Below are positions 1 to 64,000 of a stretch of DNA of 64,000 bases, in pieces. Position 1 is the stretch's first letter; every line of letters starts with the position of its first letter. Below the pieces are notes generated by a model, which was given only the letters and a program-made list of their open reading frames with translations, ran no database searches and was not told where the DNA came from. This DNA is from an uncultured Alistipes sp. GTDB taxonomy: Bacteria; Bacteroidota; Bacteroidia; Bacteroidales; Muribaculaceae. The DNA lies in the NCBI GenBank assembly GCA_964435935.1, contig CAYTBH010000002.1, positions 175 to 64,174 of the forward strand, written 5' to 3'. Both the position numbers and the translations under genes were made by a program.

Positions 1-234
1 GTAGACCATGTTTTCAACAATCATGACGCTCTCTGTCACCGAACCGCTGGGGTCGGTTTCAGGGCATTTGGCGGCCATTTCTTCGACAATCTCTTCAATG
101 GGGCGCACTTTCTTTTTGGCTTTCTTGGCAGGCATCTCGGCGGTTTCAGCCGTGGTGGTATCCTGGGCCACAACATCGGGCGCTACGACAGCAAGCGCCA
201 AAAGCATGCTGAAAAGGAGCAAAAATTTCTTCAT
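1..234 (-). CDS. Secreted protein of unknown function (partial, runs off window start)
   Basis: Not in ORF track; read manually from ATG at 234: MKKFLLLFSMLLALAVVAPDVVAQDTTTAETAEMPAKKAKK..., a Sec signal peptide; open to position 1. Confidence 0.75.
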   Translation of the reverse strand, partial: MKKFLLLFSMLLALAVVAPDVVAQDTTTAETAEMPAKKAKKKVRPIEEIVEEMAAKCPETDPSGSVTESVMIVENMVY

Positions 235-309
235 TTTATTCTGTGTTTAAGATTATGATGCGCAATTTACAAATATTTCCGCACTTAACAATGGATTTCA
301 AACAAAAGA

Positions 310-338
310 GGCATATTGAACCAAAAATTCAATATGCC
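310..338 (-). terminator. Probable intrinsic terminator after hslR
   Basis: 11-bp perfect stem ggcatattgaa / ttcaatatgcc followed on the minus strand by T-rich tcttttgtttg. Confidence 0.6.
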
Positions 339-364
339 GCAACGAGCTTAACGGGTGTGGGCCA

Positions 365-844
365 TTAGAAATCGTCCTCGTCGAAGTCGAGGTCGTAGGG
401 GTCTGAATCGACATAGAACTGGTCGTTTTCATCGTCAAAATCTGACTCGGCGTACATCTCGCCGGTGAAGCGTGCCAGATCGCGCCCCTCGCGCTTGGTT
501 GGGCGACCCAATCCCTTGCGGCGGTCAACGAAGCCGCTGATGCGTATAACGTCGAGAAGGTCATACTGCTCCTTGGGCGTTATGTTTTCCATATACTCGG
601 GCACGAGTTTGGCTCCAAGGCGGTTCTCGGTGAGCGCTTTAACGCGGAAGGAATATGTCACCGGCGGCTTGCGCACATTGATAACATCGCCAACCTTGAT
701 CATCCTCGACGGTTTTGCCACCACTTCGCCACCAGGGGTACACACTGTGACGCGCCCTTTCTTGCAGGAATCCGTTGCCACCGTGCGCGTTTTAAAAATG
801 CGCATGGCCCAAATCCATTTATCAATTCTGACTTCGGTTTTCAT
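365..844 (-). CDS. hslR: S4-domain RNA-binding protein, ribosome-associated heat shock protein Hsp15
   Basis: RIDKWIWAMRIFKTRTVA S4 motif, GRPTKREGRDL C-terminal motif, acidic tail. Confidence 0.9.
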   Translation of the reverse strand: MKTEVRIDKWIWAMRIFKTRTVATDSCKKGRVTVCTPGGEVVAKPSRMIKVGDVINVRKPPVTYSFRVKALTENRLGAKLVPEYMENITPKEQYDLLDVIRISGFVDRRKGLGRPTKREGRDLARFTGEMYAESDFDDENDQFYVDSDPYDLDFDEDDF

Positions 845-887
845 TGTCGTTGAAATTCGTTAGCTATATCGTCAAAACAACCCAGCC

Positions 888-1451
888 TCACTTATTGTTA
901 AAATCGCACATGGCGTGCTGAAGCCCGGCGAGCACAAAAGTCTGCACGGCATCCACTGCCAGAGCCACCCGTTCGGGGAGCGCCTCGCGCTCCTCGGGCG
1001 TGAACTGGCCCAGGACGTAATCAATCTGACAGCCGCGGGGATAATTGGCACCAATGCCGAAACGGAGTCGCGGATAAGCCTGGGTACCGAGCATTTGGGC
1101 TATGTTCTTCAATCCATTGTGCCCCGCGTCGCTACCCGAGGGCTTGATGCGCACCGCGCCAAAGGGGAGGGCGATGTCGTCGACCAGCACGAGTATATTC
1201 TGCAACTCAATCCCCTCCTTCTCTTTCCAATAGCGCACGGCGTTACCGCTCAGGTTCATATAGGTGGAGGGTTTGAGAATGATTATTTGCTTGTTCTTCA
1301 AGCGCCCGCGGGCCACGTCGCCGTAGCGCTCGGTCGAAAACTGCAAGTCGCGGGCCTCAGCCAGCGCGTCGGCTATGCGAAACCCTATGTTGTGGCGCGT
1401 TCCCACATATTCCGCGCCTATGTTGCCGAGCCCTACTATAAGATATTTCAT
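888..1451 (-). CDS. pth: Peptidyl-tRNA hydrolase
   Basis: [29 protein letters not shown] motifs; start moved to ATG at 1451. Confidence 0.97.
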
Positions 1452-1553
1452 TGTCAACAATAATTTAAAACGATACAAAGAGAAGCGGCGCCGGGTGCGC
1501 TGTGGCATCCCGAAGCCGCTTCAATAACGTTTCGCTTTACGAAAGGGGGCCGA

Positions 1554-2210
1554 TTACTTGCCGGCAGCGGCAGCAGCGGCGGCACCGCGAGCGGCGCGGG
1601 TGAGCTGAACTGCGCAAACAACAGCTTCCTTCGGAGTAACGAGTTCGAGGCCGTCGAAATGGAGCTCGCCAACCTGGAGGGTCTTGCCCAGGCCGAGATG
1701 GTCGACGTTGATTACCAGACGCTCGGGGATATCGTTGTAGAGAGCTTTCACCTTGATGCGCTTCATGGCGAGGGTGAGCTTACCACCAGCCTTCACACCT
1801 TCGGCGTGGCCTTCAATCTTCACGGGAACCGACATTACAACGGGCTTCTTATCGGTAACCTCGAGGAGGTCGATGTGGAGGATGTTGTCCTTAACGGGGT
1901 GGTACTGCACTTCGCGGAGCACTGCCATCTTTTTGCCGCCGTTGAGCTCGAGCTCGATGGCGAAGATGTCGGGGGTGTAGATGAGCTTGCGTACAGCTTC
2001 GTTGGTTACGGTGATGTCGGTGGTGATGATACCGCGGCCGTCCTCGATTTCAACGAGCTTCTCGCCGGCGTTGAGTTTGCCGGTGAAGGGGAGGGTCACG
2101 ATTTCGCCGCCATTGATGACAGCGGGGATTTTGCCAGCGGCGCGGAGGGCCTTGGCAGCCTTCTTGCCGAGGTCGGTACGAGGCTCAGCTGCAAGCTTGA
2201 AAGTCTTCAT
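1554..2210 (-). CDS. rplY: 50S ribosomal protein L25 / Ctc
   Basis: RTDLGKKAAKALR, EVQYHPVKDNILHIDL, GVKAGG; upstream of pth as is usual. Confidence 0.95.
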   Translation of the reverse strand: MKTFKLAAEPRTDLGKKAAKALRAAGKIPAVINGGEIVTLPFTGKLNAGEKLVEIEDGRGIITTDITVTNEAVRKLIYTPDIFAIELELNGGKKMAVLREVQYHPVKDNILHIDLLEVTDKKPVVMSVPVKIEGHAEGVKAGGKLTLAMKRIKVKALYNDIPERLVINVDHLGLGKTLQVGELHFDGLELVTPKEAVVCAVQLTRAARGAAAAAAAGK

Positions 2211-2355
2211 TTTCAGTTGGGTTTAATTGTGTTACTCAAAAATAACGTGTAATTATTTTCCCATCACACTGGGGGAACCTTGCCGATTCCGGGCGCGAAT
2301 TTACGCAAAAAATCCGGAATCGGCAAGTGTTTCTTTCAGAACTGTGTTTCCTTAG

Positions 2356-3849
2356 TTATGCGAACTTCGAGAAATCGGCCTTTTGCATGTCGCCCTGGGT
2401 GGCAAACGCGCGGTGGAATTCAAACGCGGCGTCGGTCACCAGCGGGGTCTGGCCGCCGCGGCCAATTTTCAGATAGTCGTTGAGGAGTTCGCGATACATG
2501 GGGTGAGCGCAGTTGTTGATGATTTCGTGGGCGCGCTGCACGGGGTCCTTGCCGCGGAGGTCGGCTATGCCCTGGTCGGTGATGAGGATGTCGACCGAGT
2601 GTTCCGAATGGTCGACGTGGGCAGCCTGGGGCACGATGTTGCTGATCAGGCCCTCCTTCGTGATCGAGGGGCAGGAGAAGATTGAGATATAAGCGTTGCG
2701 GCAGAAGTCGCCCGAACCGCCGATGCCGTTCATCATGCGAGTGCCGAGAACGTGGGTCGAGTTCACGTTGCCGAAAATGTCGGCTTCGAGCGCGGTATTC
2801 ATCGCGATTACGCCCAGGCGGCGGATAACCTCGGGGTTGTTGGAGATTTCGGCCGGACGGAGCACGATTTTGTCGTGGAAAAAGTCGAGATCGGCAAACA
2901 GCTGGATTTCAACCTCGTCGGAGAAGGTCATAGAGCAGGTCGACGCGAATTTGCACTTGCCAAGGCGGAGAAGTTCGAGCACCGAGTCCTGGACAACCTC
3001 GGTGTACATCATGAAGTTGGGGAGCTCCTTATCCTCGCCGAGGTAGTTGAGCACGGCATTGGCCACGTTGCCCACGCCGCTCTGCAGGGGGAGGAATTCG
3101 CGGGGGATGCGACCCTTGCGGTATTCGTTGACGAGGAAGCTTACCACATTGGCGCCGATGCGCTTCGAAACCTCATCGGGCTGGGTGAAGGCCTTCACCC
3201 CGTCGAGAGCATTGGTGCGCACGATGCCCACAATCTTCAAGGGGTCGACTTTCAGCGTCGGCGAACCGATGCGGTCGTTGGGAGCGAAGATGGGGATTTC
3301 GCGGCGGCGGGGAGGATCGAGAGGTTTGTAGATATCGTGCATGCCGTAGAGCGACTTGGGAAGCGCCTCGTTGAGCTCGATGAAGATTTTCTTGGCCATG
3401 GGGGCGTATGTGGGGATGTTGCCCACGCCGCAACCAAGAAGAATTTCACCGCTGTCGGTAACATCGGCTGCCTCGATGATGGCGTAGTCGATATCACCAT
3501 AGAAACCATAGCGCACTTCCTGAGCCATCTCCGAGAGGTGGCGGTCGAAGTAGTGGGCGTCATGCGAGTTGATGCGCTTGCGCAGGTCGGGGGTGTTCTG
3601 GTAGGGGGCGCGCATATTGATGGCGTTGTTGCGCGCGAGGATGCCGTCGACGTGGTCGTTGGTCGACGCGCCGGTGAAGATGTTCACTTTGAATTCGCGA
3701 CCCTCTTCGTGTTCCTTAGCGGCCTTCTCGGCCACAGCTTCCAGGATACGTTTAGGATTGCCGGGGGCGGTGAAACCGGAAAGCCCCAGGGTGTCGCCGT
3801 TCTTGAACATGTCGGCGGCTTCCTTAACGGTTATGAAATTGAATGCCAT
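2356..3849 (-). CDS. Succinate:acetate/propionate CoA-transferase (acetyl-CoA hydrolase/transferase family)
   Basis: SGFT, TGAST, LQSGVGNVANAV, NGIGGSGDF motifs of the ScpC/Ach1/Cat1 family. Confidence 0.9.
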   Translation of the reverse strand: MAFNFITVKEAADMFKNGDTLGLSGFTAPGNPKRILEAVAEKAAKEHEEGREFKVNIFTGASTNDHVDGILARNNAINMRAPYQNTPDLRKRINSHDAHYFDRHLSEMAQEVRYGFYGDIDYAIIEAADVTDSGEILLGCGVGNIPTYAPMAKKIFIELNEALPKSLYGMHDIYKPLDPPRRREIPIFAPNDRIGSPTLKVDPLKIVGIVRTNALDGVKAFTQPDEVSKRIGANVVSFLVNEYRKGRIPREFLPLQSGVGNVANAVLNYLGEDKELPNFMMYTEVVQDSVLELLRLGKCKFASTCSMTFSDEVEIQLFADLDFFHDKIVLRPAEISNNPEVIRRLGVIAMNTALEADIFGNVNSTHVLGTRMMNGIGGSGDFCRNAYISIFSCPSITKEGLISNIVPQAAHVDHSEHSVDILITDQGIADLRGKDPVQRAHEIINNCAHPMYRELLNDYLKIGRGGQTPLVTDAAFEFHRAFATQGDMQKADFSKFA

Positions 3850-3922
3850 AATGAAATGTGTGGTTTATGTCTTATCAAAGGCCAAAATTCCGCTTTAAGA
3901 TTGGAAAAAGGCGCATTTTTTG

Positions 3923-3940
3923 TAATTTTGCGCAAAATTA
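3923..3940. promoter_or_regulatory. Two opposed Bacteroidota -7 boxes forming an 18-bp palindrome
   Basis: taattttgcgcaaaatta; TAATTTTG on both strands between divergent CoA-transferase and miaB. Confidence 0.6.
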
Positions 3941-4025
3941 GGTCATTTGTGCATCACGGGCAAATTTTTTGGTCTGTTTTATAGCACACTTTCGCCCCGC
4001 GACTCCGCAATGGCCGCCACTTGTT

Positions 4026-5363
4026 ATGGAAAACGAAAAGAAACTATTCATAGAAACCTACGGCTGCCAGATGAATGCCGCCGATAGCGAAGTTGTAGCC
4101 TCGATCATGGAAATGGCCGGCTATACAGCCGCCGAAACCCCCGAGAGCGCCGACGCGGTGCTGCTCAACACTTGCTCGATTCGCGACAACGCCGAGCAGA
4201 AAATCGTCAGCCGTCTGCAATATCTCGGCTCGGTGCGCCGCAAGCGCCGCGGCACGCCTTATATTATAGGAGTAATCGGGTGCATGGCCGAGCGTGCGAA
4301 GGAGGAATTAATAGAGGGTCACGGTGTCGACCTCGTCGCAGGGCCCGACTCATACCTCGACCTGCCGAACCTCTTTGCTGCCGCCGAACAGGGGCAGAAG
4401 GCAATCAACGTGGAGCTGTCGACAACGGAGACTTACCGCGACGTCATCCCTTCGCGCATCTCCGGCAACCGTGTCAGCGGCTACATCAGCATCATGCGCG
4501 GCTGCAACAACTTCTGCTCCTACTGCATAGTGCCCTACACCCGCGGGCGCGAACGCTCGCGCGAAGTGCGCAGCATCCTCAACGAGCTCGCCGACCTCCG
4601 TTCGCGCGGGTTCAAGGAGGTAACCCTCCTGGGGCAGAACGTAAACTCATACAACTACGTCGACGCCGACGGCAATGCCACCGACTTTGCCGCCCTCCTC
4701 GCGGCAGTGGCCGAAGCCGCCCCCGACATGCGCGTGAGGTTCACCACCTCGCATCCCAAGGACATGTCTGACGCGACAATCGACACCATTGCCCGCTATC
4801 CCAACATCTGCAACCACGTCCATCTGCCGGTGCAGTCGGGCTCCAACAAGGTGCTCAAAGCCATGAACCGCAAATACACCCGCGAATGGTATCTCGACCG
4901 TGTTCGCGCCATCCGCGAGCGCATCCCCGACTGCGGCCTCTCCACCGACCTTTTCACCGGGTTCCACGACGAAAGCGAGGAGGACTTTGACGAAACCCTT
5001 TCGCTGATGCGCGAAGCGACTTTCGACTCAGCCTTTATGTTCAAATACTCCGAGCGCCCCGGCACCCTCGCATCACGCGAGATGCCCGACAATATTCCGG
5101 AAGAGGTGAAAATCGACCGCCTCAACCGCATGATCGCGCTGCAAAACGAGCTTTCGGCCGAGTCGAACCGCCGGGATGAGGGCAAGGTTTTCGAAGTGCT
5201 CGTCGAGGGAGTCTCGAAGCGGAGCACCGACCGCTGGATTGGTCGCACCCAGCAGAACAAGACGTGTGTTTTCCCGCGAGGCAATTTCCGCGTCGGCGAC
5301 CTCATAAAGGTGCGCGTTGTGGGCAGCTCATCGGCCACGCTGTTATGCGAGCTGGCCGAATGA
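4026..5363 (+). CDS. miaB: tRNA-2-methylthio-N6-dimethylallyladenosine synthase (radical SAM methylthiotransferase)
   Basis: ETYGCQMN, NTCSIR, GCNNFCSYCIVP radical-SAM motif, C-terminal TRAM domain; start ATG 4026. Confidence 0.96.
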   Translation: MENEKKLFIETYGCQMNAADSEVVASIMEMAGYTAAETPESADAVLLNTCSIRDNAEQKIVSRLQYLGSVRRKRRGTPYIIGVIGCMAERAKEELIEGHGVDLVAGPDSYLDLPNLFAAAEQGQKAINVELSTTETYRDVIPSRISGNRVSGYISIMRGCNNFCSYCIVPYTRGRERSREVRSILNELADLRSRGFKEVTLLGQNVNSYNYVDADGNATDFAALLAAVAEAAPDMRVRFTTSHPKDMSDATIDTIARYPNICNHVHLPVQSGSNKVLKAMNRKYTREWYLDRVRAIRERIPDCGLSTDLFTGFHDESEEDFDETLSLMREATFDSAFMFKYSERPGTLASREMPDNIPEEVKIDRLNRMIALQNELSAESNRRDEGKVFEVLVEGVSKRSTDRWIGRTQQNKTCVFPRGNFRVGDLIKVRVVGSSSATLLCELAE

Positions 5364-5518
5364 GCGGCATTTTATGGAATTTTAAGACTTGAAGCATTGA
5401 CATCGGGACTCTGATGTTGTAATTTTGCGCGAAATTAGAGTAGGAAGGGCCCTGACGCTCAGCACCCCCGGAATGAACCGGCGGAACGCGCGCTCCCGGC
5501 CCCACCTTACGTCATATT

Positions 5519-6391
5519 ATGGAGAATCAAAACCACAGCCGCACGGCAGGGATTGGCGACCACCTGACATCCACCATTTCTGTGATGCTCGTGCTCTTCA
5601 TCCTCGGATTGGTAGCGGCGATAAACATAACGTACAGCGGCATCGACCGCCAGGTAAAAGAGAAAATGGGTTTCACAGTGGTGCTCCGCGACAGTGTCGC
5701 TCCGGGGACCGCTGAACGCTTGCAGGCCGAATGCGCCGGCGCGCCCTACATCTCAAGCTACACCTATCTCACCGCCGACGAAGTGATGGCCGAAGAGACT
5801 CAGGGCGAAGGAGCGGAACTCATCGAACTCCTCGGTGTCAACCCATACGCCCCGATGATCGACATACACGTCACATCGAAATATGCCGATGTCGACAGCA
5901 TTTCGCTGCTCGCGGAGCTCTGGGAACAGAAAGCCGAGGTCGAAGAGGTATCGGTCAACAAGGAGATGGTTGGCAACCTCGCACGCAATGCCCGCATGCT
6001 GAACACCATCCTGCTCATCGTGGCAGCCGCCCTGCTCCTCATCAGTTTCGTGCTCATCAACAACACAGTGCGCCTCACCGTCTACGCGCGCCGCTTCCTC
6101 ATCCACACCATGAAGCTCGTCGGGGCAAAAGGCTCGTTTATCCGCAAACCTTTCCTGGTGAGCAACATCGTGAAAGGGGTTGTTGCGGCGCTGCTGGCAT
6201 GCGTGCTGCTGGCAATGCTTGCCGGATGGGCAAAAAGCCTCGACCCGGCGATGGACCAACTGCTTCCCTGGGGCTCGATGGCTATCGTGTTTGCGGGCAT
6301 CGTAGTGGTCGGGGTTGCCATTTGCGCACTTGCGGCTGCGATTGCCACAAACCGCTACCTCAGGGCAAGCTACGACGAAATGTTCGACTGA
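5519..6391 (+). CDS. ftsX: Cell division permease FtsX
   Basis: 4-TM topology, INNTVRL...IHTMKLVGA...IRKPFL motif; first gene of the conserved ftsX-DUF3098-uppP-truB-queA string. Confidence 0.9.
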   Translation: MENQNHSRTAGIGDHLTSTISVMLVLFILGLVAAINITYSGIDRQVKEKMGFTVVLRDSVAPGTAERLQAECAGAPYISSYTYLTADEVMAEETQGEGAELIELLGVNPYAPMIDIHVTSKYADVDSISLLAELWEQKAEVEEVSVNKEMVGNLARNARMLNTILLIVAAALLLISFVLINNTVRLTVYARRFLIHTMKLVGAKGSFIRKPFLVSNIVKGVVAALLACVLLAMLAGWAKSLDPAMDQLLPWGSMAIVFAGIVVVGVAICALAAAIATNRYLRASYDEMFD

Positions 6392-6440
6392 CCCCGCGAC
6401 TGAGTCGAAATCCACTAACCGAATCACCTCACTCAACATA

Positions 6441-6725
6441 ATGGCTTCAAAAGAAAACCGCATCGAGCGCGAAAGCGCGTCGCAGTTCCCCTTGGGAAAG
6501 CGCAACTTCATTTTTATGGGCGTTTCGGCGCTGCTGATTGTGCTCGGCTTCCTGCTGATGCTCGGCGGCTCATCGACCGAAGCTCAGTTCAATCCCGACA
6601 TATTCTCCACTCGCCGAATTGTCGTTGGCCCCACCATCGCATTCCTCGGGTTTATCGCCATGGGTGTCGCCATTGTGCTCCGCCCGCGGGTGAAAAAAGA
6701 AGAGACTCCCGAGACCAACAACTAA
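6441..6725 (+). CDS. DUF3098-type small membrane protein
   Basis: KRNFIFMG..LIVLGFLLM.G...FNPDIFSTRRIVVGP, two TM helices, typical position between ftsX and uppP; start ATG 6441. Confidence 0.85.
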   Translation: MASKENRIERESASQFPLGKRNFIFMGVSALLIVLGFLLMLGGSSTEAQFNPDIFSTRRIVVGPTIAFLGFIAMGVAIVLRPRVKKEETPETNN

Positions 6726-6802
6726 ATTCAATTTTTTGCCACAGCGTCAACCGGGCAACAGCTCGGTCGCTCTACGCTTGCGGCCACAATAATCTATAGC
6801 TA

Positions 6803-7636
6803 ATGGATTGGTTAGACGCCCTCATCCTCGGCATTGTCCAGGGGCTTGCCGAATATCTCCCCATCAGTTCAAGCGGACACCTTGAAATTTTCCGCGAAAT
6901 CCTGGGACTAAAGCTCTCAGGCGCCGACTCATTGCAGTTCGACGTCGTGCTCCATGTAGCCACAGTGCTCTCTACAATCGTAGTGTTGTGGAAGCGCTTC
7001 GTGCCGCTCTGCACCTCTTTTTTCACCCTGCGACGCGATGAAAACACCACCTACGTCTGGAAAATCCTGCTTTCCTGCATTCCCGTAGGCATCGTAGGCG
7101 TATGCTTCAAGGAACAGGTCGAGCAATTCTTCGGAGGCGGACTCGTGGTGGTGGGTATATGCCTGTGCGTCACCGCTGCCCTACTCACCTTTGCCTACTA
7201 TTCGCGCACTTTTGTCACCGGGCCTCAGGGTGCCGGGGTGGTTTCGGCCGAGAAGGGGCGCGACATCTCATGGTGGGACGCCTTCATCATTGGCTGCGCG
7301 CAGGCCGTGGCGGTGCTCCCCGGCCTTTCCCGGTCGGGCACCACGATTGCCACCGGCATCATCATCGGCGACAAGCGTTCCGAGGTAGCCCAGTTCTCGT
7401 TTTTCATGGTCATCATCCCCATTCTCGGTGAAGCTTTCCTTGACATACTGAAACTCGTCAGCGGCAAAGCCGCCGATTCCCCCATAGGGTTCGTGCCCAT
7501 GGCAGTCGGGTTCCTCGCATCGTTCGTTGTTGGCTGCATAGCCTGCAAGTGGATGATTGAGCTTGTAAAGCGAGGCGGCCTCGTGTGGTTCGCCCTCTAC
7601 TGCGTGGTTGTGGGCCTGCTCTGCATCTGCTGGTAA
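6803..7636 (+). CDS. uppP: Undecaprenyl-diphosphate phosphatase
   Basis: GIVQGLAEYLPISSSGHL and PGLSRSGTTI signature motifs. Confidence 0.96.
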   Translation: MDWLDALILGIVQGLAEYLPISSSGHLEIFREILGLKLSGADSLQFDVVLHVATVLSTIVVLWKRFVPLCTSFFTLRRDENTTYVWKILLSCIPVGIVGVCFKEQVEQFFGGGLVVVGICLCVTAALLTFAYYSRTFVTGPQGAGVVSAEKGRDISWWDAFIIGCAQAVAVLPGLSRSGTTIATGIIIGDKRSEVAQFSFFMVIIPILGEAFLDILKLVSGKAADSPIGFVPMAVGFLASFVVGCIACKWMIELVKRGGLVWFALYCVVVGLLCICW

Positions 7637-7669
7637 ACTTGAATCAAATCACCCGTCAAACAACAACGC

Positions 7670-8527
7670 ATGAATCCTATTGAAGGCGAAATAATGGTGA
7701 TCGACAAGCCTCTCGGCTGGTCATCGTTCCACGTTGTCAAAAAGGTGCGTTCGGCCCTTCTGACCCGCCTTCGCAGCGTCGGGGTGAAGAAGCTGAAAGT
7801 TGGCCACGCCGGCACACTCGACCCCCTGGCTACGGGAGTGATGATTGTTTGCTCAGGCAAAGCCACCAAGCGCATCGACGAGCTGCAAAGCGGTGTCAAG
7901 GAATATGTGGCCACCATCGCGCTCGGAGCCACAACCCCCTCGTTTGACCTCGAAACCGAAATCGACGCGACCTTTCCAACAGAACACATAACACTCGAAA
8001 TGGCGCAGGAGGTTCTACTCGGCTTTTTAGGCCGCATAGAGCAGGTTCCGCCCGCCTACTCGGCATGCAAGGTCGACGGCCACCGCGCCTATAAAATGGC
8101 GCGCACCGGCCAGGAGGTGGAGCTGAAGCCAAAAATCCTCGTCATTGATGAGATGGAGCTGCTCTCATTCAAGCCCACTGAGCTGGTTGTGAGGGTAGTT
8201 TGCTCGAAAGGCACCTACATCAGGGCGCTCGCCCGCGACATTGGCAAAGCCCTTGGCAGCGGTGCCCATCTTTCCGCTCTACAGCGCACCCGCGTCGGCA
8301 ACCACACCCTCGCTGAAGCCCTCTCGCCAGACCGCGCTGCCGAAATAATATTCACGGTGCCGATGGAGATTCCAACCGAGGATGGCCATTTCATAAACGT
8401 GCCACCCTTGGAGCCGCATAAAGTTGACGAGGAAACAACGAAGCGCCACAAAGCCGACATACTGACTTTCGCCCAGCGCTCACAGCGCGCGGAAGCTCAA
8501 AACTCAATTTCTGACTCAGAAGAATAA
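7670..8527 (+). CDS. truB: tRNA pseudouridine(55) synthase
   Basis: KVGHAGTLDPLATG, QVPPAYSA, CSKGTYIRALARD. Confidence 0.97.
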   Translation: MNPIEGEIMVIDKPLGWSSFHVVKKVRSALLTRLRSVGVKKLKVGHAGTLDPLATGVMIVCSGKATKRIDELQSGVKEYVATIALGATTPSFDLETEIDATFPTEHITLEMAQEVLLGFLGRIEQVPPAYSACKVDGHRAYKMARTGQEVELKPKILVIDEMELLSFKPTELVVRVVCSKGTYIRALARDIGKALGSGAHLSALQRTRVGNHTLAEALSPDRAAEIIFTVPMEIPTEDGHFINVPPLEPHKVDEETTKRHKADILTFAQRSQRAEAQNSISDSEE

Positions 8528-8554
8528 CCAACACCATCACCATATTTTTTCAAC

Positions 8555-9607
8555 ATGAAACTTTCACAGTTCAAATTCAAACTTCCCGACGAATTAATAG
8601 CCCAGCGACCCGCCACAGCCCGTGATGAATGCCGACTGATGGTGGTTCACCGCAAAACAGGTGAAATCGAGCACAAAGTGTTCAAAGATATTCTCGGCTA
8701 CTTCGGCGAGGGGGATGTGATGGTATTCAACGACACCAAGGTGTTCCCGGCACGTCTCTATGGCAACAAGGAGAAAACCGGGGCCAAAATCGAGGTTTTC
8801 CTCCTCCGCGAGCTCAACCCCGAGCAGAAGCTCTGGGACGTGCTCGTAGAGCCGGCACGCAAAATACGCATTGGCAACAAGTTATACTTCGGCGTGGACG
8901 AGTCGATGGTTGCCGAGGTAATCGACAACACCACCTCGCGCGGGCGCACACTCCGCTTCCTCTACGACGGCTCGCACGACGAGTTCAAAACCAATCTCCT
9001 GAAGCTCGGCATGACTCCGCTCCCCGAGTACATCAAGCGCGAACCCGAAGAGCAGGATGCCGAGGACTATCAAACAATCTTCGCTCGTAACGAGGGCGCG
9101 GTGGTGGCCCCCTCGGCCGGCATCCATTTCAGCCGCGAGCTGCTGAAGCGCCTCGAAATCAAGGGTGTTGAGCAGGGCTTCCTCACGGTGCACAGCGGCC
9201 TCGGAGCTTTCCGCGAAATCGATGTCGAGGATCTCACGAAACACCGCATGGACTCGGAGGATATGAATGTCAGCGACGAACTCGTCGAGATGGTTAACAA
9301 GGCCAAAGATGCCGGCAAGCAGGTTTGCGCGGTCGGCACATCGACTCTCCGCGGCATCGCGAGCGCCGTCAGCATGGGTGGCCACATGAAAACCTACACC
9401 GGGTGGACCAACAAATTCATCTTCCCCCCTTATACCTTCACCGTTTCCACCGCCCTGGTGACCGGCTTCCATCTCCCCTACTCGACTATGCTAATGATGA
9501 CCTGCGCCTTCGGCGGCTATGACTTGGTTATGAAGGCATATCACGAGGCAGTCAAGGAGGGTTACCAGTTTGGCGCTTACGGCGACGCTATGCTCATTGT
9601 CGATTAA
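8555..9607 (+). CDS. queA: S-adenosylmethionine:tRNA ribosyltransferase-isomerase
   Basis: [32 protein letters not shown]. Confidence 0.96.
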
Positions 9608-9619
9608 GCCTACCGCTAT

Positions 9620-10156
9620 ATGATTATCAACGAACGCGATGACCGCCGCGAGCGCGTCATGCAGGCAGCCCGCGCGATGCTCACGGCTGCCCGCACCGCC
9701 CCGAAAGCCCGAGGGGTTGACATTTTGGAATGCTGTATCGTCGAGGGAGACGACATAAACCGTCTCTCCGACACGATGACGCGGCTGTTTGAGGAAACGG
9801 GGCGCCCGGTGTTCCAGCGCGACGCGGCCAACATCCTCCAGGCCGATGCCGTTGTCATAATAGCAACTCGCCCCCAGGTAATGGGGCTCAATTGCGGCCA
9901 TTGCGGTTCTCCCACATGCGGTGATAAGCCAGGCGCGGTTCCATGCGTGTTCAACAGCGTTGACATTGGCATAGCACTCGGGTCGGCTGCCGCGAAAGCC
10001 GCCGACTGCCGCGTCGACACCCGCATAATGTACTCCGCCGGGATGGGTGCTCAGCGCCTCGGGCTGCTAAACACGCCCGATGGCGAGTGCCGCCAGTACT
10101 TCGCCATCCCGGTTTCTGCCTCGTCGAAATCACCGTTCTTCGATCGGAAATCATAA
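9620..10156 (+). CDS. Ferredoxin-like domain protein (DUF2148 type)
   Basis: AARTAPKARG, NCGHCGSPTC cysteine cluster, DIGIALGSA, VDTRIMYSAG, KSPFFDR. Confidence 0.75.
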   Translation: MIINERDDRRERVMQAARAMLTAARTAPKARGVDILECCIVEGDDINRLSDTMTRLFEETGRPVFQRDAANILQADAVVIIATRPQVMGLNCGHCGSPTCGDKPGAVPCVFNSVDIGIALGSAAAKAADCRVDTRIMYSAGMGAQRLGLLNTPDGECRQYFAIPVSASSKSPFFDRKS

Positions 10157-10165
10157 GCCGGGCAG

Positions 10166-10870
10166 ATGGGAGCTTTGGCTGAATGGTTTGCCGATTTAGG
10201 CCGCGTTCTCTTTCCCCGCACCTGCGAAATCTGCGGACGCACTTTGGTGAAGGGCGAGAATCTGATGTGCCTCGACTGCCGCATAGGCTTCCCCTACACC
10301 GGGTTCCACTTAAAGCGCGAGAACCAGTTGACGTTAAGGCTTGTGAGCCGCCTCGCGCCCATCGAAACCGCGGTGGCCATGTACCACTACGACAAAGACT
10401 CCGACTACTCGAAACTCATTCAGCGTGCAAAATACAGCGGCCGCCCGGAAATCGACCGCCAGCTTGCCACCGAGTATGCCACGCAGATGAATGACACCGG
10501 GTTCTTCGACGACATTGACCTGATAATCCCGGTACCGATGGCACAGGGGAAACTTCTGCGCCGCGGCTACAACCAAGCCCTCGAAATAGCCGAGGCCCTT
10601 TCCAAAGCTACTGGAATTGAAGTGGGCGAATACCTCGCCGCCAAGCCCCACTCAACCCAGACGAGGAAACACGCCGACGAGCGCCATAGCAACGTCAGGG
10701 AAATCTATTCCGCAATTCCCGAAGCCGTTGAACTCGGAGGTTGCCACCTACTGGTGGTCGACGACGTGATTACCACCGGGGCCACGATTCTTGCCTGCTG
10801 CGCCGCCCTGCATCAAGCCGCCCCGACAGCGAAAATATCTATTCTCTCGTTAGCCGCTACCCAAAGATAG
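10166..10870 (+). CDS. ComF family protein (zinc ribbon + phosphoribosyltransferase)
   Basis: CEIC..CLDC zinc ribbon, RGYNQA, LVVDDVITTGAT PRPP motif. Confidence 0.9.
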   Translation: MGALAEWFADLGRVLFPRTCEICGRTLVKGENLMCLDCRIGFPYTGFHLKRENQLTLRLVSRLAPIETAVAMYHYDKDSDYSKLIQRAKYSGRPEIDRQLATEYATQMNDTGFFDDIDLIIPVPMAQGKLLRRGYNQALEIAEALSKATGIEVGEYLAAKPHSTQTRKHADERHSNVREIYSAIPEAVELGGCHLLVVDDVITTGATILACCAALHQAAPTAKISILSLAATQR

Positions 10871-10891
10871 CGCCGAAATCAAAAACCGATT

Positions 10892-11938
10892 ATGAGCGAC
10901 ACCACCTACAAAATACTCGTGCCGAACGACGACCTCGACCTCGTCACCAGGAACACTCTTGAAGCAGTTGGGCAGCATCCGCGCCTCGATATCATCATCG
11001 CGGGCCCCGGCGAAGGGAGCAAAGGTGGCATCGAGGCACCCCCGATCCGCTCCAAACTCGATTTCAAGGCAATAAGATTTTACCGCTCGCTTATTAAGCG
11101 CCTCGGCATCAACGCCACTTTCTCGCCGAGCACCTCGGGCCTCGCCACAATGATCGGGGCGACTTTCGGACGCGGCAAGGTGAAGCACATCGGCTACCGC
11201 GGCACCCAGGCCAGGGTCCATCGCTCAGACCCCGCCAACCATCTCGCGCTACTCAACCGGCGAGTCAGCCATGTTATTTGCGAAACGCCCGACATCATCT
11301 CTTACCTCGCCCCCATGATTGGAGCCGGGAAGGTGAGCGGAATGCCCAAACCGTTCCTCCTTTCTTGGGTCGACGATGCCATTGCCAATCCAAAGGGAGT
11401 AGCCGAGCTTCCTGACGATGCCCTGAAATTGATCTACATCGGCATGGCCAAAGGCCGGCCTCACAAAGGGCTCCGCCAGCTCATCGACGCCATGAACCTA
11501 CTGAAAGACCAACCTGTGGCGCTCACCGTCATAGGGAGCGCCGAGGAGGCCGACATTGCCGCAGCGCCAAAGTCGGTTGTGTTCCTCGGCCCGAAACGCG
11601 ACGCGGTCAACTACATCCCCACCCACGACCTGTTCATGCTCACCTCGACCCGCGACGCCTCGCCGCGCGTAGTGAGGGAAGCGCAGGCCTGCGGCGTGCC
11701 CTGCGTTGTCACCGACATTCCCGGGGCGCGCGACCTGATTGTCGACGGCCAGACCGGCATCCTTATCGCCCCGGACAGCCCCGAGGCAATTTCAAAGGCC
11801 GTCAAGCGCTTGCTCGACAACCGCGATGAGCTCTCGGCAATGGCCGCGAGGACACGCCGACACATCGAGGAAAATTTCTCGTTTGAAAAATATGTGAACT
11901 ACTACACTGACTTGTTCCTGAAAATATGCTCAGAATAA
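10892..11938 (+). CDS. Glycosyltransferase family 4
   Basis: HKGL, PRVVREAQACGVPCVVTDIPG, DGQTGILI GT-B C-terminal motifs. Confidence 0.85.
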   Translation: MSDTTYKILVPNDDLDLVTRNTLEAVGQHPRLDIIIAGPGEGSKGGIEAPPIRSKLDFKAIRFYRSLIKRLGINATFSPSTSGLATMIGATFGRGKVKHIGYRGTQARVHRSDPANHLALLNRRVSHVICETPDIISYLAPMIGAGKVSGMPKPFLLSWVDDAIANPKGVAELPDDALKLIYIGMAKGRPHKGLRQLIDAMNLLKDQPVALTVIGSAEEADIAAAPKSVVFLGPKRDAVNYIPTHDLFMLTSTRDASPRVVREAQACGVPCVVTDIPGARDLIVDGQTGILIAPDSPEAISKAVKRLLDNRDELSAMAARTRRHIEENFSFEKYVNYYTDLFLKICSE

Positions 11939-13740
11939 ACACCGGGCAGCTATCCGCCAAGCAACTCTTCGCATGGTTCATCGGAACGCTGTATTTCAAA
12001 TTCCTGCTTTTCGACCTCATTTGGGCATTCGCCACGACATTCTCAGGCTTCCAGTTCCCCCTGGGGTATCTCACTAAGCTCATGTTCGCGACGCTGCTCG
12101 CCGCCCCTCTGCTCGGCATACGCTCGCGGGGGTGGATTATATGCGTCTGCCTGGCGGTCGACGCATGGCTGGTCGCCAATCTGATGTATTCCCGGACCTA
12201 CTACACGGTGATACCCTTCTCAAGCTATCTTTTGGCCGGGAATCTTGCCGACTTCACAGATAGCGTCACTGAATCGCTTCGCTGGAGCGACATCCTGTTT
12301 CCCCTTACGACAATAGCCCTTGCCATCGTGATTCGCCACACATCGGTCAAGAAAGCGCTGGCAGGCAAAGTGAAGCAAGTCGCGAAAGCGCTCGGCCTCC
12401 TCTTCATTGCGCCGGGCATTGTTGTGGCCGGATGGATCACTTACAAAGGGGGATTCAAAAAGGCCTACGAAGACCTTCTATACGACTATGCCACCTGCGG
12501 GGCCGCAGTGTACACCATTCCTGCCACCTGGGTCTACGAACGTGTCTCCGGGGCCTCGGACCTCACTCCCGAAGTTGAGAGCCGCATCCAGGCGTGGCTC
12601 GACACCCGACCGGAATCCGCCCTGCCCGACTCGGTGAAAGCGACCATCACGCCCCCCGACAACATAATCATCATCCTCGCCGAGTCGCTCGAAAGCTGGG
12701 TGATCGGCACAGAAATCGACGGCATCGAAATCACGCCCAACCTCAACCGACTTGTAGCCGAAGACAGCACTCTGTTCGCGCCCAACATGCTTACCCAGGT
12801 GCGCGGCGCCCGCTCAATCGATGCCCAGCTGCTGATGCACACCGGCCTCTTCCCCGTTGCCTACGGCTCGTACAGCTACCGCTTCCCCCACACGACCTAT
12901 CCCTCGATTGACAAAGCCTGGAAACAGAAATACAGCGACGGGGTCAGCGCGAGCTTCACCGTCGACAAAAAAATCGTTTGGAACGCCGCTGTGGCGGCCA
13001 ACGATTTCGGCATCGACGTGCTCCTCGACAAGCCCTACTTCACGCTCGACGCCGCGACTGGTCCGCGCCATCGACTCGGCGACCATTCGCTGCTGAGGCA
13101 GAGCGCCGAGCGCATTGAAAACGAAGAGCTTTTCAAAACCGACGGCCACACACTATTGCAAATTGTGACCTACTCGGGCCACACGCCGTTCATCATTCCC
13201 GACTCCTTGCGCCAAATCACAATCGATGAGCGCTTTCCCAAGCGCCTGAAGCGCTATCTCGAGGTCGCAAACTACACCGACCGCGCCATCGGCACATTCG
13301 TCGACCGCATACGCCGGAATCCCAAATTCGCCAACACGATGATTGTTATCACCGGCGACCACGAAGGCATCGGTGCCGACCGCGCCCAATGGCTTCAGGA
13401 CCCCGAGATTGCCACCTTCATGTCGGCAGGCCAGTTCACCCCTCTGATCGCTGTCAACTCGCCTGTCGGCCTGAAATACGACGGCGTTCTCGGGCAAATC
13501 GACCTCTATCCCACACTGCTCGATCTTGCCGGGCTCGACAGCTATCCCTGGCGCGGAATGGGCCGCAGCATTCTCGACCCGGCCAAAAAGCCCTTTGCCG
13601 TCACCCCCGCCGGCGAGGTCGTCGGGAGCTCCGCAGAAGCATCTCCCCAGGAGATTGCCCACGCGAAGGAGGGTTACAATGTCGCTGACATCATAATCTC
13701 CACCAACTATTTCAAAAAGAAAGAGAATCCGGCCAAATAG
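11926..13740 (+). CDS. LTA synthase / phosphoglycerol transferase family membrane protein
   Basis: N-terminal TM helices, IIILAESLE, ITPNLN, HTPF, ITGDH, QIDLYPTLL. Confidence 0.85.
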   Translation: MLRINTGQLSAKQLFAWFIGTLYFKFLLFDLIWAFATTFSGFQFPLGYLTKLMFATLLAAPLLGIRSRGWIICVCLAVDAWLVANLMYSRTYYTVIPFSSYLLAGNLADFTDSVTESLRWSDILFPLTTIALAIVIRHTSVKKALAGKVKQVAKALGLLFIAPGIVVAGWITYKGGFKKAYEDLLYDYATCGAAVYTIPATWVYERVSGASDLTPEVESRIQAWLDTRPESALPDSVKATITPPDNIIIILAESLESWVIGTEIDGIEITPNLNRLVAEDSTLFAPNMLTQVRGARSIDAQLLMHTGLFPVAYGSYSYRFPHTTYPSIDKAWKQKYSDGVSASFTVDKKIVWNAAVAANDFGIDVLLDKPYFTLDAATGPRHRLGDHSLLRQSAERIENEELFKTDGHTLLQIVTYSGHTPFIIPDSLRQITIDERFPKRLKRYLEVANYTDRAIGTFVDRIRRNPKFANTMIVITGDHEGIGADRAQWLQDPEIATFMSAGQFTPLIAVNSPVGLKYDGVLGQIDLYPTLLDLAGLDSYPWRGMGRSILDPAKKPFAVTPAGEVVGSSAEASPQEIAHAKEGYNVADIIISTNYFKKKENPAK

Positions 13741-13742
13741 CC

Positions 13743-14336
13743 TCAGCGCAGCGACACGCCCGATATGCCCCCCAGGCGCGACAACAGCGCCGGGGCCGAG
13801 TCGGCGCGTATCGTAAGCGACATCTCGCAGGAATTGTCAAACGTCTGCGAAACAATAGTCACCTCGGGGTTCTTGACCACCTTCATCACATCGTTCATTG
13901 CCAGATATGGGAAGGTGAAGCTGATTGTTTCCTTTTTATGGCACTCAATAATCGTGCCGGCCTCGATAGCGAGCTTGGCCGCCTCGCGATACGCGGCGAT
14001 GAGCCCAGGCGTGCCGAGTTTGATTCCCCCGAAATAGCGCACGACGACTATTATCAAATCCGTAAGGTTAAACGAGTTAATCTGCCCTAAAATCGGTTTC
14101 CCAGCCGTGCCCGAGGGCTCTCCGTTGTCGTTGCTGAGAAAGTCAAGCCGTTCGCTTCCGAGCATATAGGCCCAGCAGACGTGGCGGGCGTCGAAATACT
14201 CCTTGCTATAGCGCTTCACGATTTCGCGGGCCTCGTCAGCCGTGGTTACGGGGATTGCGAAACTCAGGAACCGGCTGCGCTTTTCGGTGAGCGAAGCCTC
14301 GGCGGGAGCGGCGAGCGTGAAATAGGTGTCAGCCAT
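13743..14336 (-). CDS. YigZ / IMPACT family protein
   Basis: EKRSRF, ARHVCWAY, NDNGEPSGTAGKPI, VVRYFGGIKLG; start ATG 14336. Confidence 0.92.
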   Translation of the reverse strand: MADTYFTLAAPAEASLTEKRSRFLSFAIPVTTADEAREIVKRYSKEYFDARHVCWAYMLGSERLDFLSNDNGEPSGTAGKPILGQINSFNLTDLIIVVVRYFGGIKLGTPGLIAAYREAAKLAIEAGTIIECHKKETISFTFPYLAMNDVMKVVKNPEVTIVSQTFDNSCEMSLTIRADSAPALLSRLGGISGVSLR

Positions 14337-15195
14337 GCGTTTGAATTGGTTCTGGAAGCGGCGAGCGCTCAAAAGCGTCGATAAACGAGCCGGGGGTGGC
14401 GTTGTAAACCGTCGCACCCAGCGAACGAGCATAGGGCTCGACGAAATGGTAGGACCTGAAAGCCAGATAAAAGCCCCTTAGCACCTCATGAAGCGGGCGC
14501 TTGATGTAGTCGGCTTTTATGCGCGAGAGCTCCTTCTCGTTGTCTTTGTAGAAGTGGGGCTGCACGGTGGCCACGCGGTTCTGCTCGTCGACCGAGAGCA
14601 TCCCGAGCCAGGTGTGGTCGGCCCCAGTCAGGTAAATGGCCTTGAACCCCATCCACAGCCCGAGCATTATTGACGGCACCAGCACATTGCGCGGCCTCGG
14701 CATGCCCCGCCGGCTGTTGAAAGCGAGCCTCTCCACCCATCCGAAACCCTCGATGCCGACACAGTTGTAGCGGCACACCGTCACATTCGGGCTGTCGGCT
14801 ATGAGTGTGGGCACTTTGGCTCCGGCAGGCAGAAACAGTGTCAGAGGCCATGTTGCTCCCGCGAGGTTACGCATCAAAGCAGCAACGTTTGAGTCGTCGG
14901 GATTGCGGAAAAAGTGAGGGTCGGCCAGCACATAGAAATCGGGCTTCAAAGCCTTGAATTCGGGCGTATTGCCGAAGAAATTCACCGCCATCAGTTTGCG
15001 GCCCCGAAGGCGGTCGGCCTGGGTGTCGAGCACCGCGCGCAGCGACGGGCCGTTGCCGAGTATGATCAGCGGCTCATCGCCCTTGGCGCAATGGGGTATG
15101 CGGCAGCGCCTCGTCTGCAACAATATCTTTGCCAACGATTTAACCGACGCTCCGAGAGCCTCGGCCCAGTGAGCTGCTTTGTCTGTGGCACCCAT
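14329..15195 (-). CDS. GT42/Maf (DUF115)-like putative nonulosonic acid transferase
   Basis: IILGNGPSL, MAVNFF, PDFYVLADP, GFKAIYLTGADH resemble the CstII/Maf motifs IIAGNGPSL and GYKEIYLSGIDF. Confidence 0.6.
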   Translation of the reverse strand: MGATDKAAHWAEALGASVKSLAKILLQTRRCRIPHCAKGDEPLIILGNGPSLRAVLDTQADRLRGRKLMAVNFFGNTPEFKALKPDFYVLADPHFFRNPDDSNVAALMRNLAGATWPLTLFLPAGAKVPTLIADSPNVTVCRYNCVGIEGFGWVERLAFNSRRGMPRPRNVLVPSIMLGLWMGFKAIYLTGADHTWLGMLSVDEQNRVATVQPHFYKDNEKELSRIKADYIKRPLHEVLRGFYLAFRSYHFVEPYARSLGATVYNATPGSFIDAFERSPLPEPIQTHG

Positions 15196-15275
15196 CTGCT
15201 TCTAAACTTTCTGCAAAAGTAGCAATTCGGCAGCAAAATACACTCCGTTACGGCAAAATTTCGTAAATTTGCCGA

Positions 15276-16169
15276 ATGATTGAGGAGGACGACATAAAAC
15301 TCGACGTGGCCGAAGTGCTCCGCGCCAAAGCGCCCGGAGTGGCGCGCCACATCCCCCGCTGGGCTGTCAGATGGCTCGAACGAACTATCTGCCAGGATGA
15401 GATGAACCAGCTCCTCGACGAGAGCCGGGGCCTCACCGGCGCCGACTTCTGCCGCGGGGTTTTGAAATCGCTCCAAATCACCGTCGACGTTAAGAATCCC
15501 GCGCTACTCCCCTCGAAAGATGACCGCCGGGTGGTCTTCGTGTCCAACCATCCCCTCGGCGGGCTCGACGGCATGGCGCTCATCAACGTGTTGCAAAGCC
15601 ACTTCGGTGGGCAGGTATGGTTCATCGTAAACGACCTGCTGATGGCCATAAAGCCCCTGAAAAACGTGTTTCTTCCCATCAACAAGCACGGCTCCCAGTC
15701 GCGCCAGGCCGCAGCGGCCATCGACCGGGCTTTTGCCGGCAACGACCCCGTGATTATATTCCCCGCCGGCCTCTGCTCGCGGCTCGCGTCAAAATCGAGT
15801 TTCAAGGAAACGGGCCACCGCATAGCCGACCTCGAATGGCACAAGATGTTCGTCAACAAAAGCATCCAGCACAAGCGCGACATAGTGCCGATCTTTTTCA
15901 ACGGCCAGAACTCCGACCACTTCTACCGCTTCGCCCGCAACCGTAAGCGCCTGCGCATCCCCTTCAACATCGAGATGATCTACCTGCCGCAGGAGGTGTT
16001 CAAGGCCCGCGGAAAGCGGTTCGCGATCACCCTTGGCGAGCGCGTAGCCTGGGAGTCGCTCGCCGGCGGAAAGGACGCGCAACGCACCGCCGACCAACTG
16101 CGCTCGCAAGTCTACTCTCTCGACCGCCCCGGGCTCGCCGCCCCCAAAACCTCAAACCCATCAATGTAA
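15276..16169 (+). CDS. glsA: PlsC/OlsA-type O-acyltransferase, probable glycine-lipid GlsA
   Basis: NHPLGGLDG (HX4D) and IFPAGLCSR; directly upstream of an OlsB-like GNAT. Confidence 0.65.
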   Translation: MIEEDDIKLDVAEVLRAKAPGVARHIPRWAVRWLERTICQDEMNQLLDESRGLTGADFCRGVLKSLQITVDVKNPALLPSKDDRRVVFVSNHPLGGLDGMALINVLQSHFGGQVWFIVNDLLMAIKPLKNVFLPINKHGSQSRQAAAAIDRAFAGNDPVIIFPAGLCSRLASKSSFKETGHRIADLEWHKMFVNKSIQHKRDIVPIFFNGQNSDHFYRFARNRKRLRIPFNIEMIYLPQEVFKARGKRFAITLGERVAWESLAGGKDAQRTADQLRSQVYSLDRPGLAAPKTSNPSM

Positions 16170-16178
16170 TTGAAGCCA

Positions 16179-17123
16179 ATGGCAGCCGAAATAATCCCAC
16201 CAGTTGACCCCCGTCTCGTAGAGAGCGAGCTCTCGAAAGGGCGCTTCCTCCGCCACACCAACAAGGGCGGCAATGAGATATTCATTGTCAACGCCCACGA
16301 GGCTCCCGCCGTGATGAGAGAAATAGGCCGGCTCCGCGAAATCGCCTTCCGCACTGCCGGCGGCGGCACGGGCAAGGATTGCGACATCGACCAGTACGAC
16401 CTCATGGAGCCCCCCTGCCAGCAGCTCGTCGTGTGGGACCCCGGCGAGAAAATCATCACCGGCGGCTACCGCTTCATCCTCGGCAGCGACATCCGCTTCA
16501 ACCCCGACGGCACCCCGCGGATCGCCACCTCCCACATGTTCAAGTTCTCGCCGCGCTTCATCGACGAGAAGCTCCCCTACACCATCGAGCTCGGGCGCTC
16601 GTTCGTGAGACTCGAATACCAGTCGAGCCGCGCCGGGGCGAAGGCTATTTTCGCCCTCGACAACCTGTGGGACGGCCTCGGGGCGCTCACGGTGCTTCAC
16701 CCCGAAATCAAATATCTCTTCGGCAAGTTCACCATGTACCCGAGCTACGAGCCTGAGTGCCGCAACCTGCTCCTCTACTTCCTCAACAAATACTTCCCCG
16801 ACCCGGAGAACCTCGTGCGCCCCTACAAGCCGCTCGACACCCATCCCGACACCGAGCGCTACGCCGAGATTCTCAACGCGGGTAATTTCCACGACGACTA
16901 CCGCATCCTCAACGGCGAGATACGCCGCCACGGCATCAACATCCCCCCGCTGGTCAACGCCTACATGATGCTGTCGCCAACGATGAAACTCTTCGGCACA
17001 GCAATTAACGACGAGTTTGGCGACGTCGAGGAAACAGGCATATTCCTCACCATCGACGACATTTTCGAAGAAAAGAAGCGTCGGCACATCGAAACCTTCC
17101 GCTATGACGACACTCTTGAGTAA
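16179..17123 (+). CDS. glsB: GNAT/OlsB-like N-acyltransferase, probable glycine-lipid GlsB
   Basis: EIGRLREIAFR..GGGTG, IELGRSFV, LDNLWDGLG, IPPLVNAY, FGDVEETG. Confidence 0.7.
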   Translation: MAAEIIPPVDPRLVESELSKGRFLRHTNKGGNEIFIVNAHEAPAVMREIGRLREIAFRTAGGGTGKDCDIDQYDLMEPPCQQLVVWDPGEKIITGGYRFILGSDIRFNPDGTPRIATSHMFKFSPRFIDEKLPYTIELGRSFVRLEYQSSRAGAKAIFALDNLWDGLGALTVLHPEIKYLFGKFTMYPSYEPECRNLLLYFLNKYFPDPENLVRPYKPLDTHPDTERYAEILNAGNFHDDYRILNGEIRRHGINIPPLVNAYMMLSPTMKLFGTAINDEFGDVEETGIFLTIDDIFEEKKRRHIETFRYDDTLE

Positions 17124-18645
17124 GCTCCGCAGGCTCCCGCTGCTCATTCTGGGCGCGTTGCTCGCTTCCGGGCAGGCACAGGCCGAGTTTTCGCTTTCGA
17201 AAGAAGCCGAGCTCTTCGGCACCGTCGGCAACGGCCAGTTCGCGCCATATTATATGGCGGCCAACCGTTTCGGCACCCTCACCCAGAGCAAGAACGCCTA
17301 CCTGAACTATTCCCTCCGCCACGCCATCGACCCTTCGAAGCGGTTCTCCTACGGCTTCGGAGTGGGTTTCAACCTCGGCTACGCGTCGAAAGCCGACTAT
17401 CTGCGCTTCAACGAAACGGCCCAGACTCAGTGGGCGCTCCGCTCCGAGGGCCCCGCGGTGATATGGCTCCAGGAGCTTTATGGCGAGGTCAAATACCGCT
17501 CGCTCTTCCTCTCCGTCGGCATGAAGGAGCGAGGCTCGGCATTGCTCGACAACTCGCTTTCGAGCGGCGACATGGTTCACAGCGCCAACGCCCACCCCAT
17601 CCCGCAGGTGCGCGCCGGCTTCCTCGACTTCACCGACATCCCCTGGATCAACGGATGGGTGCAGCTCCAGGGCGAAATCGCCTACGGCAAGCTGAACGAC
17701 AACACCTACAACCGACACCACTATAATTATTATAACTACCACATAAACCTCGGGGCGCTCTACACCTACAAGCGGCTCTACTTCCGCACCAAGCCCGCGA
17801 TGCCATTCTCCGTCACCGTCGGCATGCAGTCGGCCGGCTTTTTCGGAGGCACAACCACCTTCTACGAAAACGGGGCGGCTGTCAACACCGTAAAGCTCTC
17901 CCGCGGCCCCAAGATGTTCCTCAAAATGCTCTTCCCCACCGACGGCGGCGTTGAATACTACGCCGGCAGCTCGCTCGGTTCCTGGGACCTATTCCTGCGC
18001 TACCGCCTACGCGACGGCTCCCTGCTCCGAGCTTACATGCAGAAGCCGTTTGAGGATGGTTCGGGCATCGGTTTCATGAACGGCTTCGACGCTCTTTGGG
18101 GGCTCGAATACAAAGCCGCGAAAAAGGGGTGGCTCTCTGGGGCCGTTGTCGAGTATATCGACCTCACAAACCAGGGGGGGCCGAACCACTGGGACCGCGG
18201 TGACTTCCCCGGCACCACCATGCCCGGCAAGGCAACCGGGGCCGACAACTATTACAACAACCTAGAATACAACTCATTCGCATACTACGGCATGTCGCTC
18301 GGCACCCCCTTCGTCCCCTCTCCCATCTACAACCGCAACGGCTGCCTCCAATTCCTCAACACCAGGGTGCGCGGTTTCCACATCGCTGTCGAGGGGCAGG
18401 CCAACGACCAATGGGGCTACCGCGCCATGGGGGGCTACCGCAAAGGATGGGGCACCCCGTTCATCCCCCTCCTCGAGCCCACCCACTCTACCTCCCTGAT
18501 GGTTGAGTGCACCTACCGCCCGCCCCGCAATCAGAAACTCCAGTTCAGCGTCCAGCTCGCCGGCGACAAAGGCTCCATGTTTGGCGACCGGTTCGCGGCG
18601 CTGCTGTCGGTGCGCTTGTCATCAGTAACAACCTTTAAGAAGTAA
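17104..18645 (+). CDS. Capsule assembly Wzi-like outer-membrane protein
   Basis: Signal peptide, LSSG.M..S.NA.PIPQVR, DNYYNN, barrel-like alternating strands; start ATG 17104. Confidence 0.7.
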   Translation: MTTLLSKLRRLPLLILGALLASGQAQAEFSLSKEAELFGTVGNGQFAPYYMAANRFGTLTQSKNAYLNYSLRHAIDPSKRFSYGFGVGFNLGYASKADYLRFNETAQTQWALRSEGPAVIWLQELYGEVKYRSLFLSVGMKERGSALLDNSLSSGDMVHSANAHPIPQVRAGFLDFTDIPWINGWVQLQGEIAYGKLNDNTYNRHHYNYYNYHINLGALYTYKRLYFRTKPAMPFSVTVGMQSAGFFGGTTTFYENGAAVNTVKLSRGPKMFLKMLFPTDGGVEYYAGSSLGSWDLFLRYRLRDGSLLRAYMQKPFEDGSGIGFMNGFDALWGLEYKAAKKGWLSGAVVEYIDLTNQGGPNHWDRGDFPGTTMPGKATGADNYYNNLEYNSFAYYGMSLGTPFVPSPIYNRNGCLQFLNTRVRGFHIAVEGQANDQWGYRAMGGYRKGWGTPFIPLLEPTHSTSLMVECTYRPPRNQKLQFSVQLAGDKGSMFGDRFAALLSVRLSSVTTFKK

Positions 18646-18649
18646 CCAG

Positions 18650-19117
18650 ATGGGTAAAACAGCATATCGTTGGCTATCGGCCATACTCCTCTTCGCGGCC
18701 ATTTTCGTCGGCAGCTGCACCCGCAACAACGGCGACATCGGCTCGAAGTTCGGCTCATGGAAACTGACCTCCCTCACCGTCGACGGCGTTCCCGCTGCCG
18801 GCTACGAGGGGAACATTTTCTGGGGCTTCCAAAACAACACCCTCACTTTCACCACGATAACCATCACCGAGGGGATTCCCGGCGACAACCTCGTGTTTGT
18901 CAACTGGCACGAGAGCGACGGCTACATCGTTCTCAACACCCTCCTCTCCGACGGCCAGGGCACATTCCGCTACACCCCGCCCGCCGTGCTGCTCCTACCC
19001 GCCCAAACCGACGGCATACGCCTGAAAATCATCTCCGAAACCTCGTCGAAGATGCGGCTCGAATACGTCACCGAGCAGGGCGAGCGCGTGCTCTACAACC
19101 TCGAAAAATGGGGTTGA
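18650..19117 (+). CDS. Lipocalin-like lipoprotein
   Basis: Lipobox VGSC, NNGDIG, GSWKL (lipocalin GxW), C-terminal LEKW. Confidence 0.7.
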   Translation: MGKTAYRWLSAILLFAAIFVGSCTRNNGDIGSKFGSWKLTSLTVDGVPAAGYEGNIFWGFQNNTLTFTTITITEGIPGDNLVFVNWHESDGYIVLNTLLSDGQGTFRYTPPAVLLLPAQTDGIRLKIISETSSKMRLEYVTEQGERVLYNLEKWG

Positions 19118-19139
19118 AAACCTTTTTGAACCCACTGAT

Positions 19140-20129
19140 ATGGCAAGGACTATAAAAAAAGCGTTAGTAACCGGGGCCGACGGATTCATCGGCTCACATC
19201 TGGTTGAGGAACTGCTCGACCGCGGCATCGAGGTGAGAGCCCTCTGCCAGTACAACTCCTTCAACAACTGGGGCTGGCTCGAAGGGGTCAGGCGCGAAGG
19301 CCTCGAAATCGTCTGCGGCGACGTGCGCGACGCCGCCTACTGCCGCCACATCGCCCGGGGGGTCGACACCATCTTCCACCTCGCGGCGCTCATCGCGATT
19401 CCCTACAGCTACGAAGCCCCCGGCAGCTACGTCGACACCAACATCAACGGCACCCTTAATATATGTCAGGCAGCCCGCGACAACGGGGTGGGCCGCGTCA
19501 TCGTCACCTCCACCTCCGAGGTCTACGGCACCGCCCTCTACGTCCCCATCGACGAGAAGCACCCCCGCCAGCCGCAGTCGCCCTACTCCGCCACAAAAAT
19601 CGGGGCCGATGCCATCGCCAGCAGCTTCCACAACGCTTTCGAGCTCCCGGTGGTCATAGCCCGCCCGTTCAACACCTACGGCCCCCGCCAGAGCGCCCGC
19701 GCCATCATCCCCACCATCATCACGCAAATAGCCTCCGGCATGCGCGAGATAAAGGTCGGCGACCTCACTCCCACCCGCGACTTCAACTTCGTGAAGGACA
19801 CCTGCCGCGGCTTCATCGCCCTCGCGACCGCCGACGGCATCGAGGGGCGCGACATCAACATCGCCACCGGCACTGAAATCTCGATGGGCGACACCCTCCG
19901 CACCATCGCCGAACTGATGGATGCCGACGTTAACTACGTCACCGACCCGCAGCGCCTCCGCCCTTCGGGCAGCGAGGTGATGCGCCTCTGCGGCGACAAC
20001 ACCCTCATCACGTCGCTCACCGACTGGCGCCCGCGGGTCACCCTCCGCGAGGGACTGGCCCAGACAATCGCCTGGTTCACCGACAAGGAGAATCTCAAAC
20101 GCTATAAACCCGACATTTACAACCGTTGA
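19140..20129 (+). CDS. legB: NAD-dependent nucleotide-sugar 4,6-dehydratase, LegB-like
   Basis: VTGADGFIGSHL, YNSFNNWGWL, HLAALIAIPYSY, TSTSEVYGTA, YSATK, KPDIYN C-terminus. Confidence 0.8.
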   Translation: MARTIKKALVTGADGFIGSHLVEELLDRGIEVRALCQYNSFNNWGWLEGVRREGLEIVCGDVRDAAYCRHIARGVDTIFHLAALIAIPYSYEAPGSYVDTNINGTLNICQAARDNGVGRVIVTSTSEVYGTALYVPIDEKHPRQPQSPYSATKIGADAIASSFHNAFELPVVIARPFNTYGPRQSARAIIPTIITQIASGMREIKVGDLTPTRDFNFVKDTCRGFIALATADGIEGRDINIATGTEISMGDTLRTIAELMDADVNYVTDPQRLRPSGSEVMRLCGDNTLITSLTDWRPRVTLREGLAQTIAWFTDKENLKRYKPDIYNR

Positions 20130-20722
20130 TTAAATTCACTCTCATCGGAGGCGGTGGCCACTGCGAGTCGCTCCTGAAGGCTCTTCCCAAAGGGCTAGAG
20201 CCCCTGGGCTACACCGACCTGGCCCCCGCCCCGGGGTTGGCGCTCCCCTACCTCGGCACCGACTCAGCCGCCAGCGGCCCGGTGCACATCGCCGTGGCCC
20301 TCGGCGCCGACGACTCGCTCGCGACGCGCCGCCGCGTCATCGACCGCTTCAGCGCGTTTGAATTCGTCACCATCGTCGCCCCCACTGCCATCATCGCCCA
20401 CTCCTCTATTATAGGGAGCGGCTCGGCGGTGCTCCACCGCGCCGTTGTCAACGGCGCCGCCATCGGGCGCAACTGCATTGTCAACACCGGCGCCATCCTC
20501 GAGCACTCAGTCGCCGTCGGCGAAAACTGCTTCATAGGCCCGGGAGCCATCATTTGCGGGGGCGTTACCATTGGCTCCGACACCGTCATCGGGGCCGGCG
20601 CGATAGTGCGCAACGGGGTGAAAATCTGCGGCGGGGCCGTAATCGGCATGGGGGCCGTGGTTACCCGCGACATCACCGCCCCCGGCAGATATGTCGGCAA
20701 CCCGGCGCGCAAAATGCAATGA
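20126..20722 (+). CDS. Hexapeptide-repeat acetyltransferase, NeuD/PglD/LegH-like
   Basis: IGGGGH, left-handed beta-helix repeats, VGNPARK; TTG start overlapping the legB stop. Confidence 0.8.
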   Translation: MIKFTLIGGGGHCESLLKALPKGLEPLGYTDLAPAPGLALPYLGTDSAASGPVHIAVALGADDSLATRRRVIDRFSAFEFVTIVAPTAIIAHSSIIGSGSAVLHRAVVNGAAIGRNCIVNTGAILEHSVAVGENCFIGPGAIICGGVTIGSDTVIGAGAIVRNGVKICGGAVIGMGAVVTRDITAPGRYVGNPARKMQ

Positions 20723-21735
20723 ACATGAAGCCCTTAACCATAATAGCCGAGGCCGGGGTGAACCATTGCGGGTCGCTCGACATGGCCCTCAGAATGGTCG
20801 ATGCCGCCGCCGATGCCGGGGCCGACTACGTTAAATTCCAGACTTTCAAGGCCGAGAAGCTCGTCAGCGCCTCGGCTCCCAAAGCCGCCTACCAGCAGGC
20901 GAACGCCCCCGAGGCTGGCAATTCGCAACTCGAGATGCTCCGCGGCCTCGAACTCTCGGCAGCCGACTTCGCGACCCTCGCCGACCGCTGCCGCCGGCGC
21001 GGCATAGGGTTCCTCTCCACCCCCTTCGACAGCGACAGCATCGCCCTGCTGCGCCCCCTCGGCATGGACTTTTGGAAAATCCCCTCGGGCGAAATCACCA
21101 ACCTCCCCTACCTCCGCGAAATCGGCGCTTTGGGCCAGCCCGTGATTCTCTCCACCGGCATGTCGGAGCTCGGCGACGTCGAAGCCGCCCTCCGCGCGCT
21201 TGAAGAGGCCGGCACTCCGCGCTCGAAAGTGGCCCTGCTCCACTGCAACACGCAGTATCCCACCCCCATGGCCGACGTAAACCTCCGGGCCATGGACGAC
21301 CTCCGCGCGCTCGGCGCAGCCGAGGTCGGATACAGCGACCACACCGTTGGCACCGAGGTGCCCGTGGCCGCCGTGGCCCTCGGCGCGACAATCATCGAAA
21401 AGCATTTCACCCTCGACAAGAGCCTCCCCGGGCCCGACCACCGCGCATCGCTCGACCCCGGCGAGCTCGCCCTGATGGTGAGGCAGACGCGCAACGCGGC
21501 CTTGGCGCTCGGCACCCCCGGCAAGCGCGTCAGCCCCTCCGAGCGCCCCAACATCGAGGTGGCCCGCAAAAGCATCGTCGCCGCCCGGCCCATTGCCCGC
21601 GGCGAGCTCCTCACCGACGACAACCTCGCCGCCAAGCGCCCCGGCGGAGGCATCTCGCCGATGCTCTGGGACAGCGTCGTCGGCACCCGCGCCATCCGCG
21701 ACTTCCTCCCCGACCAACAAATCACACTCCGATAA
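20719..21735 (+). CDS. neuB: N-acetylneuraminate / N,N'-diacetyllegionaminate synthase (NeuB/LegI)
   Basis: IIAEAGVNHCG, KFQTF, STPFD, KIPSGEITN, GYSDHT, IEKHFTLD, C-terminal SAF domain; start ATG 20719 or 20725. Confidence 0.9.
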   Translation: MNMKPLTIIAEAGVNHCGSLDMALRMVDAAADAGADYVKFQTFKAEKLVSASAPKAAYQQANAPEAGNSQLEMLRGLELSAADFATLADRCRRRGIGFLSTPFDSDSIALLRPLGMDFWKIPSGEITNLPYLREIGALGQPVILSTGMSELGDVEAALRALEEAGTPRSKVALLHCNTQYPTPMADVNLRAMDDLRALGAAEVGYSDHTVGTEVPVAAVALGATIIEKHFTLDKSLPGPDHRASLDPGELALMVRQTRNAALALGTPGKRVSPSERPNIEVARKSIVAARPIARGELLTDDNLAAKRPGGGISPMLWDSVVGTRAIRDFLPDQQITLR

Positions 21736-21738
21736 GCC

Positions 21739-22596
21739 ATGGCCGACGACACCACTCTCAACTCCCTGCTCCGCCAGATGCGCTCCCTGATGCAGCCCTC
21801 CCTGGGCAGCCGCGAAGCCACCGCCGTGAGCCGCGAAATAATGTTCGACCTCAAAGGGTGGGACCTCACCCAGCTCGCCATCCGCGACGGCGACCCCGTC
21901 AGCGACTTCACAGCCTCCCGCGCCCTCGACGCCGCCAGGCGCGTCGCCCAGGGCGAGCCCGTGCAGTATATCTTCCAGAGCGCCCCCTTCTACGGCATGC
22001 GCTTCAAGGTAACCCCCGCCACCCTCATTCCGCGCCCCGAGACCGCCCAGCTTGTCGACCTCATCGTGGGCCGTTACGGCGCGACCAAGGACCTCCGCGT
22101 GCTCGATGTAGGCACCGGCTCGGGCTGCATAGCCATCGCCCTGAGTCGCTTCCTTCCATTCTCCGAGGTCACCGCGGTCGACATAAGCGCCCCGGCGCTC
22201 GAAGTCGCCCGCGAGAACGCCCGCGCCCTCAAGGCGCGTGTCAACTTCGTGCGCGAGGACATCCTCTCGGCCACCCCGCGGGGCGAGTCGTTCGACATCA
22301 TCGTCAGCAACCCGCCCTACATCGCCGACCACGAGCGCGCCACGATGGAGCGCAACGTGCTCGACCACGAACCCGCCCAGGCCCTCTTCGTCCCCGACAG
22401 CGACCCGCTCCTCTTCTACCGCGCCATAACGGCCTACGCCGTCGAGGCCCTCGCCCCCTCGGGCACCATCTATTTCGAAATCAACCCGCTCTATGCCTCC
22501 GGGCTCGCCGCGCTCGCCGGCTCCATGGGCTTCAACGCCGACATAATTCCCGACAGCGAGGGGCGCGGGCGCTTCGCCGTGCTCACCCGCGCCTGA
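21739..22596 (+). CDS. prmC: Release factor glutamine methyltransferase
   Basis: LIPRPET, LDVGTGSGCIA, VSNPPY. Confidence 0.95.
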   Translation: MADDTTLNSLLRQMRSLMQPSLGSREATAVSREIMFDLKGWDLTQLAIRDGDPVSDFTASRALDAARRVAQGEPVQYIFQSAPFYGMRFKVTPATLIPRPETAQLVDLIVGRYGATKDLRVLDVGTGSGCIAIALSRFLPFSEVTAVDISAPALEVARENARALKARVNFVREDILSATPRGESFDIIVSNPPYIADHERATMERNVLDHEPAQALFVPDSDPLLFYRAITAYAVEALAPSGTIYFEINPLYASGLAALAGSMGFNADIIPDSEGRGRFAVLTRA

Positions 22597-22602
22597 ACCG
22601 CC

Positions 22603-23070
22603 ATGCAAAGGAAACCCGTCACCCCCCAAATGGCCCTCAGCCGCCTCGCCACCCTCTGCGCCCGCGCCGAGCGCTGCCGTGCCGAGCTCGAGCAGAAACT
22701 GCGCCAATGGGGCGTCGGCCACGCCGACAGCGAAAAAATCCTCGCCCGCCTCGCCCGCGAACGCTATTTCGACAACAGCCGCTTCGCAGCTGCCTTCGCC
22801 CGCGACAAAGCCCTCTACGCCCATTGGGGCAGGCGCAAAATCGCCGCCGCCCTGCGCCTCAAGCGCATTGACCTGGCCGACATCGACGACGCCCTCGACT
22901 CGCTCGACCCCGACGACTACCTCGCCGCCCTCGCCGCTACCATCAACGCCAAGGCCCGCACCCTCCCCGACCTCCAGTCCTACGAGTCGCGCGCGAAGCT
23001 GCTGCGCTTCGCCGTAGCCCGCGGCTATGAGGCCGATTTGGCACTCGGCATCATAAAATCTCTCGAATAA
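22603..23070 (+). CDS. recX: Regulatory protein RecX
   Basis: CARAERC, RFAAAFARDK, WGRRKI, RGY; follows prmC as in other Bacteroidales. Confidence 0.9.
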   Translation: MQRKPVTPQMALSRLATLCARAERCRAELEQKLRQWGVGHADSEKILARLARERYFDNSRFAAAFARDKALYAHWGRRKIAAALRLKRIDLADIDDALDSLDPDDYLAALAATINAKARTLPDLQSYESRAKLLRFAVARGYEADLALGIIKSLE

Positions 23071-23092
23071 TTGGAATCCCGAATATTTTTCT

Positions 23093-23100
23093 TATCTTTG
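23093..23100 (+). promoter_or_regulatory. Bacteroidota -7 promoter box
   Basis: TATCTTTG followed by caaaa, about 215 nt upstream of the large adhesin gene. Confidence 0.6.
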
Positions 23101-23314
23101 CAAAATTCATGGTAGAAGTATGCGATTTATGCGGATTTTCCGAATAAACATCCGGCTTTTATCAAAATATGCGAATTTTTATTCAATCAATACATTAACC
23201 TTAAGAGCCTCGTTGAAATTTTTCACAGAAGTTCATTTTCTTTAACCCGGAAGAGGATGGACTTTGACCGATATTTTTTCCGCCCGGCTCTTGCTAATCA
23301 ATCAAATCTTGCGT

Positions 23315-26300
23315 ATGAAAAAAAAGCAACTTTTTCTACTCGCGTTGGGTTTGGCCGCTACCTCGACATTGACGTCGAAAGCTGAAACAGTACAGAACTA
23401 TCAGCTCGACTTCAACACGCCGATCGCGATCGTAGACCACACTTTCCGCGTGGCCCCCAACTGGCGGCACATCGTCGACAACATAGACACTGACTACGTC
23501 AGCTACTATTATTCCGCCGACGGAGGTGTCGATGATTCCGGCTATCTCAAAGCCGGCGTTCAGGAAGGAAGGGATTGGGACTATGACATCTACCCTCTCT
23601 ACGACCTCCTCGTAACTCCCGTAATCAGCGGCGAGATTAGCTTCGCCGGCAAGCTCGATGGCACTTACGGCTACATCCAGGTGTACACCATTGATGAAAA
23701 CGGGAAGCGCAGCTCCGCCCCTATACACAATTTCAACAACTCTGAGCTCAACCGCGACGAATGGACAACCGTGAGCTTCACGCTCGATACCCCGCAGCGC
23801 GTAGGTCTGCGAATAAGTCAGGCGTGCATCGACAACTTCTCCGCTGAGACAGCTGAAATCGAGGTTGAAAAGAGCCTTTCGATTGTTTCGGCCCTTCCCG
23901 TGGCATCCGCGAACAATGGATATGATGGCAACGGTATAACAGGCGCGATCTACTGGTTCCAGCAGCCCCCCGTGGTGAACGAGGAGGGTTCTAAGCCGGG
24001 CGACGTGCTCGTTCAATACACCGTAGTAGTTAAGAACGACGGCCAGGCCGACCTTGTGCAGGGCGAGGAAAACTTCTCCATTTCGATTTACAAGAATTCC
24101 GATAAGACCGTCACCTACGGCACCACCGCTGTTCCCCAGGACCTCCCTGTGGGAGCTACTTCCGAGCCATTCGTGGTCGAGGCTTCTGTACCGGCTTCGG
24201 CATGGCCCTCTACCTACACTTCTAACACCCTCAACCTCATCGACAATTTGACGGGTAACACCATGACCCGCGCTAATTCATATTGTATTGCCTATGAGCC
24301 AGTGTTTGTATGCCGCGAGGCCGGAGCTTCATCAACTTACTCGACCACCACAGCTGTAAAATTCGGGTTAGTCAGGGAGGCTGTCGAGAAAAAACTCGAG
24401 CTTTTCAACAACGGCGGCGCGCCCCTCACCATCAAGAGCATCACCGCGCCTGAGGGCTACGCATTCGAAGTCCGCGAATACCCCCAGGAGGGTGAAACAG
24501 AGGGTGCGCTCGTAGAAGGTGAGTTCACCATTGAGAGAAAATCTAAGAAATCGCTCATCGTTACTCTTCCGGCTACTGCCCAAGGCACATTCGCCGGCAA
24601 CCTCTCCATTGTATACATCGACAAGAATGGCGCTGAGCAGACCTACACGCTCCCCTTCTCCGCAACGGTTCTCGGCGCAAACACCTGGTTCACCACGTTC
24701 GACGATCCCGCGGTCTCTGGTTCCACAGTCGTTTACCCCGCCGGTTCTATTGCTGAAAACGGCATCCAGTCCGGCAGCACAGGCTATGGTGCCAACGCCG
24801 ACGTTTATCTGAAATCTTACACCAGCTCGTCCTATCAGACTGAGAACAACAAGTTCATCACTCCCAAGCTCCGCGCCCAGGCTGGCGACGTCCTCTCGTT
24901 TGACGTAACCCGCGACGGCACAACGAGCACCTATTCGATGAAGGTGTATGTTTCCACCGACCGTGTAAACTGGGGCGAACCGGTTGCCACCTTTACCCCC
25001 GACAACGTTGGCTCATCCTTTGAGAAGAAGAGCATAACATTTGACGAGGCAGGTGACTACTATGTTGGGTTCGCCATCTTCGGCATGCGCCTCGACAACG
25101 TGGCCGGTCTCGAAAAGATTGATGCGACCCACGACATCTATTTCAGAAGAGTAATGCAGGACGAGGCAATCCAGGGTGGCAAAGTATTGACTTCTACACT
25201 CTTTGCGATTCCCCTGACCGATGAGGCAGCCGAAGACTACACCATCAAATACTTCGTCAACAACGAGGTTGTGCAGACCCTCACACCCATCGCGCTGACC
25301 GCGACCGCCAACCGCGAAACCCAGTTCAACGCGAAGTGGACTCCCGAGGTCGACCACACCGTCACCTACCCAACTTACTTTGAGCTCGAATTCACCGACG
25401 GCACCAAGTTCAAATCCACCATTAAGGATGTTACCGTCCAGGTTCAGCCCGAGTTTGTTTTCTTCAACAAGGACGACTTTGCCGGCGAATTTTACAAACC
25501 CAGCAACCGCTCTACAGCCATCGCTTTTGGCAAGACAAACACTCCCGGACTGGAACAGCACTTCGAAATCTACAACTGGGGTGCCGCTCCGCTGACTGTC
25601 AACAGCATCACTCTCCCCGACGGATTCTCTGCCAAATACGCCAACGACGAGGGTGAAGCCACCGAGTTCACCTTCCCCCTTACCGTGGCTCCCAAGACAC
25701 GCCAGGGTGTGGACGTGGTTCTCTCCGCCACCGAGGCTGGAACATATTCCGGCAACCTCTCGATCGGCTACATTGATGCCGACGGCACCGATGCCACATT
25801 CGAGCTGCCGGTTTCCGCCACACTGCTCGACCCCTCGAAATGGTATGCCTCATTTGACGACGGCTCAACCAACGGCGTATGGCCCGCGGGTTCTGTGCAC
25901 GACTCAGGTGTTTCCCTCTTAAATGCTGGCACTTATAGCACGCCTAACATGACGGCGTACTGCGCCAATAGCTCGACCGACAATTTCTTCATTACCCCGA
26001 AGCTCACCGCAACCGAAGGGGCAACCCTCTCGTTCGATGTCAAGGCATATAATTCCAGCTATTACAAATCTAAAGTTGTGGTTTATGCGTCTGAGACCCG
26101 CGAAGGCCTTAAGGACGATGAGCAGAGAACTCTCCTGCTCACAGTCAGCGCCGACAGTGAGGATGAAGAAACCAAACTGACCACAGAAGGTTTCACGACA
26201 TTTACCATCGCAATGCCTTCGGCAGGCGACTACTATCTCGGCTTCCAGCTTTTCGAGCGCCCCTACCTTGACGAAATCTACGGCCTGAGCATTGCTCCCG

Positions 26301-28126
26301 CATCGCATGACCTCCAGCTCGCCGCATCGCTGATTCCCGCCAACGCCGTTCAGAACACCATCGCGACCGCAACTCTCGCGGTTCGCAACTTCGGTGTGGA
26401 AGTTGAGCCCAGCGGCTCGTACACTCTGACCGCCTATGTCGACGGGAAACCCAACACCATCGAAGGCTACAAGGAGATTCCTCTGGCAAACGCCTACAAT
26501 GCAACCACAACATCGTTCGAAATCCCCTTCCGTTCGCCCAAACCCGGCACATTCCCCGTTTATCTCGAACTGAAAGCCGGCGACTTCGTGCTGACAACCG
26601 AACCTGAGGACGTAGTCTTCGCAGAAGAGACCCTGTCGAGCGAAATCGTCGTTGGCACTCCCACCGGAATCGATTCCCAGGTGCCCCTGAACCTCTACTA
26701 CAAGAACAGCGAAACTGTTGCTCTCTACACGCCTGCCGACCTCGGCCTGAACGGTGGAGAAAAAATCTCTAAGATCGTTCTCAAAGGACACATGCTCACT
26801 AGCCACAAATCGAACCTCAAGTTCTACTATCAGTGGGCCGACGACTCTGAACAGGCAAAACCCGCTAATGGCTTATTCGATTACGAGGGAATGACCTGCG
26901 TTATCGATCAGGAAGCATACCAATGGACCGAGATGGGTTCGGAAAGCAATCTCGCTGATATGTTCACCATATCGTTTGATGAACCTGTCGTTTACGAAGC
27001 TGGCAAATCGCTGCGACTCTTCTTCCGTTCGACGGCGGATTCTTACGCTGGGAATGGCAAATTCAAAATTGAGAAATCCAACCTTAAAAAGAATTGTTAT
27101 CAGCATCAGCAGGATAATGCTTCCACGTTTAACTCTCAAGCTTGGTCTGAACTAACCCTGCCGGCTCTCCACATCCATCTTTATGTGACCCCGACTTCTC
27201 TCTCCGGCACCGTGACCGACGCTGAGGGTAACGCAGCCGAAGGCGCTACCGTAACCCTTGTCAGCACCGATGGCGACGACATCCAGTATGCAGCCACCAC
27301 CGACGCTGAAGGCGCTTACAATGTGAATGTGATCCAGAACAGCCGCACCTACGACGTGATCGTCAGCAAGGAGGGCAAGGAAGACTACGCCGACGGCGTT
27401 GCCTTCGAGGAATCGCAGGCCCAGGACTTCACCCTCTACGAAGTTGCCAACCTCAACGACTCCACCACCAATGTGACGGCAATCGAAAGCGCCCTCGTGA
27501 AGCTGAACCTCGGCCTCAAGCCCGGCTTCAACGCCATCGCTCTCCCCATCGCCCTCACCGCCGAGGAAGTTGAAGAAGTATTCGGCGAAGACACCAAGGT
27601 TTACGAATTCGTAAGCGTTGACGGCGAACTCGACGCCCTCGCCCACTTCTACGCCAAGACCGACGGCATGGATGCCGGCGTGCCCTACCTCCTCGAAATT
27701 GCCAACGAGCCCGCTCCCTTCAAGGTCAAGGGCCGCGCGGTGGTTACCGATACCCCCTCTGTTGCCCACTACGCTGTGAACTTCACCGCCACCTACGCTC
27801 CCATGGAGATTGCCAACGGCATGTTCTTCCTCAGCAACGACAACTACGTCGCCACGACCAACGCTGCTACCCACGGCATCAGCTTCATGGCTGAAGAGGC
27901 TCCCGCCACCACCCTCCCCGCTTTCCGCGCATACGTTAAGCAGCGCGAGGGCCACGAGCTCCAGAGCTTCCGCTTCGACATCCTGACCGAATACACCGGC
28001 ATTGAAAGCGTTGCCGCCGACTTCGACGAAAACGCCGAAATCTACAACCTCCAGGGTATCCGCGTCAAGAACCCCGCCCAGAGCGGCGTTTACATCGTCA
28101 ACGGCAAGAAAGTCCTCGTTAAGTAA
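23315..28126 (+). CDS. Large (~1600 aa) secreted multidomain surface protein with repeated Ig-like/choice-of-anchor D and adhesin-like domains, carboxypeptidase-regulatory-like domain and T9SS-type tail
   Basis: Signal peptide from ATG 23315; N.G.APLT...IT motifs; FITPKL...LSFDV repeats; SLSGTVTDAEG..EGATV; tail TGIESV...IYNLQGIRV...GVYIVNGKKVLVK. Confidence 0.8.
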   Translation: MKKKQLFLLALGLAATSTLTSKAETVQNYQLDFNTPIAIVDHTFRVAPNWRHIVDNIDTDYVSYYYSADGGVDDSGYLKAGVQEGRDWDYDIYPLYDLLVTPVISGEISFAGKLDGTYGYIQVYTIDENGKRSSAPIHNFNNSELNRDEWTTVSFTLDTPQRVGLRISQACIDNFSAETAEIEVEKSLSIVSALPVASANNGYDGNGITGAIYWFQQPPVVNEEGSKPGDVLVQYTVVVKNDGQADLVQGEENFSISIYKNSDKTVTYGTTAVPQDLPVGATSEPFVVEASVPASAWPSTYTSNTLNLIDNLTGNTMTRANSYCIAYEPVFVCREAGASSTYSTTTAVKFGLVREAVEKKLELFNNGGAPLTIKSITAPEGYAFEVREYPQEGETEGALVEGEFTIERKSKKSLIVTLPATAQGTFAGNLSIVYIDKNGAEQTYTLPFSATVLGANTWFTTFDDPAVSGSTVVYPAGSIAENGIQSGSTGYGANADVYLKSYTSSSYQTENNKFITPKLRAQAGDVLSFDVTRDGTTSTYSMKVYVSTDRVNWGEPVATFTPDNVGSSFEKKSITFDEAGDYYVGFAIFGMRLDNVAGLEKIDATHDIYFRRVMQDEAIQGGKVLTSTLFAIPLTDEAAEDYTIKYFVNNEVVQTLTPIALTATANRETQFNAKWTPEVDHTVTYPTYFELEFTDGTKFKSTIKDVTVQVQPEFVFFNKDDFAGEFYKPSNRSTAIAFGKTNTPGLEQHFEIYNWGAAPLTVNSITLPDGFSAKYANDEGEATEFTFPLTVAPKTRQGVDVVLSATEAGTYSGNLSIGYIDADGTDATFELPVSATLLDPSKWYASFDDGSTNGVWPAGSVHDSGVSLLNAGTYSTPNMTAYCANSSTDNFFITPKLTATEGATLSFDVKAYNSSYYKSKVVVYASETREGLKDDEQRTLLLTVSADSEDEETKLTTEGFTTFTIAMPSAGDYYLGFQLFERPYLDEIYGLSIAPASHDLQLAASLIPANAVQNTIATATLAVRNFGVEVEPSGSYTLTAYVDGKPNTIEGYKEIPLANAYNATTTSFEIPFRSPKPGTFPVYLELKAGDFVLTTEPEDVVFAEETLSSEIVVGTPTGIDSQVPLNLYYKNSETVALYTPADLGLNGGEKISKIVLKGHMLTSHKSNLKFYYQWADDSEQAKPANGLFDYEGMTCVIDQEAYQWTEMGSESNLADMFTISFDEPVVYEAGKSLRLFFRSTADSYAGNGKFKIEKSNLKKNCYQHQQDNASTFNSQAWSELTLPALHIHLYVTPTSLSGTVTDAEGNAAEGATVTLVSTDGDDIQYAATTDAEGAYNVNVIQNSRTYDVIVSKEGKEDYADGVAFEESQAQDFTLYEVANLNDSTTNVTAIESALVKLNLGLKPGFNAIALPIALTAEEVEEVFGEDTKVYEFVSVDGELDALAHFYAKTDGMDAGVPYLLEIANEPAPFKVKGRAVVTDTPSVAHYAVNFTATYAPMEIANGMFFLSNDNYVATTNAATHGISFMAEEAPATTLPAFRAYVKQREGHELQSFRFDILTEYTGIESVAADFDENAEIYNLQGIRVKNPAQSGVYIVNGKKVLVK

Positions 28127-28155
28127 TCCCCCTTACCAACGATAACCCCCATCTC

Positions 28156-28190
28156 AGGGCGCTGTGCCATCCGGCACAGCGCCCTTTGTT
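28156..28190 (+). terminator. Intrinsic terminator
   Basis: 13-bp perfect stem agggcgctgtgcc / ggcacagcgccct followed by ttgttt. Confidence 0.85.
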
Positions 28191-28404
28191 TATCCCGCCC
28201 CACCACCGACGCCGGGGGCAGCTCCGCGGCCCCCACTGTGTGAGCTGCGGAGCTGCGATGTCGTCAGTGCCCGCGCTGCCGGCGAGCCGTCACAATTTTT
28301 CGGGCGGTTTGGCGTTATCATTAGGGGGATTTCCCAGAGTAGCAAAAGCACACACCCGCGAAGTTAAAAAACCACAAAATGTTTTTAAAATCCGAATTTT
28401 CGCG

Positions 28405-28412
28405 TATATTTG
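28405..28412 (+). promoter_or_regulatory. Bacteroidota -7 promoter box
   Basis: TATATTTG in an AT-rich stretch about 80 nt upstream of ATG 28494. Confidence 0.55.
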
Positions 28413-28493
28413 TCATTCATATTTGACCCGAATTAGCATTTAGTATTTAAACCTCTATAAAAAACGAATTATCAATCACCAAATAATAATCCG

Positions 28494-31400
28494 ATGAAGA
28501 AGTATTACTTGCCATTGGTAGCCCTCGCTTTCGCCGCAGGCAGCGCCAATGCCCAGACAATTCTCAGTGAGGACTTTGAAACCGGCAACACCGGCAACGC
28601 CCTCCACCCGATTGCCGTGGGCGCTGGATGGACCACCGTCGACAGCTACAAAGGCTCGAACGCCAGCTACACCTGGCACAACTACTATGCCAACCCCAAC
28701 GGGGAGAATGCCAACCCGACAATCTCCGGCGCCTGCTGCGCCTCGGTCGACGCTCCCCTGAGCATCAACCCCACCGACGGCGGGGGTCCCCGCGAGGAGA
28801 TTCTCCTCACCCCCGAACTCGACCTCAACGACACCTACCAGCTGCAGTTCACCTTCAAGGTGAGCCCCATCAACAGCTCGGACAACAGCCGCTATGACCT
28901 CCAGGTGCGCGTTGTCGAGGGCGACAACCTCAACGGCGCCGAAACCATCTTCTCGATTCAGAACGAAAAGATGCTCCGCGAAAGCGGCATCAGCGTGTTC
29001 CCCATCCCCGACTGGGCTCCCTACACCGCCAAGGTGGACCTGAGCGACTTCAAGGGCTCGAAGGTGAAACTCGCGTTCGTCTACAAGATGTTCGCCCAGA
29101 GCGCCAACGTGGTTTGGCTCGACGATGTGAGCGTGAAGAAGCACACTCCCGCCACCACGCCCCTCCCCTCGCTCTCGATGGACCGCTACACCTTCCCCAC
29201 CGTCTACATCGGCGAGAAGAGATATTCCGACCCCATCACCCTCACCAACGTCGGTAAGGACGGCCTGAAAATCACCGGCATCGACTGCCCCGCCGGCTTC
29301 GGCACCAACCTCAACACCGGCGCCGTGGACCTCAAAACCTTCCAGAGCGTGATGTTCAACATCTTCTACAAGGCTGAGATGGCTTCGGCTGCCGACGGCA
29401 AAATCGTGATCCACACCACCGGCGGCGACGCCACCATCAACGTGGCAGCCTCGAAGCAGCTCGTGCCCGACGGGGCAAGCCTCGAAACCTTCGAAGCCTA
29501 CTTCCCCCCTGCCGGATGGGAAAACAAAGGCTGGGGCTGGACCACAATCGCCCTTGAAGGCGACCACACCGCCTATCAGTCGGGCGACTTCTCGAAGACC
29601 TACCTCCGCTCGCCCCGCCTCGACCTCATCGACGGCGGCAAAATCAGCTTCACCTATTTCAACTCCTACGACGGCGACTACGCTCCCGAGTACGACATCA
29701 CCCTCGAACTCTCGATCGACGGCGCCAACACTTGGAAAACCGTCTGGACCTCAGACTATCAGAACGGACTGAACAAGACCCTCACCGAGGAAATCGACCT
29801 TGGCCAGGGCTCGGACAACTGCTATGTACGCTGGGTGTACCCCGCTGTTGAAAGCGACGACGAAGGCGCTTTCGACCACTCGACATTCTACCTCGACTGC
29901 GTGGTGCTTCCCAAGTTGTTTGGCGCCGATGGTGTGCCCACCGCTGCTTTCGACCCCACCCCCGCCCCCGGCACCCAGGATGTTTATCCCAAGGGCGTGA
30001 CCCTCTCGTGGGCTCCCGCGCAGTTTGCCACCGGCTACAAGCTCTACCTCGGCACCACCTCGGCCTGCAACGAGGTTATCGACGGCCAGGACCTGGGCAA
30101 CGCTCTCAGCATCGACCTCCCCGACCTGGGCTATGAAACCCGCTACTGCTGGAAGGTGATCCCCTACAACGCCAAGGGCGACGCCAACAACAACATCTCG
30201 ACCTGGACTTTCACCACCCAGAAGGACGCTTCGATCACCTCGTTCCCCTACGAGCAGAACTTCACCGAATCGAAAAACGACCTCCCCACCGGCTGGATTT
30301 CGACCCCCTCGGCTACCTACTCGCGCACTTGGTCGGTTAACGGCATCAAGAACTACCAGCACGACGGCAAGACCTACAACGTGGCCTTCACCACATGGCT
30401 CAACGCCGGCGAATCGAACTCGATGCTCTCGCCCGAGGTGACCCTCCCGGCCGACAAGCCCATGTGCATCTCGTTCATCTGGGGCGACGAACACCCCGCG
30501 AGCCTGAAGGTGGACCCCACCGGCATGGTTCAGAAGAACAATGTGGCGCCCAACAACGGTGTGAGCGAAATGACTTTCGACATCTACGTTGACGGACAAT
30601 GGACCACCCTCTCGACTATCTCTGAGGGCTATGTTGATGACGAAGACTACAAATACTGGATCAACGAGCGAGTTGACCTCGCAAACTACGCCGGCAAGAA
30701 AGTGCAGTTCCGCTGGTTCCACAAGAGCTACAGCGGCCGCGACAACGGCGGCTCGGTTACCCACGTCGTGATTGACGAGGCCAAGGGCGACAACGCCGCC
30801 TTCAACCGCTCGGGCTGGAACACCGGCAAGGTAAACTATGAGAAGTCGATCGCTTCGGGCGACCTCTTCACCATATTCAACCTCGGCAGCAACGACCTCA
30901 CCATCAAGAGCGTCGGGTTCACCACCCCCAACTTCACCACCTCGCTGAAGGCTGGCGACGTGCTCGCTGCCGGCTCGGCAACCCCGTTCACCATGCAGTT
31001 TGACGCCCTCCAGTCGGCCGGCACTGTCAACGACACCATGTCGGTTGAATTCGAAGGCGGCCACACCGCTACCCTCGCCCTCGAAGGCGAAGGCCTCCCC
31101 CAGGGCACCTTCTACTTCTCGTTTGAACCCAACGACCTCGACTACAAGTGGGACGAAGAGTTCACCATGATCGACGCCGACAAGGCTCCCAACTACTCGT
31201 TCTCGTCCTACTGGATCTACTACTCGGCCGACGGCATGCGCGGCGCCTTCTCCTGCGAAAGCGACTCGAAGGAAAACGACGGCATGTATGGCATGATGAA
31301 CCCCGTTTCGGGCATGCACGCCCTGGTGGCTTCGTCGGGCGAAACCGTCAACGCCGACAACTGGATTATTTCGCGCCGCCTCGTGGCCGGCAACAACGCC

Positions 31401-31883
31401 AAGTTTGACTTCTACGCCCGCAACTGGGAATCGCTCGAAAGCGTGCTCCCCGATCCGAAACACAGCGTGAGCGTGCTCGTCAGCACCGGCAGCAACACCA
31501 AGACCGCCGACTTCAGCCCCGTGCTCTACCCCACCGAGATTCCCTTCCTCCACAGCGGCGAATGGAACCACTACGAAGTCGACCTCTCGGCCTACGCCGG
31601 ACAGAGCCTCTACGTCGCCCTGCGCCACACCACCGGCAGCCCCTCGAACCTCGCATTCTTCGACGACTTCACCCTCAGCGACTTCGCTGTTGACGCTTCG
31701 GGCATCGAAAACGTGACCGCCGAAGAGACCGCCGGCATCCCCGCCGACGCACGCGTCGAGGTTTACAACATCAACGGCGTGCTCGTGGCAACCGGCGTTG
31801 GTCCCCGCGCTCTCGACCAGCTCGAGAAGGGCTTCTACGTCGTGAAGGCCGAAGGCTGCAAAGCATTCAGCATCCTGAAATAA
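28494..31883 (+). CDS. Secreted choice-of-anchor J (cleaved-adhesin) multidomain protein with FN3 and T9SS-type tail
   Basis: ILSEDFE..W, LLTPEL, VDLSDFKG..KLAF, WLDDVSV, ADNWIIS, VDLSAYAGQ..VALRH; tail VYNINGVLV...GFYVVK. Confidence 0.85.
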   Translation: MKKYYLPLVALAFAAGSANAQTILSEDFETGNTGNALHPIAVGAGWTTVDSYKGSNASYTWHNYYANPNGENANPTISGACCASVDAPLSINPTDGGGPREEILLTPELDLNDTYQLQFTFKVSPINSSDNSRYDLQVRVVEGDNLNGAETIFSIQNEKMLRESGISVFPIPDWAPYTAKVDLSDFKGSKVKLAFVYKMFAQSANVVWLDDVSVKKHTPATTPLPSLSMDRYTFPTVYIGEKRYSDPITLTNVGKDGLKITGIDCPAGFGTNLNTGAVDLKTFQSVMFNIFYKAEMASAADGKIVIHTTGGDATINVAASKQLVPDGASLETFEAYFPPAGWENKGWGWTTIALEGDHTAYQSGDFSKTYLRSPRLDLIDGGKISFTYFNSYDGDYAPEYDITLELSIDGANTWKTVWTSDYQNGLNKTLTEEIDLGQGSDNCYVRWVYPAVESDDEGAFDHSTFYLDCVVLPKLFGADGVPTAAFDPTPAPGTQDVYPKGVTLSWAPAQFATGYKLYLGTTSACNEVIDGQDLGNALSIDLPDLGYETRYCWKVIPYNAKGDANNNISTWTFTTQKDASITSFPYEQNFTESKNDLPTGWISTPSATYSRTWSVNGIKNYQHDGKTYNVAFTTWLNAGESNSMLSPEVTLPADKPMCISFIWGDEHPASLKVDPTGMVQKNNVAPNNGVSEMTFDIYVDGQWTTLSTISEGYVDDEDYKYWINERVDLANYAGKKVQFRWFHKSYSGRDNGGSVTHVVIDEAKGDNAAFNRSGWNTGKVNYEKSIASGDLFTIFNLGSNDLTIKSVGFTTPNFTTSLKAGDVLAAGSATPFTMQFDALQSAGTVNDTMSVEFEGGHTATLALEGEGLPQGTFYFSFEPNDLDYKWDEEFTMIDADKAPNYSFSSYWIYYSADGMRGAFSCESDSKENDGMYGMMNPVSGMHALVASSGETVNADNWIISRRLVAGNNAKFDFYARNWESLESVLPDPKHSVSVLVSTGSNTKTADFSPVLYPTEIPFLHSGEWNHYEVDLSAYAGQSLYVALRHTTGSPSNLAFFDDFTLSDFAVDASGIENVTAEETAGIPADARVEVYNINGVLVATGVGPRALDQLEKGFYVVKAEGCKAFSILK

Positions 31884-31896
31884 ACACTAACCCGGA

Positions 31897-31941
31897 AAAA
31901 GCCATTTATGCCTCCGGTTTCGGAAAGCATAAATGGCTTTT
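31897..31941 (+). terminator. Long intergenic hairpin (terminator or mRNA-stabilising element)
   Basis: 15-bp stem aaaagccatttatgc / gcataaatggctttt with an inner tccg/cgga stem. Confidence 0.6.
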
Positions 31942-31962
31942 CCTATCTTAAAACAGATTTGC

Positions 31963-34446
31963 ATGAAAACATTCCGCATTCTGTTTACTCTGTTGGCCAT
32001 GCTGCTCTTTACGAACGGCGTGGCTCAACAGCGTAATACGCACCTTACCATAAAGGTCAACACCGTCGAGGGCGACAACCTCGTCGGGCAGCCTGTCGGG
32101 CTTATGCAGACCGATTACAACGCGAGCTACGGAACACTGAAGCTCAACGCCTCGGGCGAATGCTCGACAACGGTCTATCCCGGCAACCACAAGCTCACCA
32201 TCGACCGCAACGGCTTCGTCGCTGTCGACCAGGCATTCGTCGTCGACGAAAACGAAACCGAGAAAATCATCACCATCAATCTGATTGAGAAGACCCGCGA
32301 GCCGTTCGCCCTCACCGCGAAGGCTTCGCGCGACCCCTTCACCGGCCAGCGCGACGTGGCCCTGAGCTGGAACCGCGAGCTCCCCGCGTTCTTCGACGAC
32401 TTCGAAGGCCACGAGCCGTTTGCCATCACCTTTGGCGAGTGGACCGGCATCGATGCCGACGGCGAGGCAACCGCGGCGCTCGCCGGCTCGTACCCCAACC
32501 GCGGCGTGATGCAGTATGCCCAGATTATAAACCCGCTCACGGTGACCCCCACCTGGTGGTATGAGTACCCGATTCTGCGCCCCTACAGCGGCCAGCAGTA
32601 TGTGGGCTTCATCCGCACCAACTCGGGCAAAGCCAACGACGACTGGCTCATTACCCCCGCGATCACTGTCGGCAACGAAAACGTCTTCTCGTTCAAGGCC
32701 AAAGCCGCCGACCGCTACGACGAGCGCTTCATGGTCTATGTGACCACAAAGCTCGATAACCCGCAGCCGGCCGACTTCACCCGCCTCGACACGGGCAACT
32801 ACGAAACCGTCGACTACCGCGACTGGCAGACATTCACCTACGACGCGTCGGCCTACGCCGGGCAGCAGGTGAAATTCGCCATCCGCTACGTCAGCAACAC
32901 CAACCTCTACGGGGCGTTCATGCTTATGCTCGACGACGTGTACGTCGGCCAGCCTGCCGACGAGGTTTCTGTGGCAGCGCTCAAAAAGGCTCGCCGCGTC
33001 GCGAAGTCGCCCGACAACCGCTTTGAGAAATTCGAAATCTATCTCGACGGCGTTAAGAAAGCCACGGTCGACGACTACTCCTACCTGCTGACCGACGTTC
33101 CCGCCGGCGACCACACAATCGGCGTGAAGGCAATCTACCTCCAGACGGCCAGCTCGACCACCGAAATCAACGTAAGCCTCCCCGACGCCGGCTATGCCGA
33201 CATCACCTTCAACGTGACAGCCGACAGCAAGCTCTCGCCCGAGGGTATGGCGCTCGAACTGCTCGACCCCGCGACCGCCGAAACCCTCGCCCTCACGGTG
33301 AAGGACGGCAAAGCCCGCGTCCCCTTCCTCCCCTACGGCATGTATGAACTCGGCGTGGCCGAGGGCGCCTATCAGGCTGTGCGACGCGAAATCAACGTTG
33401 CCGGCGACGCAACCATCGACCTCGTGCTGGCCGACAACATCATCACTCCCTACAACATCACCGCCACCCACAACGACAACGGCTCGGTGACCCTCAACTG
33501 GAACCAGGAGCTGAGCTTCATGGACAGCTTCGAGGAGTATGACGACTTTGCCACCCGCTCGTTTGGCGACTGGCTGACGGTCGACGTTGACAAGCAGCCC
33601 GTCTACCCCATCGGGCTCGGGGGAGTCACCACCGTGGTTTCGTTCCCCGGCTCGGGCAATGCCAACAACCCCACGGCAATCGCCCCCATGGTGTTCAACC
33701 CCTGGATGACCAAGCCGGCCATGCTCCCGACCGATATAGCGATCGCGGCCCCCACCGGCGACAAGTCGATCATCTTCTTCTCGGCACAGCGCGCGAAGTC
33801 CGACAAATGGCTCATCACCCCTCCCCTCACCATTCGCGAAGGGTTCCAGTTCAGCTTCAAGGCCAAGGGCTACACGTCGATGTACAAGGAGTCGATCGAG
33901 CTCTGCATCGCGCCCGACGCGTCGACCAATCCCGCCGACTTCGTCACCCTCAGCTATGTCGACGCGCTGACCTCTGAGATGTGGTCGCTCTACTACCACG
34001 AGCTCGACGACTATGCCGGGCAGAAAGTGCGCCTTGGCATCCGCTACACGAGTGTCGACGCCTTCCTCGCGCAGGTCGACGACGTTGCCGTAGGCCCCGC
34101 CGACGGCCAGGGCGAATATGTCGACTACGGCAACGTGGTGAAGTATGAGATCTATCTCGACGGCTCGAAAGTCGGCGAATCTGACACCGCCGAATTCGTG
34201 CTGACCGACCTCCCACAAGGCGACCACACAGTGGGCATCAAGGCCATCTACCAGAACGGCGCTTCGGAAATGGCCACCTACGTTGTTGCCGGTAAAGCGG
34301 GCGTAATGCAGGTTGTCGGCGACGGCGGCAACAATGCCCCCGCCGAGCTCTTCGACCTCGCGGGACGCCGCGTGGACGCTGCCAGGGCTCCCGCCGGAGT
34401 CTACATCATGCGCCAAGGCGCCACGACGACGAAAATCGTCAAGTGA
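31963..34446 (+). CDS. Secreted protein with two choice-of-anchor J (cleaved-adhesin) domains and T9SS-type tail
   Basis: FFDDFE..W..IDADG, NDDWLITP, YAGQQVKFAIRY, repeated in the second half; tail LFDLAGRRV...GVYIMRQG; start ATG 31963. Confidence 0.85.
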   Translation: MKTFRILFTLLAMLLFTNGVAQQRNTHLTIKVNTVEGDNLVGQPVGLMQTDYNASYGTLKLNASGECSTTVYPGNHKLTIDRNGFVAVDQAFVVDENETEKIITINLIEKTREPFALTAKASRDPFTGQRDVALSWNRELPAFFDDFEGHEPFAITFGEWTGIDADGEATAALAGSYPNRGVMQYAQIINPLTVTPTWWYEYPILRPYSGQQYVGFIRTNSGKANDDWLITPAITVGNENVFSFKAKAADRYDERFMVYVTTKLDNPQPADFTRLDTGNYETVDYRDWQTFTYDASAYAGQQVKFAIRYVSNTNLYGAFMLMLDDVYVGQPADEVSVAALKKARRVAKSPDNRFEKFEIYLDGVKKATVDDYSYLLTDVPAGDHTIGVKAIYLQTASSTTEINVSLPDAGYADITFNVTADSKLSPEGMALELLDPATAETLALTVKDGKARVPFLPYGMYELGVAEGAYQAVRREINVAGDATIDLVLADNIITPYNITATHNDNGSVTLNWNQELSFMDSFEEYDDFATRSFGDWLTVDVDKQPVYPIGLGGVTTVVSFPGSGNANNPTAIAPMVFNPWMTKPAMLPTDIAIAAPTGDKSIIFFSAQRAKSDKWLITPPLTIREGFQFSFKAKGYTSMYKESIELCIAPDASTNPADFVTLSYVDALTSEMWSLYYHELDDYAGQKVRLGIRYTSVDAFLAQVDDVAVGPADGQGEYVDYGNVVKYEIYLDGSKVGESDTAEFVLTDLPQGDHTVGIKAIYQNGASEMATYVVAGKAGVMQVVGDGGNNAPAELFDLAGRRVDAARAPAGVYIMRQGATTTKIVK

Positions 34447-34489
34447 CCGCGAGCGCCACATATCATCCAAAACATAATTGAATTTCAAC

Positions 34490-36322
34490 ATGTTTCGCAA
34501 GATAACAACATCACTCCTCCTGGCAGCGGCCGCCCTTTCGGCCGCCGCCCAGGACTCGGAGATGGGGCTCGCCGCAAATGAGCGCATCCTCGGATACACC
34601 TTAACCAACGACATCGACATCAAGGGTGCCTTTTTTGGCGAAGCCGGCACATACTCCCTCGGCGTGTATATGACGGAGAGCGACCTCAAGTCATACGTCG
34701 GGTGCCGCATCGTCGGCATGCGCATCGCCGGTGGAACCGACCTCGGGCGCTCGCGCACATTCCTTTACACCATAACCGATGACGGAATAACCGCCACCCA
34801 CGAGCAGAACCAACGCCTCTACGAGGGGTGGAACCGCGTCTCGTTCAACGGCGACGGCTATCCCATCGAGGAGGGCACAGACCTTTTCTTTGGCTTCGAT
34901 TATGTCGAGACCGCTGAGATGGTCAAAAACGAGGTGGGTGGCATCGCCGCGACAACGGAGAGCCACTCGGGAGGCGCCATTCTGATGGAGGGGGAATCCT
35001 TCTACGCCATCTCGGGCGTGGGCGACTTCTGCATGCAGCTCATCATCGATGCCTCCAACCTTCCCCCCTACGACCTTACCTACGGATTCTTCGACACCGG
35101 CTTCAAATACAAGCAGAAAACCGAGCCAATCGAATTGATGGCCGAAGTGCGCAATGTTGGGCGCGAACGCATCAAGAAACTGCGCATGGCCTATCAGTAT
35201 GACAACAGCGACCCCGTCTATGTTGATTTGGATGCCAACCTGGGCTCCGGTTCAAGCTATACCTGGAACCAGATGATTACGCCCGACACGCCGCTCGCCG
35301 TCGGGGCGCACACCATCAAGGTATTCCCGGTAGAGGCCGACGGAGTGGCTCTCGAAACCAACGAGGAAAACGTGCGCACCGAGAACATCGCCATCTACGA
35401 AAACACCGTGCCACGCGACAAGGTTCTTCTCGAAGTCTATACCAACTCGTCGAGTGCGGATGTTATCCCCATGAACAGCATCGTCAACCAGCTTGGCGAC
35501 TGCAACGGCATGGCCATTGTGGCCACCCACCACTTCCCAGGCACTCCGCTGGCAACGAAGGAAAGCCTGGCGATGTTCCAACGTTATGCCTACGGCATAC
35601 CGGTGTTCACCACGGACCGAGCATACTTTCCAGGAGAACACTACATTGCCTACAGCGTCAACGACTTCATCGGCGTTGTGCCCGACTCTTGGATTTTGTC
35701 AATGTTCGAGGACATCGTTTTGCAGGACCTTTATTCGCCCAGCTTCGCAACCCTGGCCGCCTCTGGTAGCTGCAGCAGCGACAACTCGGTGCTCAACCTC
35801 GATGTGACAGTCGATGCCCTGCCCGAAGCCGCCGCCATCTACGGCTCTGTGGCTGTGCATGTGATGCTGGTCGAGGATGGTGTCAAGAGCGCGCAAAGCG
35901 CCGTCGGCATGGGCGGGCGCCCCATTGTCAACAACAACTACATCCACAACAACGTGGTGCGCCTCAACCACACCGGCATCAAAGGTCAGCGGATGACGCT
36001 GGAGAACAACGGCGGCACCGTCAATTTCCAAATCCCCCTGGACGCCGAATGGAAACCTGAGAACATGCGCGTGGTGGTTTACCTCACCAAGTGGTTTGAC
36101 GAGGAGATTCCCTCGAACCTCAAGGATGCCGACGTAGTCAACGCCACCATGCTTCCGCTCGGCTCAATGACCGCCGTTGCCGAAGTCTCGGCTGACCACG
36201 TCGAGGGTCCCTCGACTTTCTTCACCATCGGTGGTGTACAAGTGTCGGGCGACAACCTCTCCACCGGCATCTACATCGAGCGCCTCGCCGACGGCACCGC
36301 CCGCAAAGTGCTCATCAAATAA
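34490..36322 (+). CDS. Omp28-related secreted protein with T9SS-type tail
   Basis: KVLLEVYT, VMLVEDG, YIHNNVVR, WKPENMRVV, VVNA; tail GIYIER...ARKVLIK; start ATG 34490. Confidence 0.75.
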   Translation: MFRKITTSLLLAAAALSAAAQDSEMGLAANERILGYTLTNDIDIKGAFFGEAGTYSLGVYMTESDLKSYVGCRIVGMRIAGGTDLGRSRTFLYTITDDGITATHEQNQRLYEGWNRVSFNGDGYPIEEGTDLFFGFDYVETAEMVKNEVGGIAATTESHSGGAILMEGESFYAISGVGDFCMQLIIDASNLPPYDLTYGFFDTGFKYKQKTEPIELMAEVRNVGRERIKKLRMAYQYDNSDPVYVDLDANLGSGSSYTWNQMITPDTPLAVGAHTIKVFPVEADGVALETNEENVRTENIAIYENTVPRDKVLLEVYTNSSSADVIPMNSIVNQLGDCNGMAIVATHHFPGTPLATKESLAMFQRYAYGIPVFTTDRAYFPGEHYIAYSVNDFIGVVPDSWILSMFEDIVLQDLYSPSFATLAASGSCSSDNSVLNLDVTVDALPEAAAIYGSVAVHVMLVEDGVKSAQSAVGMGGRPIVNNNYIHNNVVRLNHTGIKGQRMTLENNGGTVNFQIPLDAEWKPENMRVVVYLTKWFDEEIPSNLKDADVVNATMLPLGSMTAVAEVSADHVEGPSTFFTIGGVQVSGDNLSTGIYIERLADGTARKVLIK

Positions 36323-36326
36323 ATAG

Positions 36327-36423
36327 CATCCCCCGCCCTCCCGCGAGGGCGTAACCATTCCCCACCCTCTCCCGAGGGCAAACACCGCGAGGGCGGCAAG
36401 TCACCACGACCTGCCGCCCTCGC
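36327..36423. repeat. Cluster of GC-rich short hairpins (REP-like / bidirectional terminator) between convergent genes
   Basis: Two ~29-bp related units (cat.cccc.ccctc...cgagggc..aac) and a 12-bp stem gcgagggcggca / tgccgccctcgc. Confidence 0.55.
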
Positions 36424-36446
36424 CGCATCTAAAATTTGCCCCAGAG

Positions 36447-38276
36447 TTACGGTTGGGGAGAGAGGGCGTTGGAGCGGATGATGGCGTCGGAAACGGGGCG
36501 GGCTTTCTTGAGGTGGAGAAGGAGTGTCGGCGATATGGAGGCGGTGTCGCCGTAAATTTGGTTGGTCATTGAAGAGATGGCGACTCCGTGGTGGCCTGCA
36601 AAGATGCTTTGCCCCATGCCTTTCCACTCATAATCGTCAAGCCCCAGGAGGTTAAGCAATGTGGGGTACATATCAATCTGCCCCATTATCTCGTCGCGTC
36701 GCCCCGCGATCGGCGAGTTCAACAGCAGGAATGGGGTGAACTGGCCTTCGTCGACGAGCGACGCTGCCTTTGGCGACGACTCCCTGATTTCTGAGCGCCA
36801 CGATGCGAGCCCCTCGTGGTCGCCGGTGATAAGCACAATCGTTTCGGGCCAGTCGGCGCGCGATTTCAGATAGTCGACGAGTGTGTGCAGCTGCGAGTCG
36901 GTATAGTGGGCCATGGTCACATAGTCAACGAGCTTGTCGGGAAGATTGGCATTTGACAAGTCGAAACCGGCATCCTTCATCGAGTCGGGCAGGCGGAACG
37001 GACTGTGGCCCGAATAAGTGACGAAAGTGAGCATTGCCGGGCTCCCCTCGGGCCACAGATTTTCGTCGCGGAGTTTAGCCACGCTCTGCCGCAGGAAGGA
37101 GCCATCCGAGAGCTTGCCGGGATTGCCTACCAGCTCGTCAATGACCCAGGCGCGCCGGTCGATGAGCGTGTCGTAGCCAAACGAGCGACTGATAACCTCC
37201 TGGTTCCAGGTTATCGGCTTGTCGCAGGTGAAAATAGAGCTGCGGGTGCCATACTTCTCGAGCAATGCTTTGTTGAGAGTCAGATATGTCGACGATGGAT
37301 ACTTCATGCTGTAAACCGAGCCCATCATGGGCAACATCCCGGCGTTGAGCAGCAGCTGGCAGTCGATTGAGCGCCCCGAAGCCACCTGCGTGAGCATTCG
37401 CGGGGCAAAGAACGAAGTTGAGTCGGCAACGAGCGAATTGAGGTATGGAGTAATCGGTTTGCCATCAATCTCAGCGCCGATGGGCCAACTTTCGAGCGAC
37501 TCACAAAGAATCACCACCAGGTTCTTGCGCCGCTCTACGCTGTCGGGGAGGCTCGGCGAGGGGAGCAACTCGGCGTGCTCGTCAAGCCACTCTTCAACCA
37601 TGGGAAGCGCCACGTCGGATTTGTGTTTGTCGCGTTCGATGAGCGAATAGGCTACATGGCCGGCGAAGGTGTAAGTCGGGGTCCCGCAGGTGCTGTAGTA
37701 GCACGACTGCACCAGCCGGTCGTAACTGCGGTAGAAGCCGCCCCGCATTGCAATCACGGCTGACGACACGAGCGCCAACAGCGCCGTGCAACTAAGGTAA
37801 CGAAGCACCCTGTGCCGGGCCTCGCGCCGAGGCACCCTGAGCGCCCACACGGCCCCGGCTATGATGATAATGGGAAATCCGAGGTCCATCCACCCGAGCG
37901 ACGTGTAGATGCTTGATGTGAAATCCGCGAGGTTGCCCACCAGCGAGAAGCTTTCGAGCGGGATGCTGGTGAAATAGGTGCGGCAATACATAATGTCGGA
38001 AAGCAACAGCATATCCACCACCGCGAGCCACACCGACTGCACCCAAACTCTGCGGATGAAGAGAAACGGCAACGTGAGAATCATCGCCGCAAGGGTGTTA
38101 TTAATCCACAACAGCGGGTCGCTCATCGAGCGGAAAGTGGTGAACGAACACCAGTCGACCACATACCACAACAGTGACAACAGCGACACCACCGTCATCA
38201 CACCCAGACGCGACCGCCAAAGGTCGGCACCGAACAAATATCGCAAAACGCGTTTCATACTCTCAGAATAATTCAT
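36447..38276 (-). CDS. LTA synthase family membrane protein (second paralogue)
   Basis: TM N-terminus, ILCESLESW, ITPYLN, TYSGHSPF, ITGDH, QIDMYPTLL; start ATG 38276 or 38258. Confidence 0.85.
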   Translation of the reverse strand: MNYSESMKRVLRYLFGADLWRSRLGVMTVVSLLSLLWYVVDWCSFTTFRSMSDPLLWINNTLAAMILTLPFLFIRRVWVQSVWLAVVDMLLLSDIMYCRTYFTSIPLESFSLVGNLADFTSSIYTSLGWMDLGFPIIIIAGAVWALRVPRREARHRVLRYLSCTALLALVSSAVIAMRGGFYRSYDRLVQSCYYSTCGTPTYTFAGHVAYSLIERDKHKSDVALPMVEEWLDEHAELLPSPSLPDSVERRKNLVVILCESLESWPIGAEIDGKPITPYLNSLVADSTSFFAPRMLTQVASGRSIDCQLLLNAGMLPMMGSVYSMKYPSSTYLTLNKALLEKYGTRSSIFTCDKPITWNQEVISRSFGYDTLIDRRAWVIDELVGNPGKLSDGSFLRQSVAKLRDENLWPEGSPAMLTFVTYSGHSPFRLPDSMKDAGFDLSNANLPDKLVDYVTMAHYTDSQLHTLVDYLKSRADWPETIVLITGDHEGLASWRSEIRESSPKAASLVDEGQFTPFLLLNSPIAGRRDEIMGQIDMYPTLLNLLGLDDYEWKGMGQSIFAGHHGVAISSMTNQIYGDTASISPTLLLHLKKARPVSDAIIRSNALSPQP

Positions 38277-38280
38277 CGCG

Positions 38281-38318
38281 AAGGTACATAAAAAACCGCG
38301 GTTTTTTATGTACCTTTG
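38281..38318. promoter_or_regulatory. Perfect 36-bp palindrome carrying back-to-back -7 boxes of divergent promoters
   Basis: aaggtacataaaaaaccgcggttttttatgtacctt; TACCTTTG on + and TACCTTCG on -. Confidence 0.7.
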
Positions 38319-38403
38319 TCTGCGGAAGCATGGCACCGTCGCCCGCGACGCCTGGCGTAGTTCCTGCTTCCGGCATAGGTACAACACTTCATATCATCAG
38401 TTA

Positions 38404-39567
38404 ATGGAAAAGACATGGCGTTGGTTTGGGCCCAACGATAAAATCACGCTCGAAATGCTCAAGCAGATAGGCGTGGAAGGAATTGTGACTTCGCTCCATC
38501 ATATTCCCAACGGAGATGTTTGGTCGTTGGAAGAGGTGACGAAGATGAAGGAGTTCATTGAATCACACGGCCTGCGATGGTCGGTGGTCGAAAGCCTCCC
38601 GGTGAGCGAATCAATCAAGTTCGGCGGTCCCGACCGAGACCAGCTCATCGAGAACTACAAGGAGAGCCTCCGCAACCTTGGCAAAGCTGGCGTAAAGACT
38701 ATTTGCTACAACTTCATGCCCGTGCTCGACTGGGCTCGCACCGATCTTGAGCATCCCAACCCCGACGGGACATCAAACCTCTACTTCGACCGGGCCGAGT
38801 TCGCCTATTTCGACATTCACATCCTCAAAAGAGAGGGTGCCGAAAAGGACTATAGCGACGACATCCTTAAACGCGTCGAAAAGTTGAAAAACGAAATAAC
38901 GCCCGAGGAGAGCCACCGCTTGGTTGAAAACATCATCGTAAAAACCCAGGGATTCGTCAACGGCAATATTTCAGAGGACGACAGCGCGCCTGTTGAAACA
39001 TTCCGCGGCTTGCTGAAACTCTACGACGGCATCGACCGCGACACGCTGCGGGCAAACATGAAATATTTCCTGGAAGCCATCATGCCGGTGTGCCGCGAAT
39101 ACGACATCAATATGTGCGTCCATCCCGACGACCCTCCGCTGCAAATCCTCGGACTGCCGCGCATCGTCACCTGCGACGAGGACATCGAGTGGTTCCTTAA
39201 CGCTGTTCCCGACTCCCATAATGGCCTTACGTTCTGCGCCGGCTCGCTTAGCGCCGGGAGCCACAACAACGTTGTGGAACTGGCAAAAAAATATGCCGAC
39301 AGGACCCACTTCGTGCACGCCCGCATCTGCAACGTAATGCCCAACGGCGATTTCAAAGAATCGTCGCATCTCGATCCGCGGCTCATAGAAGTAATCCGCA
39401 CCTTTGAGACGAAGCGACCCGGGGTGCCGATGCGCGTCGACCACGCGCCGCTGATGCTCGGCGACGAAAAGATGGGCTACAACGCGGGCTACTCATTCCA
39501 TGGGCGAATGCTTGCCCTGGGAATGGTGTCGGGTATAATGGCGGCTTTAAGTTCACAAAAAAATTGA
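38404..39567 (+). CDS. uxuA: Mannonate dehydratase
   Basis: MEKTWRWFG, WSVVESLPV, CYNFMPVLDWART, HPDDPP, FCAGSL; start ATG 38404. Confidence 0.95.
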   Translation: MEKTWRWFGPNDKITLEMLKQIGVEGIVTSLHHIPNGDVWSLEEVTKMKEFIESHGLRWSVVESLPVSESIKFGGPDRDQLIENYKESLRNLGKAGVKTICYNFMPVLDWARTDLEHPNPDGTSNLYFDRAEFAYFDIHILKREGAEKDYSDDILKRVEKLKNEITPEESHRLVENIIVKTQGFVNGNISEDDSAPVETFRGLLKLYDGIDRDTLRANMKYFLEAIMPVCREYDINMCVHPDDPPLQILGLPRIVTCDEDIEWFLNAVPDSHNGLTFCAGSLSAGSHNNVVELAKKYADRTHFVHARICNVMPNGDFKESSHLDPRLIEVIRTFETKRPGVPMRVDHAPLMLGDEKMGYNAGYSFHGRMLALGMVSGIMAALSSQKN

Positions 39568-39569
39568 AT

Positions 39570-40382
39570 ATGAACAATCTCTTTTCAATACAGGATAAAG
39601 TTGTAGTAATCACCGGCGGAACCGGCGTGCTCGGCACGGCAATCGCTAAATATCTGGCCGCCGAGGGCGCGAAAGTCGTCATCCTGGGCCGCCGCAAAAG
39701 CGAAGGCGACAAAATAGTTTCCGAAATCAAGGCCAACGGCGGGGAAGCGATGTTCCTCGTCTCCGATGTGATGGATGCGGAAATAGTGCAAGCCAATTGC
39801 GACGAAGTGCTGAAAACCTACGGGAAAGTCGACGTTCTGCTCAACGCCGCCGGCGGAAACATGCCCGGGGCCACCATCGCTCCCGACAGCAACTTCTTCG
39901 GTGTAAAAATCGCGGATTTCCAAAAGGTTCTCGACCTCAACCTCACTGGTACAATCATTCCCACCCAGGTGTTTTTAAAACCGATGGTCGATGCCGGCAG
40001 CGGAGCCATTGTCAACTTCTCGTCGATGGCCGCTTTCCGCCCGCTCACCCGCGTGATGGGATATGCCGCCGCGAAAGCCGGCATATCGAACTTCACCGCT
40101 TTCCTTGCCAACGAGGTAGCCAAAAAGTTCTCACCAAAAATCAGGGTGAACGCCATTGCCCCTGGCTTTTTCCTGACCAATCAGAACAGGGCGCTGCTCA
40201 CAAATTCCGACGGCACGCTGACAGAGCGTGGTGCCGACGTGATCCGCCAAACCCCGTTCGGCCGTTTTGGCAACCCTGAAGAACTGTGCGGCACAATACA
40301 TTACCTCATATCCGAAGCCTCCTCGTTCGTGACCGGCACAGTCGCTATCGTCGATGGCGGATTCAACTCGTTTGTAATGTAA
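39570..40382 (+). CDS. uxuB: D-mannonate oxidoreductase (SDR family)
   Basis: TGGTGVLG, NAAGGN, PLTRV.GYAAAK, PGFFLTNQNR; follows uxuA. Confidence 0.88.
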   Translation: MNNLFSIQDKVVVITGGTGVLGTAIAKYLAAEGAKVVILGRRKSEGDKIVSEIKANGGEAMFLVSDVMDAEIVQANCDEVLKTYGKVDVLLNAAGGNMPGATIAPDSNFFGVKIADFQKVLDLNLTGTIIPTQVFLKPMVDAGSGAIVNFSSMAAFRPLTRVMGYAAAKAGISNFTAFLANEVAKKFSPKIRVNAIAPGFFLTNQNRALLTNSDGTLTERGADVIRQTPFGRFGNPEELCGTIHYLISEASSFVTGTVAIVDGGFNSFVM

Positions 40383-40431
40383 CCCTCCCCATCGTTATAA
40401 TGCGCGGCCCATAGCGGGCCAGCGAAAACAA

Positions 40432-40464
40432 CGAGGCCACCCTGGGATGCCCGGAGTGGCCTCG
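40432..40464. terminator. Hairpin between convergent uxuB and esterase
   Basis: cgaggccac / gtggcctcg stem with inner pairing. Confidence 0.55.
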
Positions 40465-40498
40465 ACTATTCTCTTTGAAGCTTAGCGTAGTCCGACCT

Positions 40499-42103
40499 TT
40501 AGAACTTGGCAGGTATTGTCGCGAGATGCCGCTCGACCGTCGCCGCGATTCTCTGGTGCCCGAGGTCGTTGGGGTGGAGGCGGTCAGTCGCGGGGTTGGC
40601 GATATAGATGCTGTTTGACTCCATCGCTGGATAGAGCCCGCTCTCGCTGAACAGATCGATAACCGGCACGCTCCACACCGAACCAGCTTGGCGGAGCGCC
40701 TCGACATAATCGTCGATATACAGCTTTTGGCCGTTTGCGAACTCCTCGGAGGGCTGCTCGTTTTTCTCGCTGAACTTCGCATAGCCGCGATGGATGGGCG
40801 TAAGAATCACCACTTGCTTGTCGGGATAATTTTCCTTGAGGAAACCAAGGACCAGGTTGATGTTTCCGCAGAATGTCGATGGATCGGTTGATTTCTCGCG
40901 ATGGAGCCGCTTAGTCATCTTACCGTTGGCGCTAACCTTCTGGGAAGTTTCGTCATAGAAGCGACCCATGGGAGTCGACCCGTTGAAGTCGTTGGTACCG
41001 GCCCAGATGAAAATCGCGTCCACATCGTCGCCATGCTCGCTTTTGAGCTTCTGAGCCATGCCGAGAAGGTCTTTCCATTTATAACCGCTCACGGCGTAGG
41101 GTATCGGCTCTATGCCGATGGATTCGGCAAGATAATCGTAGAAGCGCTTCTTAGTGATGGCTTTGCGCGGGTCGCTCATGGAGTCGCCAAGAATCGCGAC
41201 CTTTTTGCTTGCCCAGCTCTGACTGCCATTGTCCGGGTCGGCATACAGATTTGATAGCCAGCCGGTGAGATCGTTGAGCCAAAGCTGGTGATATGGCATC
41301 TTGTCGGGCCTGTAGGCCCATCCATGTCCCCCTTTGGGATAGATGCGCATTTCAACCGGCACCCCGTGCGAAGTAAGGGCATCGTAATAATCGTAGGAAT
41401 TTCTTACAGGCACCGTCGCGTCGTCGGCCGAAGTTGAGATAAATGCCCGTGGAGAGTCAGCGGTGACGTGCTTCTCGTTGCTATAATAATCAACAAGCGA
41501 TGAATCAGGCATCTCGCCAAGCAGGTTCTTTTTCGAGCCGCGGTGAGTTATGTCGTCGCTCATGGAAATCACCGGATAGAGAAGTACCTGGAAATTCACC
41601 CGCGACTCCTCGTCCAGCTGATGGGTGGCCACAGTCGAGGCGAGGTGGCCACCAGCCGAAGCGCCCCCAATTCCGATGCGGTCGGGGTTGATGCCCCACT
41701 CAGCCGCATGGCGGCGCAAAAGTCTCAGAGCTTGTCGGGCATCATCGGCAGGAACCTCGTGATGCCCGTTGGGCATTCGGTATTTTAGAACCGCCAATGT
41801 GATACCTCTCGAATTGAGGTCTTCGGCAAAGTCGGTGCCTTCGTGCGAGAACGCAAGCCCGGCGTAGCCGCCACCAGGGCACATCAACAGCGCCGTACCA
41901 TTGGGGTTTTCGGCAGGGAAAACAGTAATCGTTGGCTCTGAAACACCCGTCACCCAATTATGGTTGGAACTCTGTTCGGCATCGGCCGCTATGCCGTTAG
42001 CGGTGGGTGCTCCCTGGCCTTCCCAAATATTCAGTTCAACGGGTGTTGCTCCCCATGCGGCGCAGGAAACAAAAATTGATAATATGGCACTTACACTCTT
42101 CAT
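40499..42103 (-). CDS. Two-domain carbohydrate esterase (alpha/beta hydrolase + SGNH/GDSL)
   Basis: Signal peptide; PGGGY, GASAGGHLA, GGHGW; then ILGDS, GTND, DRLHP. Confidence 0.85.
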   Translation of the reverse strand: MKSVSAILSIFVSCAAWGATPVELNIWEGQGAPTANGIAADAEQSSNHNWVTGVSEPTITVFPAENPNGTALLMCPGGGYAGLAFSHEGTDFAEDLNSRGITLAVLKYRMPNGHHEVPADDARQALRLLRRHAAEWGINPDRIGIGGASAGGHLASTVATHQLDEESRVNFQVLLYPVISMSDDITHRGSKKNLLGEMPDSSLVDYYSNEKHVTADSPRAFISTSADDATVPVRNSYDYYDALTSHGVPVEMRIYPKGGHGWAYRPDKMPYHQLWLNDLTGWLSNLYADPDNGSQSWASKKVAILGDSMSDPRKAITKKRFYDYLAESIGIEPIPYAVSGYKWKDLLGMAQKLKSEHGDDVDAIFIWAGTNDFNGSTPMGRFYDETSQKVSANGKMTKRLHREKSTDPSTFCGNINLVLGFLKENYPDKQVVILTPIHRGYAKFSEKNEQPSEEFANGQKLYIDDYVEALRQAGSVWSVPVIDLFSESGLYPAMESNSIYIANPATDRLHPNDLGHQRIAATVERHLATIPAKF

Positions 42104-42190
42104 TAGACAAAATTTTTCTGCAATATTAGCAAATTTATTCCATACGCGCCACCGGGAAGCAAAAGTTCTCCATGAAAGCCCGCGGGCGAA

Positions 42191-43993
42191 TCAACGCACT
42201 GCGAACTTGACCGCGCCACTCGCCGAGGCAGCTACATAGCAACCGGCTGGAAGATGGGAATAATCAATCTCAGAAGCCGTTGATGCGATAACCGCGGCAC
42301 CGCAAAGGTTGTAGACCTTCACGAGTTCCGTTTGCGGGTTCAGAATTTTGCCACTGCCAATCGACAAGGAAGCATCGGCTTCATCATTCAGGCCGAGCGA
42401 GCTTTGCCCCCCTGTGAGTTTAACGAGCATCTGGGGACCTTTACCGGGGTTGGTGGTTGATTCCGACGCGGTGAAGCGGCTAAGAGCGCGCCACTGGTAG
42501 GGGGTGGTGATACGGAAAGTGACGTGCGTGGCGCCCTCGGCAATCTTATCCTTAACGAAATCCGTGACATTCCATCCAATATATGAGCCAATCATGTTCT
42601 GGGTGAGCAACGCGGTAGTGACCGGCTCAAACTGGTGGTTATGGTGTAGATCCCAGGTGAGATTGGCGGTGTAGGTCGAGGTGTTGCCGCCAAGTTCAAG
42701 GGTTTCAATGCCGTTGAGCTCGCGCTTTTCGCCCGAGTAGGTGCCAGCTACAAAACTCTCGTAATGAATGCGGATCCCTATCTGGGCAGCATCTGCGGGA
42801 ACTTCGGCGAGGGGAAAAGTAATGTAGATTTTGCGAGTCCATCCGTCGCCGTTCTTAAGGTCGAGAGTCTGGCCATCGGCGTGACCTTTGCTCTGTTCGG
42901 CCTGATGCACAAAGCTGTCATACGAGCAGTTGACAACCTTGTCGGCGAGATAGACAGTGTGCCGGGACGCGCCGGAAGCAGCCATTGTGCCGCGTGCGTC
43001 GCTCATGCCCGGAACATCGAAAACAGCATCGGCCCCGACATTTTCACGCTCCATGAAATAGGGGCAGTCCGCGATGGGGGCGCCTTCGGTTGCATCGGCT
43101 GAAGCTCCTATCGCGAAGGGGTAATGACCGCCGGTGAAGCTGACGAGCATTCGGGCTGTCTCACCGCGACGCACCAGTGGCGAGCACGGCTGCAATTTAT
43201 AATCAAACGGCGCTTCAAGGCCAACATACGCCGCGGCCTCCTCCTCGAAAATCTGGGCCATGCGGCGCTGTATGTAGCTATTGCTGCCGCGGAGTGGGTG
43301 CCACCCGTATTTCACGCCGTTGATAGTCTCGTTGTCGTGGGCATAAGCGAGGCTCGGCTGCGATTCTCCCGCGGCCGCGTCCAGACGCGAGAAGCCGATG
43401 TTTTCATCGAATTTCACAAGCGGGTAGCCCCATTTTTCGGCCAGCTTGCGCACCGCGGGGTTGTAGATCGTGCGGGAATCATGCCAGTGGGTGCAGAACA
43501 TGATTTTTACCGGCTTGCCGTTTTCGGTGCCATAATACTTCGACTCGGGATTGTCTTTCAATGCCCGGCAGTCGGCGATATAGCGCTTGATAACGTAGTC
43601 GTAGGCTATGGAATAGTCAGTTGTGGTGGCGATGGTGGTATAGTCCTCCCAATTCTCCTTCAACCACTGCTCGTTGGCCACGTTTTGGTTGTGCACATGC
43701 CCGAGAACAAACACATCGGTCTTGTCGAGCTCCTCGGTGGTATAGAAAGTGCCGAGATTCATCCGGCGGGCAGTATGATAGATAGCCTCACCACTCACCG
43801 ACTTATTGATTGCGTCAACTCCCAGGTCCTCGCAGGCAATCTCAAACCATCCGTTTTCAGGGATGGCAAACGAGGCTCCAGTCAGTAGGAAAGTCATGCG
43901 CTCCTGCTCCGGGGCGTCGTCTGAGGCGTATGCCGGGCATACTGCCGCGGCTGAGATGGTGGCCGCGATTAATGATTTTTTCAGTGATATCAT
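42191..43993 (-). CDS. Secreted DUF5040-like (SGNH-like) + DNRLRE/CBM96-like protein with T9SS-type tail
   Basis: FLLTGASFA, WHP; DSFV...LDLK...RKIYITF; tail VYNLCG...LPAGCYV. Confidence 0.6.
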   Translation of the reverse strand: MISLKKSLIAATISAAAVCPAYASDDAPEQERMTFLLTGASFAIPENGWFEIACEDLGVDAINKSVSGEAIYHTARRMNLGTFYTTEELDKTDVFVLGHVHNQNVANEQWLKENWEDYTTIATTTDYSIAYDYVIKRYIADCRALKDNPESKYYGTENGKPVKIMFCTHWHDSRTIYNPAVRKLAEKWGYPLVKFDENIGFSRLDAAAGESQPSLAYAHDNETINGVKYGWHPLRGSNSYIQRRMAQIFEEEAAAYVGLEAPFDYKLQPCSPLVRRGETARMLVSFTGGHYPFAIGASADATEGAPIADCPYFMERENVGADAVFDVPGMSDARGTMAASGASRHTVYLADKVVNCSYDSFVHQAEQSKGHADGQTLDLKNGDGWTRKIYITFPLAEVPADAAQIGIRIHYESFVAGTYSGEKRELNGIETLELGGNTSTYTANLTWDLHHNHQFEPVTTALLTQNMIGSYIGWNVTDFVKDKIAEGATHVTFRITTPYQWRALSRFTASESTTNPGKGPQMLVKLTGGQSSLGLNDEADASLSIGSGKILNPQTELVKVYNLCGAAVIASTASEIDYSHLPAGCYVAASASGAVKFAVR

Positions 43994-44033
43994 GATTGGT
44001 TATTTTTTCGGTTAAACGGTCCGGCAGCGCGGT

Positions 44034-46262
44034 TCATTCATCTGCAAAGGCGATTCCCGAGGTGACCTTGAAACTTACTTTGCCGCGGAGATCGGTGCTC
44101 GATGAGCCGGCACGAATAGTGAATTCATCGTCGTCGACCACCCAGCAGCGCAATCCGTCGTCGTAGTAAGCGAGTTCATTCACCGGGATGGCGACTGTTA
44201 CCTTCTGACGTTCGCCGGGAGCGAGCTCCGTCTTGCAGAAACCCTTTAGCTCTTTCTCGGGCCTCATGAGGCGTGGGTGCTTTTGCGACACATAGAACTG
44301 CACGCTCTCGGCACCGCGGCGCTTGCCGGTGTTCTTCACATCCATGGTGACGGTCACTGTGTCGCCGGGAGCGTAAATCTTCTTGTCGACATCAAGGTCG
44401 GCGTAGCTGAACGTGGTGTAGCTCAGACCATGGCCAAAGGGATAGCGTGCGGGGATTTTGCGGGTATCGTGCCAGCGGTAGCCCAGCAGGATTCCCTCGT
44501 CGTAATGCACTGTGCCGTCAACCCCGGGATAGCCTCGGTCGCCAAACGAGTGCGCCGCGCAATCCTCAAGTTTGAAAGGTATGGAGAAGGGGAGCTTGCC
44601 CGAAGGGCACACGTCGCCCGAAATAATGTCGGCGAGCGCGGCGCCACCCATGCTTCCCAGGTACCAGCTTTGGATAATAGCCGGCACGTTGTCGGCCCAC
44701 GGCATTGCGACCCCGTTGCCGCTCACAATCACGACCGCCATGCGGGGGTTCACCTTCACGAGTTGGGCGATGAGTTCGTCCTGGCCGAAGGGGAGGGAAT
44801 ATGTCGAGCGGTCCTCACCCTCGCAGTCCTGACTATAGTTTTTGTTCAACCCGCCAATAAAGAGCACAATGTCGGCTTTACCGGCAGTTTCAAGAGCCGC
44901 CAACCGCAGCGAGTCGGCATCGTAGGGCGACGGGAGTTCACGGGAATAATTCGGGTCGCCCGACGCATAGCCGAGCGAGAAGAGAATATTTTCCTCGCCA
45001 AAGCGCTTGCGAAGCCCGTCGAGCGGCGAAATCTCAATGCGCGGTTTCAGCTCCGAGCTGCCTCCGCCAATGCTGAGTTTCTTAACGGCGTTCTCACCAA
45101 TCACCGCGATTTTCACCCCCCCGGCGAGCGGGAGGAAGTCGCGGGTGTTTTTGAGGAGCACTATCCCCTCGCGAGCCACGTCGAGCGCGGAGGCCACATT
45201 GTCGTCGGTGTGCATCGAGCCCCAGGGGCGTTGGCGGTTCATATTGGTGCGGAGGCACAGACGGAGAACGCGGCGCACTTTCTCGTCAAGCAGACTCTCG
45301 TCAATCTCTCCGGCGAGAATCATTTCCTTGAGCGGCTGGGCCATATAGTAGCTATCGTAGGCATTGCTGCGCCCCCAGGTAAGCCCGTTAGTCCACGACC
45401 CCATCTCCATGTCGAGGCCGTAGAGCGCGGCCTCGCGTGTGTCGTGGGCCGAGCCCCAGTCGGTAATCATCACGCCGTCAAACCCCCATTGGTCTTTGAG
45501 AATTTTATTGACAAGCGTATCGTTGTGGGAGCAGAATGTGTCCTTGAACTTGTTGTAGGAGCCCATCACGGCCCACACGCCCCCTTTGGTGACACCGGCG
45601 TGGAAAGCCGGGAGGTAGAGCTCGTTGAGGGCGCGCTCGTCAACATCGACATTGACCTCGTCGCGGTTATGCTCCTGGTTGTTGAGCGCGAAGTGTTTGA
45701 GGCAAGCGGCCACGCCGTGGCTCTGGAGCGCCTGGATGTAGGGCACCACCATGGCGGAAGCGAGCATAGGATCCTCACCCATGTATTCGAAATTGCGTCC
45801 GCTGAGAGGGGTGCGGTAAATGTTCACACCGGGGCCGAGGATTATATCCTTGTTGCGGTAACGAGCCTCTGACCCCACGACATGGCCATAGCGCGAGGCC
45901 AACGCGGGATTGAAAGTCGCGGCGAGGCAGGTGAGCGCGGGCATTGCCGTGCAGGAGTCGTTGGTCCATCCGGCTGCGTGCCATTCGTCCCAGTCAAATT
46001 CCATGCGCACCCCGTGGGGGCCGTCGCTCATCCATACTTCGGGAATGCCGAGTCGCGGGCAACCGCGGGTGCTGAATTTCGACTGAGCGTGGACCATGGC
46101 CAGCTTCTCGTCGAGGGTCATGCGCGAAAGTGCGTCCTCAATGCGCACCGAGTCAGGTTGAGAATCGTCAAGATAGGGAGGCAGCCCGCTGCCGACCGCC
46201 ATCAGGGCGGCAAGCGAGAGGGGAAGAACCGCCAGCCTTATAATGTTGATTTTGCTAAACAT
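44034..46262 (-). CDS. GH3 beta-glucosidase
   Basis: SDGPHGVR, GRNFEY, KHFALN, ITDW nucleophile motif, C-terminal FnIII (ELKGF). Confidence 0.95.
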   Translation of the reverse strand: MFSKINIIRLAVLPLSLAALMAVGSGLPPYLDDSQPDSVRIEDALSRMTLDEKLAMVHAQSKFSTRGCPRLGIPEVWMSDGPHGVRMEFDWDEWHAAGWTNDSCTAMPALTCLAATFNPALASRYGHVVGSEARYRNKDIILGPGVNIYRTPLSGRNFEYMGEDPMLASAMVVPYIQALQSHGVAACLKHFALNNQEHNRDEVNVDVDERALNELYLPAFHAGVTKGGVWAVMGSYNKFKDTFCSHNDTLVNKILKDQWGFDGVMITDWGSAHDTREAALYGLDMEMGSWTNGLTWGRSNAYDSYYMAQPLKEMILAGEIDESLLDEKVRRVLRLCLRTNMNRQRPWGSMHTDDNVASALDVAREGIVLLKNTRDFLPLAGGVKIAVIGENAVKKLSIGGGSSELKPRIEISPLDGLRKRFGEENILFSLGYASGDPNYSRELPSPYDADSLRLAALETAGKADIVLFIGGLNKNYSQDCEGEDRSTYSLPFGQDELIAQLVKVNPRMAVVIVSGNGVAMPWADNVPAIIQSWYLGSMGGAALADIISGDVCPSGKLPFSIPFKLEDCAAHSFGDRGYPGVDGTVHYDEGILLGYRWHDTRKIPARYPFGHGLSYTTFSYADLDVDKKIYAPGDTVTVTMDVKNTGKRRGAESVQFYVSQKHPRLMRPEKELKGFCKTELAPGERQKVTVAIPVNELAYYDDGLRCWVVDDDEFTIRAGSSSTDLRGKVSFKVTSGIAFADE

Positions 46263-46282
46263 ATATATCGGTCAATGCTTTT

Positions 46283-47686
46283 TTAAATGAAATACTGGCC
46301 GTAGGCGCGCAGGCGTGCGCGGAGGTCGGCGGTGTCAACCGCGTGGGTGTCGGGGCGCGACGATTGCGAGGCCATGGCCGCGGCTATGCCGGCGGCTTCG
46401 CCCGTTACCAGGCACGGGGGCATCACGCGCAGCGAGCCGTAGGCCTCTTCGTCGGTCGATATGCAGCGCCCGGCGGTGAGCACATTCCGGAGCCCCTTGG
46501 GAGTGAGGCAGCGATAGGGAATGCCGTGGCTTTCGCCCTTTCCATAGTGCACATGGGGCACCCCGCTCTTGTGAATGTCGATGAAATAGCAGTTTCGGCC
46601 AATCTCGTCGTCAAACGTGCGGCGGGCGCGCCAGTCGTCGCCGGTGAACAGATAGTCGCCAACAATGCGGCGGCTGTCGCGGATGCCGGGGATGATGGCC
46701 GTCTTCACCACAAAGGCGTCGCGGAACACATCGGGGCGGAACTCTTTGAGCATCGCCAGATGCTGGTCGGCAACCCGCCGGCCCTTCATCATCGCTTCCG
46801 ACAACTCGACCGGATCAGTGGTGTTTTTGATTTCGAGATGGTTGGCGTTGAACTGCACCACACCGGGGCCTACCAGGTTGTGGCAGCAATGGGTGTCGAG
46901 CATCGGGTAGCGTCCCGTGCGTTGTGCCTGCACCGATGCGCAATCGGGATTGTGCCCGGCGTGCAGTTCAGGGCCGTTGAGGTATGCTTCGGTGTCGATG
47001 TTAGCCACGGAGAAACACAGGGTGCTCTTCTGGACCACGCCGTCGGAATCGCCCATCATGAACTCAGCCCCGGCCCAGGCACAGAGGTCGCCGTCGCCGG
47101 TGGCATCGACAACAACTTTCGGGCGATAGGCCGTCAGGCCGTCCTTGTTGGCCACGACTACCGCGTCGATTGTGTCGTTGGCCCCCATTTCAACAGCGGC
47201 TACACGCGAGAAAAACAGCACATCGGCTCCGGCCTCGGTCACCATCCTGTCGTACACACCTATGAGGTGCTCGGGGTTGATGGTCACCCAGTCCCATTTC
47301 CAATCGGGCTCGTGGGGCACACCCTTCTTAGCCTCAAGGAAAATCCGCTCGGCAAGCCCGCGGTAAACCACCTTTTCTCCATCGGTGAAGGGGCACCATG
47401 CGGGCACCATACCCGAAGTGCCCAGGCCGCCGAGGTTGCCAGTCGACTCGATAAGCAACGTGCGGGCACCCTCGCGGGCAGCGGCTATGGCAGCGGCGCA
47501 TCCGGCGGGACCACCTCCGGCCACAACGACATCGTATGAATCGTTGACCTTGATTTTGCGGTCTTTGAGTCGGATGGTTTTTTCCGCGCTTTTGTGCCCT
47601 GCAGCCCTCACCCCCTGCGGTAGGGCGGCCATGGCTGCCATAAGGGCGGCGGTTTTTATGAAACCTCTGCGGCTGATTGTTGACAT
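46283..47686 (-). CDS. Tat-exported FAD-dependent oxidoreductase (FAD_oxidored family)
   Basis: SRRGFIK twin-arginine motif, VAGGGPAG, DATGDGD, IPYRCL, AGRCIS. Confidence 0.85.
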   Translation of the reverse strand: MSTISRRGFIKTAALMAAMAALPQGVRAAGHKSAEKTIRLKDRKIKVNDSYDVVVAGGGPAGCAAAIAAAREGARTLLIESTGNLGGLGTSGMVPAWCPFTDGEKVVYRGLAERIFLEAKKGVPHEPDWKWDWVTINPEHLIGVYDRMVTEAGADVLFFSRVAAVEMGANDTIDAVVVANKDGLTAYRPKVVVDATGDGDLCAWAGAEFMMGDSDGVVQKSTLCFSVANIDTEAYLNGPELHAGHNPDCASVQAQRTGRYPMLDTHCCHNLVGPGVVQFNANHLEIKNTTDPVELSEAMMKGRRVADQHLAMLKEFRPDVFRDAFVVKTAIIPGIRDSRRIVGDYLFTGDDWRARRTFDDEIGRNCYFIDIHKSGVPHVHYGKGESHGIPYRCLTPKGLRNVLTAGRCISTDEEAYGSLRVMPPCLVTGEAAGIAAAMASQSSRPDTHAVDTADLRARLRAYGQYFI

Positions 47687-47704
47687 AACAGTCTGCTTTG
47701 TTTA

Positions 47705-49378
47705 TTATTCGATGTAGTTGTCAGTGCCCTCCCATCCGGCGTTCTGGGTGAGCACGCCTTCGGAAAGTTGAATCTCAGTTTGGGGAATTGAGAGGAAACC
47801 GCCGGTTTCAGGACGGAAGGTGACATTCTTGGTGCGGGGCACCTTGCGGTCGTAGATTCGGATGCCGGTCTGGTTTTCGGTAATCAGGTGCTCGTCGTGC
47901 CAGCGAAGCAGGTCGTAATAGCGTTCGCCCTCGAAAGCGAGCTCGAAACGGCGCTCGTTCTTAATGTTTTCGAGCGTGGCGGGGAGCGAGGGGAGATTAA
48001 CACGCGAACGCACGCGGTCGAAATAGGCCTGGGCCTGCGAGCATCCGAGCTCGGCACCCATAAGGAGCACGTCGGAGAATCGGATAAGGATGATATCCTG
48101 CGTGTTGTTGAGCTGGAAGTTGGTCTCCGTCATGCCGTAGAGGGGCACGCTGTAGTTAACAACGCTCTGCTTGGTAGCGTCGGAATAGACATTGATGGGG
48201 CAATGCTTCTTATTGATGTAATAGGTCTCCTCGCTTGCGTTGCCACCCCCTTTGAGGTAGAGGCGCATTTCCGCACGGTCGTTGCAGTCGATCACAGAAC
48301 CTTTCTTGCGAATGTCGGCGTCATCCCAGTCCTCCCAGAGTTTGGGGTTGACGGGAGCGAAACCCCAACCTTGACCGAAGGGGAAGGTGTAGGTGTAATT
48401 GCTCTGTCCGCGAACGCCATAGTAAAGGCACACCTGGTTGCACTTCTGGGAAATCACGTCCCAGGTGCCGAGAGTGGAGTATTTGATTGCCATAACCTCC
48501 TCGATATTGCCGTCGCCGGCCCACTGCAGGCCATTCTCGGCTGTGTAGCCATAATCCTGCACATGGCTGTAAGGCCAAAGGTTGCGGTAGTCCGAAAGGA
48601 GCTCGTGGCCGCTATTGGCGATGCAGTCGTCGACAAACGCCTGAACCTGCTCGCGGGTCACTTCGCCGCCGTCGGCTGTGGGGAGGGCGTTGGTGCGGTA
48701 ATAGCCGGTGTAGAAGAGCCATACGCGGGCAAGGAGCGCCTCGGCGGCCCAGCGGGTCATGCGGCCATTGTCGGCGCGGTCCATCGCGTTGACATTCAGC
48801 TCGGGCATCTTGTTGATTGCCGCCAGCAGATCGCTGGCCATGAATGCGTAGGTTTCAGCCGCCGGAGCCTTGGGGAGATTAACTGCCTCAGGCACGGTTA
48901 CAAGGGGCACTTCGCCAAACATGCGCGAGAGGTCGAAGTAGAACCATGCACGCAGCATGCGGGTTTCGCCCTCGACGCGGTCGCGGTGCTCGGCGCTGTC
49001 CCATTCGATGTCGTCGAGAGCTTTGAGCAGGAAGTTGGCGCGATAGATGCCCATATAGCGGCCTCGCCATGTCCAGCGGAACATGTCTTCGCTCGATTTC
49101 TTGAACTGGTCCATCGCCTTGCACGACTTGTCGGCCTGGTCGCCGCCGCCGAAGCAGTTGTCGCTCATGATTTCGGAGATGAAATATGTGAATCCGAGGG
49201 GCTCGGCACGGCCGAGCATCGAGTAAACACCCACGAGGAGCTGGTCGGCATCGTCGGCAGATTTCGGATAATTTGAGGTGTCCTTCTTGGTGAGGTTCTC
49301 GGTGTCGAGAAAGTCCTCGCAACCTGTGAGCCACGCGAAGGCCAGCAATATGGTGAATATGGAAAGAAGCTTTTTCAT
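47705..49378 (-). CDS. susD: SusD/RagB family lipoprotein
   Basis: LTGC lipobox, LRAWFYFDL, RFSDVLL, ERRFELAFEGERYYDL, QNAGW. Confidence 0.95.
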   Translation of the reverse strand: MKKLLSIFTILLAFAWLTGCEDFLDTENLTKKDTSNYPKSADDADQLLVGVYSMLGRAEPLGFTYFISEIMSDNCFGGGDQADKSCKAMDQFKKSSEDMFRWTWRGRYMGIYRANFLLKALDDIEWDSAEHRDRVEGETRMLRAWFYFDLSRMFGEVPLVTVPEAVNLPKAPAAETYAFMASDLLAAINKMPELNVNAMDRADNGRMTRWAAEALLARVWLFYTGYYRTNALPTADGGEVTREQVQAFVDDCIANSGHELLSDYRNLWPYSHVQDYGYTAENGLQWAGDGNIEEVMAIKYSTLGTWDVISQKCNQVCLYYGVRGQSNYTYTFPFGQGWGFAPVNPKLWEDWDDADIRKKGSVIDCNDRAEMRLYLKGGGNASEETYYINKKHCPINVYSDATKQSVVNYSVPLYGMTETNFQLNNTQDIILIRFSDVLLMGAELGCSQAQAYFDRVRSRVNLPSLPATLENIKNERRFELAFEGERYYDLLRWHDEHLITENQTGIRIYDRKVPRTKNVTFRPETGGFLSIPQTEIQLSEGVLTQNAGWEGTDNYIE

Positions 49379-49424
49379 TGTTTCAGAATATTAAGGAGTT
49401 ACTTTGTCAAGCCTTACGCGATAA

Positions 49425-52400
49425 TCAATATTCGATGCTGAGGCCAACCATGTAGGAGCGCGAGCCGGGATAGTAGCCCAGGTCGATTCCCTGAGCCCAC
49501 GAGTCGCCGCCACCATATCCGATTTCGGGGTCCATGCCCGAATACTTTGTGAAAGTGAAGGGGTTCTGCACCGCTCCGTAGACGCGCAGCTTTCTCAGCG
49601 GCAGTTTCGGGAAGAGGTGTTTGAAGTCATAGCCCAGAGTGATGTTGGTGATTCGGAAGTAGTCGCCATCTTCAATGTAGAGGTCGCTGACATACTGCCA
49701 GTTGATTGCCGAGCCGTTCATCGAGGGGAGGCGGTTGGAAGTTCCTTCGCCGTGCCAGCGGTTGAGCATGTCGGTGGTGTAGTTGTCGTAGGGCTTGTCG
49801 GTGCCGCTGCGGTATGAGCGGGCAATCTGGTTGCCGGCCACGCCATAGCTGTTCAGTGCGAAATCAAAGCCCTTGAATCCCAGCATGATGTTGATGCCGT
49901 AGGTGAGGTCGGGATAGGGATTACCGATCGAGGTGCGGTCCTCGGTGTCGATGTTGCCCGAGTTGTTGCGGTCCACGAAAATCACGTCGCCGGGTTTCGC
50001 GTCAGGCATAATGGGCTTCCCGGTGGCGGGGCTGATGTAGTTGTCGATCTGCTCCTGGTTCTGGAAGATGCCGGCTGTCTGGTAGCCGTAGAAGTAACCG
50101 AGCGGGTGCCCCTCCTCGGCGCGGTAGAACGAGGTGGTGTTCTGCGCCAGGATGCCGGCGTTGCCCTCGATGAGGCCGTTGCCGTTGGCGATGCGGAGCA
50201 CTTCGTTGCGGTTGTGGGCCAGGTTGGCGGTGATGCTGTAGGTGAAGTCGCCCACACGGTCGTTCCACGAAACGGAGAGCTCGACACCGGTGTTCTTGAT
50301 GTCGCCGCCGTTCATATAGGGAGCGCCGGTGCCCCAAAGTCCGAGTGCGGTGGGCTGCACGAGCCAGTCGAGCGTTTTCTTTTCATACCAGTCGAATGTA
50401 ACACCCAGGCGTGTGCCGAGGAAACGGGCGTCGAAACCGATGTCGGTCTGGCGCGAGGTTTCCCATTTCAAATCGGGGTTGCTCATGATGTCGGGGTAAG
50501 CGCCGATTGTAGGCTGGCTCTTGTTGTCGCCGAAGTAATACCAGGCGGCATTGGTGGCGTTGCCGAAGGCGATTGTCGAGAGATAGCGGAATGTGGGGAT
50601 GTTGCAGTTGCCGTTCTCACCCCACGAAGCGCGGATTTTGAACATGTCGAGCCATGTCGACTGCGATTCCATGAATTTTTCTGCCGCGAGGTTCCAACCC
50701 ACCGAGAACGAGGGGAAGTAGCCCCAGCGGTGACCGCGGGCGAAGTTCGAGGATCCGTCGGCACGCATGGTTACGGAGGCCATATAGCGGCGGTCGTAGT
50801 CATAGTTCACGCGGCCGAACCAGCTGACGAGCTGGCCGCGGCTCCAGGGAGCGCCCGAGAGGGTTGTCGACCCGGAAGCGATGCTCTTCACGTTGCTGAG
50901 CCAAGCGTACTCAAAGCTGTCGAACTCGCTGTCGCGGTTGCTGCCGTTGAGGTCCTGGCCGATGCCCCACTTTTCGATGGAGTTACCTGCCAGCACGTTG
51001 AGGTGGTGGCCGCTGACGGTGAAGTCATAGCTGAGGGTGTTGTCCCAGCTCCACTGCAGGCCGTTGCCCGAGCCCTGACCCACGCGGTCGGTCTTTGAAT
51101 ATAGCTTTTCGTTGATTTGGTATTTGGGCACATACTCGCGCGAAGTCCAGCCGTTGTAGGCAAAGCCGAAAGTGCTCTTGAAAGTGAGGCCCTTGATGGG
51201 TTCGAGCACGAGGTAGATGTTGCCGCGGGCATTGTAATTGCGGCTCTGCGAGAATGAGCGCAGATAGTACATCTCGGCCACAGGGTTAGTTTCGTCAGTG
51301 TCAATCAGCACCGGCCAAGCATACTTTTCAGGGTTCTCCATCAGCGGGAAGAGGGGCGAGCAGCAGAGCGCGTTGCGCACATCGTTCCAATACATGTTGC
51401 CGGTGCCCTGGGTCATACCGCGGGAGTTAACATAGGCCATGGTGAGGGTCTGGCCGAGTTTGAGGACGTCGCGGGTTTTGTGCTTAACGACGGTGTGCTC
51501 CGAGTTGAAGCGGAGGGTGTAGCGCTCGTAGCGCTGGGTCACGTCGTCGGCCTTAACGCCGATGGTCGGGGTTTCGGAGGTGTAGCTCACACCCATGGAG
51601 TAGGTCGAGCGCTCGCTACCACCGTCGAGGCCGAAGTTGTAGCCCTGCTTGAAACCGTCGTGGGTCTGAATCTCGTCGAGCCAGTTGGTGCCGGTGAACT
51701 CGCCGCTCTGAATCTTATCCCAGAGAGGCACTGCGGCTGCGAAGTCGGCATCAGTGAGGCCGGCCTCCTTCATCAGCTCAACATACTGCTGGGCGTTGAG
51801 GGGGGTAACGGTCTTGGGGATGCTCTGCCAACCGAGATACATATTAAAGTGCGCGTTGATGCGGTCCTTGGTTCCCTTCTTAGTGGTGACAAGAATCACA
51901 CCATTGGCTGCGCGGGCGCCATAGATGGCAGCCGAAGCGGCGTCCTTCAGCACGTCGATGCTCTCGATGTCGTTAGGGTCGAGCAGGTTGAGGTCGCCCC
52001 CGCTCACACCGTCAATCACCACCAGCGGCGAAGAGTTATAAATGGTGCCGAGGCCGCGGATGTTGACCTTGAAACCATCGCCGGCCTTGCCTGAATTCTT
52101 CACGATGTTCACGCCGGGAGCCTGGCTTTGCAGAGCGCCCATGGCCGACATGGTATTCTGGCGGGCAATGTCGTCGCCCTTGACCTGGAGGGTCGCGCCG
52201 GTGACGAGTTTCTTCTGCTGCACGCCGTAACCGATGGCCACGATTTCGTCGAGCACATTCTCGTCGTTTTCGAGGGTTATGTCAATTGTGTTGCGGCCAT
52301 GCACCTTCACAATGGCAGTGCGGTAGCCGAGGAAGCTCGCCTTGATGCTCCCCTTTTCGGGCACTGTGAGCACGAACTTGCCGTCGACGTCGGTTGAGGT

Positions 52401-52592
52401 TCCGTTGGAGGGGTTTCCGTCCTGTGTCACTGTCGCACCGGGGAGGGGCATCCCGTCGCCGGTCACGACGCCGCTCACCTTTATATCCGCGGCGAGCGCC
52501 GATAACGAAACTGCCGGGAGCAGCATGGCGAGCCAAAGACGGCGTGCCATTCCGTGATACCGGCTCATGGCTGATTTAAGAATCTTTTTCAT
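49425..52592 (-). CDS. susC: SusC/RagA TonB-dependent transporter
   Basis: DIESIDVLKDAASAAIYGARAANGVILVTTK, NPDLKWE, C-terminal barrel strand. Confidence 0.97.
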   Translation of the reverse strand: MKKILKSAMSRYHGMARRLWLAMLLPAVSLSALAADIKVSGVVTGDGMPLPGATVTQDGNPSNGTSTDVDGKFVLTVPEKGSIKASFLGYRTAIVKVHGRNTIDITLENDENVLDEIVAIGYGVQQKKLVTGATLQVKGDDIARQNTMSAMGALQSQAPGVNIVKNSGKAGDGFKVNIRGLGTIYNSSPLVVIDGVSGGDLNLLDPNDIESIDVLKDAASAAIYGARAANGVILVTTKKGTKDRINAHFNMYLGWQSIPKTVTPLNAQQYVELMKEAGLTDADFAAAVPLWDKIQSGEFTGTNWLDEIQTHDGFKQGYNFGLDGGSERSTYSMGVSYTSETPTIGVKADDVTQRYERYTLRFNSEHTVVKHKTRDVLKLGQTLTMAYVNSRGMTQGTGNMYWNDVRNALCCSPLFPLMENPEKYAWPVLIDTDETNPVAEMYYLRSFSQSRNYNARGNIYLVLEPIKGLTFKSTFGFAYNGWTSREYVPKYQINEKLYSKTDRVGQGSGNGLQWSWDNTLSYDFTVSGHHLNVLAGNSIEKWGIGQDLNGSNRDSEFDSFEYAWLSNVKSIASGSTTLSGAPWSRGQLVSWFGRVNYDYDRRYMASVTMRADGSSNFARGHRWGYFPSFSVGWNLAAEKFMESQSTWLDMFKIRASWGENGNCNIPTFRYLSTIAFGNATNAAWYYFGDNKSQPTIGAYPDIMSNPDLKWETSRQTDIGFDARFLGTRLGVTFDWYEKKTLDWLVQPTALGLWGTGAPYMNGGDIKNTGVELSVSWNDRVGDFTYSITANLAHNRNEVLRIANGNGLIEGNAGILAQNTTSFYRAEEGHPLGYFYGYQTAGIFQNQEQIDNYISPATGKPIMPDAKPGDVIFVDRNNSGNIDTEDRTSIGNPYPDLTYGINIMLGFKGFDFALNSYGVAGNQIARSYRSGTDKPYDNYTTDMLNRWHGEGTSNRLPSMNGSAINWQYVSDLYIEDGDYFRITNITLGYDFKHLFPKLPLRKLRVYGAVQNPFTFTKYSGMDPEIGYGGGDSWAQGIDLGYYPGSRSYMVGLSIEY

Positions 52593-52674
52593 CAGGTTTA
52601 TGATTGGATTTTGTTTTTTCAGGTATTTGTCGGATGCCGCGGGTCGGGAGCCCGGCGGCCATTATTCACGGTGG

Positions 52675-52682
52675 CAAAGTTA
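52675..52682 (-). promoter_or_regulatory. -7 box of the susC promoter
   Basis: TAACTTTG on the minus strand. Confidence 0.65.
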
Positions 52683-52744
52683 GCAAATCCACAATTAGTA
52701 GTTGTGCCATATATGCGCGTTAAAGTTTGCGCACTGTCGGTAGG

Positions 52745-52777
52745 GTTGCGGAAATGGGGAGATTTGTTGCGAAAATG
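52745..52777 (-). promoter_or_regulatory. Putative HTCS operator (tandem direct repeat)
   Basis: gttgcggaaatg and gttgcgaaaatg with 21-bp period; same motif and geometry at 57145-57177. Confidence 0.7.
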
Positions 52778-52830
52778 TCGCCATATCGTTTTTCTTGCTT
52801 GTAGCCACGCCGCGGTTGCGAAAATGTAGT

Positions 52831-52838
52831 TACCTTTG
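52831..52838 (+). promoter_or_regulatory. -7 box of the HTCS promoter
   Basis: TACCTTTG, with a third operator-like half-site at 52815-52826 immediately upstream. Confidence 0.6.
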
Positions 52839-52901
52839 ACGCGAATACCATGACAACCCCGTAGTCGCTCAAAACGACTATTTTGAACCACAATATATAA
52901 G

Positions 52902-55900
52902 ATGAAGAAAATTACGCCTGCCATCTGCGCGTTAGTCCTTGCGGCAATGTCGCTGGCAGCCCACGCGGCCAACAACCCAGCCACTGTCGAGCGCCCGGCA
53001 ACCCGCGCCGAGGCCGCCCCGGTGACGGGCAAACTGTTTGCCGGCTCAAACTCACACATTAATAAAATATGCCAGGACCACCTGGGTTATATATGGCTCG
53101 CCACAGACTATGGCCTGGCGCGCTTCGACGGCTCGGAGACAATCGTGTTCACCCGCACCGCGGAGGCTGGCTCGCTGCTGAGCAACACCGTGCTTTCGGT
53201 TATGGAGGATAGCGAGAGCAACCTGTGGGTCGGGTCGACCGACGGCATCCAGCGGTTCGACCGCTCGACCCGCACCTTCATCACTCCGCGACTGAGCTAC
53301 CCCAACGTGCCCGACTTCAGCTACGTCAACTCCATCATCGAGGACCGCAAGGGGAACATCTGGTTCACCACCTCGCGCTCGGGGGCGGTGTGCATCCGCA
53401 AGGGGGAGGAGGAGCCCGTGTGCTACATGACCACCAACTCGCCCATCTGCTCCAACAAGACAACCGAACTGTTCGAGGATAGCTTCGGCAACATCTGGAT
53501 CGGCTCGATGGATGCCGGCATCTCCATTTTCAACAGCTCGACGAACACCATGACTCACCTGAGCCATGACCCCGGCGACCCCTCGACCCTCTCGGGCAAC
53601 ATGATTTTCACGATAGCGCAGACCAACGACGGGCGCCTCTTCATCGGCTCGCTCGACGGGGGCATCGACTCATACGACTACCGCACAAACCGGGTGACGC
53701 GCGACGCGGTGAAGGTCAACGGCAATGTGTACATTATGCGTAACTCCCCCACGGAGAACGCGATGTACGTTGGCACCGACGGCAACGGCGTCAAGAAAGT
53801 CAACCTCGCCACCGGCACCGCGTCAAACGTTGAAATCGCCCTCAAGGAGTTTGACATGTCAAAGGCGAAAATCCACGACATACTCACCGACATGCAGGGG
53901 AACCTCTGGTTCGTGGCCTATCAGAAAGGGGCGGTGATGGTTCCCGCCGACACCGACGATTCAGTGACCACTTACACCTACAACCCCTTCTATCCGGCAC
54001 TGAACATCGGCACCGAGCCGGTGTTGTGCGCCCTCCAAAGCCGCGACGGGGCCCTGTGGATCGGCACAGACGGCGACGGCGTTTACCGCTCGCCGGCACC
54101 GGGACGGCCTTTCGAGCATCTTGCCGGGGGAGCCACCGAGGCGAGCGCCATCCTGACCATTTTCCAGGACCGGGCCGGCAACATCTGGGCCGGCAACTAC
54201 CTCAACGGCCTCTCGCGCTACGACCCGGCCTCGAGGAGCTTCAGCACCGTCACAATCCACATTCCCGGCACCCCCGGAGGGCGCGTCAAGGAGGTGAACA
54301 CCATCGCCGAGGCACCCGACGGCAACCTGTGGATCGGCACCAACGGCAACGGCGTGTGCGTCTACAACCCCGCGACCGGGGCTACCCGGTTCTACACCCA
54401 CGACCCGGCCCATCCTGCCGGCTCGCAACTCCCCGGCAACGCCATCCATGCGATTCTCTTCGACGGCGATGGCAAGGTGTGGATCGGCACCAGCGACGCC
54501 GGGCTTACGCGCTTCGACCCAGCCACCGAGACCTTCGAGCACCTATCCACGTCGAATATGCGCCTGAGCAACAACTGCGTCTTCGCCCTCTGCCAGGACG
54601 CATCGGGAGCCATTTGGGCGGCTACCCGCATGGGACTCAACCGCATACACAACGGACGCACCCAGATTTTCAACGAGAGCCACGGGCTGATAAACAACAC
54701 CGTCTACGGTATAGTGCCCGACGGCGACGGCACTCTGTGGCTCAGCACCGGTGCCGGAGTGTCGGCGCTCAACATTTCCACCCTCGAGTTTGACAACTCC
54801 AAGGTGCCCGACATGGTGATTTGCAAGGAATTCAAGCGCGGCTCGGCCTGCCGGGGCACCGACGGGCGGGTTTATTTCGGAGGTGTCGGCGGCATGTTCT
54901 CGTTCCGCCCGACGGCGGCACGCCATCCCCGCGAGCTGCTGCGCCTGGCTCTTAACTCTTTGGAAGTCATGAATAATGGCGACAACGCCACGGGCGTGGC
55001 CGCCTCGGCTCCCGGCCAAGAGCCCGACATACTCAGCATTCCGCTCGATGGCAAGGAGAGCGTGAAACTCACCTACGACCAAAACAGCTTCACGGTGTCG
55101 TTTGGCGCCGTCGAGTTCCTCACTCCCGACCGAGTTGTCTACTCGGTGATGCTCGAGGGGCACGACGCCGGATGGATCACCCTGCCACCGGGGGTGCGCA
55201 CCGCCACATGGTCGAGCGTGCCTCCGGGCGACTACACCCTGCGCCTCAAAGCATCAATCGGCGATTTCCACCCCGCCCAGGCATCGATGGGGCTCTCGGT
55301 GATTCCGCCGATGTATCTCACCTGGTGGGCAAAGGTTCTCTACACGCTCTTTGTCATCGCCATCATCTTCCTTCTTTACCGCATGGCCCGTTGGCGCATG
55401 CGCGAAGCCGAACGCCGTCACCGTCAGCTTGTGCAAGCACAGACTGCCGAACAGAAGCTGCAGTTCTTCACCGACATCTCCCACGAAATCCGCACCCCGC
55501 TCACCATGATACTCTCCCCGCTGGAGACCCTCAGGGAGAAGACCCGCGACAAGCAGGCCCTACACACCATCGACGTGATGAGCCACAACGGGCGGCGCAT
55601 CCTCCGACTCATCGACCAGATTATGGACCTGCGGCGCATCGACAACCATCGTATGTCGCTGTCGGTGAGCCCCGTGCCGCTGCGGGGATTCATCGAGGAC
55701 CTCGCGGGCGCATTTGAGGACGCCGCTTCGCGCTGCGATATCAAGTTCAGCGTCGACATCGACCCCTCGCTCCCCGACGAAGTGCCCATGGATGCCGACA
55801 AGATGGACAAAGTGGTGTTCAACGTGCTTTCAAACGCCTTCAAGTTCACCCCCGCCGGAGGTCGCATCGAGCTATCGGTGAAGCGCCAGGGCGACAGCCT

Positions 55901-57089
55901 GGCCATACGCGTCTCCGACACCGGCCCAGGAATTCCGCCCGAGAGTCGGGAGAATGTGTTCAACCGCTTCTTCCGCGTGGGCGAGGCCTCGGCAGCCGCT
56001 CCGGGCACCGGCATCGGCCTGCATCTCGCACGCGAGCTCTCCAACCTCCACCATGGCTCGATTGCCATCGAGAGCAGTTCGCCGGAGGGGACCACTTTCC
56101 TGATTCTCATTCCATTGACCGACGAAGCCTACTCCGACGACGAGCGTACGAAGCCAGCCGACGCGGCCGACGGCAACGCTTCGGGCGGCAACACCCCGAG
56201 CGTGCCCCGCGACCATCAGGTTGACCTGCCGCCCGACAACCGCCCCCTACCCTCTCCCGACGACCGCGCCAAACGCCACGCCACCGTCCTCATAATCGAG
56301 GACGACCCCTCGATTCTCGAATATCTCGCCCGCGAACTCGCAGATCACTACAATGTGCTCACCGCCCCCGACGGCACCACTGGCCTCGAAACCGCCCTGA
56401 CGCGCCACCCCGACTTAATCATCACCGACGTGATGATGGAGGGCCTTGACGGACTGGAACTATGCCGCAAAATCCGCGCCAACGAGTCAACCTGCGAGAT
56501 TCCCGTGGTCATGCTCACCGCCAAGGTCACCCAGGCGCAACGCAACGAGGGGATTCTCGCCGGAGCCGACGCCTACATCACCAAGCCGTTCAACATCGCC
56601 CACCTGCACAACCGGGTGAACATGCTCATCCAGCAACGACGCGTGATGAAGGAGAAATACTCCGGGGCCACACCCGTGAACTCCGAGGTCGCCTCCATCA
56701 AGTCAAACGACGAACGCATGCTCGAGCGAGTGCGCAAGGTTGTGCTCGACCAGCTCGCCAACCCCGACCTCTCCGTGGAACTCATAGCCCGCGAAATCGG
56801 CGTGAGCCGCTCACACCTGCAACGCCGCCTGAAAGTGTCGGCCAACATCAACCCCAGCGAGTACATAAAGCGCGAGCGCATGCGCCACGCCGCCATGCTC
56901 CTCTCGACAAAGGATGTGGCCGTTTCGGAGGTGGCCTACGCCACAGGATTCTCAACCCTGTCGCACTTCTCGACCTGCTTCCGCGAGCACTTCGGCATGT
57001 CGCCCACGCGCTACGCGGCGCTCCACGGCAAGGGGTCGGCGGGCGCGTCGGGAGGCGACGCTGCCGACTCCTCTGAGCCTCAAATTTAA
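52902..57089 (+). CDS. Hybrid two-component system sensor kinase / response regulator (AraC output)
   Basis: Beta-propeller repeats, Y_Y_Y domain, TM, FFTDISHEIRTPL, GTGIGL, DLIITDVMM receiver, C-terminal AraC HTH. Confidence 0.97.
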   Translation: MKKITPAICALVLAAMSLAAHAANNPATVERPATRAEAAPVTGKLFAGSNSHINKICQDHLGYIWLATDYGLARFDGSETIVFTRTAEAGSLLSNTVLSVMEDSESNLWVGSTDGIQRFDRSTRTFITPRLSYPNVPDFSYVNSIIEDRKGNIWFTTSRSGAVCIRKGEEEPVCYMTTNSPICSNKTTELFEDSFGNIWIGSMDAGISIFNSSTNTMTHLSHDPGDPSTLSGNMIFTIAQTNDGRLFIGSLDGGIDSYDYRTNRVTRDAVKVNGNVYIMRNSPTENAMYVGTDGNGVKKVNLATGTASNVEIALKEFDMSKAKIHDILTDMQGNLWFVAYQKGAVMVPADTDDSVTTYTYNPFYPALNIGTEPVLCALQSRDGALWIGTDGDGVYRSPAPGRPFEHLAGGATEASAILTIFQDRAGNIWAGNYLNGLSRYDPASRSFSTVTIHIPGTPGGRVKEVNTIAEAPDGNLWIGTNGNGVCVYNPATGATRFYTHDPAHPAGSQLPGNAIHAILFDGDGKVWIGTSDAGLTRFDPATETFEHLSTSNMRLSNNCVFALCQDASGAIWAATRMGLNRIHNGRTQIFNESHGLINNTVYGIVPDGDGTLWLSTGAGVSALNISTLEFDNSKVPDMVICKEFKRGSACRGTDGRVYFGGVGGMFSFRPTAARHPRELLRLALNSLEVMNNGDNATGVAASAPGQEPDILSIPLDGKESVKLTYDQNSFTVSFGAVEFLTPDRVVYSVMLEGHDAGWITLPPGVRTATWSSVPPGDYTLRLKASIGDFHPAQASMGLSVIPPMYLTWWAKVLYTLFVIAIIFLLYRMARWRMREAERRHRQLVQAQTAEQKLQFFTDISHEIRTPLTMILSPLETLREKTRDKQALHTIDVMSHNGRRILRLIDQIMDLRRIDNHRMSLSVSPVPLRGFIEDLAGAFEDAASRCDIKFSVDIDPSLPDEVPMDADKMDKVVFNVLSNAFKFTPAGGRIELSVKRQGDSLAIRVSDTGPGIPPESRENVFNRFFRVGEASAAAPGTGIGLHLARELSNLHHGSIAIESSSPEGTTFLILIPLTDEAYSDDERTKPADAADGNASGGNTPSVPRDHQVDLPPDNRPLPSPDDRAKRHATVLIIEDDPSILEYLARELADHYNVLTAPDGTTGLETALTRHPDLIITDVMMEGLDGLELCRKIRANESTCEIPVVMLTAKVTQAQRNEGILAGADAYITKPFNIAHLHNRVNMLIQQRRVMKEKYSGATPVNSEVASIKSNDERMLERVRKVVLDQLANPDLSVELIAREIGVSRSHLQRRLKVSANINPSEYIKRERMRHAAMLLSTKDVAVSEVAYATGFSTLSHFSTCFREHFGMSPTRYAALHGKGSAGASGGDAADSSEPQI

Positions 57090-57144
57090 AATGTCGCAAA
57101 GTCACTTTTATTGATTTTCAACGCTATGCGGGCCCCGCGCGTCA

Positions 57145-57177
57145 CATCCGCGCAACTCCCTGCTACATTTCCGCAAT
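57145..57177 (+). promoter_or_regulatory. Putative HTCS operator upstream of the GH16 operon
   Basis: catccgcgcaac and catttccgcaat, 21-bp period; -7 box TAATTTTG at 57239-57246. Confidence 0.7.
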
Positions 57178-57302
57178 TATTGACGCAACAAAGAGAACAT
57201 CGTACTCATTTTCAAAATAGCCGCGGCGGCTTAATTCCTAATTTTGCAACATCGGTTTTCAGCACTGACCGACCATGAATTTTTGATCACAACCAGAAAC
57301 TG

Positions 57303-58145
57303 ATGAAGAAAACAGCGCAATTAGTCATAGCCGCCGTAGCCCTGGGTGGAATCGCAGTGACAGCGTTCACCGCGATGGCCCGCAACGAGGGTGCCGAGGA
57401 GGAGGAAATCATCATTCCCGAAGGATACTCGCGCCTGGTGTTCCACGACGAGTTTGACACCGACGGGCAACCCGACACCACGCGGTGGAGCTACGAGCAG
57501 GGCTACCTCCGCAACGGCGAGCTACAATATTATACACCCGGGCAGAACGCCTTCTGCCGCGACGGCAACCTCGTGATCGAGGCCCGCGCCGACAGCGCCG
57601 TGATCAACGGCGAGGTGTGCCCCATCACCTCGGCGAGCCTCACCACTAAGGACCGCTCGGCTTGGAAGTATGGCTACGTCGAGGTGCGCGCCAAGCTCCC
57701 CTCGTCGCTCGGCACATGGCCCGCCATCTGGATGATGCCCCAGGAGCAGAGCTACGGACGCTGGCCCCGCTCGGGCGAAATCGACATCCTCGAGCATGTG
57801 GGCTATAACCCCGAAAACATCCACTTCTCGGCCCACACCGAGCGCTACAACCACATGCTCGGCACCCAGCGCACCCATGTGGAGAAAGCGCCCGAAGCCG
57901 TGGGGCAGTTCCACATCTACGGCCTGAAATGGACCCCCGACCGCCTCACCTGGCTCTACGACGGCAAGGAGCTCTACTCCATCGACCGCGAGCCCGACAG
58001 CGACTGGACCACATGGCCCTTCGACATCGACTATTACCTCATCCTCAACCTCGCATTCGGCGGCGGATGGGGCGGCGCTGAGGGCGTTGACATCGCCTCG
58101 CTCCCCCAACGCTACGAAATCGACTACGTCCGCGTATTCCAGTAA
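57303..58145 (+). CDS. GH16 beta-1,3(4)-glucanase (laminarinase type)
   Basis: FHDEFD, NGELQYY, WPAIWMMP, GEIDILE (ExDxxE), IDYVRVFQ; Sec signal with no lipobox. Confidence 0.93.
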   Translation: MKKTAQLVIAAVALGGIAVTAFTAMARNEGAEEEEIIIPEGYSRLVFHDEFDTDGQPDTTRWSYEQGYLRNGELQYYTPGQNAFCRDGNLVIEARADSAVINGEVCPITSASLTTKDRSAWKYGYVEVRAKLPSSLGTWPAIWMMPQEQSYGRWPRSGEIDILEHVGYNPENIHFSAHTERYNHMLGTQRTHVEKAPEAVGQFHIYGLKWTPDRLTWLYDGKELYSIDREPDSDWTTWPFDIDYYLILNLAFGGGWGGAEGVDIASLPQRYEIDYVRVFQ

Positions 58146-58194
58146 TCGCGGCTTGCTTAAAGAAACTGACTAAAACCAAAGAACTCAATACACA

Positions 58195-58671
58195 ATGAAA
58201 AAGATATTTGCCATCCTCACACTCTGCGCCGCGTCGCTTGCCGCAAACGCGCAGGGCCCGGTGATGAACTTCGCCCGCACCGTCTTCACCTCCGACGGCC
58301 TTCCCAAGGCCAACCTCAACGTAGCAGTGCGCGTCATCATCCACGAGGGGAGCGCCGACGGCCCCAACGTCTTCGCCGAGGAGCACCAGCTCACCACCAC
58401 CCCCGCCGGCGTGGCCTACGTCGCCGTTGGCTCGCAAAACGCCAATGTGACGCTCGACATGCTCGACTGGAGCAACAAGACATACTTCATGGAATCGGCC
58501 GTTGACTGCGGCCAGGGATTCGAGAACACCGTTTGCCAGCAGATTATGAGCGTGCCCCGCGCCATCCACGCCGCCTCGGCTTCGGCCCTGCACCTCACCT
58601 CCCCCTCGGGTAAGCGTTTCAGCGTGACGATCAACGACAACGGCGAAATATCCACAACCCCCATCCAGTGA
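58195..58671 (+). CDS. Small secreted protein made only of an 'SVPxA-HA' fibre-like domain
   Basis: Signal peptide; homologous along its length to the N-terminal domain of 59139-60359. Confidence 0.75.
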   Translation: MKKIFAILTLCAASLAANAQGPVMNFARTVFTSDGLPKANLNVAVRVIIHEGSADGPNVFAEEHQLTTTPAGVAYVAVGSQNANVTLDMLDWSNKTYFMESAVDCGQGFENTVCQQIMSVPRAIHAASASALHLTSPSGKRFSVTINDNGEISTTPIQ

Positions 58672-58679
58672 TCCAAGCC

Positions 58680-59120
58680 ATGAGAATACTCACAGCAACA
58701 CTACTGGCACTCGCCGCCGGAGGCGCCTCGGCCCAGGGATTCGTGCCCATGGGGGGCTACGACAGCAACTGCCACTTCGTCCTCGAGCCGTCGGTTGCCG
58801 GAGCCGTGAAAACCGAAAACGCCATCCTCAGCCACGGCGCCATACCCGCCCTGTCGCTCTACACAAGCGCCATCGAGAGTGTTTACGACGCTAAAGAGTC
58901 CCTCACTGCGACCGTGGCCGCCGACGGCGCGTCGGTGACTGTGGCCGGCCTCACATCGGCTGCCAGCTACGAAATCTTTGCCGCCGACGGCATCCTCATG
59001 GCAGCCGGCACGGTGACTCCCGGAGCATCCATCGCCCTTCCCGGCACAGCGGCGGCATATATCCTCCGCGTCTCCCAAGCCGGCAAGCAGCCCCAGGCAT
59101 TCCGATTACTGAAAAAATAA
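58680..59120 (+). CDS. Small T9SS type-A sorting domain protein
   Basis: Signal peptide, ~45-aa mature region, then SAIESV...YEIFAADG...YILRV...FRLLKK CTD; start ATG 58680. Confidence 0.7.
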   Translation: MRILTATLLALAAGGASAQGFVPMGGYDSNCHFVLEPSVAGAVKTENAILSHGAIPALSLYTSAIESVYDAKESLTATVAADGASVTVAGLTSAASYEIFAADGILMAAGTVTPGASIALPGTAAAYILRVSQAGKQPQAFRLLKK

Positions 59121-59138
59121 AGTCTCAACCCACAAGCA

Positions 59139-60359
59139 ATGAAAAAGCATTTCGTATCCGCGATTCTCGCCATAGCCGCCATGGCCGTGGCCAACGCCGA
59201 GCCTGTGTTCTACGAGGCTTCACTCACCGACATCTACGGCACCCCCTCGGTATCGGAAGCTGTCAACATCCGATTCACCCTCACCGATGCCGACGGGAAT
59301 GTGCTTTATGCCGAAAACAACGATGCCGTGACCGACAGCAACGGCCATATCTTCACCGCCATCGGCACCGGCACCCCCACCCAGGGTAGCTTCACCACCG
59401 AGGCGTGGGAGGCAGCCCAAGGCCTCGGCGTGACGATAGTCCGCGCCGACGGGTCTGAAATCGCCGACAACGTGTCGCTTGCCTACTCACCCTCGGCAGC
59501 CCACGCCGACGTGGCCTCGGCCCTGGTGTCGCCCGTCAAGGACGGCGGACGCTATGTGCTGGCCGTCGACGACGAGGGCCATCTCTCGACCACCCGCGAG
59601 GATTTCGACATAATCCCCGTGCCCGACGGCTTCAACCGCCTCATCTTCCACGACGAATTCTCAGGCTCGGGCCTCCCCGACCCCGCCATCTGGAGCTACG
59701 AGGAGGGCTATGTGCGCAACGGCGAGCTGCAATACTACACCAAGGCGCGCCTCGACAACGTGGAGGTGGCCGACGGTATGCTGCACCTGCGCTGCCTCAA
59801 CGACCGCAACTATCCCGACCCGGTGAAGGGGGGCATGTGTGAATACACCTCGGGCAGCGTCACCACCCAGAACACCGTGAAATTCACCTACGGACGCGTG
59901 GACATCCGCGCCAAGCTTTCCGACGTGAAGGGCACCTGGCCCGGCTTCTGGCTCATGCCCAACGACAGCCACTACGGCCCCTGGCCGCGCTCGGGCGAAA
60001 TCGACATCATGGAGCAGGTGGGCTACAATCCCTACGTCGTCTACTTCACAGCCCACACTTCGCAGCAGAATGGCGAAAACAACAAGCATCACTACAGCAT
60101 GCGCGTGCCCACCTGCTGCAGCGACTTCCACGTCTACTCGCTCGAGTGGAGCGAAAACAAACTCACATGGCTCGTCGACGGCAAGCGCGGCTTCACCGTG
60201 GTGAAGAGCTCGCCGCTATGGACAGGCTGGCCCTTCGACAAGGACTTCTACCTGATTCTCGACCTCGCCTGGGGCGGCGGTTGGGGCGGCCGCGAGGGCA
60301 TCGACGCTTCAAGGCTGCCAACCGAGGTGCTCATCGACTATGTGCGCATCTTCCAGTAA
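59139..60359 (+). CDS. GH16 glucanase with N-terminal 'SVPxA-HA' fibre-like domain
   Basis: Signal peptide, ~135-aa accessory domain, then FHDEF, NGELQYY, GEIDIME, IDYVRIFQ. Confidence 0.9.
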   Translation: MKKHFVSAILAIAAMAVANAEPVFYEASLTDIYGTPSVSEAVNIRFTLTDADGNVLYAENNDAVTDSNGHIFTAIGTGTPTQGSFTTEAWEAAQGLGVTIVRADGSEIADNVSLAYSPSAAHADVASALVSPVKDGGRYVLAVDDEGHLSTTREDFDIIPVPDGFNRLIFHDEFSGSGLPDPAIWSYEEGYVRNGELQYYTKARLDNVEVADGMLHLRCLNDRNYPDPVKGGMCEYTSGSVTTQNTVKFTYGRVDIRAKLSDVKGTWPGFWLMPNDSHYGPWPRSGEIDIMEQVGYNPYVVYFTAHTSQQNGENNKHHYSMRVPTCCSDFHVYSLEWSENKLTWLVDGKRGFTVVKSSPLWTGWPFDKDFYLILDLAWGGGWGGREGIDASRLPTEVLIDYVRIFQ

Positions 60360-60426
60360 GCCTCACCCCTGACATCATTAATCACCCATACATCAAGCAA
60401 CAAACAACAACTTAACCCATAAAACC

Positions 60427-61899
60427 ATGAATAAAAAACAGTTACTCTCTCTGTCAGTAGCAGCCATCCTTGGCGCGTCACAGGCTTTCGCAGTCACCGA
60501 ATACTGGGTGGCCACCAACGGTAGTGACGAGAACCCCGGCACCGAAGCCAAACCCTTCGCCACGCCCGAAATGGCAATCATGTGTGTCCGCGACAACGAC
60601 GAGACCATTATCCACCTCCAGAAAGACGCCACCTTCCTCCTGGCCGGCCAGCTGAACCTCGACAAGAACAAAATCTGCACTGTGGAAGGCGACAACACCA
60701 CCTTCAAAGGTGCCGAGAAGCCCGGTTACCAGGGTGGCGAGGCTGTGCGCCTGTTCCGCGCTGCCGACAACTCCAAGGTAACAGTGCGCGGCATCAACTT
60801 CGTCAATGGCCGCCAGGTTGAATACGTTCTCGGTGGCGCTATTTACTTCGCAGGCGAAGAACTTATTGTTGACAAGTGCCGCTTCATCGACAACGAGGCC
60901 GGTTCTTGCGGCGCCGCCATCGGTTCGCGCGGCCACATCGTGCGCGTAACCAACTCCTACTTCGAGCACAACTACACCATCGGCGGCGGCTCGCGCGGTC
61001 CCGCCATCATGCAGCGCGGCCCCGAGACTCTCGACGGCGAGCTCTACGTTGACAACTGCACCTTCTACAAGAACTCGCAGGACCAGGGCGGCCAGGGCAC
61101 CTGCATCGGCATCTACGACCCCTCCTCGCAGCCGGGCGTGAACTTCGCCGGTTGCAAAAAGCTGGTTGTTACCAACTCCACTTTCGTTGAAAACACCTCG
61201 AAGGACAACTACCAGGCCTGCATCGACATCTCCGACTCTTCGGACTGCGAAACCATCCTTGCCAATAACACCTTCTATAACAACGACGGCATTCTGCGCC
61301 TCTACTTCCAGCTCGAGCCGGTTTACATGTTCAACAACTTCGCATACTGCAACCGCGCCTGCGTGCTCTCCGAGCTTTCGATCGCCGACGCCGACCGCAC
61401 CCCGGTTATCGCCCGCAACAACATCTTCTACGGCGCTGAACGCAGCGTGAACGAGAACATGGACGACCCCGACTTCAACGCCAACGCCGCTGCCGCCCAC
61501 AACACCCTCGGCCTCTGCAAGGACGCCACGATGACCGCCCTCGGTGTTAGCACCACCCTCGGCACCCGCGACCAGGGCTTCGTGCCTTTCCTCCCCATTC
61601 TCCGCGACAACTCCCCGCTGGTTAACGCCGGCATCGAGGATTCTGCCGAATGGACTGGCACCAACATGATTCCCACCTCCGACTGCCGCGGCTACCTTAA
61701 CAACGGCGGCAAGGATGTCGGCGCCTACGAATACGAAGGCATCGATCCCAACGGGGAAGCAGCCGTAGCAGTGATAGAGGCTGAGAACGCCAACGCTCCC
61801 GTTGAATTCTACAACCTCCAGGGCATGCGCGTCAACAACCCCGCCAACGGCATCTTCATCCGTCGCCAGGGCAACAAGGCCACCAAAGTACGCCTCTAA
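60427..61899 (+). CDS. Right-handed parallel beta-helix protein with choice-of-anchor Q-like end and T9SS-type tail
   Basis: YWVATNGSDENPGT..KPFAT, GGAIY and F..N repeats, DCRG...DVGAYEY, FYNLQGMRV tail. Confidence 0.75.
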   Translation: MNKKQLLSLSVAAILGASQAFAVTEYWVATNGSDENPGTEAKPFATPEMAIMCVRDNDETIIHLQKDATFLLAGQLNLDKNKICTVEGDNTTFKGAEKPGYQGGEAVRLFRAADNSKVTVRGINFVNGRQVEYVLGGAIYFAGEELIVDKCRFIDNEAGSCGAAIGSRGHIVRVTNSYFEHNYTIGGGSRGPAIMQRGPETLDGELYVDNCTFYKNSQDQGGQGTCIGIYDPSSQPGVNFAGCKKLVVTNSTFVENTSKDNYQACIDISDSSDCETILANNTFYNNDGILRLYFQLEPVYMFNNFAYCNRACVLSELSIADADRTPVIARNNIFYGAERSVNENMDDPDFNANAAAAHNTLGLCKDATMTALGVSTTLGTRDQGFVPFLPILRDNSPLVNAGIEDSAEWTGTNMIPTSDCRGYLNNGGKDVGAYEYEGIDPNGEAAVAVIEAENANAPVEFYNLQGMRVNNPANGIFIRRQGNKATKVRL

Positions 61900-61929
61900 G
61901 CAAACCACCACACTTTGAAATCCAATAGC

Positions 61930-63636
61930 ATGAAAAGATTCACAATATTGGCCACGACTTTCGCTATGGCAGCTTCGGCTGCCATAGCCGAGAGCGTGAC
62001 CATCAACCACGAAACCGCCGGCAACCTCAAGGCTGAGCTCGATGCCGCGATTGCCGCATCGGATGTCCTCTCGTCGATGGAGGACATCACCGACCTGACT
62101 ATTGAAGGCGACGCGCAGCTCAATGCCAATGACTTTGCGGCCATTCGTGCCAACCTGCGTCCCTCGTTGTTATACCTCGACCTCTCCAATGCCAAATTCG
62201 CAAACAACAAGCTCCCCGGTGGCGACTACGACAAGCAGGGTATACTCCAAACAATGAATGTCAAGGAAGTAAAACTTCCTGAAACACTCACCGGCCTGTC
62301 GGGTGGCGCATTCTACATGTGCAAATCGCTCGAAAAGGTCAATCTGCCCGACGGCATCCATAGCATTAACCAATATTGTTTCTCGGGCTGCTCAAATTTG
62401 AAACTCGAAGCGCTCCCCCCATATCTTACCTCAATTTCGGCCGACGCTTTCCGCGGTTGCAGCTCCCTGGAACTGACAGAACTTCCTGAGACTATCAAGA
62501 CTATCGGTGGCGATGCTTTCAATGATGATGAAAAGGACGCTGTTAAGCTCCCATTGAGCGGCGTAGCATTCACGAAACTTCCCCGCGACCTCACGACACT
62601 CGGCGAGCGAGCCTTCCGACGCACAAGCTGCACTTTCTCAGAATGGCCCGAACACCTCACAGCTCTCCCAGCATCGGTTTTCTCGGCGACCCATGTCACA
62701 TTCACGTCATTGTCGCCCAACATCACATCTGTTGCCTCTTATGCGTTCCAGAGTGTGAAAACAATGACCGAATTCACCATCACCGACCAGGCCGGCCTTT
62801 GGACGAAGATTCCCGACGGATGTTTCTTTGTGCAGACCGACGACGCTAAACGCGTGTTCATCTGCCGCGCCCCCTCTGCCCCGAAAGCAACCGTGAATGT
62901 TGGCTCCGGCGCTTGGACTGGTTCTTTCAGCCAGGTGGCCAAGAACCCCAACACCACCTTCCGAGTGCTCGCATCGGCAATGGAGAGCTTCCAGAACACC
63001 GCTCCCTACAACACAATGAACATCGAGGCGCTGACCACCGAGGTTCCTGCGCCGATTATCGACATGCCCGCCGGCCATGACACATCAGGCGTTAGCGTGA
63101 AGTTCGTGGTTAACGACGTGGAACACGACGGCTTCGGCAATGTGCTCGAAGGTGAAGGCAAATTTGTTGTCAGCTTCAACGACGAGGCCCACGACTGGCT
63201 CCACGTTGAGGAGATTCGCTATGCCGCTCCCTCGACCTACAGCGCTGTGCGTGCAGCAGTCTATGCCGCTGACGATGAAACCGAGGAGCCCGCTGAGGAA
63301 ACCGACCCCGACCAGCTCTACCGCGTGAGCAACGTTTCGGAAAACCTGAAGAAGACCATCGAGGTGCCCGTAACCGTGACGCCCGATATGAAGCCCCTGC
63401 AGGTCAAGGTGTCGATGGCCGACGTGATTACCGGCGTCAACGTGGTGAATATCCCCGACGCTGTGGTTACCCGCAACGGCGACATCGTGAACCTCACCGT
63501 TCCCGGCGCAAGCCTCTACAACATGGCAGGCCGCATGGTTCTCTCGACCGACTCCAACACCCTCGACCTTGGCGGCATTCCCGCGGGAGTTTATGTGCTC
63601 CGCGCCGGCAAAAAGACCGTCAAGATTCTGAAATAA
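61930..63636 (+). CDS. BspA-like leucine-rich repeat surface protein with T9SS-type tail
   Basis: LP..L..I...AF..C..L repeats; tail LYNMAGRMV...GVYVLR...VKILK; start ATG 61930. Confidence 0.8.
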   Translation: MKRFTILATTFAMAASAAIAESVTINHETAGNLKAELDAAIAASDVLSSMEDITDLTIEGDAQLNANDFAAIRANLRPSLLYLDLSNAKFANNKLPGGDYDKQGILQTMNVKEVKLPETLTGLSGGAFYMCKSLEKVNLPDGIHSINQYCFSGCSNLKLEALPPYLTSISADAFRGCSSLELTELPETIKTIGGDAFNDDEKDAVKLPLSGVAFTKLPRDLTTLGERAFRRTSCTFSEWPEHLTALPASVFSATHVTFTSLSPNITSVASYAFQSVKTMTEFTITDQAGLWTKIPDGCFFVQTDDAKRVFICRAPSAPKATVNVGSGAWTGSFSQVAKNPNTTFRVLASAMESFQNTAPYNTMNIEALTTEVPAPIIDMPAGHDTSGVSVKFVVNDVEHDGFGNVLEGEGKFVVSFNDEAHDWLHVEEIRYAAPSTYSAVRAAVYAADDETEEPAEETDPDQLYRVSNVSENLKKTIEVPVTVTPDMKPLQVKVSMADVITGVNVVNIPDAVVTRNGDIVNLTVPGASLYNMAGRMVLSTDSNTLDLGGIPAGVYVLRAGKKTVKILK

Positions 63637-63679
63637 ACCATTACAAAGGACAAACCACACTCAACACTCTGTGGATTAG

Positions 63680-64000
63680 ATGAAAAAGATTGTTAGAATG
63701 TTTGCTATCACCGCGGCGGCGTTAGTGCCCTTCTGGGCCGGCGCTGCCGCCGTTGATTTAGGCAATCTCCGCGGGGAAGCCCGCGTGGAGGCGTTGCTGC
63801 AGCGAATGACTCTCAGCGAGAAAATCGGGCAGCTCAACCAGTATAACACCGCTCAGTTTGACACGCTTGCCGCCGCCGTGGCGCAGGGCCGCGTGGGCAC
63901 CATCATCAACGAGGTCAACCCCGAGGTGGCCAACGCGTTGCAGCGCGAGGCGGTTGAAAATTCGCGCCTGGGCATCCCCCTGGTGTTTGCCCGCGACGTA
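63680..64000 (+). CDS. GH3 beta-glucosidase, BglX-like (partial, runs off window end)
   Basis: Manual read: MKKIVRMFA...RVEALLQRMTLSEKIGQLNQ...NALQREAVENSRLGIPLVFARDV. Confidence 0.85.
   Translation, partial: MKKIVRMFAITAAALVPFWAGAAAVDLGNLRGEARVEALLQRMTLSEKIGQLNQYNTAQFDTLAAAVAQGRVGTIINEVNPEVANALQREAVENSRLGIPLVFARDV

Follow-up and report, generated by a model that had tools for sequence, protein, structure and literature searches.

A small protein encoded between two genes of a beta-glucan PUL, here termed B, on balance probably supplies both a T9SS export signal and a surface anchor in trans to its neighbors A and C. The products of these flanking genes share a base domain related to that of the MAT-type trimeric surface fibers, which in C is fused to a GH16 catalytic domain. 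New in this are a CAZyme cargo of the base domain inside a PUL and an interface model between that domain and a partner that passes the applied mark; literature searches covering trans-acting adaptors of the T9SS, piggyback secretion, cargo without a CTD, and the T9SS or GH16 of Muribaculaceae turned up no description of such an arrangement.

The genes for A, B and C lie in the window (the whole 64,000-nucleotide stretch of DNA analyzed) as three consecutive ORFs on the + strand, just where the original prediction had placed them, with gaps of only 8 bp (A/B) and 18 bp (B/C) (Table 1). The surrounding locus has the make-up of a PUL, namely adjacent SusC and SusD genes, a GH3, an HTCS (hybrid two-component sensor/regulator), two GH16 genes and a second GH3. 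The SusC homologues of the syntenic loci display the CarbopepD_reg_2, Plug and TonB_dep_Rec domains, and the syntenic homologues of the HTCS combine Reg_prop/Y_Y_Y, HisKA, HATPase_c, Response_reg and HTH_AraC modules. From GH16a to E the gaps measure 8-67 bp, and no terminator-like sites were found on the + strand between these two genes. GH16a is a plain GH16 protein without a base domain, a Cys in the signal region or a CTD, and aligns with the GH16 part of C at 46% identity (BLASTP, E=6e-79). D is retained downstream of the A-B-C triad in the syntenic loci; its homologues at locus L067 show a weak to faint PF18962 match along with a match to the profile of the B CTD, the latter having no match in the D of the window. 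E, which belongs to the same operon, passes the TIGR04183 threshold (23.7 bits against a cut-off of 23).

Table 1. Features of the beta-glucan locus and of proteins A, B and C
Feature	Window position	Strand	Residues	Content and basis
SusD and SusC	47705-52592	-		transporter pair of the PUL
SusD	47705-49378	-		SusD-like_3/SusD_RagB match
SusC	49425-52592	-	1055-aa ORF	TonB-receptor features
HTCS	52902-57089	+	1395-aa ORF	head of the operon
GH16a	57303-58145	+		PF00722, 76.9 bits; EIDILE at residue 159
A	58195-58671	+		signal peptide, MAT-type base domain, helix/beta-hairpin; cargo-less
A signal peptide		+	1-19/20
A base domain	58255-58554	+	about 21-120
A helix and beta-hairpin		+	121-158
B	58680-59120	+		signal peptide, N-motif, linker, diverged T9SS type-A CTD (by homology)
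B signal peptide		+	1-19	cleavage between ASA and QG
B N-motif	58737-58865	+	20-about 62	conserved, GFVPMGGYDSNCHFVLEPSV...ILSHG
B CTD	58905-59117	+	76-146	diverged T9SS type-A (by homology)
C	59139-60359	+		signal peptide, base domain, helix/hairpin, linker, GH16
C base domain	59199-59480	+	21-114
C helix and hairpin		+	115-155
C GH16 catalytic domain	59631-60356	+	about 165-406	PF00722 over cut-off, 77.4 bits, residues 168-405; catalytic ExDxxE as EIDIME at residue 287
D	60427-61899	+	490 aa	right-handed beta-helix protein with short CTD-like tail; PF13229
E	61915-63636	+		BspA-type leucine-rich-repeat protein with T9SS type-A CTD; PF13306, 110.7 bits

The proposed alignment of A with C is borne out by a BLASTP match at 25% identity over all of A (E=9e-8, in an alignment that takes in the signal peptides), in which the expected motifs are present, and by an HMM built from A-type proteins only, which matches residues 1-152 of C (E=8e-20). 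Common to both proteins is one beta-sandwich of about 100 residues with a helix-hairpin after it. The AlphaFold models place the strands of A at residues 24-29, 42-51, 58-67, 73-78, 97-104 and 109-116 and those of C, in the same order, at 23-28, 41-49, 55-64, 70-75, 95-101 and 107-113, followed in each case by a low-confidence helix and hairpin; A, for which 44 homologues of about 158 residues were recovered, was modeled by AF2 with a pLDDT of 82.8. Beyond the base domain A has only the 38-residue helix-hairpin and C the helix-hairpin and GH16 module, with no trimeric shaft or tip domains; beta-helix, collagen and S74 modules were found in neither. No Pfam family was matched by A, B or the base domain of C. 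With the hairpin at the end of A and the GH16 domain at that of C, neither has a C-terminal sorting domain, and the earlier claim that both lack a lipobox and a T9SS tail stands. A was considered as a lipoprotein, but this was rejected because the single Cys of its signal peptide (in the sequence LTLC) is not conserved in the homologues; the residue at position -1 is Leu.

A profile search with A (profile A1) recovered 26,608 cluster representatives, in which the domain occupies residues 1-135, 19,873 of them at E<=1e-10. The family consensus, F.YQAVVRD...QLLSVPYALYA, together with its FISUMP and collagen cargoes, confirms the identity suggested earlier for the domain, and A belongs to this family, sharing its invariant E, G, G and W and the conserved position of the SVP.A motif. 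In A and C the domain begins at residues 21-24, directly after the signal peptide; in the best 150 family matches it begins nearly always within the first 15 residues, with a few proteins having longer N-termini in which it starts at 21-33. The cargoes seen among 107 representatives include FISUMP (22), S74 (8) and YadA heads (4), as well as collagen, Lcl_C and C1q. The family combines a fixed place of the domain behind the signal peptide with interchangeable cargo at the C-terminus; a good part of this cargo is obligately trimeric (S74, YadA head, collagen, C1q), and most of it is of the adhesin or fiber type rather than CAZymes. The NF053851 model (Bdello_MAT_N) is matched by 106 of the 107 representatives at E<=1e-3, and on it C scores 29.5 bits (E=5.6e-7), below the curated cut-off of 60 bits, while A has no match; hence A and C are distant relatives rather than members of the curated Bdellovibrio subfamily. 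On profile evidence, then, the shared domain and the N-terminal base domain of the Bdellovibrio MAT fibers are homologues.

A sequence search of the PDB with profile A1 returned nothing significant, the best hit (E=0.035) being to a 99-aa chain of entry 9j1k, matched at its C-terminal hairpin. When the A model was compared with the PDB by Foldseek and in an exhaustive VIA-align search, no solved relative stood out (best Z 7.8). All matches were generic Ig-like sandwiches, among them GH2 Ig domains, pilotins and T9SS CTDs, whose Z of 6.4-7.8 is background for VIA-align. With such a generic fold and a mostly non-carbohydrate cargo, the domain is something other than a plain CBM. The suggested likeness to phage-fiber motifs finds no support in PHROGs, since no match was obtained there for A, the base domain of C, B or three family members. 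The MAT fibers of Bdellovibrio bacteriovorus (PMC10769870; NF053851) are among the nearest known systems, on profile homology of the base domain. In the fibers, too, this domain lacks a homologue among solved structures, and according to Caulton et al. 2024 (PMC10769870) it 'would presumably tightly bind a surface element', one not yet identified; a review of September 2026 names no surface partner for it. A and C differ from these fibers in lacking a long shaft, having one helix-hairpin unit only, in bearing a glycoside hydrolase (C) or no cargo (A) in place of an adhesive tip, and in being encoded in a PUL beside a putatively T9SS-tagged partner.

B had been described as consisting mostly of a T9SS CTD. 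It does have a signal peptide and a CTD-like tail by homology, but the tail misses the curated thresholds (TIGR04183 score of 12.7 bits, cut-off 23; no Pfam match), and the mature piece preceding it comprises about 55 residues. Its start was set at the ATG at 58680, as the orthologues begin with MRIL. A word-based search recovered only four close relatives, and the alignment of B was therefore built from neighboring ORFs of the fetched loci. Nine of the 19 colinear homologues in this alignment pass PF18962 (best E=1.2e-14), as does the copy at locus L067; by this colinear homology the tail of the B in the window would be a T9SS type-A CTD that has diverged too far for the curated thresholds. 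The linker between the N-motif and the CTD is short and poorly conserved.

While the sequence of B evolves fast, its adjacency to base-domain genes persists. All GH16-type loci examined retain the A-B-C order, even where the identity of C falls to 35%, and in four other genera of the Muribaculaceae a triad of the same order carries a CotH kinase as its cargo. Members of this family are dominant but little-studied gut bacteria of mouse and human. In a phylum-wide sample a B-like ORF is found 2-20 bp upstream of the domain gene at 22 of 29 loci. When a profile restricted to the N-motif of B, without the CTD, was run on five complete genomes, 11 of the 14 matches lay immediately beside a domain gene and two more within 4 kb. 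The expected association of domain genes with small CTD genes is thus real and strong, although 13 of the 26 domain genes in the same five genomes have no detectable B-like neighbor. None was found at a tandem array of five domain genes in genome G466, or beside the domain genes of an 'IGYQVSLLD' subfamily of about 200 residues.

Structure prediction points to a direct contact between the two partners. Three copies of A (residues 20-158) were modeled with B (residues 20-80) in three runs alongside three controls, and gave a predicted interface with an ipSAE of 0.72 (runs 0.76, 0.68 and 0.72) against 0.02 for the best control, a confident interface as had been anticipated. Of 80 solved complexes 58 reach the ipSAE mark, as do 2 of 110 mismatched pairs, in a calibration whose set-up differs from this job with its three copies and custom alignments. 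At least 49% of the contacts are common to the runs, with a low partner pLDDT of 44-47. Residues 20-39 of B are predicted to contact residues 24-31 and 111-122 of all three copies of A, each copy touching B near residues 115-122; residues 31-35 of B are those predicted to meet the first strand of the domain. The interface thereby coincides with the most conserved motifs of both sides, the N-motif of B and two motifs of the base domain; the invariant Gly53 of B (in HG) falls outside its confident part. As there is no solved structure of the base domain, the model was not copied from a template.

The genome, which is 82% complete, encodes SprA (two copies), PorV and PorU (two copies), all above the curated cut-offs (SprA 2669 bits, PorV 496 bits, PorU 892 bits). 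C would in this setting be the outward-facing endo-glucanase of the beta-glucan locus, neither a lipoprotein nor a T9SS-tagged cargo, and A its cargo-less paralogue, both beginning with the base domain. In the periplasm the conserved N-terminal peptide of mature B (GFVPMGG...CHFVLEP) might line up antiparallel to strand 1 of the base domain ('YQAVVRD') as an added strand, with the tip of the peptide tucked against the 'QQIMSVPR' (QLLSVPYA) segments at the junction of the three subunits. The type-A CTD of B would then carry the complex through PorV/SprA, whereupon PorU would remove this CTD and could join the new C-terminus of B to anionic LPS, as in known type-A cargo. The outcome would be trimers with GH16 heads, tip-less trimers of A or mixed trimers, held on a short stalk above SusCD. 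The trimeric state is proposed for A and C from family membership alone; GH16 enzymes are normally monomers.

It is also conceivable, albeit unlikely, that B only escorts A/C trimers through the T9SS, as an adaptor or assembly chaperone bound to the base domain, and is then shed, with the enzyme being released into the medium or held otherwise. The linkage and the interface fit this equally well, the short and poorly conserved linker of B is compatible with it, and in Flavobacterium many type-A CTD cargoes are released rather than anchored to LPS. Sequence data cannot separate escort from anchoring; however, the tight surface binding expected of the MAT base domain by Caulton et al. (PMC10769870) favors the latter. 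A further reading, to which only a small probability is assigned, is that A and C are anchored by their base domain unaided or via another partner, such as LPS or an outer-membrane protein, and that B is an independent T9SS surface peptide that is merely co-regulated. Because Bdellovibrio has the domain and is not known to have a T9SS, a CTD is not the universal solution for it. That organism displays its MAT fibers (PMC10769870) all the same, and both the domain genes without a detectable B neighbor, half of those in the five complete genomes, and the weak CTD of the B in the window likewise fit an independent B. Yet genes with the B motif almost never occur away from domain genes, their adjacency withstands the rapid divergence of B, the interface model passes where the controls do not, and A or C alone have no evident route across the outer membrane.

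Least probable of all, and by now rather remote, is that the shared domain is an Ig-like spacer or CBM, that A and C act in the periplasm on imported oligosaccharides and that the gene order is incidental. Its generic beta-sandwich, which comes closest to Ig domains from GH2 enzymes, a weak similarity to Big_1 and the lack of a recognized surface signal in A and C could be read in this way. Against this, the domain is strictly N-terminal on more than 26,000 cluster representatives with mostly adhesin or fiber cargo, the same triad carries a CotH kinase, and the motifs of highest conservation lie at the predicted interface with B instead of on a sugar-binding face. Moreover, the domain-less GH16a already present in the locus could serve inside the cell.

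Delivery and anchoring by B, the preferred reading, is reminiscent of several known systems. Type-A cargo of the T9SS, such as the cellulases of 'Ca. Paraporphyromonas polyenzymogenes' (PMC5831590) and the gingipain RgpB, bears an Ig-like CTD of the PF18962/TIGR04183 type, as B would by homology, SprA, PorV and PorU are present in both settings and a surface enzyme is the likely outcome; here, however, the CTD resides on a separate polypeptide of about 146 residues and not on the enzyme. A term search of a T9SS effector review (PMC10202324) for CTD-less or co-secreted cargo had no hit. The surface lipoprotein glycoside hydrolases of Bacteroides PULs (SusG-type enzymes, surface GH16 laminarinases and mixed-linkage glucanases) presumably have the same role, acting as endo-enzymes next to SusC/D with an HTCS as regulator, whereas C lacks both a lipobox and an export signal for lipoproteins and would be held non-covalently by a T9SS product. 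Cohesin-dockerin cellulosomes and scaffoldins offer a functional analogy only, in that a small anchored module catches enzymes via a non-catalytic domain and different cargoes share one anchor, as proposed for B; there is no relation in sequence or fold, A, B and C have no Pfam match to cohesin or dockerin domains, and in the contact predicted here a short peptide adds a strand, in the setting of a Gram-negative outer membrane. In the 'hitch-hiker' co-export of the Tat pathway a sorting signal likewise acts in trans on a folded oligomer, but the membrane, machine and signal are different and there is no homology.

More tentatively, B-type proteins may be the general partner of the MAT base domain in T9SS bacteria, a trans-adaptor that gives pre-assembled, CTD-less trimers both an export signal and an LPS anchor, which the Muribaculaceae might have recruited for the display of enzymes (GH16, CotH kinase) as well as adhesins. 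T9SS cargo has so far been defined by a CTD in cis. If B indeed acts as proposed, a sorting domain on a separate mini-protein would alter the prediction of T9SS secretomes, because thousands of tag-less fiber and enzyme genes would count as cargo, and the question raised by the MAT-fiber study, as to what the invariant base domain holds, would have a possible answer. It would also add a third surface route for glycoside hydrolases in the Bacteroidota, besides lipoproteins and cis-CTD cargo, and account for how an endo-glucanase of the Muribaculaceae could stand outside the cell without a lipid anchor. The predicted pairing of a 20-residue peptide with a 100-residue domain by strand addition might, in addition, provide a modular surface-display tag in the Bacteroidota.

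The beta-glucan PUL occupies the 3' quarter of the window, with a spacing of 8-67 bp within its + strand row and no terminator-like site on that strand between the genes from GH16a, a GH16 lacking the base domain, to the second GH3. Among its genes is a Tat-signal FAD-dependent oxidoreductase, which is unusual in a beta-glucan locus. D is kept downstream of the triad, and its last ~45 residues resemble a shortened T9SS C-terminal domain (CTD); no CTD model matched here, and its homologues in the related locus L067 give weak or faint Por_Secre_tail matches. Judged by named homologues of A, the source organism belongs to the Muribaculaceae. The CTDs of this high-GC genus seem to be generally diverged. 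The sorting of GH16a seems to differ between relatives, judging from a signal region without Cys in the window's own genome and a lipobox-like YVGC in the homologue from locus L005.

Genes of the PUL in the window
Feature	Coordinates	Strand	Remarks
SusC	49425-52592	-	PUL
SusD, GH3, DUF5040/CBM96 protein, esterase		-	PUL
Tat-signal FAD-dependent oxidoreductase	46283-47686	-	PF12831, 347 bits; between susD and GH3
HTCS (hybrid two-component regulator)	52902-57089	+	Leads a row of closely spaced genes
GH16a	57303-58145	+	
A	58195-58671	+	
B	58680-59120	+	
C	59139-60359	+	
D	60427-61899	+	Right-handed beta-helix protein, 490 aa
E		+	BspA-type LRR protein, downstream of D; T9SS CTD passes
Second GH3		+	Start only; end of row

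The alignment between A and C spans all of A at 25% identity (E=9e-8). As this alignment takes in the signal peptides, an HMM was built from A-type proteins only, and it matched residues 1-152 of C with E=8e-20. The AlphaFold models of A (24-116) and C (23-113) display the same six-strand beta-sandwich order, followed in both by a segment poorly predicted in the monomer, made up of a short helix (A, VPRAIHAASASAL; C, SPSAAHADVASAL) and a beta-hairpin (A, SPSGKRFSVTINDNGEISTT; C, DGGRYVLAVDDEGHLSTT); the GH16 fold of C is confident from residue 168 on and retains the catalytic EIDIME motif. Thus, the original prediction that A and C share one domain is borne out, and, as it also held, neither possesses a conserved lipobox or a C-terminal sorting domain. 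Proteins of ~160 aa with the same architecture recur in the family (P0049, P0051, P0056, P0082) and in L067, which marks A as a conserved type rather than a remnant. A could make tip-less homotrimers or mix with C.

A search with a profile of A and three C N-termini against 1.84 billion cluster representatives recovered 26,608 proteins at E<=1e-3, of which 19,873 reach E<=1e-10. In almost all of the top 150, which are 150-1200 aa long, the match begins no later than residue 15. Distant A homologues show 'M.YQ..V.D..G' at the mature N-terminus, and the family consensus (F.YQAVVRD..G..L.N..V....SILQGS..G..VY.ETH..TTN...IDW....YFL......QLLSVPYALYA) is that of the domain originally named; the suggested resemblance to phage-fibre motifs gained no support from PHROGs, where no match was found. 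NCBIfam NF053851 (Bdello_MAT_N) is matched at E<=1e-3 by 106 of 107 sampled family members, one of which exceeds its cut-off, and by C with E=5.6e-7, indicating that the shared domain is distantly related to the base domain of Bdellovibrio mosaic adhesive trimer (MAT) fibres, for which a September 2026 review names no partner. The cargo of these 107 proteins comprises FISUMP (22), Peptidase_S74 (8), arabinanase-like domains (5; NF049889, one a Pfam GH43 match), YadA heads (4), GH16, Collagen, Lcl_C and SusF_SusE (2 each), and FGE-sulfatase and C1q (1 each). A family protein with six consecutive profile matches and a FlgD_ig C-terminus, P0045 (916 aa), shows that the base domain can likewise be repeated within a protein. 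Fold searches with the A model recovered generic Ig-like sandwiches only (best Z 7.8, the tool's background level). Among these background-level PDB matches are the mirolase CTD 8qb1 (Z 7.2), the PorU CTD 6za2 (Z 6.4) and secretin pilotins, the T9SS CTD and pilotin matches being indistinguishable from generic Ig-like similarity.

B consists of a signal peptide, ~55 mature residues and a T9SS CTD-like tail. This agrees with the predicted layout of a CTD with a short mature segment; taken alone, the window's copy falls under curated thresholds (TIGR04183 12.7 bits vs 23; no Pfam match). As B is fast-evolving and word-based search gave four relatives only, positional ORFs of related loci were gathered, yielding a family alignment of 19 sequences colinear end to end. 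Por_Secre_tail is passed by 9 of the 19 (best 1.2e-14), including GH16-type copies with the canonical CTD start AYPNPV, and the L067 copy, beside a C of 35% identity, also passes, which makes the window's B a probable, diverged member of a family of T9SS type-A CTD proteins. Its mature part has a conserved motif (GFVPMGGYDSNCHFVLEPSVAG...ILSHG), appearing elsewhere in the phylum as GILPASGFVSNNNVSLVFSAGETIVGEF or SGG...GSVSYSVGQ..Y....G....GVQQPYEI. In the window's own genome (2.4 Mb, reported as 82% complete with 2% contamination), PorV and two copies each of SprA and PorU are over curated cut-offs. The SprA-like genes lie at C40:961-8166 and C132:4-4797 and the PorU-like genes at C46:10084-13395 and C58:7906-11259; this duplication could point to two sets of T9SS translocon and sortase, to contamination or to a mixture of strains.

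The order GH16a, A, B, C, beta-helix, LRR beside HTCS and SusC is kept in every GH16-type locus examined (A at 43-60% identity; eight Muribaculaceae genomes; L067). In four other Muribaculaceae genera (L016, L018, L020, L021) the same three-gene order carries other cargo: the base domain plus ~120 aa of unassigned fold, a B-like protein passing Por_Secre_tail, and the base domain fused to a CotH kinase (PF08757; E about 1e-33 to 1e-35), which in these gut Bacteroidota is secreted and possibly surface-displayed. The base domain occurs in 65 of 300 sampled Bacteroidota genomes (>=90% complete), and in 22 of 29 fetched loci a B-like ORF (141-192 aa) stops 2-20 bp short of the domain gene. To avoid counting CTDs, a profile of the B N-motif alone (53 columns) was searched against five complete genomes: 11 of 14 matches directly adjoin a domain gene (ten upstream with a distance of about 290 bp, the length of a CTD, and one downstream), two others within 4 kb and one elsewhere. 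These counts uphold the anticipated association of the domain with small CTD-type genes. The reverse link is weaker, with 13 of 26 domain genes in these genomes clustered with a motif gene; a tandem array of five base-domain genes in one genome (582-930 aa; G466:C1:5338712-5348155) is an exception with no B-motif gene detected nearby, and a ~200-aa 'IGYQVSLLD' subfamily in Muribaculaceae has no B neighbour. In six Muribaculaceae loci (L022, L023, L027, L028, L029, L032) ~200-aa base-domain proteins are followed by small CTD proteins of ~150 aa that carry another, unrelated domain as their mature part (e.g. '...VVTTLDGNKQ...SYPL..V..W.Y'), possibly a second class of small T9SS partner.

Modelling of three mature A chains with a single B fragment (residues 20-80), from separate alignments, gave the confident interface expected if B captures such oligomers, with an ipSAE of 0.72 (runs 0.76, 0.68, 0.72) vs 0.02 for the best of three controls. 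Of 80 solved complexes 58 attain that mark, as do 2 of 110 mismatched pairs, counts that hold only roughly here given the custom alignments and multi-copy design. Agreement between runs is at least 49% of contacts, and a partner pLDDT of at least 44 leaves the partner's own fold uncertain. By the tool's verdict the model supports A/B binding, short of demonstrating it; it cannot reproduce a solved complex, as none exists for the base domain. On the B side the confident interface spans residues 20-39: residues 31-35 (CHFVL) are modelled antiparallel with A 26-29, the 'YQAVVRD' strand, and residues 20-26 (GFVPMGG) contact A 111-122 (NTVCQQIMSVPR, the 'QLLSVPYA' segment) in each of the three subunits. 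The predicted contact would therefore join the conserved motif of B to the domain family's two best-conserved motifs, which offers a reason for their conservation.

Judging from its contact list, this model would bury the N-terminus of B at the trimer's distal, stalk-side end, and the B chain would descend the side of one subunit such that the C-terminal linker exits at the membrane-proximal end, where an LPS anchor would need it. On balance, we lean slightly towards B supplying in trans the T9SS export signal that A and C lack, and probably the surface anchor as well. That B is an escort only, shed thereafter, appears improbable to us. Bdellovibrio, which has the base domain, is not known to possess a T9SS, and another partner must therefore exist there.

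A literature search found no paper describing the pairing of B with the base domain. T9SS surface display and MAT-type fibres are kinds already known; particular to the window are an enzyme as cargo, the module inside a PUL, the conserved triad order with a cargo-less first gene, and a predicted interface passing its controls. If B both exports and anchors its partners, the GH16 heads of C would be left on a short stalk near SusCD, and GH16a, without the base domain, could act elsewhere.
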